Shown here one piece after another: positions 1 through 64,000 of a stretch of 64,000 bases of DNA. The translations under genes and the position numbers were made by a program. Origin of the DNA: Styela clava. Lineage: Eukaryota. The stretch lies in the NCBI RefSeq assembly GCF_964204865.1, contig NC_135257.1, forward strand, positions 10,292,001 to 10,356,000, in the 5' to 3' direction. The first letter of the stretch is position 1. Each line of letters begins with the position of its first letter. The notes beneath the pieces were generated by a model, which had not been told where the DNA came from, made no database searches, and saw only the letters and a program-made list of their open reading frames with translations.

Positions 1-803
1 AATTTGTTACAAGATGTAAGTTTGTTATACTTTTTTCAAAAGAACTTAACTTTTTGTGAATATTCGTTTTCTAATCCTGATTATTGTGCATATATGCTTT
101 TTCTTCGACTGTGTCTCCAAAATTTCCAGCCATGAAAATTCTTGAGGCTGAGTGGGAATGAGATTTTTAGGTATTATATTATGTAGATATGAATCGTCTC
201 AATAGGTTATATTTATCTCTTTTTCAGAATATTTATATTTTTAGATAACAAGTATGAGTATATATTTCATTTCGGTATTTATGGGAGCTCATTTAGTTCA
301 TAAAATACTTATCATTTTTCGTACGAGCGAAACTTATTTATGTCACGCTGATGTTAATCTTTCCACATGATTTACAATTTCCTCATTAGTGACATTTTAA
401 TAATAATCGGGTATTCCAGTTCAAACTTAAAAGTTTTTCTGTAATCTTTGCTTTTTTTGCAAGATGTATAATGTAAATATAATGATTTCAATACAAAATA
501 GATCTATTACGAATATTTAACTACTAAATACAGTCTAGTCAGAATTTTATGATACTGATGTGTTGATATAGTCTGGAATTGTGGAAGGAATTCAAAATAT
601 GAGTGACTAATTTAAAATATTATAAATTAACCGCTTTGTCAAGATTTCTTTGAACGAATAGCAATTGGATGCCGTCACAAAACAGTTTAGAATGGCTTTA
701 CGCCGTCTGCCTTTTTACTCTTTTGTGTCGAATATTATTGTGATTATCAGCATTTTATTCTATTCATGTTCATTACGTGACAGCCAAGCTTTATCTTCTA
801 CAG

Positions 804-3800
804 ATTGCTAAAAGTTGTGACACAATATTAGAAGAATGTTCGTCGTCATCTCCCGTGGATCTCCTTGAGAAATTATGTAGTCCAACGCATAAAAAGTTAT
901 CATCACGATGTCTTCTTTTATCTTTGCTCTTTCAGGTATTTATATTTTCAATCTCGATGCACATGAATATAGTCCATAAAAATTAATAATAATAATATAC
1001 ACAATTATGAATTATATTGAAGTACAGTCTTGGTAGGTCTTCAGTTAACTAACGACATCTGATGCATTCATTTTGCTTCAGTAATTCAGTTACTTCAACA
1101 GTTAGCTGTGTTTAATAGGTACAGATAGATATATCAGTTTGTAATAGTAATAGACAAGGATGTCGGAAGCAAATTGAATATTCGGATGTATTCAAAATTG
1201 GTTATAGTTTGTTTAATAGGGCCCGTATAGAATATATTCAATATTCCATATTCAAAATTATTATTTCAGAATTCATCTTGAATAGTAAAATATTTAGTAT
1301 TAGCTGTGGTAATGGAATATTGTATTGCTTTTGCTATTATCATATTTTCCAAATTATATTTTTAATAATTGTGATATCAGACTTTCAAATATTTGTTTTT
1401 GATAACATGTTTATTTTTAGGGAAGGCAATTCTCTGACATGTGTGCTGAAGCTTTACATACAAGCAATATTATTCCCAAACTCATTCAATTATTGCATCA
1501 TGGATCAAGCTGTCTCGTTCTTGAAAACAAAAAATCTCTGACCACACCAGAGTATGTATTTTATATAAATTTATTCATTTTTTATAAATTTGATTTCAAA
1601 TGTTTGGTAATCTTCCATCATCCAGCATATTTAGTGATACAGATAATATGAGAACGCTCTGATGATTCACAAAAATTATTGATAATTTCTATCACGCATG
1701 TTGCCAGTCACTTCAAATTTGAAGGTTTAAATTTGATATAAGAAATCTTTTGTAAAATTTAATAAAGTTCTAAAAAATATGTGATATATATATTATTCTA
1801 TATAGAATACACTCTTAGAATTTTTTTTTTACTCATTTTGAAGACCAGGGACCACAGGTTCATAGTTCAGGGTTCTGGAGTCGAGGTTGAGTATGTTTTA
1901 ACTAAGGTCGGAGTCGTATTTGAAACTTGTAGGAGTCGAAATTTCGACATTGAGTCTGACTCGCTCTACTTCAACTCAGGCCCAACACTTCACTTAGGAG
2001 AAAATTGAGTAGGCCTAACGTATTAAAAATTATGATTCTTTTAAAACAGATTGCTCTCTGTCTTTCCTTTGCTGCTTTACAGGGCCTTTTTCAAAACATA
2101 TTGTGACTCACTTCATGAAAATATTTATAGTTGGAGAAAGTTGCCACTACCTACTTCAACGTTTTGTTTTGTTTCAATTTGATTTTAGATGGATTGCATC
2201 TGTCATTCTACTGATTGATTTATATGAAAGATCCTGTCTTCACAAACATAGAGTTGATGCTCTTGATCAATTCAAATCCATGAACAGAGTATGGAAATGG
2301 TTTGATGATAGGTCTGGGAGATGGTGTAACTACAGCACATCTAATCAGAAAATGCTCGATGATGCATACAAAGATGGCGTTAGCAAGATTGTGTAAGTCT
2401 GTTACTACTGTCATTTTGTAAATTTACCTCACTATTATTCATTTTCTGATTTTTCAAGGCACAAAAATAAAATAATTTTTTTAACAGTTTCCGTATTTGA
2501 AATACACTAAATGTTGCATATTGGAAAGTTATGAAATTAGGTTATTTTATTGAAAAGTGTGTACTACGAGAATGTTACAAATTCATAATCAAGTTTCAGT
2601 CCCTTTACCGAACTTAATGTAAAATAGCCAAACGAAATTAGTTACCTCCATATTAGTACACAAATTTCTAGAGCGCCCATTTTTCTTATATGCAGATCTA
2701 AGTTACGTTCTAGCTCCTTGTCTATATCACATTACTCTTATGAATATCTTGTTTGGTTTATTTATTAAAATCAAGCATATCTTTGTTTGACAACATTCTT
2801 CGTTTTAATCAGTTTCACTGCTGGAAGAAGAAGATACAATGTTAATTTTCAGCAAATGGTTCAAGTAAACGAAGAATCGGGCAACAGACGTCCAATAATG
2901 ATTATGTTTTCAAAACAGAAGCCACCAACAACATCGGATTCCACTGAAACAACAACCAATACCACAGAAGGTAAATTTTCAGTCTAGTACTGTAGATTGG
3001 GATGGCTAAAACGGAACGATGTACAAAGTGAATTTTTTCAATATGGAATATGTTTTTAAAATGATGATATCATAGCAACAAATTTACACAAATCATTGTA
3101 TTTTCACGAGGATTAATTTTTTCTGGCCAGAAAAGGAGAGATGAACTCTCTTGAATGGTTTTCTAGGAATATTAAACGTTGAGCATCTGATATCATTTGA
3201 ACAAATCATATTATTCAGAATTGAAATATTTTAAATTAATTTTGAAGTTGTGAATTCACTATGTAAAATAAGTAACCTTGATGGTATTTGAAAATACGAT
3301 TCGGTCTGGACTTCACTGACAGTATATAATTTTGGTCAGAACACCTTTGTTATATAAATATTTATTTTAAATCAAATATGCTGTCAAACGGGGAACAAGT
3401 TGAAGCAATCAATTTTCAGGCACAGAAGAATATAAATTTGGTATTTTCATTTGTAATGACCTCTCTGGCCAACCTTCCCATACAAAAAATAGGCTGGGAT
3501 GTGTTGCGATAAAAAAAAATTTTATGCTACTAAAAGTTGGAAATTTTATTATCCATGTGGCTCTTGATACTTGTTAGAAACAATGGCGAAATTAGTGAAT
3601 AAGGTAAAAATCATGAAAAATGCGGTTTATATAAATTGCCAAATTTTGTATTGTATAAAATCATATTTGATTAGAATTTTAACCCAACTTTATTCCAATT
3701 TTTTAGAAACGTCTATGGAGACTGACGTTGTTGCTGAAAAAATCGATGAAAAATCTGATAATAAAGTTTCACCCTGGGATGGAATTTCTCAAGAACAAGC

Positions 3801-6800
3801 ACAATCATTACTTCATTCCTGCACTGCTTTGTTAAAAGTTCCTGTTCATACTGATACATTACATGCTATTATGCGACTTTTATTGAGGTGTGATTTTCAA
3901 TTTAGATTTTTCCTTATATATGAACCTTTTAGGTTATTACTTCAATTTAAAAAAATTCTCTAAATTGTTTTGTATGCTTTTATCGTGGTCATATGGTTTA
4001 ACTTTATTCCTCTCCTGAATGGGTTTTTATACTTTTGTCATCTATTTCAATATAAAATTATACGGTACTCCCATAGTGTGTGTAGGCCTAGATTAGGCCA
4101 TAATTTTTTACTGTTTTTCCATATTTTAGTTCTATTACAAGTTCAGGGACTGTTTGTGTTAGCCAAGTATATACCCCCTGCCCATAGGTTATTTTTTACA
4201 CAACTTGATTTAAAGTTGATTTAAAGAACAAAATTAATTACCTTCATACTAGTACACACAATTCTGGAGCGCCAATTATATTGCGTATGGATAAGAATTT
4301 GTGATGACAAAGATTCCAGTTCTATCAGTAGCTACATATCTTTGTTTGGCGAAATATGTGAAAATGTATAAAAACAATAAAAAATGCTTCGTGTGAAGCA
4401 CTAAATAATCTCCAAGTTATTCAATTTTTTTTATTTCAAATAATTTTTAAACTCAACTTTTAACTTATTTATGTTTTTACATTTGCACTGTTTCTATGTG
4501 TATACATTATCTTAATTTGTTACTCCTTTTATTTTTCAAGGTTGACAAGAAGTGACAAACCTGGCGGACATGAACGAGCTGTACAATTTGTCAAACTGGA
4601 AGGTCCGCAAGCGTTATTGGGTCTGACGAAACGAAGTGAATTTGCAGGTTTTGCTTCTCTTGCCACACTTATATTTTGTCATATATTTGAAGATGCGGAA
4701 ACATTACGTCACACTATGGAAAAGGTTTGATATTATAAAGGAAAATTTAATTCTATTTTAATTTATTGAAGATCTACCACAATCCACAAGGTTGTTTATG
4801 CAAAATCCGAAATTCTATTTATTTCATGATTCTAAAAATGGAAATTAATTTTGTGGGATTTTCGTTGTGTTTTATGTCAAATATTTTACGTATAATGATT
4901 GTTTATTTGGATCATTCATCATAAAAATTTATCGAACTATTTAGATATTTATATTTCTGAATGCCAACTTTGCCAAATATTAATTTTTTTTATCAATACT
5001 GTTTTGTGATTCTCTTTAATATATATCTTAGTCTTATTGGGCACAGGATTTTTTTTCTTAAGGTTTATTTTCTAGGTTGCCTGAGGTTGTATCCGATTGT
5101 GCCACTTACATTCAATACACGTTATTCAGCCTTTATAAATAAATAAATGAGTCATTTTAACCTCAATTTTGTCTGCGGCTTTAGGATTAGGATAATTTTC
5201 CAACTCAACTTCGTGTCATTCAAGTTCGGCAGATGTGTTTGGCCATGATTTTTGTTTTCTTAACTTTTTCCTTTTTTAGGCATGATTTATAGGTGTGCCA
5301 TATAATAAGTGTGTGCAATTTAATGATAAATCATACTTGATCATATATGAAATCATCATTATTTAATGGTTTTCTTGATTTTGCAGACTGTCCGGTTCGC
5401 AGCGTTGAGGGGTGTTCCGAATCAATCGAGTGGGGTTTCTGCAACAACAATTGGTAACAGAGAAATGTACTACGTTTTACAAGCTCTAGCACCAATGGCC
5501 TGTCGACACCCAAAAACGTTTGTTGACGTTTGCAAGAAAAATTTTAGAATATGCTTGCCTGGCGCAAAGACTAGTCGTGAGTTATTATTGTTATTAGATA
5601 AAAAAAACTTTATCAAATGGTTTCTTGAATGGAATTTAATTTTTATTATTTATTTGTCATTGTCATTTGTCATTATCTTTATTCATATCAAAAAATTTAA
5701 CACAATGTTATATAGCATGATTCCTATACTGGTCAGTGTGAATCCAAATTTTTATTTATTGTTATTTAAGGATGTCTGTTATTAATGTAAACGAGACTCA
5801 TTTTTTTTATTCGACATGCTCCAGACTTTAACCACAAGCAGATATATTTTTATAGTAGGAAGTATTTATTCAAAAGTTGTGAAATTATAATTTCTCTTTA
5901 AATGCTGGGAAACTTTTCATGTTATTTAGTAGTATAAATACAGTAATATCTCTGTACAAGTTTTTAATCATTTATTTCTATTTTAAATTTAAATCATATC
6001 TTTAAGATGTGGAAGATGAAGAAACTAGATTGATGAACGGAAGCATCGTACAAATTCTTGAGTCTGCGAAAGATTCTGATCAACATTCAAAATGTAGAAT
6101 ACCATTGAGTATGACAACCAAGAAAATACTTCAACTCTTACTCAATGGTTTGATAAAATCAAACGGTTCAAGAATTCAAAACCATGGTACGTGAACATAC
6201 CACTGAATGTTTCTCACTTTGGAAATAAATTGATATAAAATATGAGGATCTTTGAATTTCCTCCACGCAAGGCTCAAATTAAATATACAATCAATGATAC
6301 AAGGTTTTTATATAGCCATAAATTAAATCAAGTAAAAGAACCTTGGGCAACTAATGGTGGACATGTAAAAATGTGTTACATAAAGTGAAAAATCTTAAAT
6401 AAACACTGATTAAAATAAAAACAAATCTGGTTAGGATATATTAAGAACTGACTTCATAACAAAATTGGAATTCTAATAGGAATTTTAATTTTATATCAAG
6501 AACACCCTGTATTATTAAAATTGTCTATTGGAAATTTTGTTAAAAAAACTATGCCAATATAAATTGAAGTGTTGATTGGAATGACACGATTTCGTAAGGG
6601 CCAGCATATTAGTTCAGTTACAATTAATTATCTTTAATATAGGTCAACATATTCATATTTTGTGTGATAAAATGTTCTCTTAAAATCTGTTAGGTGATGC
6701 TGCTGGTAAAGCACATTCGAAGTCCGCATCATCAGTAATGTCTGTGGCACAACAACTCAGACAGGTATTCAATTTGTATTTGGTAACATCAATGTTATGA

Positions 6801-9800
6801 ATTATTTTGATTCCAACAGTGGTTGAAGTATGTCGGATTAATATTAGATTGAATATCTGGTTTTTGGTATATTTCATTCCAAAATTGTTTTGTATAATGC
6901 ATAGAAAAGTTTTATTAGAGAATTTAAATATTTTTTTATAACATGCATTTAGAGCTTGTATTAGTATTGTAGCTCAACAATGAATTATAGTTTCACTCAA
7001 GTTATAAAAATTCAGGTGCAATGCAAAGTGTTTGAAATATTCTTGGCAATGTCAACCTGTGGGAATTTTTTAAAATTTACTGAGCAAATAGCAACAGTTT
7101 TGTTCACATTAGTGACTTATCTTTTATTCATAAAGTAGGTGTAAAAGGTCCCATTCTGTATGATTTCCATTTTTATAGGTTGGTGATGACATGCATCGTA
7201 GATATAGTGAGAGTGAAGCCGACAGAAGAGAAGAAGAACGAACTACTGCTATGAGACAAGGCAGTATTGCTCCTGTAACTACAATGGAAGAAGGTCCATC
7301 GAGGTCATCACAAGAAATGGAAGAAGTTTTTTATCCTTCTGTAAGACTTTGTGTTTGTTGACAAATACTTGATTAATGAATACTTGAAATATTTGATGAC
7401 CCCTGGCAGTAACTAACCACTCTGCTAATGCACTCAAGATTCATTAATTTATCATCAAAGTGTATGTTTCTATTGTATTTAGTGTTAATAATCTTACTTA
7501 CAACATGTTTGTCTATCCAGGATACTCCTGAAGCTACAGATATGGAGAAAGGTTCAGATGATGACAAAGAAAAACAAGAAGATACTAAACAAAAACCCGG
7601 TAATGGTGTGCAACCTAATATTTTTTATCTAGAATTTTTTTAAATTTTCTAGTTTACTCATTGGAACTTGTTTTGCTATTTACAGAGGAAGAGACTCCAT
7701 TGTTTTCCAAAGCTGCTATTCTTCGTTTACTCGCAGAACTTGTTAGCTCATATCCAGCATGTGCTAGTTTCATTGTTTATCATACATATCCTGCTGGTAT
7801 TTCTTCTTTAATAAAACAGGTGAATTAAATATTTTTACGATTGCTGTATTTTAGCACGAGACCATAGATATGCAGTATATTCATGTGAACTTGTTTCAAT
7901 AGCAGTCACATTTTTCAAATACTTGAATGACTCGAGTCATTCGAACGAAATGACTAAATTCAAAAACTCAACTGCCAGAGATTATATTACTGATAATTGA
8001 GTCTTTGAAAAAGTAAAAAAATAAAGATCAAATAATATTTACAACATTGATTATTAATGTTGTATTGAATAAATAAAATATTTAGTATTTTTCCAGCAAT
8101 TCCATCAAACAAGCTATGTTGATGTGTTGAATGTTGTCAATATATGATTAAGTCCTAGTTAGAATTTTAAAGTAATTTTCTGAGATTCAGATAAGACTCT
8201 GATGACCTGTGACTAGGGCCCCTACACCCAACATAGCTATGATTGATTATTTTTATTCTCTTTTTATTCTTTTATTCCATCACAATCCTAAATGTTTGTG
8301 TTCAGGATTGTTCATGTCTCTCATTCATACTACATCATCTTCTACCTTGTGTCTCGAATAAAAAAGACGAATCTGGAGGATCAACTAACAACAATACTGC
8401 AAAGGTACACACTCACTAGTTCCTGTATAGTTCCATTTGATTTACCAGTTTACTATATCCTGGTTAATTGGTTTATTAAAGGTGTCGAAATCTTAAATAA
8501 TTAAATTAGAAACCAGGATTTGCGATATTCAAAATGAGTATTATTGGGGATTGTGAAATCAAAATTACTGCAATCCGGTTTCTGTTAATATGTCAGATTC
8601 TTGCTAAATTATAAATAACCTGTTATTTGCAACTGAATTTGTTTCAGAATATCAGAATGGATAAATCATCAATCAGTCAGTACTATCCATTAAATTGCAG
8701 AATACAGTCCCAAATTTTATTTGATCACATAGATTATAAATCAGTGGTTTTCAAACTGTGGAGCGCGGCCCACATCTAGTAGACAATTTTTTGAGGGGGT
8801 GAAGATAATTAAAAATAAAAATATTTTTTAGATTTGATTGTGCTCGCCTAATTTTGAATATTTACATTTTTTTATTTTAGATATTTACGTTTCATCCACG
8901 TATTCTCAACGTGTTTTTCGAATAAAACATACTTTTGCCTTACTATCTGTTATTTGTAGCTCATTGTTAGCTAGTTATTTTTGAGGCGGGGCACGAGACT
9001 TGACAAATTCCGAAAGGGGGGCGCCGCTTGAAAAGTTTGAGAACCACTGTTCTAAATGAAATGAACTTTGTGTTCTGTAATATTGAATTGAAAATCAATT
9101 TTTTCACAGAACAATCAGAATGATAAAGATTGTTGTTCATCATTGGCAAAAATCTTATTGACCAGCATTGTATGTTGTAATCCTAAATCATCAATACAAA
9201 ATACTGTCATCAGTGAAATCAAATCTTCATTGCACAAGACATTAGTGCTACCTGAATCACAAGGGAAGCATAATGCATTAAGAGCTTTACTAGGTTTGAT
9301 AAGGTGAGATTCTATATTTTGTTTCCGTTTGGGACAACTAAACTAAAAGTTGATTCATAGAATATCAAAGTTTTTTATATACATAGTTCTGAGAGCTCTA
9401 TATAGTTCTATCTCTACTCTTTCTACTTTATTTGGAAGCCAGAGATTTTGATTTAATCAGACATGTAGAAAAATGTAATATCATGATGTCGAATTTTGTG
9501 TATTTTTTGGATAATATTAAGTTTGATTCTGATTTTTTATGGTGAATTTTGAAATTATTTCAGAAAGAAATCATGTATTTGTATATATTATAATGTCTAT
9601 TACTTTCCTCATTTTTTTTTTATCAATTTATGCTTCATAATTATCTTTACTGAAATTATTAATTTTAGTACAATAATGGAATGTGCCACGAAAATGATGC
9701 ATTCGTCAGATGGAGGACCTGTGCTATTACCTACTGATGATCCAATGAGTCTTGCCAGAATCATGATAAGCAAAGGTCTAGGTGCTGATCTTGCACAAAT

Positions 9801-12800
9801 CCCAAATTATATCGATCTTGGATCTCCCAACATGGCTGACTCTGTCAATGCAGCTTTAAAACCGTTGGAGGTAATAAATATATGTTCTTTCTGTTGAATC
9901 TTTTTGAAATTTTTTACAAACATTTGCTTACTTATGATTCAATATTGTGATATTAACAACTTCATTTCCTAGTCCAGTGAGTTGCACATGAAAAGTCTTC
10001 TTATCCAGGGTGAAAAATGGTTTAAATAGGAGCTCTTCTGAATTTTTTTGTTGTTCAAAACGGTAATGTGAAGATCAGCTGTCTGCCAGTCTAAATAGCT
10101 GTTTGGAGTTAACATCAGGAAAATCAGCGCTTGCAATCTACAGTCTAGTTTAGAATCAACCTGCACTTAACATTATACCAGCAGTATAAACTTATGTCTT
10201 CTAATCAAGGTTTTTCTACTTTTGGTTTAGCATCTCTATTTTCAGTACATGGATTATAGTCACCATTTCAGCTTATGGCTTATATTCACCATTTTCAGCC
10301 TATGGCCTTTAACCAGAAGTTTCACCTTATGGCCAATTTTCAACCTATGGCTTGAAACCAGCTTTTCAAAATTATGGCTTATAACCAAAGTTTCATGTTA
10401 ATATGGCCTATAGCTAGCCTTTCCAACTTATTGTCAGCATTTTAAAATTATGGCTTAAAACCGCATTTTCAGCTAATGGGTTATAACCAAAGTTTCAACT
10501 TCTGACTCAAAAAAGCCTTCATCTCATAGCTTATAACCAACATTTCCAACTAATGTCTTTCAATTGTTTTAAATTGCTTGTTGATCAAAACAATTATGAA
10601 TTTCTTACAATACAATGATATAGGTTTCATACCTTTATTTTTATTCAATATTTTATTATTCAATAGACATTGTCAAGACTTGTTCATCATTCATCTGCAC
10701 CAAGCACACCTAAACCATCAGGAGCTGTAGATAAATCAGAAGATCAACAACAGCAACAGCAGCAAAGTTCTTCTCAACCACCTGATGCAGAATCATTACA
10801 AAATGCTGTCATTTCTATAAGAGTGAGTATCTGAAGGAAAATGTTGTATGAGTTTTACATCTGGAATTGAATGTCAATTTTTCATTTTTACATTCAAGAT
10901 TTTTTAAGAAGTTTTCTAATGGTTAGTCATGCAAAGATTCCAATACGTTGATGTTGTTTGTCAGCTAATTATTTGTTTGAATAGTATCATTATTGCCTAG
11001 TTACAGCTTCTGGACGAATGTTCATGTTAATTCAATGCAATTTCTTCGGTTTATTCAGGTTGATGGCGATTCACAGACAAATCGGGAAGAAGGAATGGAT
11101 GAGAGTGTTATTGAATCAAATAATGAAGGTTTCGAAATGGCTGGTGCAGGTGGAAAATTACTTCATATATTTCAATGCGAATATTTGAAATTTTGATGTT
11201 TGTTACTATAACCAAATCATTGTTAATTTTTTTTTTTTTAGGTCTTTTCGTATACAATATTTCATGGGGTAGGCTATGTTGTAGTGTCATTTGATTTGCC
11301 CCAGCCTATTTGGTAATGGCACTTTTTACGTTAAATAAACAAGCTTACTATGCAGAATATTAGTTGCTTGTATTTTTGAATCTTGGGAGTTATTTTTTTA
11401 AGTCTTCAAATCTTATATTTCCTGAAGCTACCCTAACCACAATTTTAAGTTTACTTGAAAAAACATTTCATATGCCAGCTTTTATTTAAATTATGAGTTT
11501 TAAAATTTGGATATACATTTCTATGACCCTGTTTTTGCTTTTCAATACCTGACTGACACCAAATAAGTTGACGCACAAACAGTGCCGAATCTGTTGTGCC
11601 ATGATTATTATCCCATTCCAAACAAAATGCATATCAATAAATATTCATTTAATTTTTAGAAGCTTCATTCAATTCAGTGGCAGATGAAAACAATGAATCA
11701 ATGGAAGATACTTTCCATCTCGTTACAGGTAATTTACTTCTGTTAATTAACATCAGAAACCTCTAAAAACGTTATTTAGCTTCTAGTTCAAAAATTGATC
11801 GATTGAGATACATTGTTATTAAAAATAAATCATAATCCAATATGTGTTTGGATAAATACCAAGTGCATTGTAATGCCAAACATGCACTTGTAACCAGATA
11901 ATAGGTCGTGATTCGCGCAGCTCACTTTATCATTACGCCATCCTATTGGTTTCTTCCACCCAGGGTAAAAATGGAAATCCTATCCTAAATATTGTTTGTT
12001 CACACATTTTGCTAAAAATTTGTAACAACATGTACATACACGCATGATTTTATTAGTGTATTCAAATTTCACCAGCAGAAGAAATCTTAAAAATTGAACA
12101 CTTCACTGCAATGACTATCACATTTATTTAAAATTCCATGTTTAAAACATTAGATTCGGAAGCAACACCACAATTTTCTCATGATCTAATTATGAGTGAG
12201 AGTACCGAACATGATGATGACGTTGTTGTTGACATGAATGTGGAAGGTGATCATCATGTCAATGATGATGACGATGATGATGATCAAGATTCAAGCGGAA
12301 GTGAGGATCGTACGGAGCATAATAATGATGATCAAGTAAAATATAATAGAATTTTATTATCATTCTCATTGTGATTTTTATAGCGATTGCACTTTGATGA
12401 TTCTGACAACTAAGAATACTCATATGTGATTGAAATTTACGAGCTATTCAACTAACTGACATAGTTTTAGGTACGGATATGTATCAAGCTATATAGTGGA
12501 ATAATATTCACTCCAAAGCTGTTTTATATGTAAATAATAAGTTTCAAACACATTGAAAAATTTAAAAATTTCACATTTTATAGAATAATTTTAGACTGCA
12601 GTAAACGTATGAAATCTATAACTTAAACTTTCAAATAGTTTGCAAAAGTCATTTCATAGTTTTCAACCAATGGTCCCAATCCTTTTCCGTCTTTTCCAAT
12701 TTTTATCCAGTTATATCTCCCTGTTGGAAACAACTGCTCTAATGCGATCCTGCAGTAGTAATCACTCTGTGTGACTAGGACACACTCATCTTAAAAACTT

Positions 12801-15800
12801 TCTGTGGGGAAATTTTCTCATGGGCTACTATAATAGTTTCAACTGTATCATAGCAAACGTCTGTTTTCAGGATCTTGAAGATGAAGGATCTGAGATGGAT
12901 GATCTGGATGAAGATGATACAGAAGAAGAAGATGACGATGATGATGACGATTCTAACATGAATCGATTAAATTACGAAACATTTGTTTACGATTTATTGA
13001 GCGAAACAACGGATAATAATATTCTCCTACAACTTGAAGATGTCTTGAGTGGTAGGAATACTATTGCATTCTTAGTAACGATTACATAGTGGGATAATTT
13101 GATTAATTGTTATTGGACACGATGTGGACCTATGGAACATTTTGCTGAATTGTTGTATTTTTGGGGAAAAACATTGCTTTTGTAGACAATTGAAGAACTG
13201 ATTTTCAATTTTCTATACTCAAAAGATGGAGATAGTCGCTAGACAGCTATCACTTATTTTTTTTTAAATTTTCATCAGGATCCTATATTTCACCCAAAAT
13301 TTTGTTTTCAATTTTTTTTCACTTTATAAAGATCAGCAAAATTTAGGGTAAAACAACTGGAACCAGAGGAAATTTGAAAAAATGCAAATGTATTATCTTT
13401 TTAGAAAAGCGTTCATCTTTAACCTCTGAAATTTTTAAATTGGTCTACTAGTTGAGAAAGAAAAGTGAATTTTTGTAATTGTTATATTATCAAAAAAAAT
13501 CGATAACATCAATTCGACAATAATTTTTTGTAGGTCCGCATTGTGTTTATTGAATATCGAGGTATTGTCAGGGTATCTACTAGCAATGTTCTTGATAATG
13601 TTTTTGCTGCTTCCCTTTTATCTTGATATTCTTTTTTCTTTCTCAGATGGTTTTGCTGGAAGGATGCCTCAACTTGCAGGAAATGCAAGGACTTCGCAAC
13701 TTTTTGCTATGCCTGTACCTATAGGTGATGATAATACAACTGCTGCTGCTAGTGGTAAGTTGTTTTTTGTTTATATTGTACTATGCACTTAGTTCATTTG
13801 AGTTACTCCAAGGAGTGTATAAGCTTAGAGTTTCGTGGTTAAATTTAGACTTTCTCCAGCTCTAGTGGTAGTATACTCAAGGTCCTGACGTTGATTAAGA
13901 AATAATTTTGAATCAATTTAAGGTTTCATTTTTGTTAAATATGCCATATTACCCAAGCAGTTGAAAAGAATCAGTTCAACGATACATGCACAAGTTTATG
14001 TGCAGTTTACAACTTTTTCACAGCATGCCAATCTACAATGGTGCCATACTACTATATTTTAGGTTCCAGATTGAGGTAAATTTTGACTCTATTTCCCAAC
14101 TTTGAGAAAACTGATTTTTGACCCCAAGTTTTATTCAATTGACTGGGGAAAACACTTACTCATTATTTTAAATTGAATATTTCAGCTTCGATCATTAGAA
14201 TTTTTAAATTTGGACTTCACAAAATCTGGAATTTCTGCATCAGCTCAGACTTTCAGACTAATGCTGTATTGTGGAAATATGACTCAAAAAACATGCTAAG
14301 CCAAGACTCTAGATTTTAATTCCACCGTCTTGGATGTGTTTTCAATGTTTAATGTGTTTTATCTCTATATTTTCAAGGTTTTGCTTCATCATGGTTTATT
14401 CCGACCACTCACCCAATGTTGACAAGAGCAGGTGGAAGAACTACTTTGCCTGGTGGTACGTCTGCATCTGCAACATCCAATGCACAAGCCAGAAACACTT
14501 ATCCCAATAGTGTTACAGCTAATCGTAATGGACAAACGTTGCAGATAGAATTCACCAGCAATTCTACTGAAGCCCCACAGATATTAACAAGGTTGTGAGT
14601 GTTGTTTTTGAATGTACTTTCTAACGGCAAAATGTTAACTGACCTCGAAAAACTTCAATCTTTAGAGTTAAATATATGTGAAAAATTATGCTGTGATGAA
14701 TTTTTGTATACAATAATTTTATGTGTTAATACTTAGGTACTTTTACTAATTTTTATTTATGAGATGGTAGATTTTTAATCATTGGGTCCTCGAAATCAAA
14801 GTCACCTGCTCAAATTGCGATAAATTACTTTAAAAACTTTGATATAACTTTTCTAGAGTACCTACATCGGTGCTTGTAAAGAATGGTCCTGGCCTCCAGA
14901 ATACACTTGCTTTACACTCGCACTCGCTTTAAATAGATATATGTTGGCTACTTTACCAGTAACAGCAACCATACTGCTACAACAGATTATTGGTACTTGG
15001 CACTTTTTTTTTAAATGTACTTTTCATTCAGATTGCTTGGTCCAACTGCTACTGCTGATGTTCTTCAGTTGTCGAATTCCTTATACAATGAAGGTGGAGG
15101 TCATGCTCAATTACTTGTTAATTCAAGTAATATTCGTCTTTTGCCGCTAAGCAGAGATATTGCTGATAGTGGATTACAGGTAATTGATTTACACTAACCA
15201 TCACATGTGATTACAATAGGAAATATTGATTCTAAAAAAGCATTCGAAAATGTGATATCTATTAATGTGGATGGACCAGTATAAGATGTCCTAGTTTTTT
15301 TTCAAGTCATATTTATATGGCTATCGCTCTGAACAAGGCTCTGCAGAAGCAGAAACTGTTAGGTAAGGATCTGGTATAGTTGGAAGGACTGGGTTCTGGT
15401 TCAACATTACCTACCCAATTTATTACACCCTGGGTGAAGTGATGGACATAGGATTTGAACCCATGATTTTAATCTAAAAACCATCATAGTTAAGTCTAAT
15501 GCTTGAACCACTAGGCCACATCAGCTATGGATGTTGGGTCAAAGATTTGATATTAAATTAAATAATCCACACCTAATTATTTACAAATTCACAATCATCT
15601 TTGAGAAAAATGAATCTTCCTCTGCACACTCAACTGGGAATAATAGTTAAAAAAACAAATTTGTCTTGGTATCTCTCTAGAAATTCAAAACAGTAAGTAA
15701 GTAAAAGTACAGTCACTCATCTAATATTATTTAAATTCTAGTTAAATGGTTTCAGATTTACTGACAGATGGTTTTATTTTTCAACATAGAATCACATCAT

Positions 15801-18800
15801 GTCAAGTGGTCGCAATGGTACTGGATCTGGATCATTAAGTGTACCTACTGCTATCACGAGATGGACACAAACTTGCGAAGTTCTGGAGCCAGACAGTACG
15901 CAATACTGCTTGCTAGGTAAGCTTATTGTTCTGGTTCTTTTTAATCACACCTCTGATTACCCTGCATGGGTTTGCAGGTTTGAATCCTGTGGGAGATAAT
16001 TATGTGTGAGATAGTTGCTGTGCTCTTTGCAATCGGGGTGGTTGACATAAACGCTGTCAGGTTACGTCTTCCTCCATCATCTAACTGGTTTACCATTTTT
16101 GCCAAGGACTTGCAACCCGGCGATAAGCCCTATAATTGAGTTTTCTTGTCTTCTTGTCTTCTTGTCATCTTTCCTTTCCCCTGGTGTAAATATGAAAATC
16201 CCTCGGTGATTGTTAGACAACACCTTATTTTTAACGATGTATCTGTAAACATAGGTTTACGACAAGAGATCATTGATCATCTTGAAGAACGAAGAAATTC
16301 TGATATCGAGGAACGACGTGCAAAGAGAGCGCAAGATAAAGAGAAAGAAGAAAAAGAAAAGGCTGCAAAAGAAGAGTTGAAGGAAAAAGATGGAAAAGAT
16401 AAAGAAACAGAAAATGCAGAAAATATTGACACACCGGCTTCTACTCCTGACGAAGAACGAGAGGTTTGTATTGTTAGGCATTGTAGGGAATGCCAAAATG
16501 TTATATTCAAACCACACAAGATTGCCGAGCCTTACCAATCTGTATTAGAAGAGAGGCAGTTTGCTAGGCGCTCCAGAAATATGTGTTCCAATATGGAGGT
16601 TACTATTTGTTTTCGCCTACTCTACATCAAGTTGTGTAAGGGGACTGAAACCTATGAAACCTGAAATAAGGAAAATCGGAATAAAATTATGGCCCAAGCC
16701 TAACTTGGTACACACACTACGGGTCTGCTGTATCCCATGTAGCGAGTGCAGCTAAGAATACATAGAACAAACTAGACATAGCTCTGCATTGTTTCAGCTT
16801 CTATTTTGAATACGTTCAAATTGATTCAAAATTTGATCTCATATCAATGGCGGTCAAGTTCCTCAATCAGTGAGATTACCTTTGGTTTTAATTTTTTTTT
16901 ATGTTGAATTTTCAGACGCAAATGGACTCTGGAGATGCCGGCATATCAACACCAACTAATACACCTATTGCTACTCGACCTGAATCTCCTGTCAATCAGC
17001 AACAAGGTTTGTCAAAAACAGTTGCTATGCATAATATGTACAGAATGAGGGTAGTTTTTACTTTTACAATTTTTACCTATATGAAGTCTGCTGTGTGAGG
17101 TAGTAGGTTATGCAGTTGTGCTTTGACGTATTATATTTCCGAGCAAGGAAGATAACTGCATAATCTGAAATCTCTCTAGCGTACTTTACTTTCATCACGC
17201 CGTTGGGTTATGCCCATATTCAATTTACTTTTGTTAGAGGCCGAGTTATAAAAACTTTCAAATTCAATTTAGTATATGCATTTGGACTACTGGGGATATT
17301 TTAGATCTTCAATATAAGACTTTGATTTTGATGCATTATGTGAATAATATTTTTTGCATATTAATACTCTTAATCCACTAATACTGATAATGGTAATCTT
17401 ATCACTAATAGAGTAGATAAGTAACTAATTAGATAAGTTTATTTAAATAAACTATCAAATAAGTAGACTCATTGGACTTAAACCTATGATTTCCAACTTG
17501 CAATGCCAACATAGTTGAATTACTACGTTAATCTTAGATCACTGAATATATGCAATCCATGCTTGTTATGAGTATGTTGATTTAAATATTTTTGCTGTAT
17601 TGCCGGGTTGAGGTAGTAGGTTATGTAGTGATTGAGCTATAATACAAGGGAGATACTGCCTAACCTTTCACCTCCACCCTGTAATCAGCACTATCATCTT
17701 ATTAGAGGTTGCAAAGAGAAATACTTAGTTAGTAAATAAACATAGTATCAGTTTCGATCGCTCTGTTAGGTGAAATTATATTTAACTTTGCCTGATCTGG
17801 TAATATATCTTTTATATAGAGATATTCGGCTTATGTATGTAAATATCTGCTTTACAAGTTACTTTTAATTTGTGATAGATAGTTGTTGGTGCATTGTGCT
17901 TAGAGCTAGGAACATGCTCATCATCACTGTGCTGTGATGAAATCCTGTGCGAGATCGTTGGTTTGAATCCTTTTCACTGCCGTAGGGTTGTTTACAGAAC
18001 TGGTCAGTTACTGCTTCTTCCACCATAAAGTTCATGCATTTGAAATAAATAACGAGTTAACTATTCCCATACCTGACATGGACTGGTAACCAGGCGAAAG
18101 TGTCTGGTTTACCTATATGCTGTCTTATTTCTAACTTATGGAAATCCTGTCCTAATAATGTATAACCAAATTATTAACTACACATAACCCATTTTAAAAT
18201 TATTCAAATCACATTTTAAATGTTATGCTACATCACCTATCTAACATTGATATTACCGGTAGGTTTCGATCTGGGCACTCAATGAGCTGAGGTAGTAGGT
18301 TATATCAGTTGTATTATACCACCAAAAGGAGTTAACTGTATATCCTACTAGCTTACTTATTTTGTCTACAATCAACAAATAAATGAAGCAAATATTTGGA
18401 CATTGTTGAAATGAGGTAGTGGTTTATGCAGTTGTGTGAATATACATTGCACAGGTGTTAACTGTATAGTCTACTTTCTCTTTCAATTATTGTCATTTTC
18501 ATCGCAAAAGTTGCAGTGTGCTCTAGAATAGATGTCCTCGTTTGCAGTTTCATTTTTTGAGTTTCCATAACGTTCATATTTATATCTTGAATAATACTTG
18601 ATAAAAATCAGCCCCTATCATTTCTAGTTATCAATTGTAGTTTTGAGTGTCAAAAGTTGTTTGCTTTCGATATACTGCCTAAAGCAAAAGATAAAACAGT
18701 AAATAAATTTTGGCAGCTCATGCTGACCATCGCCCATCTGTTGTGGTTGGCAAACTAGGTTAATTTAGAAAGAAACCCTTACGTCCCTACGTCCTTTATG

Positions 18801-21800
18801 AAATCGTTTGCCTTTGTTTCAGTGACATCGTCTGTAGAAGTAGATGCAATTGATGCATTGCAACAAGCAAGTTCGTCTCTCCAGTCTGTTTCACTCGAAT
18901 CAAATCATGATGACGAAGAACATGAAACGACCGAAGTTCAATTGCAAGATAGTGATGCAGGTGAAGCAATGCAACAAGATGATGAACAAATAGTTGAAAC
19001 TACACCTGAAGAGAATGCAAGTATGTATAGGATTTCTTGATTGATAAAGGTTAATTCACTGTTGTTGACATTGGTTAATAAATTCTTGTGAAGACTAAAT
19101 AAAAATGAACTTAGGAACCAAATTTTTATATTGGATGAAAAGTTTTTTCATAATACAAATATGCTGAATTGTGACTCCTATTTATATGGAGTTTTCGCTT
19201 CTGAGCACATAATTTAGGCCTTCATTTTGGTCTGCAGTAAATTTATTTCAAATATCTGAAATCATAACTAATTACAAATAAAGTCCTAAAAAATTTCAGA
19301 CTTCATTTTGGTCTGCAGTAAATTTTTTTAAATATCTGAAATCCAAACTAATTACAAATAAAATCTTAAAACACTACATACCACATTTCTGTGGGCTATA
19401 TGGCATTTGTTTCTTGTGTGCACTGACGTCATCAAAATTAAAAATTACACATCTTGTGACGGTTCTGCGCTCATGTTTGTAGCAATCTGGTGGTCAGGTG
19501 AAGAGGAGTCTGTGGTACCGGTAGTCTACTTATCCCGTACTACTTTGTTTTGGTCTTTGTGACCATGTATTTTAGTGTCGCTCTCTAGTTAATTATAATA
19601 ATTTTTTTTTCACTCAGACCAAGAAAATCAACCTACAATTGCAGATGATGAACCATCATCAAATGTTATAGTACAAGAACCATCAGAACAAGAAATAACT
19701 TCTGCAACTGATACTGAACAACAAGCTGCAGCTGGTTAGTTTTCACTCTTATGCTACAAATATTCTCATTTTAAGCTTCATTTCTTGACAACTAATGGAG
19801 TATAGGGAGTATAAACTAGTAAAATATGAACCCTTGCTAGAAATTATTTGCAACGAATTCACTATGGTGTTTTCTTCGCTTGTTGATCATTACTTACTGC
19901 TGTGTCACCTATTTAAGACACATATATAATGGGATATATATTAAGGAATTTCGTTTAACATCTCTATAAATCAATGCATTGGTCAATGATGTTTAGTAGC
20001 TGTATTTTGGTTAGGACGAATTCTAAATATAACCGACCATATCAAAAAATGTTAATTATCCATTTTTCATTTTACTGACTGCTTAAATTGTTATAAAACC
20101 ACATACTAATCTACACACATAATAACAAGGTTGTGAAGCAATATATTGTTATATTTCTTTATTTACATTAGCAGGGGCAGAAGCACAAGCATCTTCAGCG
20201 AACAACGCTGCCCAATTGAGCAGTGAATTCGAAGGAGTTGACCCATCTTTCCTTGCTGCTTTGCCTGATGATATTCGACAGGAAGTCATAAGGTAGATAG
20301 ATTACTTCTGTTACTGGTTTTAGTATATTCTTAGTTTCTGCAATGGAAGGTAGTTTCACAAGATTTCTGTCATTACCTTTCCGGACTTTTCTTTTAGACT
20401 CTATATTTAGACTGAAAATTTTAGAATCACATTTGCTGTTATAATGCATTTGATATCGATATAAAACTTTTTGTAAATTTGTTGTGAAAAAATTTTTCCG
20501 CTCATATTTTGTATCTTATTACCTGATGAATAAACACACATACAGTTTTAGTGTGAATTAAGCTAAAAAATTAGAAGAGTTCAAGTTATAAATTTGTTTC
20601 ATCTCATTTTTCCGTTCAGGGAGCAACTCAGTAGACAAAGTACAGGAAGAACAAGTACATCTGAGAACCAAGCGAGTGGTGTTAGTCCTGAATTTCTTGC
20701 TGCGTTACCTCCGTCTATACAACAAGAAGTATTGGCACAAGAACGAGCAGAACAAGTACGTACTATGCAATTTTCATTGTATATTTTTTTACCCTAACGT
20801 ATTCTATAAACCACTATGAAATAATTTTGTCCAATTTTGAAGAATACTCCCACATATTTCTGTTAAAAATCTCATGATTGTACTTGATGCATATAGATTT
20901 GCCGCTTCAGAAGTGTGTGTATCAATATGGAGGTAGCTATTTTGTTCTCCTACATTTTTTCAAGTTGTGTAAAAGAACTGAAACCTATGGGAAGGGGGTA
21001 TATTCATTTGGCTAACACAGACAGTCCCCAAACTCGTAATCGAACCAAAATAAGGAAAATCGGAATAAAATTATTGCCTAACCCTAACCTGGTACACACA
21101 CTACGGGAGTACTGATTTCCATATATAAAAGTATAGCAGAGCGACTTATTTTCAAAACTCAAAAACTTATATGTTCACCTTACATTTAATGGCACAAGTT
21201 GGTATGTTAATCCTTGATCTTTTTTTCTTCTAGGCTAGAGCTGCACAACAACAAAGCACAGCCAATGATCCAGTGGACCCAACTGTCTTCATACAAACAT
21301 TACCGAGCAGCCTACGACAATCCGTCTTAGCTGATATGGATGATTCACTTGTTGCCGTTCTGCCAGCTGATTTAGCTGCTGAAGCCCAGGAACTCAGAGC
21401 AACCATGGAAAGACGTCAACAAAGATATTTTCCAGATCCCAGATTGTTTTCAAGAGCACACAGTAATATACTTCAACGCACAAACATGCCATCTCGATTC
21501 CGTTATTCTGGAAGCGGGCCTGCGGCATGGGGAACCATGCCAGGTGGCAGAAACAAGAATCAAAACGGTTCACAGAGTGTGAAAATACAAGTTCGTCAAT
21601 TGCTCAATCACGATTCGCTAGCATGTCTGCTCTTACTGTTATTCGTTGAAGAACCTCGCTTGAATATGACAAGATTACACAGGGTGTTACGAAATCTCTG
21701 CTTTCACATACCGACCCGATATTGGCTAGTTAGTACTTTGATTGCGATTTTACAACACTCGCAAGAAAAGCAAGAGCAAGAGAAGGAAGAAGCTTCTACC

Positions 21801-24800
21801 ACTGAAGAATCAATGGATTACAAAACAACTCCAACCACATTGGTTAAACAAAAACCGAATTTGAAGCAACAGCACACGCCAGTTACGTTCGCCCCCGATC
21901 ATCGAAACACTTCTTGGTTGTCAATTAAGCTTGACGCAGCACTCGGCTCACGAGCCAGTATTTTTAAAGTTGTTAAACCCAATGTACCTTCTGACAGTGG
22001 TGGAGCAAGGAAAAAACGGAACGAAAAGAGGAGCCAATCAGGATGCAGTGTTTATATCCATCCTCAAGCTTCGCCTGTTATTTGCAGACAGACGATAGAC
22101 ACTCTTCTCATGATTGCGAAATTCTTTCCACAACATTTTGTTAATGCTTCTCTTCATCGTACTAAATCTGATAAGGTATCTGACAAACATCAGCCAATTG
22201 ATACTGATTTCTGGGATGTTTTACTGAAATTGGATTTTCTCTCTCCCAGTTCAGATTTGCCAAAGAAAAGTATGTATTTTATTTGTAGATTCTCGAAGTA
22301 ACCATTTTTGATCGCTTAAAGATTTTTTAAACAAATTTGTACTAGAAGTTTTTTTTGTGATCAAAGAATTCATTATATGAGAGGAAATATTAAAATAAGT
22401 CCATTTTGAGGCTTACAGTACTTAACCTACATAAAGGTACATCCATGTTGTACAATCGTTCCATATGCCTAAAGTATGCTTGGTTGCATGCAAGCCATGA
22501 TCGATATATTGAATTTTTGTTTGACATTTTACAAATTATATGTGTATATGTGCATTATATGCAAATCAACTATAGAACATGAAAAACGGCTCATTAGGAT
22601 GTTTGGCATTGAGTTGGTTTTTATACGGGCTAATGGATGTTTGATGTTTTTTAACCTCATATTAAACTCAATAATAATTATGGTCAGAAACTTTGTACTT
22701 TTTTTCCCATAGTCATTATGAATTTTCTCTTCTAACTTTAGGTGCCGCTGAAGATAAGCGTGTACAAGACTTGACCAGCAGTGACATCGAATTAACATGT
22801 ATGGGTGAACTTTTAAGAATGCTCGCTCATCCTGTTTTGAAACGAAGTCAACAGTTGACGGATCGATTATTGAGACTTTTAGCCCAAATATCTCTTCATC
22901 TCCCAACTCAATCCAAATCAAACATCGGAGATGCAGGTCCCGAAACAAATAAAAAAGATCCCGAGAAAGACAAAGAAGACTCTCAGAATGAGTGAGTACT
23001 TGGATGTTATCTATGCATAAAAATTACAATATTTTGCATGCATCAGAAATTACCACATCAGAAATATATATATGTAACATAGCAAAGTTTGAAAAGCCTG
23101 TTTTACATCTTCATATGTCCATTGGAAATAAATCAAAGAGATATTTAGTTTTGCATGTTATTCGGTATGACGCTCTTTTCCGCATCCATGTGAATTTCTA
23201 AAATCTGTACTACAAATAACTTGTCTTTAAATATTCCTCTTTAACTACTTAGTGACTATGTTATTTAGTATGCAGAGAATAGTATGGTTTTATTTTTTTT
23301 ATTTGACCCGAAATATAATTTCTGTGATCGATATATAAAATTTTTGTGCTCATGGTTTCATTTTTCTTTTTCAGAGAAGCTACCACACCTGAGGGTAAGT
23401 CCAGCACTGCAACAATGGGTGCCAGAGCATGCACAAGTTACACAAGTACTGTAGGTCAAGCTACGATGGATACAAAAACAGCAACTACAAGTATATATCA
23501 GTTATACTAAAGTGGCAGCACCTTATCAAGCTTTACCTATATTATTTGGTAGCCATTTCTAACAGGCCACAATTTTATGTACTATATTTTATGGGACTAC
23601 GAGGCGCACTGTCAATAGTTTGCTTGGATTGGGTTTTTTTCATATATAAGGTGCAACCGGCACTGGTACTGGTTGTGTAGGCAACTACCTGTGACTACTA
23701 TGTGACTGAATTTTGAGGAAAAAAGGTACTCCCGTCGTATGTGTACCAGGTTAGGGTTAGGCCATAATTTTATACTAATTTTCTTTATTTTTCTATTTGT
23801 ATTACGAGTTCGGAGACTGTCTGTGTTAGCCAAGCAATATACCCCCTTCCCATAGGTTTCAGTCCCTTTATACATCTCGGTGTGAAGTAGGCGAACAAAA
23901 TTAGTTACCTTCTTATTGGTACACATACATCTGGAGTGCCAAAAAAAACATTTTCAAAAAAATTACTCTCCAATTTTGTTATGCCTGAGGTGTTTTATAT
24001 CCGTTAATTGAGTGATTGTTATCCTTGAGGTTTAGAGATTGCTTGAAATTTATTTACTATTATTTGTTTTACAGGTTCAACTCAAAGTCACGGTTCGATA
24101 TCGTTTCCATCATTATCTCATGACAGCGTTGCTACAACACCACTCGAGAAAGAACTGGAACTTGCTGTTCAAATTTTAACAAGCCATGCATGTTCTGAAG
24201 ACGGACTCGAGGATGCCACAACATTGCTTTTCCATTTGTCAAAAACTCAGCCTGTTTTAAGGCCAATTATCATCAGATTGCTTCTGCACGGTGAGAAAAA
24301 TATATTGATAAATTGTCATCTCTCTACAATGGCTGGACATTTTCGAATACCTGATGATTTCAGAATAAAATATGTTTTTCTAGATAATTGATATTTGAAT
24401 TAATACGAAGATTTAATTGTATGTGACTTTTTTGTTGTAATGGGTTCTCCAGATACATAAATTTATTATTAAACATAGAATCCATCACTCAGTCAGATCG
24501 CGGATTTGTCATACACAATAAGAAACAAGTTTCATCAATAACTCAATAGAAAAAGAGTCGTATATCATAATTGTATTTCAAAAATATACCTAAAAAAATT
24601 GAATTGCCTTCAACCTTGGCGAAACAAAAAAACAAGATGCCGGCGAATTGGAAATTTTGTGTAAACCTATTCAAAAAATTTACTATTCGATTTGAATACT
24701 CAGCCCTATTCATTACAGTCTCTATTACACTGTATGTCAGCAGTTCCTCATATAATCAACCTCAGACTAGTTGGTCCACAAAAAAAAATTTGGTTTTTAG

Positions 24801-27800
24801 GTAATATTACGTCTCAATATAATGTTGTAAACTAGCGTCATGAAAGCTTGCAGCATTGAAATACATTGGCGACAACTAGCGCTTGGCCTCGCATTAATAA
24901 AGCGGCAAAAGATTTATCACAGCGACAAGAGCAAAAAACACTATGTATTTTTTTTTTGAATAAAGTTAAATCAGGATTTTAAGCTTGATGGGGAAAAATC
25001 TTTTCTTAATGATTTGGCAGTCTGGGTTGTGATTTGCAGGCCGTCTGTTCCACACCCCTGGTCTAAGGACTGTGCCCCAATGATTTCATCCATATACACA
25101 CTTCCACATATTCAGGTGCTCAAGAAATTGGTCAAAAACTATGTGAACAAGTGATAACATTGTCTGAAGAAATGAATCAGTATAATCAAGAACATACAAT
25201 CAATCAACAAACATCGAGTGCTCTTGGTACTTCTAGTAGCCTACAACCTCCCCAACAACCACAAGCTGCATCAGCCATACAATCTCAAACAGCTGGAGCT
25301 TCATCGTCAGCAGCATCTAGTAGCAGGTTGGTACTAAAATTAGTAACATTGGTGCTATTAATATATATTCGGTTTGCTCCATCTCCGTTGCAGCATTCCC
25401 TCTACAAAGAGAAAGTTACATTTTGACAAGACTCCACACAACTTGGTCGATGAAATTTAAAACAGGTTTTACTCAAGTTATGAAAATATACTGCGGATTG
25501 GCTGGTGGTTTAAGCATTGAACTTAACTATGTTGGCACCACTAGTTCAGAATCTCAGGTTCTGTCAGCATTCCCATCCCCTCACCCAGGGTATGTTAAAT
25601 AGAGTAGGTATTAGGAATTATTCTGATCTTTCCAACGACTCTTTAAAGGTCAGTGGCTGCTTTTATAAATTCTTATTCCGAATGTAAGATGTGAAAAACA
25701 GGAAAAATGAATTGGATTTTGTGTATCGTTAAGAACTTCATTTGGTGTAGACTTGACCGAAGTGACCAATTCTCGACGACTAAATTAGACTTTTACCGAG
25801 CACTTTAAACCAATGTCCTTGACCTTGTTGTTGATTTAACTCGATAAAGATGGATATTGTTAATGTAGTTTTATTCATTGGCTGTTATCAATTTATTCAT
25901 GAACATCAATTATAAAAATTACTCATTTTTATTGTATTATTTCAGGTACGATCCCACTCAGCTTTTTACTTTATCAGGAAAAGTAAAATTAAAAAGAACT
26001 GGCAAGGAATTGCAACTTCCCATCATGCAAGTACTAACAAGCAAAACGTCTAATCAGGTAACATATTGGCTATCTGATTATCTTTTGTTAATTTATGCTT
26101 TTTAACCCAATCGTTATTTACTAATTCGTAATTCCACCCTATAATTCTTTATATGGTTTCAGTAGCAGTTCATCTCATATTTTTATGCCCACAGACTGCC
26201 GTGGTATTTTAGAGTAGTACTGTTTTTATTCTAACGTAGAGAACACAACCGCGAGTAGCGTTGGACACAAATTAAAGTAAAAGTCAACTACTAATGAGCG
26301 CGTAATCACGGCGACTGTTTCAGAAGGGAATGGGATTTCCAATCTTTGAAACACCCCCTTTTGAAAATCCTGGCTGCGCGCCTGCCGGTACCCTTTATTA
26401 CGAGTGAGTGTGCGCATTTATTGCGAGTGAGTGTGTATGATTTTTCATTGAGTAAATTCCTTATATACAAATCAAGCCCTGAAGTATGCAAAATGCTAAG
26501 TGCATTTTTTGTATAGTGTAATACAATTACAATAAAACTAGATATATTGTGATATTATCTTCAAAATATTCTCCAATGTTTCGCAGGCTTTCTTTCTTCG
26601 AATACTCAAAGTAATTATACAATTACGAAAAAGTATGAAAGATGAGAAACAAGACGTTGATCAACGTTCAAGGATTTCTGGTCCACAAGGAAGAGGTTGG
26701 ACAAGAATGTCAGGTAATTTTTTTTTTAGAATTATTATATCACATCAACATTTTTTTCAAGATTTTGGAAAAATTTTCAAGGGGTGTCATTTAGTATATA
26801 CTTATATATATATATACTGTATATGTATGTATACAAGAATACCTCGGTAGTCGGACAATTCGATAGTTGACCAGAAAACCTTGAAATAAAAGTTGTTGTT
26901 CAGGTACACATTTTGTTAATATTTTGTGTATTTTAAAATGCGCAAGGACGATTTAAAATATTTTCCATTGTTTCGTTTGGCAAAAAAGTCAAACAAAACG
27001 GTGGACAAATAACAACCCGGAACGAATTATGTTTTACTACCGAGGTATCACTGTATATATATATCTATATAACTGCTCCACAACATCTATGACATTTATA
27101 TTTTTCTTTGTGTATGGCAATTTATTTTCAAATAGATCATTATGTTAACTTTTGGATACTGGAATTGAGAGACTACAATTTCTTTGTTCAAATTTATCAA
27201 CCTACCCGATTTCTTAAGTTATATATGATGGCGATTTCTACTAACTTACTGATCAAATTTCAAGCTCAATATTTCTATCCTGTAATTCCAACATATTTAT
27301 AGGTAGGCCAATGCACATAACTTATTGTCATATTGAATGGACAACATCGGATTCGGGAATCCGTATTATTTGCTTTTAAATATCATTGTTACCATTTCAG
27401 TTCTGTTTCTTTGAATCTATTGAAATCAAGCTGATTGTTTGTTGTATTATATTTTATCTGTGATTTTCAAGTCAATTTTCCTTCTTTTTTAGCTGCTACA
27501 TCAGCTATTCGTAATGCTTTTGTGCAAATATCTCAAGAGGAACAAGATGTCAGTAATCAAGCAATGTTAAATCAGGCTATTTCATCTGATAATGCAACAA
27601 ATTCTGGTGCAACAACATCAACATCTGGTGCTGCAGCTAGTTCAGAGAAAATTGAAAAAAAGACTGAAGATGAAGAAGGTTGGCAGCTTTTATTTTACTT
27701 GCTTCTGTTTTCTCAGTCATAGTTTATTTATTTAATATATTAATAAAAAGAATCGGGTTGCAAGTCATTTTTGGACAGGTTTGATCAAATTTCAAAGTTG

Positions 27801-30800
27801 TTAAAAAATAGTTTGTTTTAAAATTTCATGATTTTTGTGAAATTTTTTCTGTATCGCATTGAATACTGTGATGTACTTGTGGTCATGGAAGTGCATTGAA
27901 TTAAAAGTGGAATTCTGTATCAGATCCCAGAAGTCTGTGTGAACAATTGCAGTTGGAATCATTGTGGGATAATCTTGGAAAATGTTTGAAACAATTGGAA
28001 GAAAGCAATGATCCACATGCTGTGCTGGTACTCCAGGTAATAACCATTTCAAAACTTTCACTCGATCTGTTATTATGAATAAATAGTCAGTTTAATTGAT
28101 TAGATAGCTAGTCGACAAATTTTAAGTTCTTATTTGGCAAAATTGTATGGATCAAATGGAAAATGTAGTTGAACATTATATCAATATTAAAAATGTCGCA
28201 GAATTTCATTTAAATGAAATTTGAGATTAAAGTTTCAAAAAATGTATTTTGCGAAGAAGGATCATATAAATTACAATTCTATTGTAAAAGCTATGCAGTA
28301 AGATCATAATTTACAGAATTTTTTAATTTTTTGAAAAAGAATCTAGCATGTTTGATGATTTTGCTGCCAAATTAATCTATTTGGGATATTCGGAATTAAT
28401 TAATTTGACAATAAATTTCTTGAATAACTAACTATTCAATCAATTATAGACATTTATGAGAAACTTTTTCATGATCTAAATCAGGGGTGTGCAACAGTCC
28501 TCCCGTGGGCCACAACCCGGCCCACTAAGCCATTCGGATTTTTCCCCATCAAGCATAAATTCGAATCCGACAGTTTATGTTTGAAAAGTCGCTCACATGG
28601 GTTAATATACATAATGTTTTTTGCCGTTGTTGCTGCAATAAATCTTTCGCTGTTTTGCCAGGTGTTTACTGTAAGGCTAAGCAATAGCTGCGTTCTCTTC
28701 TCTTGCCTTTTTTTGTGTGGTCCGACTAGATTTCCGGAATTGGCTATATGGCTCTCCAACAAAAAATATTGTACACCCCTGATCTAAATACTTAAACTTC
28801 CTATGTCACATTACTGAATTTTGCACCCACAAGTATTATATTATTCAGTGGCCAAATAGTTCTATCGAAAGCCTGCAATGGCATAATGATGTTGATATTG
28901 TGTGCTGTAGTATTGAATATCTATTTACATCAATCCCAGCCGACTGTAGAAGCTTTTTTCCTGGTGCATGCCTCCAAACAAAATGCAACCAAATCAGCAG
29001 ATGTGCATAAGGATGGTGAATCACAATTATCACATTTGGATCTACAACCTCTTTCTCCATCTCTAAGTTCAGGTTGTTATTTTTTGATATTGGATATTTC
29101 TGTTACACAAATATTTATCATATGGGCATGTTCATATGGTTTGAATAGCAAATGTCTGAGTTGAGTGAATTTCACATCTATGTGTGCCATTTCGAATTTC
29201 ATTCTTATAATAGTGAAATAAAGTAAGGGTTATTATAAAGCTGTGTGATCTTTCCCCTTCTGCCTATATTATTACTATTGGACAATAACAATTGTGCGCA
29301 TGATAGCATAGTGGTCAAAATGTTTGACGTTCGCATCGCAGTTTTTTTACCCAAAGTTCAAATCCCATGCCTTCCACCTCGCTTCAATTGGTTGGGCAAT
29401 GCCGAATTGGAAAGATTTTAGTTCTTTTAAAAATAGTGAGTTACTTACATATCATTAGATATCAGTGGCCTCTTGCACATTTTTTTTTAGGGGCAAAAAT
29501 TAGCGTCTTATTTGTGTAGTTTCTAGCTGTCTGTTCTGGTTCACTTATAATAGTTAAATATTCAACTTTGATTCCTATTTTTCAGAAGTAGCAACTTTAC
29601 AACAATCACAAAGTTCAGTATCCAATGATGATAATTTGAGTAGCGAAACAAAGAAATTCCTTGACTTTGCAGGTAAGTGATCTAAATTAATTGAAGCAAA
29701 CTGCTGATCTATTATACATATTATGTTAAATAAGCGCTTGAATATATCATATTGATATGCGTTAGAGAATTTTTGATGTGGCGTCAAATAGTGATATACA
29801 TAGCTATATAATTGGACATTTAAAGATTTGGTCCAGAATTAATGCAGAAAACCAATTTCTGAACGCCATGTTGTCATTTTGTTTATTTTATGCAATTTAT
29901 TTAACTTGGTGATTTCAGTTGTAAAGTTTATTGAGAAGCCTTAAAAATTAGTTTCATTATATGCTCAAATTTGTTAGGGAGAGAATCTATCTGAATTTTG
30001 ATATAAAAATTAGGAATTTGGTTATTGTCACGTGTCTGTTTTTAAGAAAATAAATATATTTGTTTGCCTACTGTTTTCATTTCAAGTTTTTTGAAGTGTT
30101 TTGTACGAATTTAATTTTAGACACACATCGCAGCATTCTCAACCAGATACTGCGTCAATCCAATGTGCCATTGACAGAAGGTCCATTCTCTGTTCTTGTA
30201 AATCACACAAAAGTACTGGATTTTGATGTTAAAAGACAACATTTCAGACAAGTGAGAAACCACTGGTCCAATCCTGGTTAAAATATTTTAAGATAACAAA
30301 ATTAAATTTGTAACAGGACTTTATGAACACTCTGTATTATAACATGACTATAAAGATGCTATTAGTCATCTTGAATTAATTGCTCATTAATTTTAAATTT
30401 CAAATAAGAGTTATTTATGCCATATCTAGTTTGGTGAAGTAAAAAAAAATTGGATAAACTCCAATTAAAATAAAACAATCTCTGTTAAGATATATTGTCA
30501 CTCTGACAATGAACATATTATAACATGACTAATAAGATGCGATTAGTCCATCTGAATTCTTGTCAACTTTTGTCCACTCATATAAATCTTATAATATATT
30601 ATCAGGAACTTGAACGATTGGAAGAGAATTCAATGTCTAGAAGAGATGACATTGCAATAAGAGTTCGAAGACAACATGTGTTTGAAGATTCATTCCGTGA
30701 ATTACACAGAAAATCAAAAGAAGAATTGAAAAGTCGTTTGTACATTGTTTTCGAAGGAGAAGAAGGACAGGTAATGCATTATTCGGAGTATTAGTATAAG

Positions 30801-33800
30801 AATGTGGATATAATTGCCATTATCCAATACACAGGAACAAATTGAGTATTCTCAGAAAATAGGTTTATCTAAAACAGTTACCGTAATTCTTGATTTTAAG
30901 AGTAAATGTTACATTTTTCCTCAATAAAATAGGGTCATTTTGAGAGATTGATACCTGACCATTGGGTAGAAAATAAGGTATTTTAAATTGTGAAAACTGT
31001 AAAAGGTATAAAATCAAATAGACAAAGGGTACTTCCGTTGTGTGTGTACCATGTTGAGGTTAGGCCATGATTTTATTCCGATTTTCTATATTTTAGTCTA
31101 TTTACGAGTCTATTTACGGGTTCAGGGACTGTCTGTGTTAGCCAAGTGAATATACCCCGTGCCCATAGGTTTCTGTCCCTTTGCACAACTTGATGTAACA
31201 TAGGCGAACAAAATTAGTTACCTCCATATTGGTACACACACTTCTGGAACGCTGAACAATGTATATTAGAATCTGCATTATTACATTTGATCATCATCAA
31301 TATTCACTGATTTGTACAGATTTCACTACTGAGTAAGACTGAATTGAGATTAGGCTCAATATTTAGCTGTTCTACAGTTCACATATCCTAATACAGCTTC
31401 GTAATATCTATTTTATTTATATTTAGACGTACATTTTCTAAGGTAAAATTTAGCTCTAATTGATCTCCATATACCACAGGATGCAGGTGGATTACTCAGA
31501 GAATGGTATTTAATCATTTCAAAGGAAATATTCAATCCTATGTATGCATTGTTCCGTACATCACCAGGTGACAGAGTCACGTACACTATTAATCCAGCAT
31601 CCTATATCAACTCTAATCATCTCTCCTATTTCAAGGTTTGTGCATTGCGTTTAAATTTGACACATTTTTAAGAACAACTGTAAAAAGGAATGCTTCTATA
31701 TATTTGGATTGCAAGATTTGGATATAATTCCGAGTTATGCAAATCTGCTCTCTTTAGTAACTTAAAACAACTTTTTACAAGCTTTTGAGGGGCAACATTA
31801 GTGGATTTTTGTTCATCTCAAAATTGATTTTTACTGGTGGATTTTTGGTCATCTCAAAAACTCAAAATTGACTTTTATGAGTTGTGTCAAACATCTCGTT
31901 TTGTAAATTGTGCTGATCCACCTCATTTGTTCTGTAAAATTTGATACGACAAATTTAACTAAAAATTTATAATATATAAATATCTGAATTTTTTAAATAA
32001 AAATTATTGTTCGAATTAATTTAATTTTGATCTTCATTTGGACAAGATTCTTCAGTTGTTTGTACCCTAACATCAAAAATTGTTTCAGTTTGTTGGTGGA
32101 ATTGTAGCAAAAGCAATATACGACAACAAGTTACTGGATTGTTATTTCACTCGGTCATTTTATAAACATATTCTCGGAAAACCAGTTCGTTATCAAGATA
32201 TGGAAAGTGAAGATTATGCATTCTCACAAGGCCTTGTCTATTTGCTTGAAAACGATGTGTCATCATTTGGAAGTGAACTCAACTTCAGTGTAGAGGTGTG
32301 TGTTTTATCAGTTTTCATCGAGAGCAGTGGATCTCCAACTTTTTAAGTCGCGCTTCCTTCCACGACGCCTCACTTAAAAAATAACTAGCTAGCAATAAGC
32401 TACAAATAACAGATAGTAAGGCGAAAGTATGTTTTTTTCGAAAAAATATGTGGAAGTTGAATATACATGGAGGGAGTGGTAAATAATGAAAAAAAGGAAA
32501 GGTTTTGAAATGTAAATATCCAAATTAAGGCGGGCAAGTTCAAATCTAACAAATATTTTTATTTTTCATTAGCTTCACGCCCCCTCAAAAAATTGTCTAC
32601 ACCCTCTTGCGGGGCGCGCCCAATCGTTTGAAACCACTGATCTAAGGATAAACTGCGAATATGCTTTCAAATATTTTATTGTCTTTTTTAAGAAGTATGT
32701 TCTATTTATAACTGAAGCTTTTTCAGTTGTCAGATTCAATATGGCGGAATGGTTTATCTTGCATTGGATATGATTTCATAATAAAGCTCATTCAATGCAC
32801 AATTTCAAATATTTTAATTAGGTATTTTTAACGTCCGATCGTAGCATAGTAATCTGAAAGTGCTTTGTAATTTATTATACAGTAACATATTCATTGTTGC
32901 TTTTATCCTATTATATACCAATCATTGCAATTTCATCATTCTATTCAAGATTATGGAGTTTGGAAAAACAGAAACAAGAGACTTAAAAGAAAATGGTCGT
33001 GATATTCCAGTTGAAGAATCTAATAAAAAAGAATATGTCCATCTGGTATGTCAGGAAAAAATGACCGGTGCAATTCGACAACAACTGAGGTAAGAGTGCA
33101 TACTTATATATAACATTAAATCTCACAATCTTGCCTGAAACTTCATTTCAAATCGTACTTTTGGAACAAACATATCACGATGAGCTTTATGTCTACTATT
33201 TGGTTGGATGCTATGGGAGGTTTGGATTTGTCCACTGTGTGTGCAATGTTGAGCAACTTATAATCAATTACTATATTCAAAAGAAATTGTATGTTCTTAG
33301 TCAACAATTTTCTTGGCGCACAAAATGAATATTTGTTCTAATACTCAGTTAAAGCCTTCACAGAATTTGAACAAAACTCATGGTTTCATTGCTACATGAG
33401 TTATAAATCCTACTGAATAATTGGTTAGAGCTTACTGATATATAAGTTTATGAAATTCTAATAGTATTTGATAGTTTTTGAGTTACCGGTTTTTGTCTTT
33501 CAGTGCATTTTTGGAAGGATTTTACGAAATCATACCGAAAAGGTTAATTTCAATATTTGATGAACAAGAATTGGAATTACTTATTTCGGGTCTCCCAACT
33601 GTCGACATCGAGGATTTACGCAACAACACTGAATATCACAAATACGAAACAAGCTCACTGCAAATTCAATGGTTCTGGAGAGCATTGCGTTCGTTTGATC
33701 AAGCAGAAAGAGCAAAATTTTTGCAATTTGTAACAGGTTAGCAGTGGGTAGTTAAATTGTTCTCCAGAAGTGTGTACCAATATGGGGGTAACTAATTTTG

Positions 33801-35024
33801 TTTGCCTTTTTTACATCAAATTGTGTAAAGGGACCAATACCTATGGGCAGGGCGCATATTCAATGGCCAACACAGACAGTCCCGGAACTCCGGTAATAGG
33901 ACTAAAATAAGTAAAATCTGAATGAAAAAAAATAAGACCTCACCCTAACCTGGTACACACACTACGGGAATACCGTTAAATGTAGTCACTGCAGGTGTTG
34001 GTTGCCTGCTAGAGGGCAAACTTCAGCCGTCTTTTCTGAAGTTAAATACATTGAACGTTTTTGAGATAATTTGCTCGAAGCAAGGTCAAGTGCAGTCTAC
34101 CAGTAATAAAGGTGACACATCCCATGGCAAACTGAAACTCTATATAGTTATAGTGATGCATTATGCGGCTATGCTCTATTAAATGTCGATAAAGGCACAG
34201 CATGTGGAAATCTTGTCAAATACAAAATACAGAATATGTAACATAATTAATGTTGTAGGAACATCAAAAGTACCCCTGCAAGGTTTTGCTCATCTAGAAG
34301 GAATGACTGGTGCTCAGAAATTCCAAATTCACAGAGACAGTAGATCTACATCAAGACTACCTTCAGCTCATACATGGTAAGGTTGTAATCATAAAGTTAA
34401 AAATGTGGTGTCTGATCTCCAAATATAGTTCTGATTCAGGTTTATAAAACATTGTCTGGAGAAAAGGTTTGAAACAAATCACTAGGAAATATTTTAGATT
34501 AATTAGAGTTACATGAAATAACATTGTAACATATCAATTCGATTAGAGGTAATTGAAAAGCTGTTCAAGTTTCTTTGATCTTTTGTGTTCTCAGTAGTAT
34601 ATTTAGACAGAAGATATTATTATTCAAAAAAATTGTATGTAGTTCGATAGCCTTTCATTGGTACATAAAAAGAATCGAATTGTTATTCAATAATGGGAGA
34701 AAAATCAGTACTCCTCTAGTCACCCGAAAAATCATTTCATGAACCATAGTTTCTACCATTCTGACTAGCATTGCATGGGAATACCTCGTCAGTGGTAGAC
34801 AGCGGAATGTATGGTATCTCCCGTATAGTACTGCCCAACAGAATTAACCGGTTTTCTACCTCTGATGTAATTAACATCCCCAAAGTCCTCTTCATATTCA
34901 ACTTGCCTTTGTATTTTTCAGTTTCAACCAATTGGATCTACCAGCGTATGAAACCTATGACAAACTTCGACATATGTTATCGCTTGCCATCAATGAATGT
35001 CAGGAAGGATTTGGACTTGCTTGA
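804..35024 (+). CDS. HUWE1: E3 ubiquitin ligase HUWE1 (Mule/ARF-BP1) ortholog, 5'-truncated by the window, 49 exons
   Basis: Phase-consistent GT-AG exons: 804-935, 1421-1551, 2189-2392, 2813-2970, 3707-3887, 4541-4724, 5387-5576, 6007-6186, 6694-6764, 7179-7340, 7521-7599, 7686-7819, 8306-8404, 9110-9303, 9669-9870, 10667-10822, 11059-11149, 11660-11728, 12154-12335, 12871-13051, 13647-13754, 14378-14591, 15032-15179, 15790-15916, 16255-16463, 16916-17006, 18823-19020, 19618-19734, 20175-20292, 20620-20755, 21234-22269, 22742-22991, 23375-23394 (or -23490), 24075-24290, 25116-25326, 25946-26057, 26587-26713, 27493-27678, 27924-28036, 28940-29072, 29586-29672, 30121-30251, 30606-30770, 31480-31635, 32089-32295, 32950-33089, 33504-33736, 34259-34376, 34922-35024 (TGA 35022-35024). 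HUWE1-type motifs: [30 protein letters not shown] (WWE), [35 protein letters not shown] (UBM), LFVEEPRLN, and HECT ending LPSAHTCFNQLDLP..EGFGLA*. Confidence 0.97.
2281..2905 (+). other. HUWE1: HUWE1 WWE domain (two exons)
   Basis: [65 protein letters not shown]. Confidence 0.9.
2591..2677 (+). mobile_element. Family A element, 3' half only
   Basis: gtttcagtcccttt..aaattagttacctccatatt..tctagagcgcc matches the 3' half of family A. Confidence 0.75.
4064..4273 (+). mobile_element. ~210-bp non-autonomous element family A (MITE-like), copy
   Basis: Ends GGTACTCCC..TCTGGAGCGCC; near-identical copies at 23725-23940, 31028-31252 and, reversed, at 16567-16723, 20901-21112, 33762-33974. Confidence 0.85.
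8742..9049. mobile_element. hAT-like MITE
   Basis: TIR CAGTGGTTTTCAAACT / AGTTTGAGAACCACTG; 8-bp TSD TTATAAAT/TTCTAAAT; reversed sister copy at 32325-32639. Confidence 0.85.
10250..10555 (+). repeat. Degenerate ~29-bp minisatellite in a HUWE1 intron
   Basis: About 10 imperfect units of ttatggcttataacca..(a/t)ttttca. Confidence 0.75.
15390..15522 (-). mobile_element. tRNA-derived SINE-like element
   Basis: Minus strand has an A-box-like TGGCCTAGTGG and a B-box GGTTCAAATCC; body cacccagggtg shared with 25494-25620. Confidence 0.6.
15945..16100 (+). mobile_element. SINE-like element
   Basis: GGTTTGAATCC, then gtcaggttacgtcttcctccatcat..ctggtttacc; similar to 17888-18120. Confidence 0.5.
16567..16723 (-). 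mobile_element. Family A element, internally deleted
   Basis: Reverse complement of family A (ggcgctccaga..ggtacacacactacggg). Confidence 0.8.
17090..17180 (+). ncRNA. let-7: let-7 family pre-miRNA #1; mature 5p 17096-17117 UGAGGUAGUAGGUUAUGCAGUU
   Basis: Exact let-7 5' half (UGAGGUAGUAGGUU). 3' arm AACUGCAUAAUCUGAAAUCUCU pairs back. Basal UG at -14, apical UGUG, CAUC 16 nt after the predicted 3p end. Sense to the HUWE1 intron. Confidence 0.95.
17599..17685 (+). ncRNA. let-7: let-7 family pre-miRNA #2; mature 5p 17609-17630 UGAGGUAGUAGGUUAUGUAGUG
   Basis: let-7 seed; 3' arm ACUGCCUAACCUUUCACCUCCACCC pairs back; loop contains GGAGAU (17649-17654); CAUC 18 nt after the predicted 3p end. Confidence 0.95.
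17888..18120 (+). mobile_element. SINE-like insertion between let-7 hairpins 2 and 3
   Basis: B-box-like GGTTTGAATCC and body (gtcagttactgcttcttccaccat..ctggtttacc) shared with 15945-16100. Confidence 0.5.
18282..18360 (+). ncRNA. let-7: let-7 family pre-miRNA #3; mature 5p 18288-18309 UGAGGUAGUAGGUUAUAUCAGU
   Basis: let-7 seed; 3' arm AACUGUAUAUCCUACUAGCUUA pairs back; loop GGAG (18328-18331); CAAC 16 nt after the predicted 3p end. Confidence 0.95.
18406..18486 (+). ncRNA. let-7: let-7 family pre-miRNA #4; mature 5p 18412-18433 UGAGGUAGUGGUUUAUGCAGUU
   Basis: let-7 seed; 3' arm AACUGUAUAGUCUACUUUCUC pairs back; apical UGUG; CAUC 17 nt after the predicted 3p end. Confidence 0.92.
19220..19370 (+). 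repeat. Tandem duplication, period 81 bp
   Basis: cttcattttggtctgcagtaaattt..aaatatctgaaatc..aactaattacaaataaa occurs at 19220 and 19301. Confidence 0.85.
20230..21410 (+). other. HUWE1: HUWE1 ubiquitin-binding motifs (three UBM-like repeats)
   Basis: [19 protein letters not shown]; [19 protein letters not shown]; [24 protein letters not shown]. Confidence 0.85.
20901..21112 (-). mobile_element. Family A element
   Basis: Reverse complement of family A, including cctaaccctaacctggtacacacactacgggagtac. Confidence 0.85.
23725..23940 (+). mobile_element. Family A element
   Basis: ggtactcccgtcgtatgtgtaccaggttagggttaggcc..ctggagtgcc. Confidence 0.85.
25494..25620 (+). mobile_element. tRNA-derived SINE-like element, diverged copy
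   Basis: tggctggtggtttaagcattgaacttaactatg..cacccagggtatgttaaatagagtagg resembles the reverse complement of 15390-15522. Confidence 0.5.
26834..27053. mobile_element. Tc1/pogo-like MITE
   Basis: Inverted ends CAAGAATACCTCGGTAGT / ACTACCGAGGTATCACTG, flanked by TA. Confidence 0.65.
28482..28781. mobile_element. hAT-like MITE with perfect TSD
   Basis: TIR CAGGGGTGTGCAA / TTGTACACCCCTG; identical 8-bp TSD ATCTAAAT on both sides. Confidence 0.9.
31028..31252 (+). mobile_element. Family A element
   Basis: ggtacttccgttgtgtgtgtacc..cttctggaacgc. Confidence 0.85.
32325..32639. mobile_element. hAT-like MITE, inverted sister of 8742-9049
   Basis: CAGTGGATCTCCAACT..TTTGAAACCACTG; internal aaataactagct..agctacaaataacagatagtaagg is the reverse complement of the 8742 copy. 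Confidence 0.8.
33762..33974 (-). mobile_element. Family A element
   Basis: ctccagaagtgtgtaccaatatg..ccctaacctggtacacacactacgggaatacc. Confidence 0.85.
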
Positions 35025-35880
35025 TCACAGCGACATTTTTTTGTCGTTTTAGGGCCAATGCGCAATATAGCATTTTCTCTTTGATGCGTGATTCATCTTG
35101 TAATGTTATGCTAAATTTTATAGGTGCATACTACAATATGATTTATAAATAATAGTACAGTTTTTGCCTGAATCTATTTTTGTTCCATGTTTCTACTTAG
35201 TCCTAAAGTTTCCTTAAATGTTCAGACATAACTGTGAGTGATTGAAAATCTTTCTCTCTCATTACCATACGTCCATTTTAAAATTTTTTGAAGTTCAACT
35301 CAAATGTTTCTGATAGAAAGTATGAAGAGCGATTACTTTCTATGACTTACAACTTGCCCACCCAAACCTTTTTTTGATGCTTGCCTGTATTATTGTGCTA
35401 CAAATATAAATGCTTACCTGAAGCAGTTGACGTATCCACTGCATTATCAAACGGAACCACCTGACTCAAAACTTGTTTTTCTGGTTTGCTGTTCTGTGTC
35501 TTGAGCAAGTTTATATAACTGATTGAAAATTTTAAAGTAAGGCTCGTATTGGCATGATTTCATGTGAATACTTCATCTATTCGAAGCCCATCCCTACCAT
35601 TAAAGTAGATATATTGTGTGATTTTTGTAAACTTTGAAAAAAATTCAAAGACAAACGACTACGACACATCAGCATGTATATGGTGATATCAAATAATATA
35701 GGTATTTAGTCGTTGTGTGTTCCAATTTTTTGCCTTGGCAGACTTTTGATAAATTTATAGAAATTAAGTTCAAATGTGTGATCAACAAAGCATGATGGCA
35801 TATGTGTGACATGATGTTGTATAAATCTTTTTTTCTTATTTGCTGTGTTAATGACGTTTATTTGCGCGTTTTCTGGGATA

Positions 35881-35886
35881 AATAAA
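35881..35886 (+). terminator. Candidate HUWE1 polyadenylation signal
   Basis: AATAAA about 860 nt after the stop codon, followed by a GT/T-rich tract (gcgtgcttgtatttggttt). Confidence 0.5.
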
Positions 35887-36535
35887 TTGAATGAATTAAA
35901 GCGTGCTTGTATTTGGTTTATGGATGGTCTGCAGATAGTGATCTTCCGTAAAGTATTGGGGAAAATATCGTCTCAGTGTTAACAGACTTAGATATCGTGT
36001 ATTTGCTGCGGTTGTCCATAGTTGACTTTGCAATTCTGGCTGTGGTTTAACGACCGTTTGCTTGCGTCGCTAGAAGGCTAATCCCATTACAGAGTGGTAT
36101 CTTTACTTCGGGGTAGAGAAAGTCTATTTTTTGGCAAAAATAGTGTCGATTAAACATGAGTATCATCTTTATTATAATCAGGCAAAGGTAGCCGTAGTCT
36201 CTCTCATGGCTAGCGGATACACTTGTTCCATGTAATTCCACGTGCACAGGGCTGGAGCGTACACTCTGCTCGTAAACAGTGATACAATAAGAGTTTTTAT
36301 ACACAGAATGCTTATCTCGGTAACTGTGAACCATTGATTTGGGTTAATTATTACATAAATTTGATTGGTTAATATGGGCTTTGCTGTGAACGTGTTTAGT
36401 ACGACACTAGGCGGATTAGGCCCCTTGAACTGATGCTTCCAGATTGGGCAGCAAAATTAAGCCATGTCACCCTTCGTAAGAAATAAATATTTCCCAAATA
36501 TAAGCAAGATTACACAAGTTTATATAAGTTCACTC

Positions 36536-39500
36536 CTAAACGTATACACGGAGTTGACTCGGTTTTGAGTTAGAATCACGGCGATTAGTTGGACTTCCAC
36601 CAAGCAAATATTTGAGCTTGTATCTCCTGACCAGAAGCTCTAGCACTTTATGGCTCTTTTGCATTCTGTTATTCATTTTTAGTGAAAAGATTGCAGCGTT
36701 AATGGCTCCACGCCGAACTGAAGAAAATCTTTTGTCTTTCGTGACGACAGGTGTATCCGAACGTTTTTTCCTGGGATTTCGTATGCGAAAATCTAATGTT
36801 GAAGCAATGTAGAAACCTTCTTCGTCGTCTGTTTTAAGGCTTGGGTTAATTTTTCCCTTTTCATTATTACTTATTGTCGCAATTTTTACAGTTTTTTCTT
36901 TTTGAGTAATTTTCTTCTCAGTAATTTTCTTTTCTTCTCCACAGTTTTTCATATTATTGCTCGAAACTGTGCCCAATTCTTCGTTTTCCAACTGGTTTTT
37001 AGGCCTGCCTATCATATTTTTGCCAAATCGAAATACGTAACACACGATGCGGTGCATATTTGGTATCAAATTCATCGGCGGAGGCCTGATCACTTCTCGA
37101 CGAAAGAACCGGATCCAAACGGACGTTCTATGGAACTTCCATTCCATATCTTCATTTTCGCTAGTGACGGTATAAGAATTGTTCAACATGGCTATCAACA
37201 TATTCATCATAACAATGACGGCAGCTCCATAGTAAAGTCCTAACATTAAAAACCCTATAATAAAACGAAAAAGAGTATTAAAGGAAAGAGAACAGAATTG
37301 GCAAGGGTTACCGATTAAGGTTCGGACAATCTCATTTCTGCGTTTTCCGATGCTTTTCTCGGCTGCAAATAGAATGAAGATGTTGTGAATGAATAGAATG
37401 AAAACTTTTCATTCCTTTTTTCACAGCGTTTGAATTATAACTTAGGGTCTCAATCGCCATTTAAATGGCCTGTTGTAGCTTATAGAGGGCCATTGGGATG
37501 ACACACAAGCAACAGTTTGACGTTAGGGAAGCTACACAAAATGCGTTTTGTCAATTAGTCACATAGGCTTTTTATTCTATTCGGATCAAGTGTATTGAGC
37601 TAAAAAAAACTCTTGGATATATTCACATTTAAAATAACTACAAAACAAAGAGAAATATATATAAAATATTACTCGCCTAACTGTTCTGTAAACTTATGAT
37701 TTCCGTTGAGAGCCAGATTATCTGGCTCGAAATATCCAAACAAAGCCCAAAATAAACTTCTCAATGCATATAGAATGGTGCTAAAGGATTTGCCTTTCAA
37801 ACTGGTACAATCCGCCGTTGTGGTGGAAGACGAAGTTGTTGTGTTAACTGGAAGTGTAAAGATGCTACATTAAACTGAGATGAACTAATCCATTTAAAAC
37901 ATCTTAATTTTTCATATATATTCAAATTTCCCTCTTCAACATATTGTTACCTCCAAGGTCCCAGAGCTGAATTTTCATATTGTGCATAAGAATATGAGGA
38001 ATAGGCATAGCCGCATGTGGTAAATCAAATAAATTATTAAACTAAGAACTATCTTTTTTTATTCATGGTATGTGCAAAAATTCATATTTTGCTTTATGAA
38101 TTTTTAAACCCCAGTCAAACGCACATCCAGTCATTTCAAATTAGACCTTTAAATATAAACTAAAACAGTTAATAACTAATTTATACCGTATGAAATTGGG
38201 GGAGACTCGTTGGAAAAAAAAAAACTTTTCGTCGAGTCCTAAGGCTAAATCAAACCTAGTCTGATCTTTACTCTTTTCTGTCCAATGCAACTTAATATCT
38301 CAGTATATCTTTATCTTTTGGTGCTATTTATGACAGATTTGTCTTAGTAAAACAGACCTCTGAACGAGTTATATTCTAATTCTTGAACTGGAACAACAGC
38401 ATTACAGTCACTGATTTGAAACGTTATCACTATAGGTGTACAGATACCTGGCGGAACTCTCTTGTGTGAGCAGTAAATGCGTGTGCCCTCTTTCGTACCA
38501 TAATACCAGTATAAGTGATTGAGACCGAATGCAAATCCACACATCATGAGAAGAAAAATGTATAGAAATCGCATTACATCATACATCATTCGTCCCAGTG
38601 ATACCTGAAGTGGGCCTGAGAAATGAGGATCATAAATAAGCAATAAATGGACTATACGATTTCAGGGTTTTCAATCAAGTTATTCACATATTATGCACAA
38701 CCATATAAATCAAGAAAAACTTGTTCGTGCGTTGTATTCCTACCGACTAGCTAGTTGTGTATAAGTTTATGTCGCTCGTATTAAGGGCTTGTGTTAAAGC
38801 TGTTGAAGTGTGATTTCTATTTTAAGTATATATGTTATGCAGTATATATTTGAGTTAATGGCAATGTCACGGTAACCATTTCATATTATATATATTACGA
38901 AATGTTCTGGAAATTTCATGTTGGCGAATGTTTTCCGCTATAAGGAACTTACCTAAGCTTTGATTTACTCTGAGCAGACCAAGAAGACGGACAAATGCAA
39001 ATAAGTAAGCACATGATTGTAAACCATCAGCTACAAGCCTCGGCTCATACGAACTCCATTTCACTCTATGTAGGGTTCTGCTTGCATTTTGGTTTTGCAA
39101 AATGTCGACGCACCTTAAACAATACGTCACATGTTAGGCTAAGGCCTCGTCAACGTTAATAGAGAGCAACTGAATTCTAAAAAAATGAAAATTTGTAAAA
39201 CATGTCCCGCATGTTCAAAAAAATTTAATTTGGTCCCAAATAACAATTCAAAGGCAAAATTCATGTTGAACAAATGCTAGGCCTTTTCCTAATACCAGAA
39301 CGTGAGCATTTTTATACTCGTACTACGTTGGTAATAAAACATGAAGACGTGATTAGCTAAAAGGACTTACCGTATCTATTTCGGTACTTCTAAAATATGC
39401 GTACCCAGCTGACGGAGACCGGAACGTAGTATATGTGTGTACCAGGTCATAATTTTAAGTACAAATACTACGGGAGTCACTTTGCTAGTCCAAACTCGTA

Positions 39501-42500
39501 ATAGAACTGATATGGGAATAAAATTATGGCCTAACCATAAACTGGTACACATACTACGTTCCGGTGTCCGCGATCTTAATACGCATACTTCAAGAGCACT
39601 TCATTTTCTTCCAACCCAGAGTTCAAAAAATGCTATGATCCCCTCATACGTATCTACATATTTATTCAGTCTATAAATAATTTCTAGACCAGTTATTTTG
39701 CAGGAAAATGACCAATTGTACCCTGCTTTTGCATCCCCATAAATAAAAACCTAAGTAAACAACCTTAGAGCGATGCTAGCTGTTGAGAATGTTAGGAATA
39801 TGAGATCTACATAGTTCCAGTTGTCACTGAAGTAACTTCGCGGTCCTCTCTTCTCACATTCCTGAATTTCTTGCACCCATTTCCCAAGAATCCAGACGAA
39901 AATTAACCATTCAACTGTTGTAGGTAACGCACCTGAAATGAACGAAATATGTTATAAAAATTCAATCGCATTATTTCGTCAGATGCGAAATTAGCAAATT
40001 CAATGATTCATTTCACAAGAATATGTAACACTTTTCACTTATTTGTAACAACCTTGTAAATATAAAAAAAAAATGGAAAAGTTACCCAAAACGTCGTTTT
40101 CCACCGTATGTGATATGATGTTGAAAAACAAGAGTACGCAAAATACTATATCCGACATCAGGTGACAGAAGAATAAAACAGTGGGAAGCTTTATTAAACC
40201 TGAAATAAAATTTGTTTATGCGATTGTTATAAAAAAAGATGACATGAAAAGTGTAATACAAAGTGATATGCAATTGGGTACAGTTACGGAAAAGTAAGCT
40301 ATAAAATTCTGTACTTTACTTACTCCCAAGCTTGCTGTTTGGAGCAAAGATGTAAAATATTGATAGAATGGGAAACATAAGTCCGATCAATACTGAAATC
40401 AATGAACGAGAGTACCATCCTTTTTTCCTGAGGAATGGAGTTCCTCTATTGCGAATGTAAGCCATTGCAAGCTAAATTAAACGAAAAATCACGATTATAT
40501 CTTTTTTAAATTACCCCAAGAATAGATCTGAAAATGCCACTAAACTTTTGTGTCCAAGCAAAACTGTAAAGTGTTCGAGGTGTATCAGTACAAGCATAAA
40601 GTTTGACAAAGGCTGTACTAATTCAGAGAGGATTAACTAATGTGTACGTACGACATAATATTAACTTTCAAATATGTTTCAAACTTCCCTATAGTAGTCA
40701 AAAACAATTTAGCCTATATATAATTGAATTCGCAATACCCATTTTGGCTTGTGCCATTTGTCGTTACGAACTGTTTGTGCACATGTTTGCATGACGCTAA
40801 TTCACTTTTTGTATTAAAAAAAAAACTCTACAACCTGCGGCTGTCGATGTGTCACGAATCTAGAAAGATTTTCATCGCTGGCACTTTCCAATAATTTGAA
40901 TCTGTTTCCAAGTTGACAGCGATTTTTTGATTCTTTCAGGAAGGATCGAAAATCCGATTTTTCTGATGTCATAGGCTCGTAATCGTAATGGAAAAAATCT
41001 GCAAGTTCTTGTGACGAACAGATCTTAAATAAATATATTTATTTAAATATTCACCAATTCATTGACACTTGTACGACTAACATTATATTTATATATATGC
41101 TTTATTATCAAACTTTTCTCCCATATTGAATACTTAGTAATTAGTTGGATTAAAAGGACCGATTTGGTTCGAAGACAAAAATCTTGAATCCTATAGGCTC
41201 CTCATTGACATCGTATTTTTACATTAATGTGAAAAAAGGGATAATCGTTAAATTTACAACTTGACAAAAACTTATAATTTACCTCGTCAAGTAGTGAACA
41301 CATGTAATCTTCTAAATTGTCTGTCAACCCTTTATAAAACGCGTATTCGTGATATTTTTGTGCGTATATCTTGTTTGATTGAATTTCCCCGAGGCAATAA
41401 GTTATTGGGTTTTTACGACCAAGCTATAAAATGAACAGTTTATTAAGATTAGATTATTGTATTGCCCGATAGGGCTGTGTAGCTTGAGAAAAGTAGAATA
41501 TAACTTCGACTCATTTTTAGTCAAAAATCACAATTCTCGACTCGGGAGAAGTTTCAATACAACTTCTAATATATAGAAATTTCAGTCTCCGACCCCACAG
41601 TGCATGAAATGCACGCACGTTGTGGGACTATGTCTATATATAAATATATTAATATATAAATTCAATAAGTTATCATAAACACAACATTACATGTTTTTTA
41701 TAGAATTTGTTGAAAACAAATTATTTTATAAACGTCTTACCTCTGACATCAAGGTGATGAACGCGGGACAAGCCCTTGCTTTTGAAATCATTCGTCTCTC
41801 ATTGCAAGCTTCCCATGCTTCTTCATATCCGTCTCCCCAATCACATATCGTCTAATCAAACGAGAAAGCATAATTGAGGGAAGGGAAGAGAGTATAGATC
41901 ACAGACCCACAAACCATTTCCTCTGTGAGATACTTATCCAACGCTTCTGAATTGCCTTATATATGCGCGCTATATTCATTGAATTGAAACCAATAGGCTA
42001 TGTAGATTCTAGATTGTAGATGAATATTAACCAATTATTAGCTCCAAAATGTGGATGTGTTTCCTATGTGTCCGTGTAGGCTACATGATATGTCAAAATA
42101 TTTCACGGAATAAAAATGAAAACAAAGAGTCGCGAATAGCGGGAGGCTGAAATTTAGATTTATAAACGCCTGGTTTTGTCTCCACAAACAAGTGATAAAA
42201 TAAAAATTGGAATGAGCTATTCTGTAATTCATAACTGCAAGAAATGTCATGAGGTTGCGTCCTAAAAAATTCATTTTTGCATTTTCTGTCTGTTTTGATA
42301 GTCTTTAAAAATTGGCGTGCCACTTCCCGATCCTATTTGTTTACTTTAATTTTGTGAATATTTCCAATTGTATCACCCCAATTTTTTGATAACGTCCAGG
42401 TGTCACGAGCATTTTCAAATGCGTACCCAGCCGTCTTTGCCAGTCCCTAATCTGGCAACATTAATTTTTTCTCTTTTGTTTTTGTGAATTTGGCGGCGCG

Positions 42501-45500
42501 CCTCCCGTTGGTGAGTTTTGAACAATTTGCTTGCGAGTCTCAATGTTCTCCATGTTTTTTTTTGATAGCTCTTTTTAGTTAGAGTGAGGATTATCAAATA
42601 GAATAAATTGTTAGTTTTGTCGGAATAAACTGTGCCATTAACTTCCGCCGCTGCAATGAAGTCAGTCTCTGCGGCAAGGGCTGGATTATCAGTCTGCGTT
42701 GGAATTGGCTTCTCAGGTATTTCTGGTATTACCAGCACATCATATTCATATCACACCACATCACTCCATAGTCTTCGCCGGTCAAGAAAGCCAGTTTTTA
42801 CATACTCACTCATCAACTAACTAAATAACTTGTATATATACGGTACTACCAATTGCAAAAAATGAAAACTTACGCTTAGTCTATGGTCTCGCTCATATAA
42901 AAGTGACAAAATTTCATAATTGTTGTTGTAAGCTGCCAAAAGCATTGGCGTCATTCCAATGTGAAAGTAATGGTTTTCTCCGGATATTTTTGCATTTGTA
43001 CCTGAATCACAATCCAATATCGCCTTCACACCGTCAACAAAATCACTTTCTATTGCATGAAATATAGCTTCACCAATGTTTACCTTAACATGAACATGTT
43101 GCCTTGAATAAACGAGAGCAGTTCCCAAAAATATGGACACGAAAGTCAAATAGCTTAACTTCGAAGGAAATCACCCTATTTTGTCGCCGCTCTTTCTGAT
43201 GCCCTCATTTCGCTGACAAATATATGTTGTTTAATATTTATATTCAAATATTGGAACAATCTTGGAATCAGAGAAGTGTGTGGTATTTCGGTAAAACATT
43301 CATCTGGTTCATGCGGCATTAAATTCACTCATATTCATTTGGTAATTATCATTGTTGTGCTTCCCGCAGAAATTGAAATAAGTTAAATATGCCGCATTCT
43401 AGTCAAGAAATACCGACTTGGAATTTCCGTCTTAGGCCAGAAATCATCCGAAACTACTTGATTTAAAAACTAAGAGGTGAAATTGGTTGAATTTTCTAAA
43501 CCTTAAGGCTGACAGACATAAAGCATAAACATTTGTACCCGCAACTGGCAAGCACTGAGTTTCCGGAACAAAACCATGGACAAGCTTGACAGAAAAAAAT
43601 TCGACGGAAAAGTAATAAATTAGTTTACAACATTAGTTTCACACCCGTGTCTAATGAGTAGGAAATTCACCCACCTGCTTTTTCAGTAAAATATTGATCA
43701 TCATCAAGTTTCTGTTTTCAATTGAAATGATCAAAGCTGATTTCTCGCGTTCATCTACACAATTTTTATCGAAGCTAACAGTTTTATCCATCTTTGCTAA
43801 CGTAAATATAGTTTCTACTTCTTTCTGCATCTCATGTTTAACGCAGCAAAGGTAGAACGCGTCTATAGACTCATCACTGGAATAGCAAAAGAGTACAAGA
43901 ATCACTTAAAGATTTTTTTCATATTGGAAACAAAGTAGGGCGAGCCTAAAAATATGGTCACAGGTACTCCTGGCAACCATAAGACGTCAATAAAAATCAC
44001 TAGATAAATTTAAACTCGAATAACTTGGGCTCATTCTGTGTCGTGATTTCGTAGTAAAGACAATGTTTGTATATATTCGACATGCAGTATAAAATCACAG
44101 TCACTTAGCCATAAAACCACTCATCCACGCATACAGGAAGCCATCATACGTAATGGATGTTTCTCCGATTCTTGACCCCAAAATGCTACATGTACTTTGC
44201 AAAGGATGGTATGCTTATTTTAAAAGTTTTTTTTTTGCGAAACGGCTCTTACAAACTGGTTTACGACGAAACTTAAACTCCTTTTATTTTTGGTACTCCC
44301 GTGGTATGTGCAACAAGATGGCGGACACCGGAACGTAGTATGTGTATCAGGTTAGGGTTAGGCTTTGATTTCAGGTACAAATACTATGGGAGTCACTTGG
44401 CTAGTTCTCGAACTCGTAATAGATCTGAAATAAGAACAATTGGAATAAAATTATGGCCTAACCTGGTACCGGTACACATACTATATTCAGGCGTCCGCCA
44501 TCTTGTTGCACATACTACGGGAGCGCCGATTTATCTACATTCGTTTTACGTTTATTTTAGTATTAATACTGAAACATACTCTGACAGATCATGTAGACAT
44601 CTTCGAACATTGTAGCCCGCCGTTATAGTTTCGATCTGCGTCTTATCAAGCCCATATCTCCGTTTCTTCCTTTGACGATATTCCCACAGAGTGGCTGGAG
44701 TCCACGACAATGCTGAACCAAAAGCATTTTTCTATCAAACGTTTAATTGACGTTGACATAAATTACTAACTTTAGATAAAGGCGTGGTTTTGCGTAGTTC
44801 GTTTTTATGCGGGGCAAAACTACACTCAAACTTACCCGGTTTCGAAACCTTTCTCAAATGGAATTTGGCATCCTTCAGTGCGCGTGGAGTTACCACTTCT
44901 GTGAGACCTGGTGTATCACTCACATTCATGCCACCATACACTCGATTATTGTACATCTTCTTGACGTAAATTATAAATAAAATACAATATATAAGAAAAT
45001 TATTTACGAACATTAATATAGTATACAGGTGTTCAAACATCCTATGTAGCCCCACAGCACTGATATTGTAGCATTTCCCATAATCGATGCAACCCTCAAG
45101 ATCGGAATGCAAGCAGTGATTGGTAGTCTAATTATTGATTACAGTTCAACGCAAACCACATCACAATTTTCACAACAATATGTCGGCTACAAAGAAATAC
45201 AGCAATTTTCCGTTCCGTATAATTTGAGCATTCTTCTCTTATGGGATACTTCATCTAGGCAACTGCAGAAAATATTTACCTACCTCCGAAATTTGCGTTT
45301 GCGCAAAAAATTGCATTTCATTGTTATATAATACTCATTGAATCAACACAAACCAATGAAATGTATCTTCCATATATATACAAACAAATATAAAGTTCTG
45401 AGATTTGTTTCTAAACCACGCGAAATGACATCATTCGGTTTACATTACAATGTTATTAATATACCGATACAGCAACTTATGCCATAGCCTACGAAAAACG

Positions 45501-46309
45501 TTCCTCTAATTCCTGATCACCGATTTACGTTAAATATTACCACCATTTGAAACTACCTTGCCATCTGATCGAGTTGTGTCTCGAATTTTAAAATTGAATA
45601 TGTTTTCATCGGAATCCGAAGATGTAGAATATTTCTTTGGCGAAACTGAAATAATGTGAATAAAATATTTTTAAATTTGGAGTATTCTTGTAAATGATTT
45701 AAGTTTGGAAATATGGCGTATAACTTTGACTTTGATCAAGTTATTATATTTAATCAATAGTTTTGTAGTATGAATTGGTATTTTGTGAAATGGTATGTAG
45801 TAAAAATCGAATGTATACCGACACCCTCCATGCCCCAAATATTCATTAGTACAGTATAGTCATAATTGTGGAGTTCACGTAAGATTTTTTTTGTTGCTTT
45901 TGAAGTATATATCTACATTTTTATGTTTAGTTTGGATACTACTCAGTCAAACGACCGAGTTCAGCTATACCACCGACTTGTTTTGATTATTCGCTGATTT
46001 TGAAAACTTACTTGTGTATTTTTGTATTGTCCTTGGTGAATTTCTAAAATCAAACCTTTTGTTATCAATTAGCTTGCTGGTTCTGTTTGTTCTTCTGATT
46101 CTCTCATTCACTGATTTTCGTTCGAATATATTGAAGCTTTGACTTCGACTCGGAATGTCACGACAACGGAGGCGCATTTTTGGTTGATTGAATTTATTTG
46201 GAGACTCATCCCACCCCCTTTCGGCATCATCCAAATACAATGGATTTAAATAGAACGGAACTTTTGCTTTATGCTTCTCCGGACGGTTTGGTTGGTTTTG
46301 AAACGACAT
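36536..46309 (-). CDS. TRPC-like (canonical-type transient receptor potential) cation channel, divergent, 16 exons
   Basis: Minus-strand exons: 46309-46012, 45645-45557, 44959-44767, 44712-44580, 43876-43675, 43083-42874, 41851-41741, 41423-41283, 41023-40835, 40471-40324, 40199-40086, 39932-39764, 39113-38953, 38615-38358, 37847-37677, 37254-36536. Motifs: ankyrin repeats (SALIISIENRN, GEAIFHAI, GMTPMLLAAYNNNYEILSLL), FVTHRQPQ, S2-S3 EWLIFVWILG..WNYVD, S4-S5 LGPLQVSLGRM, pore LFWALFG, S6 NMLIAMLNNSY, TRP box EWKFHR plus PPPMNLIP. The first four exons are phase-consistent but not supported by homology. Confidence 0.9.
39383..39599. mobile_element. Family B MITE, diverged copy
   Basis: Inverted pair accggaacgtagtat.. 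/ ..atactacgttccggt; internal sequence shared with 44292-44527. Confidence 0.75.
44292..44527. mobile_element. Family B MITE (related to A) with ~55-bp terminal inverted repeats
   Basis: GGTACTCCCGTGGTATGTGCAACAAGATGGCGGACACC.. versus ..GGCGTCCGCCATCTTGTTGCACATACTACGGGAGCGCC; internal GGTTAGGGTTAGG. Confidence 0.85.
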
Positions 46310-49300
46310 ATTTATTTCGCAAATATTAGTCTGGAAAGTTTCAGTTTCAAGCTTTTATCAATTATAACACTGAACAAAAATTCGGACATTCATTGTTTTT
46401 TGCCTAACCAAATAAGAAGTTATTTAACGGAGAGTGGTGATCGCTTAAACAGATACATTTTCAGTTGAATCGATGATATACTTATCCGTGATCGATTGTA
46501 TAAACATATCTTACTTCATAAATGTATAAATTTGCATTGTACAAACAAACACAAGTACAGCTTTGTTTCTGAGTAATACATATTATAGATGATATCCGGA
46601 ATTAACTAATATCCGGGAATAAAGTATCGATGTATAGTTGTTTCAAATTTTATTGAACTGTTGAAATGTGTGTGCGTGAAAATCTAACAACTTCGTCACC
46701 GCAAGATAAAAATAAACTTGAGGGCGGGGTTTAAAAAAATAATGAGAATTTACTGATGGTTTTACTACTAACTTTTCCAATGTATCACCATCCGTTGGCA
46801 GTAGTGTTATTGCATTTACACGATTATATAAGTCAAGTAGTCCGTGATTTGTATTACAATTACAGCGAATCGCAAATAATAGTAGGCTACACCTCAAATG
46901 TAACCTCTACTCACTAGCTTGTATCCACTATCAATCAGCCCATATTCTCATTGATCAACATTATCCTATTCACTACCATTTACAAAAGATTGGACTTGCT
47001 GATGTAAAATCTCGAAAAAATTTCTAGTTATGACTAGTACTATGTTATTGGGATACTAAAAGTAAGGAAAAGAACAAATGACGCGGGTAACCCTCAATTT
47101 TTTTTTTAAATATTTGCCAAATAATACCGGAAAACAAGCAATAATTCACGGTTGTGTCACAGTGAATATACGTCAACGGAACTGACATGTAGAGAATGAA
47201 GTAATATCATGATAGGACGTGGAATTGTGGAATGATAATTTTTTAGTCTCACTAGAAGACAAGAATAATTGATAGGTATAGTTATTATTCAGTGGGCTTG
47301 AATTCAGTACAGTATTATCTTTCATCATGCTTGTTGTCGAATAAATTATCCACGCTGTTACGCCTAATCGCATTTTCAGCATCCCATTCTATCACATCAT
47401 CTCTGTTTCATTTCAAGATATTTATTCAACTAAATTCAATGTTTCATTGTTTTCTATAACAACCATAGATAAATGTGGCAGGATGTTTCACGCATTAACT
47501 ATCCCAAAATTGTTTACACGTTTATATCTGCGGTATATAAATTTTGTTATATCTGTTGGGATTTGATATATTTGTTGGGATTTTCAAGAAATTGGGCAAC
47601 AGTAACAGAAATTTTTAACAACCAACAAATTTGTCTGCAACCACTCTACTGTCAAATTCCAATTCGACAATAATATTCGATGTATTACAAACGAGAGAAA
47701 AATAAAAACGGTTCAACCTCTTTTTTAATTTGCATCTGTTTGTACCAACGTTGCTATTTTCATAAGTGCTAGTTCGACTCAAAGTCGAACACACCTCAAC
47801 ATATAGTTTTTGAATGACATACAATATATCTATCTTAATATTTGACCAATTAGATGATTCTTGGACCTATATAGAATGCTTTTATTCGTCGCATCCTCTT
47901 TCCAGGGCAGAATCCATAGATATAATTTGGCGCTTGGGTTGATTCAGTTTAAAAAATTACTTCAATTTTAACAGAGCTAATAAAAAATCAATACTGAAAA
48001 ACCAAAAAGTTTAATGTACTAAAATACCGAAAAATATTGTGCCTATTTATACCCAAACCTGGCAACCTCAAGTCCGTACGCTATTACGCTTCCTGAATTA
48101 TTCAAAAGATGTTAGGACGAAACTTAATCTTTTCTACTGTACACGTCGCTGACAAGAATTCGTGCGTTTGCTGTAAAATATCCCGTCTTCAGTTCAGTTT
48201 ACCCAGTGTTTTGTAGGCTTTAATTATTACCCAGTTAAATAGAGTATAATTAGAATAAACGGCCAATCAAATTTTATGAGCAATAAGAACAGCTTGCTAG
48301 TTAGTTATGGAAATGTAAGTGATATCGGCTGAAGAATATCCGACAAACTATGCTCAAATACTGTCGGGATGAAATAAAGTTTTAACTAGTTCAAAATGCA
48401 TCCATATCTAAAGCGAACTGTTCTGTGTATCAGACTCAACCAATGCAGGGTAATAAATCTGAGCAATAAAGATAGAGAAATGTTGACTGTACACATATCG
48501 TCACGCTAATAACCGAATTGCGTAAGTCATTTTTAGCAGTTTTGAAAAAAACTTCCTAATGATATTGCTATGCCATTGAGAGTCAATAATTTGCCATAGT
48601 TCAATTTTTTGATCGTTGCCGAATTTAAGTTAATTTGTATGACGCAGTCATGTGACGTCATTATGGCGCAGAAATGTGTCTATGACTAGGGGACATACGC
48701 AATTTTGCACTTGACTGTATGTACCAGTCCCGGAAACTAAACAATCCAAAAACGAATGTAATTCTTAGTATATACGATGTCTAATCCCCAAAATAGCTAG
48801 TCTGTTTCAATTACATTATTTTTTATGTTTAAAAATATATATTTTATCAATATAACACGCTCTGCACATCCACCGAAATAAGACTAAAGTTAAATATAAA
48901 GAATAAAACAGCAATGTACCTTTATATAAAAGCCAACCAAGGTGAATTCGACTCAGACAGTGATTATCACAAGTGCACGCCTTCCTATACTGTAGTATAA
49001 ATTGAAATTTATAAGCGCTAAGCTAGAATCTGAGATGCAAAAACTCAAAAATCCTTCGCCGAGGTTATTTTGCCTTTGTGACGTCACAATAGTCCTGATA
49101 TAACGATGATAATTTATTATGACGAAACAATTGAAAAATTTGCATATAATACAAAATCTCTATTTTTATGGGTTCCGGAATTCTTAAAATAAAATCTGAG
49201 TTAACAGGCAGATGCGCAGCATTACATAAATACCTATTTTATGAAAAACTCAAAAGCGCCAAAAAAGACTTACGCAATTCGGTTATTAGCGTGACGATAT

Positions 49301-49350
49301 GTCGATAAATGGAAAGGTCGTTCAAATATAGCTTCATTGAGGCTTTAAAG

Positions 49351-49831
49351 CAGGGTGGTTCAAGATTGTCGGCTCCGCGGGCCACAAAATTATTTTTGCA
49401 TTGTTCGCGGGCCACAATAATGCCAAGAATAGGTAAACAGTGCAATACAAAACGAACACTTTTATTGTGCAAACATAATTATCAGGCATAGCCATTCTAG
49501 GCTAATAGAATCCGCATTCAATATTTAGTTTTATCTGATTCCTATATTGTTAGCATATATTCCCGACCAAAAAGTTATATAGCCAGTTAACAATTCAGAC
49601 TGCCAAGCACATCATTCAAATTTCAATTTCGCTAGTTGCCTCAGCTAGCCTTAACTTTATTTAATTCAGGGACATTAGTGATGACAGTATGTCAAAAGAT
49701 TTTTCTGAATAATTTTATGACGAAACAACACGAAATGCGATTTTTTGATTACTCTCCGAATGTGACGCGGGCCACAGATAATGAAGCGACGGGCCACATG
49801 TGGCCCGCAGGCCTGGGTTTGGACCACCCTG
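49351..49831. mobile_element. hAT-like MITE in the TRPC/MS4A intergenic region
   Basis: TIR CAGGGTGGTTCAA / TTGGACCACCCTG; subterminal GCGGGCCACA repeats; TSD CTTTAAAG/CTTTAAGA. Confidence 0.85.
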
Positions 49832-50416
49832 CTTTAAGAGTATATGGTTGAAATGGGGTAGTGAGGACAATTTATAAAGAAAGGGCACATGCAAGGCAAA
49901 AAATAAATGGATTAAAACTGCCTGATATTCAATTGACTGGCTTAAGTCTTTTTACATATTTTTATGATATTTTCTTGTCGGTATCAATAAATTTTGGTGA
50001 TTTGCCCCGTTGAATCACGCATATCGGTTTTGTGTGTTTTCTATATAAAATAGTATTCTTGTTTTAAATAGAACTCAAATTAGCTTTTCCATCATTATTA
50101 AATTTAATAGACTTCAAAGATCATTTTTACCTGTATTAGGTTTGTCTTTGTATATATTTATATAATTCAGACAATAACAGGCAATTGAACTATCTCACAA
50201 GGTTCTCTCGATGCTCTGGAATGCTACATGAATGCTCAACAAAAAAACAACGTTTATTTAAATAGATTGATTGGGTCATATACAGATGAGACCTATTGAA
50301 TACTAAAAAGTCTATGACCAATGCGAAATCAAACCGACGTTCAAGTTATCAACAGATACATTTGCTAATGCAACCATACCATCACGAAAATAGTGTTTCG
50401 TTTCAAATATATATAA

Positions 50417-53400
50417 ATGTATAAAAACATATCAGATTCCGTCGCCAATAGTCAACCCAAAAAAGATAAAGTTATTATTAAAGGTAAGTATGTGTGAGAC
50501 GATGGGATAGTGATTTTAGCTTCTAATACATAAATGGTGAAAGATAAAAATGGTAGAAAAGAATTTCATCGACAGCTGTCATACCATGAAATTACATATT
50601 CCGCCTATCGATGACTTTTGTATAAATCATTACGTTGGTTTAGTTATAGCTATGCAGGCTTACCAAAATGTATTTCTCAGCCTGGCATAACGAATTTTAC
50701 AAGATGAAACAGGATGTTATTTTGAATGATGATCGTGTTTGTAATTTTATATTTTGAAATATACAAAAGCAAGTTTTCTATCCTGTTTAATTTGCTAAAT
50801 ATGTGGAAATTATTTTACAGCTCACCCGCCAAATAGTAATGTGACAAAGCGACCAACAATAGGAAAAAAAATTGACCGGACGCTACCAGTTCCAGAAGGT
50901 GAGCCTCCCAGCAATGCGATCATTCGTGATGATGAAATTCTCGTTCACAATATAAATTTTGAGAAGGTTGAGGAAAATTCTGATATAAAAGAAAGAAAAC
51001 AAAACATTGACACAAAACTTGAAAAAGAAACGGATAAATCTGTGAACAGTAGTATTGAAAATCCAACAGAATGTAACGGTGAAAATAATCACCAGGATAA
51101 AACTGATTCAAATTCCAATTTACCTCCACAGACGAAAATGAAGAAGATTGAAAATATGAATGCAAACAAGATTGATTCCAAGAAAAAGAGCATGGACGAT
51201 GAGAAGACCACGTCCATAAATGGCGATAAGAAAAAATGCAAAGTCACACATAAAATTAGCGAAGAGAAAAATCGCAGCGAATCTCGCAAAACTGAAGAGG
51301 GTATTGTCGTCAATGTCAGCGACGACGCCGAACGAAAGAGGAGAATGATTGGGTTGCACCACAAACATTCACAAACTTCTTTCACTGATTTAGTAAAACT
51401 TGAAACCGAGAATAAATGTTGTAAAGCAGAATGCACACGGACGGAATGCTGTGTATCTACTGCTAAACAATTTAATTCCAAGAAGACAAAGAAAAAGAGA
51501 AGGCGTAGAATTCCTATACGAGTCAAACGAAGAAAAAGCTTCGACATCGTTGTTAATCATATCGCAGATGACAAACATATAAAAAAGGATGAAATGAAAC
51601 TGTTCATTGTTGGGGTGAGTGTGACAATAAAGTTTATAATGATAATAATTGAACCCACTGTGATGGCTCAATCACATTGAGAAACAATTGAACAAACAAA
51701 AAATCAACAAGAACGACAACATAATAACAAAACGATCCATTCGTGTCCAGTGAGAAAATAGTTCCGTCGAAAAATTCTTGTTAGCTAGTTGATCAGAATG
51801 GTTTGTCTAATTTGTAAACTCATTTATAAAGATTAGTGATATTATCAACAGGTTTCTAAAATTTACCCCGATTCATATTAAAATCGTAAAAACAGAATTA
51901 ATTATTCTATTCCGATATCGTCCATTACTTTAAATTACAACTAAGAATTTCGTAGTAACCAATATTACAATTTAAGTTTTCAAAAATATGTTCGATATGT
52001 ATATTTATTTGCTGTTCAAGTAAGGTGTATATACTGCTTGTTATCTCTTCAAAAATGGATTGAGGTTAAGGATTGAGGAAATTAATTTGAATTCTATATA
52101 CCATTCAGAATCCATAATAAATATCAACAGCGATGTATGACTTACCGTTGGTGTAATTCATGGACAGAGAACTCGGCTAATATTGTGTAGATCGATAAGA
52201 ATCACTATATATGTACTTAAAACTTAATACTTACCCTATTGCATAGTTATAATCTGGCTCGTGGCTGTTAAACATATCAGGCAGGACATAAAACTAAAAA
52301 CAAGAAAGATGAAATTTGATGGTTAGAAGCCTCACGTCAGATTTTTTTTAATTCTGAAAGTATATAATACTGTCATATCCAACACATGGTGTTTCGAATG
52401 TGTGATAATATAATTCAATGTGTCCTTTATTTCAAATAGCTGGTATTTGCAGGTATTTCAAATTTGTGCGGGAGCAATTTCTATACCTCTGGGAATAGCA
52501 AACTTTTATATTCAAAGAGTGTCTGGAAAATACGACGTTCTTCCCAGTGGCATATGGTGTGGAATTATCGTAAGTACAGTAACGTATAACTAAACTGTGA
52601 ACTGATGTTAAAATGACACTATATTGAGTTTAATGTGTATTTACGGTGTCAAGGTGGTTGTATTGGCGGTGTCGAATTAAGTTATTCTTAATTGAAGTCG
52701 ATGCAAAACATCTGCCCCTGAAAGCTTAAGTGGAGCTGCTTTCATCTTAAAGTTGATATTTTACAATATTTTATTACATTTATTTTATCTGAAACCCCCT
52801 TAACAAGTGAATGATATATAGTATACCCACTACAAGATTTCGAACGAGTACAATGCATTTGTGTTTGGTCTTCTTAACTTTAAAACTCTAACTGATAACT
52901 GTTTTATGATTAATAAAGCAGTTCACTCAAATGATGATAACGAGTAACATAAAAATTTTCAAAATTGAATTTTCCGAATGAAATTGGACTTATGAGGCAT
53001 ATAAGTCACAAACGTTTTAGCATTCCACAAGAGACAAACAACCTTTTGATTTTTGGTTCAAAACATTCGAATGATGGCTCAAGAAAAATAAATTTACTCA
53101 AATTCCCAGGAGGTTGCTTTCATTGGTGACACATGACTTACAAAATGAACTTTGACTTTGTTGTGCTGCGAATGTAGAGAAAGTATTTGATTGCCAAGTG
53201 CAAAGATAATTCAATGGGTGTCTCGAAATTGACAAATCAAATTTGACTCGGTTTGAGTCAATATCAAAATTAAAATTGATAGGCCTAGGTGGCCGGTAAT
53301 CTTCAGCATGAAGGCTTAAAATTGTTATCTTTTTTCAGTTCATACTAGCGGGAGCCCAAGCTATTATCACCAGTAGATATCCAAGTAAAATAAAGGTGAA

Positions 53401-54457
53401 GAATTTGCCTCAATTATGTATTTTATGCATCAGACAATTTACAAGAATACAACTGTTTTATATTTCTAGGCAATCATAGGACTGGTGTTGTCAATTTTAT
53501 CATCTTTGAGTTCAGTGGTTGTTGAAATCTTAGAAATAATATCGGCAACCAAACATTCCGATTGTAACATAATAAGAAAGAATATTACTTCACAAGAAAA
53601 TGCTCTTCTGTGTTTGGTAAGCATTAGATTAGATGAACTACTTGCACATAAATGACACAATAGCACTTTTATGCAATTAAAATTAGAAAATGCCATATGA
53701 TTTATTTGGTACGTTCCAAAGACGCCCCTAGTGGCCAAGAACTTCATTCTAAGATGACAAAATAGTGCAGTCGTCTTGCCCCCAATCTTGGGGACAAACT
53801 TCGCTCTCTAACAAAAATATATTACATTGTGTAGTAACGCATATGCGGCCAGTTTACCAGAATTATTCAAAGTAATGCCAATTAGTCCCCCATTTTTGTA
53901 ACTTTTCGATTTTTCCTTATTTAATACAGAAATCGGTTCTTGCGCTGCACGTCACATTATGTGGCGTTGTTTTCACTGAGATAGTAATATCTGGAATCCA
54001 TACTTATTACGGTTTTCATCTCTCAAAGCATCATCAGGTAAGATGAATTGAATTTTTCAAAAAATTGAAAGTACTTTGCTAATAATGCTCTGTGCAGCAG
54101 TTACAGTGCTACGGATTTACCGAGGTTTAAATGGCAATAAACCTTCTTGTTCGGCATAGCCTACACAATCTGCTTCACGCTGTGTGGCGAATAACTTCAA
54201 CACTTCACATCTTGCACTCATACAAAACGACTTGCTTGCGAAATTTCGTTTTAGTGAATCTTCTTTTGCATAACAGCTATTTCTAGATGAACTGCGTTCA
54301 CATAAATCCCTCTCTCACGAGATTCTTACAAAATAGCTTGCAATTTTTTTCAATCACTTATGTTGCGAGCACATAAGTTTTTAATCGTATTCTTTGTCTG
54401 TCTCAGGTATCGAATGAAGTCACAGCAATGAAAATTATCGAAAAACGTGTACAGTGA
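50417..54457 (+). CDS. MS4A/CD20-like four-transmembrane protein with a long charged N-terminus, 7 exons
   Basis: Exons 50417-50483, 50821-51614, 52453-52569, 53339-53395, 53470-53616, 53930-54037, 54407-54457 (TGA). Four hydrophobic segments with the MS4A-like pattern: KLFIVGVFQICAG.., SGIWCGIIFILAG.., AIIGLVLSILSSL.., a Cys pair in the second extracellular loop, then LHVTLCGVVFTEIVISG. The start codon is tentative. Confidence 0.7.
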
Positions 54458-55688
54458 TGATCACCTATAAATATGCTAAAAACTGTTACAAACACTGACG
54501 AGAAATTGAAGATCCTTCTATGTTTTGCTTTCAAAATTTTCTGATAAATTAAGTGGAGATCGAGCTAATATAAATAAAAAGGGGGCAATGGGATAATATA
54601 CATTAAAAAGCAAAAAAGAAAGCTCAAATTGATATGATTTCTAAAGTTATTTTTCAATGCAATATTTTGTAAACTAGACAAATAAATTGATCGAGATAGT
54701 GCGTTTGTTCGGGTGGTGGCATCGTTGCTGGTTGTGTAAAGGAAGTTTGCGTCCATGTCAAAATTCAAATGCAGAATAGCAGGAGTGAATATGTTGATGT
54801 GATCAGTTTATCCATCGTTGACCTGAAGTATCTAACAATGTCCAGAACTCGGACTTCAGATTGAAGAGGCGCACATTATTGGATTGTGTTTTTTTTATAA
54901 AGATTCACTTTAAAATAAATATTATACTACTTGTTGAAAAGGAGTTAATAATGAATATCAACATGATTTTTTATGTGCCCTTTTTCTGATATCTAGTTTC
55001 AATTCTGTGATACATGCTAGCTTATTGCTACCACGTTTGCTTCAAAAACTAAAGCAAACAGTTAAGATATTGCATTTCGTGAATAAAGAAGGCAAAAATT
55101 ACAGACGTGTCATATACCGGTTTCCGCTCACTTTATTACAACGGATATTACATACTCTCACTTCAATTGTATTTTTGCAAAGGAAATGATAAATCTGAAG
55201 ACGAAATATTATTCAATGTATATGTAAAAGCGGACTATCTTCCATTCTAGTCTGGGTGATCAGTATATATTTTTGTATTCACATTTACATATATAAAACA
55301 TGCCATATCATGCTTGAAGTTTTGTGCCTGTTAAAAAACACGAAAATTCAGAGGCATTCAGTGGTTACTTTAACCATAATGCAACTAGAAATGAAACATA
55401 TATATTCATAATATCATATCTAAACATGCATTTCTACAAGTATACGATGTATTGCTTTCCAGTCAACACGAAAACAAGGAATTCTACATGTTACTTGATA
55501 TTAAATTACGCAAAAATCCCATATCATTTTACAATTGCAGAAGATAGCGCGAGATGAAAAAAATGAAAACAGAGGAAACGGGGTTATTGAGTTTATAATG
55601 TACAAGTCGCAATATATATATATATATATTGACAATTTTTATTCGTGGTATCGAGTAATTTGGTACTTCGGTCAGCTGACAACGAATT

Positions 55689-58600
55689 ATGTCATTCATT
55701 GAATCAAATTCTGGTTGTAAATTAAATGGCTCACAGCAACCAATGTCACCTTGTATTGAAAATACCTGGGCTCAGATGCCTAGTTTTAACGGAAAACCCC
55801 TCTCAGAAGCAAGCGAAATGAGCACTGCAACATGCACAGATTCTTTGACTTGTGCCGGGGAGCGAACCTGTTCCAGATTAGGTGAGTAGCAACGCTAGAG
55901 TAAAGAATTTTTACCTCGCTTTTTTTCTGACTAGAGCTACCTAATCGGTTAGCACCCATGGTAATTTTATAAATGGTGTATGCCACTAAATTGGCGAAAT
56001 ATAATGCAAGTTTGGATTTACGGCGTCAATTTCGCATTGGCTGAGTGTACGTATTCGACCAGATCGTTTATCCATATTATTTTCTATGTATGTGCCTATC
56101 ATGGTATCGCCATAAATTAATACTAAAAAATGCAATCCGTACGATATAAATATAATGATAAATTTCATTTATCGATGATAATACCTGTATATTTCTAATG
56201 TCAGAGCCTAATAATTTATTATTTATGTCTATGCCGTAGAAAAATCTATTTGTCAAATGGATAACAGTTTACAAAAAGCAGGACGTATGAACAACAGTTT
56301 GTTTATGGACCAGACATGGAATAACAACTTGCAAGATTGTGATAAAAAAGAACTGATATCTCTCGAGCAACTGCTAGACAAGAGAGATTGTGTTGATTCA
56401 ACTTTCAGCCAGGTATCATGAAAGAAAATGCAAGACTGCAAGATATAGACAATGCTGTTTAAATTCATAATTGATCACGCGTTGGAATGGATTCGGTATC
56501 TAGTGCAACTATCGGAACAAATCTAAAATTCCAGTTCTAAAATAAGTTGAAAATAGTTCTACCTATATATATGCAATGTTTACAATAAAATAATTTGGTT
56601 GTAATCGTCCTCATCAGTGTAATGGATTTGGTTGTTAAAATCAATTCAAGACCTGAGCATGGCTTGTGAGATATTCCAACTAGAGTACCGCCCAGCTCGA
56701 TTTCAAGTGGCATATGGTTATGATGCTGCTGTGTTACATCATTCTATGCATTTTTGTATTTTAAAATATTCGAATCGAGAAATTTTTTTAAACTCAGGTA
56801 TCTAATTCTGCAACTGCAACCATTTTTGAGGCAACTTACAGTGAAGCATCCGAATTCCAAGATCAATCATCGAGGTTTGATAAATCAAGTAAATATCGAA
56901 GATGTTCAATAATTTTCGACTTTTCGTACCAAAAACAATCTTCACTCGAAAGATTTCGTTGAAGTCCCCTTGACGATGAGGGGGAGGGGTGGACTGCTGA
57001 CATCCCATCCGTCACTTCGTTTTTATAACTATTGGTCGGTTACTGTGTTCTTCACACCAATCCTCCATTCCTGTATCTGAAATATGAAGCTGATTAGATC
57101 ACTAATCATTCAATGCCTGCTGAAAACTAGCAATTGGATATGCAATCCAGCTGAATTGTGAGCAATAGCGAGTCATCTTCTGGCAACACAAATCGTGGCC
57201 TGGACGGATACGTCATGATTTTGTTTTTTATTCTTGCGTCTTTTTTTTTTTTACAGAATATTCAAAAAATTATCGTTTGCCTGACGTGGTTAGCGCAGCG
57301 CATACTGCAGAAATGCAACACCCTATCTCAGAAATATTCTTACGAACGTCTCAAACATCGGGAGATGCCCCAATAACCGCACGTGCACACACAAAGACAT
57401 CTGTTGAAAATTTTACACCAGACACTTTCGTACATAAACACGAATTCACGGTTAGTGAAAAAATGAAATAATTGCTGATTTCACATATCTGAATAACAAT
57501 TCTTGGTTATAAAATACCTTTAAATTCTGTAATTTTTTATATTTGTTTTTTAAGCCGATAAAAGAATACCCGGAAACAATCGAATCTTCTGGTCAATTTG
57601 CATACGCGGGGATACAAATACATCCAATTATACGTAAAGCAAGAAAAGTCTACGTTCCAGAGGAATGCAAGGTAAAAATTAAATGAAAGATCTAGACGAG
57701 AAGAAAACCTTGATCATCTCAATTTAATGTTTGTTACAATATTGAGTTATAGTCATTACCATCACATTCAGTATTCGAGACATTATCTAACCATTTTATC
57801 ACATTTTTTCCACATCTGATAATTACTCATATACATTGCTGCTTATAGATATTTCTCTGCTATTCTCTGAGTACGGAAATCCCATATTTACTGTATGCAC
57901 GCATTTAAAATAGAAGAGCGTGACCAAATTTATATTTCGAACAATATCACGGTACAGGATGGAAAATATTGGAAAAGGAGATTAAAAAATAACGTTGCAG
58001 CCAGAAGATCAAGAGAAGCTAAGCGAATGAAGGAAAATCAAATCGCCATGCGAGTGAGTTTTCTGCAATCTGAAAATGATAACTTGCGCGCACAGGTTGC
58101 ACATTTAAGGTAAACTCATTTTATGGATACGTTTCTACAACTCACTCTCTTATTGAATTATGTTACAAATTTATACTTGATAACGTTCAAGACTTCATGT
58201 ATATAAAGCAGTTCCGGTCTAAATCATTTTTAATATTTGCATCGTGTTTGAATATAGTTTAAGGCAGGGGTCGGCAAACTACGGCCCGCGGAACAATATA
58301 ATCCGGCCCGCGACGCTTCACTGAATTATATTAACAAAACAACTGTATTGACGATTATATTCTTCACGTAACAATATTTGTTTGGAGACACTAAATTATA
58401 TTATATCCTGACAAGTATGTAATTCAATCACTCGTTTAATGAGCTTATAAATTGATTATAATAAGACAAATGGCAACAGTACGTAAAAAAGTTGATGCTC
58501 AGTGCAAATGGTTTAATGGCGCAAAAAATATTCAAATAATCAGTCTTCGCGCGCTGCTTGAAATTTATCTGAAATCTGTGTGAAAACATCCAATTCATTG

Positions 58601-59119
58601 GCCATTCCTTCGGTTTTTAACTTGCTAAAAATATGTGCAGCCCGCTAATGACTTACAGCCTTTAGTTTTGGACCGCGAATGACAAAATTTTGCCGACACC
58701 TGGTTTAATGATATAAGTTTGACACCTTTTTTTGAAGATGTTATCTTTGCTCCATAAGCCTTCTGAGCTGTGAACGATGGAGTACCCAAACATCGGTATC
58801 ACAGTGTCTTGGGCTATGAACTAGTACTACTAACTAGTACCCACTACAATTTGTATGACGAATATATATATAAATTCATTTTATGAAAATATGTTCACTG
58901 TCTTATTTCATCTTGCCTTATCATAAAAAATGACACAACAGTATAATAAGTATAATAACAGTATATAAACAGCATAATAAGAAATATACATATATATATA
59001 TTGTTTTTGTATAAATTCTAATAACAAATCGGTGAATTAAAAAAGTTTTATTTTTGTTTCACAGAAAAGAAATGAGAAGAATGGCTGGAACAATGGAACC
59101 AAAAAGGCAACTGATATAA
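55689..59119 (+). CDS. PAR-domain bZIP transcription factor (HLF/TEF/DBP/PDP1 family)
   Basis: Exons 55689-55881, 56240-56412, 56798-56888 (tentative), 57257-57450, 57555-57671, 57958-58109, 59065-59119 (TAA). PAR extension [71 protein letters not shown]. Confidence 0.9.
58265..58702. mobile_element. hAT-like MITE in the last PAR-bZIP intron
   Basis: TIR CAGGGGTCGGCAAA / TTTGCCGACACCTG; GGCCCGCG subterminal motifs; TSD GTTTAAGG/GTTTAATG. Confidence 0.85.
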
Positions 59120-61003
59120 AGGCTCACTTAGTGTAAACAACTAAATATCGTCTAATTAAATATTATTCAACATATTATTAGTTTGAGACTCAAAATCGTC
59201 TCTTTGTTTAGATATGAGAAATAAAAATACTTTTGTGTACTTTCCATTGCGTTGTCATTCGGAGTGTCATGTACATTGGAACTTTTTTGCTGTTAATTTG
59301 CTGGCAAAACATGTCTCCGGGTTACCTCACGCGGTTCATAAGGATAACCATATTTTTTCAGTATGCCATATAAAAGACAGGGTACAGTATCAAACTTGAT
59401 TATAGTAGACTGAAACAGTCATAATTTTAGATAACTAAAACGGCTAAAATGTTACATTCAACAGACGGAGGCGGGTGACTGATGCTACGTTTACAACCGA
59501 TGTTAGAGAATTCAAATAAGTGACAGCCAGCAGGCTGGGATTTCGTATCGAACAGTTATATATGAATAAGTTTTATTGTTTAACTCAAGCTGGTTTATAT
59601 AGTGTCCATAAACATCTACATTCACTTAATGAATATTATGTAAATATTACGATATTATTTATAACTATACAAAACGACTTTCATTTCTTTAAAACGTTAG
59701 ACATTGCATCACAAATTAAAACAAATTTGTCTTCCATGGAATCAAACTATTTCCTTAGAATTGTTTTTAACAATTCCCGCCTACGCGATATTTGAACAAA
59801 GAGTTTTCGTGACGTAGAGTCTCGCCGCAATCAAATCTTGCTTCTGCTTAAATTGTTTAATGTATCATTTGCGATAGTGAGATACCTCAAATGTTCATAC
59901 AGCGGAGTTTTCTCGTTGTGATGTGGTCGGCGTTGGGTTTACGTAAAATTGTAAACGTGCCATTTACCCATGGTTGTTGAATGTATTCAACTTACTTATA
60001 CCTGGTAAAGATTATAATACAGTTTAGTACAATTGAGTATTTTTATGCTATAAATGCATTCTTGCTGATAAGTGGGATATTTCATTTTTCATTTCAATTT
60101 TGAAATTTGGTTGCATTGCAGTCGAGCAATAATCACGGTTTGCGGTTGCGGTACAATAGCGTTTACATCGGGTATACAACCACAGTTTGATTAAGTGAAA
60201 AATTATTTACAGTTTATGAACTGTAACTTATTGGTAAAGGTATTTCTTTTATTTAAGACCTGTATTGTAATTTTATCAAACAAGAGTTCTCATCTTGGTT
60301 AAAATCGGTTAGGTACCTCAACCCCTTATACCTCAAAATGAAAAGATCACCTGTTTGGGGATTTTTATGCTCAAGTATTCCTTAATACTCGATCCTAAAT
60401 TGATACTCGTAGGTATTGCTAGAACAACAAATTTTATTGTCAATAAAAATAATATTAAAGACAAACAGGCTTTCTTCCCCTAACTAAACCATTAGATTTA
60501 AATTCGAGTGATATTACGTGAATAAAAAAGACTATTTGTTAGAATCACACATATTCAAATTCAATTTGATAATGTTTAAATATTATTTGAATTGAGTTCT
60601 CTGAAAAAAGTATAAAATTACCCGAAAATTTTCCGAAGTTGGTATACCAAGAACTTCAGTACGATCCTATTTTCATTGCGGTTGAAATCAATATTTGATC
60701 AAGTCGACGAAACTCCATTTTGATTCTATTTCTTCGTATCTATTTACAATCACAGGTCTTCCATGATACTTTGGGACTTTTCCACAGAAGAGGGGTTAGT
60801 CCTAAAAATTTCATGGAACTCACGTTTGTCAACATTCCATACAAGGTGAGGAATATTTAACTGTATTTATTTAAATATCTCACAAATACTTTGTCAGCCA
60901 TCTGTGCTTCCCCTCGGAGGGTCTTTGGGCAAACAGCTAGATTAGCGCAATAATGACGTTATCTTTAACCTTTTTTTCTTCATAAATAATACTGAAATTT
61001 GCG

Positions 61004-61010
61004 TATAAAA
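61004..61010 (+). promoter_or_regulatory. Candidate TATA box of the multicopper oxidase gene
   Basis: TATAAAA about 60 nt upstream of ATG 61066; the AT-rich background lowers specificity. Confidence 0.35.
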
Positions 61011-61065
61011 GTATGATCGTTTGCCCGAAAAGACATCGTTTTGAAGAGTCTGCAAGCCGAATAAA

Positions 61066-63729
61066 ATGGAAAATCGAAAACTCGACTTTTTGAGAATATG
61101 TGGTCTAATTGTAGTATTTTTGACCTATACGAACTGTGACAAGTGCATTGAATGTCGTCCATTACAGGGTAAGCTATGATAAAATGGTGCATGAATGTTG
61201 ACCTTCCTGTAGAAATTATGTGGGTATTATTTCGTATGTCAATCCGTTATGTATAGGTAAAATGTTTACCTTAATTAAGCGATTCTTGAAAGCCTACCAG
61301 ACGATAATGTTTGGCTTCAATATTGTTGTTATGATTTTCATTATGTCTATAACTTGGCGCACTTTTATGAGTGGATTGATTACTTTTTTACTTACGCGAA
61401 TAGAAATTTTGTAATTCTCCCGACCAGAGCAAAGACTTGGGAATGAGCTGATTACTAGACTGGCCAGGGCCCAAACCTGAGATCTAAAACCTACCGCCGA
61501 AATAGTAACATGAACGCATTATTTACAATGCTCGCGCTAAGCATATATATAATAACGATTTAAAAAACTTCGGCAATTCACTTTGGCCATTATATTCTTA
61601 GTATCTGATTTTCACAACGTTTCTAAGGCTAAGCCTTCACAACGAAGTGCTTTATATATATATATGTTATTGTTTCAGGAGGAGAAAGTTTCAGAGATTG
61701 TAGATCGACTAATTCATCAGTTTATAGACGGGATGGTAACAACGTATACGTCAATTTGGTAGTTGATGTTGCCGATATCGAAATTGAATGGCTGACAATA
61801 AAACGCCGGGTTTATAATGGAGATCTTTGCGGACCAACAATACAAATGAAACCTGGAGATACTGTTTATGTTCATTTGGTAAAACAATGTTCTTATTATT
61901 CCCGGTTTATAAAATAGCTTAAAGTGAGTTTGTATTGTAATCAATCAATTTTTAACTTAACGTGTCGTTTAAAATGAATTTGAGATATTCAAAGTATTGA
62001 CTGATATTTTATACAAATTAAATATGTCATTTTCAGGAAAACCGCCTTGGACCAGATCAACCTGAAAGAGAGCATAATGATCTAAGACATCCTAACACTA
62101 CAAATATGCATACACATGGACTGCACATATCTTCTCTGGTAAAATGTTTGTACAATGCGTGAATGCTTCCATTCGAAATTATTGTTTTAATATGAAGAAT
62201 AAAAATATTTTTCCAACATAGTTAAAAAATGTTTCTTTCCATTCTTATTTAGCCTCCAGGTGACGACGTCTTCACAAGAGTAGATCCTGGAAAATCTCAC
62301 AATTATTCGTTTAATATAAACATAAACCAACCAGCTGGCACGTATTGGTATCATGCTCATTGGCACGGATCCACTTGGTTTCAGGTTTGTATTGACTTTC
62401 CTATTAGTAGTAAACAAATATTTCGCATGATATACTATGTTAAAAAATAACAATACAATGGGTTTGATAATACACTGCTTAAAAGTAGGCTATTTAGTAT
62501 TTTTTGACCTCCTGAAGTATGCGCACCAAGATGGCGCACAACCTGAACTCAGGTCGTGTACCAGGTTAGGGTTCAGGTTGTGCATATTGGTGTGACATAT
62601 TGGTGCGCATACTTCAGGAATACCGTATTTTTTCCCCAATTTGCTTCAAATTCCAAGTGTTTAATAAGGATAAGACAATAAAATTGAGTGTTAAGAAAAT
62701 AGAATTTTTTTTTGCGGTTGAATTCCATGAGTGCGACAGAGTAATGTAGAAAGGCACGTTTTCAACCGGAAGGAATTGAACAATTTTGTCCTTCGTGGGA
62801 AGGATTTGTATTTTGGTTATATTGCTAATATTTTTTGGTTCTTTATTTTAACCATAAAATTTATTTATGTACACACTATAAACTACTAAAACAGCTAAGC
62901 TAGTGCAAAAGCTAGAGTAGAAATTCTGCATAATTCTGCAATCACTAGGTAATTTTCTTTAAAAAGTGAATAATCAACGGAGCAGAGTTTTAACGTTAAC
63001 TATTGGAAGGATAATGGTTCGAAACAGCCAAAGGGAGAAATATATCGAAAAAGGTTATACAGTATAATATATATATACTAGCCCGTTAGCAGTGGCTGCT
63101 TTTTCTGAGCCTTTTGCGGGGTGCAAGGCGTATAAAAAGAATGATATATATAAAACTTTTCAAAAGTATTTCTTGGAAAAAAATAATAGGTACATAAAAA
63201 GGTTTCACTTTACCTGGACATATATAAACATATGTACATATCATTGCAGGTTATGAGTGGTCTATCTGGATTGTTGATTGTTGATGATGAATCGACCGAT
63301 ATGGATGTGAAACTAGATGCCGTTTCATGCCCAAATCATTGTGAGCATGACGTCGATATACTGCTTCAATCAACGTTGCAATACACCAACGATTCTGTGG
63401 ACTTTATACATGAAGCTCAGGAACAGATGGGGGATCCTTTCAGGTAACATACATACTCTAAACTAATTTCTCCCCTAATCTAGTCTTTTCATTATATTTT
63501 ATCTTTTTCAGTAACTTTTCTTGCGGTGTTCTGTGTCATTTATGTATCTTGCTACATTTTTTTCTTTTATCATGTCTATTTCATCTCTCTTTTTTTAATA
63601 AATTGCTAGGTTGAACAAATCCACGGAAGATTGGCTTATGAACGTTGAAAATGGATTTAATTATTTTACAACAAATGGTCTATATAATCCTACATTAACA
63701 ATTCAGAAAAATCAGATGAAAAGATTTCG
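61066..63729 (+). CDS. Secreted multicopper oxidase (cupredoxin/laccase-like), 3'-truncated by the window
   Basis: Exons 61066-61168 (signal-peptide-like MENRKLDFLRICGLIVVFLTYTNC), 61679-61878 (YNGDLCGPTIQMKPGDTVYVHL), 62037-62138 (TTNMHTHGLHIS), 62253-62384 (GTYWYHAHWHGSTWFQ), 63250-63443 (VMSGLSGLLIVD), 63610-63729 (TTNGLYNPTL). The HxH copper ligands of domain 1 are intact. Confidence 0.9.
62506..62624. mobile_element. Short family B-like MITE
   Basis: TIR CCTGAAGTATGCGCACCAA / TTGGTGCGCATACTTCAGG; internal gtaccaggttagggtt. Confidence 0.75.
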
Positions 63730-64000
63730 GTAAATACTCTATTATATATATATATATAGTTTGAACCTCCGCTCAAAGAGATCTTTGTTCTTAGTCTTTA
63801 TGTCTGTCTGTGTAACTATGTGTCTGTTTGTCCGTGTGTGTAGCTGTAACGTATAGAAAACTGTACCAATCTAGATAAAATTGCTCACGTGGGTTACCTG
63901 TCATCCTAGTAATATGCATTTCATCTAAAGTGATGTTTCGTTTCTATGACAGCAGCGAAAAAAGGTCCGATCGTTGGAAAATGTCTAATTTTCTCACAAT

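What the first reader, a model, noticed from the sequence alone, without database searches (positions are those of the whole stretch)
17007..18822. Four-member let-7 microRNA cluster hidden in the longest HUWE1 intron
Seen: four UGAGGUAG-seeded 22-mers (17096, 17609, 18288, 18412), each folding back on a 3' arm. All are sense to HUWE1 and lie in a 1816-nt intron, the longest HUWE1 intron in the window. I saw no miR-100 or miR-125 sequence, so this is a let-7-only cluster rather than the ancestral miR-100/let-7/miR-125 type. Known: mammalian let-7f-2 and miR-98 reside in a HUWE1 intron. Inference: the host-gene/miRNA coupling predates vertebrates, with independent tandem expansion in this lineage. 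The intron lies between the RWT(Q/E)xC block and the UBMs, which may be the same position as in mammals.
Basis: partly seen in the sequence, partly recalled or inferred. Interest (0 to 1): 0.9.

Follow-up and report, generated by a model that had tools for sequence, protein, structure and literature searches.

The report
Sea-squirt let-7 cluster in HUWE1 intron
Four genuine-looking let-7 microRNA hairpins sit in one intron of the HUWE1 gene of a sea squirt, but the same arrangement was published for Ciona in 2012 and the same four let-7 genes for Halocynthia in 2017, so this is a well-kept known locus, not a discovery.

Summary
The seed TGAGGTAG occurs four times in the window, all on the + strand inside one GT..AG, phase-1 intron (17007-18822). 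All four sites match Rfam let-7 (54.5, 52.5, 39.7 and 35.2 bits). All four fold into hairpins (z -3.6 to -4.6) and are the four most stable hairpins in the intron. Seven stem pairs carry compensatory changes.

The host gene is HUWE1, on the + strand from 2091 to 35021. The intron lies between the RWTxxC block and the first UBM.

The genome (377 Mb) is a tunicate: it holds the tunicate-specific GT2+GH6 cellulose synthase gene.

Hertel et al. 2012 described four let-7 genes in an intron of the Ciona HUWE1 homologue and dated this second let-7 locus to the vertebrate-urochordate ancestor. Wang et al. 2017 list four clustered let-7 genes in Halocynthia roretzi, in the same order. Three mature sequences are identical and the fourth differs by one base. 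The expansion to four is therefore old and shared among ascidians, not specific to this lineage.

Expression could not be tested, and neither could identity of the intron with the mammalian one.

The parts
16916..17006 (+). HUWE1 exon upstream of the let-7 intron (30 codons plus 1 base; low-complexity S/T/P linker)
   Evidence: Acceptor TTTCAG at 16910-16915, open frame, donor GT at 17007. Lies between the RWTQTC exon and the UBM exons.
17007..18822 (+). HUWE1 intron, 1816 nt, GT..AG, phase 1, 33% G+C, holding the four let-7 hairpins
17090..17180 (+). let-7 hairpin 1 (5p 17096-17117 UGAGGUAGUAGGUUAUGCAGUU; predicted 3p 17156-17176; long 38-nt loop)
   Evidence: Rfam RF00027 35.2 bits, E 1.4e-04. 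Fold -32.1 kcal/mol, z -3.83. Mature sequence matches H. roretzi S93_68698-68609. 3p coordinates.
17603..17681 (+). let-7 hairpin 2 (5p 17609-17630 UGAGGUAGUAGGUUAUGUAGUG; predicted 3p 17656-17676; GGAG in the loop at 17649)
   Evidence: Rfam 39.7 bits, E 9e-06. Fold -32.2 kcal/mol, z -3.67. Mature sequence matches H. roretzi S93_68526-68445..
18282..18360 (+). let-7 hairpin 3 (5p 18288-18309 UGAGGUAGUAGGUUAUAUCAGU; predicted 3p 18336-18356; GGAG in the loop at 18328)
   Evidence: Rfam 54.5 bits, above the gathering score. Fold -27.6 kcal/mol, z -3.56. Mature sequence matches H. roretzi S93_68361-68283.
18406..18486 (+). let-7 hairpin 4 (5p 18412-18433 UGAGGUAGUGGUUUAUGCAGUU; predicted 3p 18462-18482)
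   Evidence: Rfam 52.5 bits, E 3.5e-09. Fold -28.7 kcal/mol, z -4.55. One base differs from H. roretzi S93_67805-67726.
18823..19020 (+). HUWE1 exon downstream of the let-7 intron (acidic linker; 3' end predicted at donor GTATGT 19021)
   Evidence: Open frame from 18823 and donor motif. The exon end is a prediction.
15802..15957 (+). HUWE1 exon with the RWTQTC block (human HUWE1 about aa 2638-2677)
   Evidence: PDB human HUWE1 match, E 0.006; tblastn of long HUWE1 proteins
20216..22301 (+). HUWE1 UBM exons (UBM1 about 20216-20293, UBM2 about 20615-20779, UBM3 plus following region 21237-22301)
   Evidence: Pfam PF14377; PDB human HUWE1 aa 3056-3401, E 9e-64; tblastn
2091..35021 (+). Part of the HUWE1 host gene inside the window (WWE-region exons to the end of the HECT domain)
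   Evidence: 28 colinear + strand tblastn islands against 13 long HUWE1 proteins

Best explanation
This is the tunicate copy of the 'homogeneous' let-7 cluster that sits in an intron of the E3 ligase gene HUWE1 in tunicates and vertebrates. Four let-7 precursor hairpins lie in the sense direction within a 1.8-kb phase-1 intron. The most likely mechanism is as follows. RNA polymerase II transcribes them as part of the HUWE1 pre-mRNA. The Microprocessor (Drosha/DGCR8) crops each hairpin from the intron, and Dicer trims the loop. The 5' arms, which all carry the seed GAGGUAG but differ at positions 10-22, are loaded into Argonaute and repress let-7 target mRNAs. Shown here: the sequences, the hairpins, the family match, compensatory changes in the stems, the host gene and strand, the tunicate origin of the genome, one-to-one correspondence with the published Halocynthia cluster, and a separate let-7/miR-125 locus on another contig. 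Inferred only: co-transcription with HUWE1, processing, and function in developmental timing.
For: Four seed-bearing hairpins were confirmed. They are the four most stable 90-nt windows of the intron on the + strand. In the alignment of the five let-7 hairpins of this genome, 7 of 25 stem pairs keep pairing through changes on both sides. The 5p arm is almost invariant, while loops and flanks are not. The host is HUWE1 on the same strand. The genome is a tunicate: GT2 and GH6 domains lie 2 kb apart on one strand at C9:16177301-16180164. A whole-genome let-7 scan finds only these four plus one copy on C4. H. roretzi likewise has four clustered copies plus one solitary copy; the order is the same and four of the five mature sequences are identical. 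The Ciona HUWE1-intron cluster of four is described in PMC3384580. The C4 locus carries the canonical let-7 and, about 520 nt downstream on the same strand, a miR-125-like hairpin. That is the mixed cluster expected from Hertel et al.
Against: Hairpins 1 and 2 score well below the Rfam gathering threshold, at 35.2 and 39.7 bits against 53.5. Co-transcription with HUWE1 is assumed from position and strand only. The first hairpin starts just 89 nt after the donor site, and I did not examine whether that affects splicing or cropping.
Confidence: 0.9

Rival explanations
1. The cluster is a transcription unit of its own, with a promoter inside or upstream of the intron. It merely resides in HUWE1, and its expression is uncoupled from the host gene.
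For: Nothing measured here supports it. It stays open because let-7 is strongly stage-regulated whereas HUWE1 is a broadly expressed housekeeping ligase (general knowledge). Also, 89 nt between the donor site and hairpin 1 leaves little room for independent elements, but the upstream introns could hold a promoter.
Against: The hairpins are in sense orientation inside a spliced intron. The same host-gene relation is kept in Ciona and vertebrates. This is most simply explained by dependence on host transcription, with stage control applied after transcription.
Confidence: 0.15
2. Tunicates and vertebrates each captured let-7 copies in HUWE1 independently, in different introns, so the shared host gene is convergence and not inheritance.
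For: The flanking exons cannot be aligned with vertebrate HUWE1, so identity of the intron is unproven. The copy number differs: four here against two in mammals.
Against: Hitting the same host gene twice by chance is improbable. Hertel et al. assign two Ciona copies to the two vertebrate subfamilies of homogeneous clusters. A crude interpolation from published hg38 coordinates places the human miRNAs in the last 40% of the coding region, compatible with the linker before or around the UBMs. The coordinates are miR-98/let-7f-2 at 53.556-53.557 Mb and Gly1743 at 53.584 Mb. The error is several hundred residues.
Confidence: 0.08
3. Some or all of the hairpins are decaying, non-functional duplicates or chance hairpins.
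For: Hairpins 1 and 2 have low Rfam scores. There are no expression data.
Against: The mature 22-mers of hairpins 1-3 are identical to those of H. roretzi and hairpin 4 differs by one base, while the spacing between copies differs between the species. The stems show compensatory changes. Four seeds within 1.4 kb is far beyond chance.
Confidence: 0.03

Closest known systems
Ciona intestinalis / C. savignyi homogeneous let-7 cluster (cin-let-7a-1, b, c, a-2) in an intron of the HUWE1 homologue (Hertel et al. 2012, PMC3384580)
   Same: Four closely spaced let-7 hairpins and no mir-100 or mir-125, inside an intron of HUWE1. A separate mixed let-7/mir-125 locus lies on another chromosome.
   Different: A different ascidian with a 377-Mb genome. 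Here the first and last copies differ at two positions of the mature RNA, whereas the Ciona names (a-1, a-2) imply identical mature sequences. No mir-1473/mir-100 was found next to the solitary let-7. I did not compare Ciona sequences directly.
Halocynthia roretzi let-7 cluster on scaffold S93 plus solitary let-7 on S648 (Wang et al. 2017, PMC5399378, Table 1)
   Same: Same number (4+1) and same order of mature types. Four of the five mature sequences are identical and the fourth cluster member differs by one base. Precursor lengths are similar: 90/82/79/80 nt there, 91/79/79/81 nt here.
   Different: Spacing differs: starts are 172/165/556 nt apart in Halocynthia and 513/679/124 nt apart here. 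The passages I read in that paper do not name the host gene. That paper did not find miR-125, whereas this genome has a miR-125-like hairpin.
Vertebrate cluster F: let-7f-2 and miR-98 in an intron of HUWE1
   Same: A let-7-only cluster, sense and intronic in HUWE1.
   Different: Two members instead of four. Identity of the intron was not established here.
Ancestral bilaterian mir-100/let-7/mir-125 cluster
   Same: Same let-7 family and a polycistronic layout.
   Different: The window cluster has no mir-100 or mir-125. The descendant of the ancestral cluster in this genome is the C4 locus.

Membership tests
let-7 microRNA family (Rfam RF00027) | Mature 5p RNA beginning UGAGGUAG (seed GAGGUAG at positions 2-8) | tested here: met
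   All four 22-mers
let-7 microRNA family (Rfam RF00027) | Precursor hairpin of about 80 nt with the mature RNA on the 5' arm, more stable than shuffled sequence | tested here: met
   z -3.6 to -4.6; full-length model alignment 1-84 for all four; compensatory pairs
let-7 microRNA family (Rfam RF00027) | Covariance-model score at or above the curated gathering score (53.5 bits) | tested here: inconclusive
   Hairpin 3 scores 54.5 (met) and hairpin 4 scores 52.5 (just below). Hairpins 2 and 1 score 39.7 and 35.2 (below), though with E of 1.4e-04 or better in the 4-kb search
let-7 microRNA family (Rfam RF00027) | Expressed 5p and 3p reads of about 22 nt with 2-nt 3' overhangs (MirGeneDB-type criteria) | not testable with these tools
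Homogeneous let-7 cluster in HUWE1 of tunicates and vertebrates (Hertel et al. 2012) | Cluster made of let-7 paralogues only | tested here: met
   No other miRNA family between 16000 and 20000 at E of 1 or less, apart from antisense mirror hits
Homogeneous let-7 cluster in HUWE1 of tunicates and vertebrates (Hertel et al. 2012) | Located in an intron of HUWE1, in sense orientation | tested here: met
Homogeneous let-7 cluster in HUWE1 of tunicates and vertebrates (Hertel et al. 2012) | A separate mixed cluster (mir-100 or mir-1473 / let-7 / mir-125) elsewhere in the genome | tested here: inconclusive
   let-7 and a miR-125-like hairpin lie on C4. No mir-100/1473 within 8 kb upstream
Homogeneous let-7 cluster in HUWE1 of tunicates and vertebrates (Hertel et al. 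2012) | Same HUWE1 intron as vertebrate let-7f-2/miR-98 | tested here: inconclusive
   The intron lies in the linker between RWTxxC and UBM1. The flanking exons do not align, and no vertebrate gene structure was obtainable
Tunicata (origin of the genome) | Cellulose synthase gene with GT2 and GH6 domains fused (established as tunicate-specific among animals) | tested here: met
   PF13632 at C9:16177301-16177801 (60.8 bits) and PF01341 at C9:16179895-16180164 (35.4 bits), same strand

The most novel reading that the evidence does not exclude
The let-7 intron of this ascidian may be the very same HUWE1 intron, in the same linker between the RWTEEC block and UBM1 and in the same phase, that holds let-7f-2/miR-98 in vertebrates. 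That would be a host-intron/miRNA association kept for over 500 million years. In addition, the four ascidian paralogues are fixed in sequence and order between this genome and Halocynthia, and the four-copy layout is also reported for Ciona. Their distinct 3' halves may therefore be sub-functionalised rather than redundant.
Probability: 0.35. Interest if true: 0.35.

Novelty: already known. Interest (0 to 1): 0.15.

Why it matters
The locus illustrates how stable an intronic miRNA/host-gene pairing can be across tunicates and vertebrates. It adds another ascidian in which four of the five mature let-7 RNAs and their order match Halocynthia exactly. It changes nothing in the current picture of let-7 evolution, which already includes a HUWE1-hosted let-7 cluster in the tunicate-vertebrate ancestor. 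The only open point of some interest is whether the intron itself is orthologous to the mammalian one.

Tried and rejected
**Expression**
I used only references in local folding, alignment and scripts.

**Vertebrate or other genomic loci for intron comparison**

**Human intron position from papers**
- Six searches and several look-ups gave only the hg38 coordinates of the two miRNAs and one HUWE1 variant. That allows no more than a crude interpolation.

**Residue-level alignment of the two flanking exons**
- I aligned each exon separately against the RWT..UBM1 linker of the three long HUWE1 proteins in which both landmarks could be located. None scored above shuffles.
- An apparent 'TQMD/TQME' match seen by eye is not supported.

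**mir-100/mir-1473 next to the C4 let-7**
- Rfam mir-10 found nothing in the whole genome, and the Rfam scan of 10 kb found nothing.
- The best 22-mer, with 6 mismatches at L008:6173, does not fold into a hairpin.

**Other checks**
- Antisense hits (mir-3596, let-7 on the - strand) are mirror images of the sense hairpins and were rejected as genes.
- ARAGORN found no tRNA in 16000-20000, despite a T-arm-like GGTTTGAATCC near 17960.
- No other convincing hairpin exists in the intron.
- HUWE1 shows no sign of let-7 autoregulation: there is no seed match in the 3' UTR after 35021.
- The species was not identified by my own tests beyond 'tunicate, not Ciona-sized'.
Full report
**Observation.** The 8-mer TGAGGTAG occurs four times in the 64-kb window, at 17096, 17609, 18288 and 18412, all on the + strand. 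Shuffles expect 1.1. All four sites fall within 1.4 kb.

Each site opens a 22-mer that pairs with a downstream arm. The four stretches fold at -27.6 to -32.2 kcal/mol, with z-scores of -3.56 to -4.55 against dinucleotide shuffles.

The Rfam let-7 model (RF00027) aligns end to end with all four. It scores 54.5 bits at 18282-18360 (above the gathering score of 53.5), 52.5 at 18406-18486, 39.7 at 17603-17681 and 35.2 at 17090-17180.

In a sliding scan of the intron, these are the four most stable 90-nt windows on the + strand. Nothing else there looks like a miRNA precursor. Minus-strand hits (mir-3596, let-7) are mirror images of the same hairpins.

I aligned the four hairpins with the genome's fifth let-7. 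Seven of 25 stem pairs keep pairing through changes on both sides. The 5' arm is nearly invariant, while loops and flanks vary.

**Intron and host.**
- The intron runs from GT at 17007 to AG at 18822, which is 1816 nt at 33% G+C.
- The upstream exon (16916-17006) ends on the first base of a codon. The downstream exon supplies the other two bases, so the intron is in phase 1.
- Exon translations match human HUWE1 in the PDB. The RWTQTC exon (15802-15957) aligns to about aa 2638-2677. The large exon 21273-22301 aligns to aa 3056-3401 with E 9e-64.
- Pfam finds UBM domains in the exons at about 20600-20800 and at 21273.
- Thirteen long HUWE1 proteins from the representative search give 28 colinear + strand tblastn islands from 2091 to 35021. 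These run from the WWE region to the last HECT residue.
- All gaps between conserved exon islands are 1254 nt or less, except three. Those three contain further acidic or weakly conserved exons. 'Longest intron in the window' is therefore plausible but not proven.
- Exons were searched one by one by reference.

**Whose genome.** The assembly has 377 Mb in 380 contigs, and the window is C9:10292001-10356000. A GT2 domain (60.8 bits) and a GH6 domain (35.4 bits) lie 2 kb apart on one strand of C9. That is the fused cellulose synthase known among animals only from tunicates. The genome is too large to be Ciona. An earlier follow-up of this scan calls it Styela clava (note s1-817513); I did not test that.

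**The rest of the let-7 complement.** A whole-genome scan with RF00027 returns the four window hairpins and one more, at C4:18984277-18984356. Its mature sequence is the canonical UGAGGUAGUAGGUUGUAUAGUU.

About 520 nt downstream on the same strand is a well-folded hairpin with z -4.59. Its 5' arm reads UCCCUGAGACCCUAAAACGUGA, a miR-125-type sequence. I found no mir-100/mir-1473 within 8 kb upstream.

So the window cluster is let-7-only, and the descendant of the ancestral mixed cluster sits on another contig.

**What is already known.** Hertel et al. 2012 (PMC3384580) state three relevant points:
[quoted passage not shown] A mixed mir-1473/let-7d/mir-125 cluster lies on another chromosome, and C. 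savignyi is very similar.
- Vertebrate cluster F (let-7f-2/miR-98) is expressed from a HUWE1 intron.

Wang et al. 2017 (PMC5399378, Table 1) list four let-7 genes on scaffold S93 of Halocynthia roretzi. In transcription order their mature sequences end ...UAUGCAGUU...UAUGUAGUG...UAUAUCAGU and UGAGGUAGUGGAUUAUGCAGUU. A solitary canonical let-7 lies on another scaffold.

The window has the same four types in the same order. Three are identical, and the fourth differs by one base (GGU for GGA). The C4 copy is identical to the solitary Halocynthia one. Precursor lengths also agree: 91/79/79/81 nt here against 90/82/79/80 nt there. The spacing between copies differs: 513/679/124 nt here against 172/165/556 nt there.

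The four-member cluster is therefore an old, conserved ascidian feature and not an expansion of this lineage. I found no paper describing it specifically in Styela.

**How it most likely works.** I infer that the four hairpins are transcribed within the HUWE1 pre-mRNA. They would then be cropped from the intron by the Microprocessor, diced, and their 5' arms loaded into Argonaute.

All four share the seed, so they share seed-type targets. They differ at positions 10-22, which could tune 3'-supplementary pairing.

Hairpins 2 and 3 carry GGAG just before the 3' arm (17649, 18328). In other animals that motif is bound by LIN28. Hairpins 1 and 4 lack it. This hints at differential post-transcriptional control but was not tested.

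**What stays open.** The question is whether this is the same intron as in mammals. The two flanking exons do not align with the linker of vertebrate or other HUWE1 proteins (scores at the level of shuffles). Papers yielded only the hg38 positions of miR-98/let-7f-2 and of one HUWE1 residue. A linear interpolation from these puts the human miRNAs roughly at residue 3150, give or take several hundred. That is compatible with the same region but proves nothing.

**Verdict.** This is a real, well-preserved let-7 polycistron, correctly read by the first stage. It is the orthologue of a locus published for Ciona (2012) and Halocynthia (2017). Interest is low.

Noticed in passing
G000:C4:18984277-18984356 (L003:1501-1580) and L003:2094-2195: A fifth let-7 with the canonical mature sequence. 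About 520 nt downstream on the same strand lies a miR-125-like hairpin (5' arm UCCCUGAGACCCUAAAACGUGA, z -4.59) that Rfam did not call. No mir-100/mir-1473 was found within 8 kb upstream. Wang et al. 2017 did not find miR-125 in Halocynthia.
   Followed up: partly
G000:C9:16177301-16180164: GT2 (PF13632) and GH6 (PF01341) domains 2 kb apart on one strand. This is the tunicate cellulose synthase gene, used here only to place the genome among tunicates.
   Followed up: partly
window 20900-21115; also 4065-4281(-), 16569-16741(+), 23726-23943(-), 31029-31246(-), 33762-33973(+), fragments near 2600, 39500, 44400: An interspersed repeat of about 220 bp (77-86% identity between copies) scattered through HUWE1 introns on both strands. 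Its spurious ORFs read '...[20 protein letters not shown]'.
   Followed up: no
window 17649 and 18328: A GGAG motif at the 3' end of the terminal loop of let-7 hairpins 2 and 3 but not 1 and 4. It may mark LIN28-sensitive versus LIN28-insensitive members.
   Followed up: no
window 17424-17464: An A+T-rich palindrome of about 42 nt inside the let-7 intron between hairpins 1 and 2 (self-match on the opposite strand, 86% identity).
   Followed up: no
window 17940-17975: A T-arm-like GGTTTGAATCC with a neighbouring short hairpin. ARAGORN finds no tRNA. It may be a decayed tRNA-derived element.
   Followed up: partly
window 10670-13089: HUWE1 linker exons that are extremely acidic or low in complexity (runs of D/E and Q). 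They do not align with other HUWE1 proteins, which makes exon mapping by homology incomplete there.
   Followed up: no
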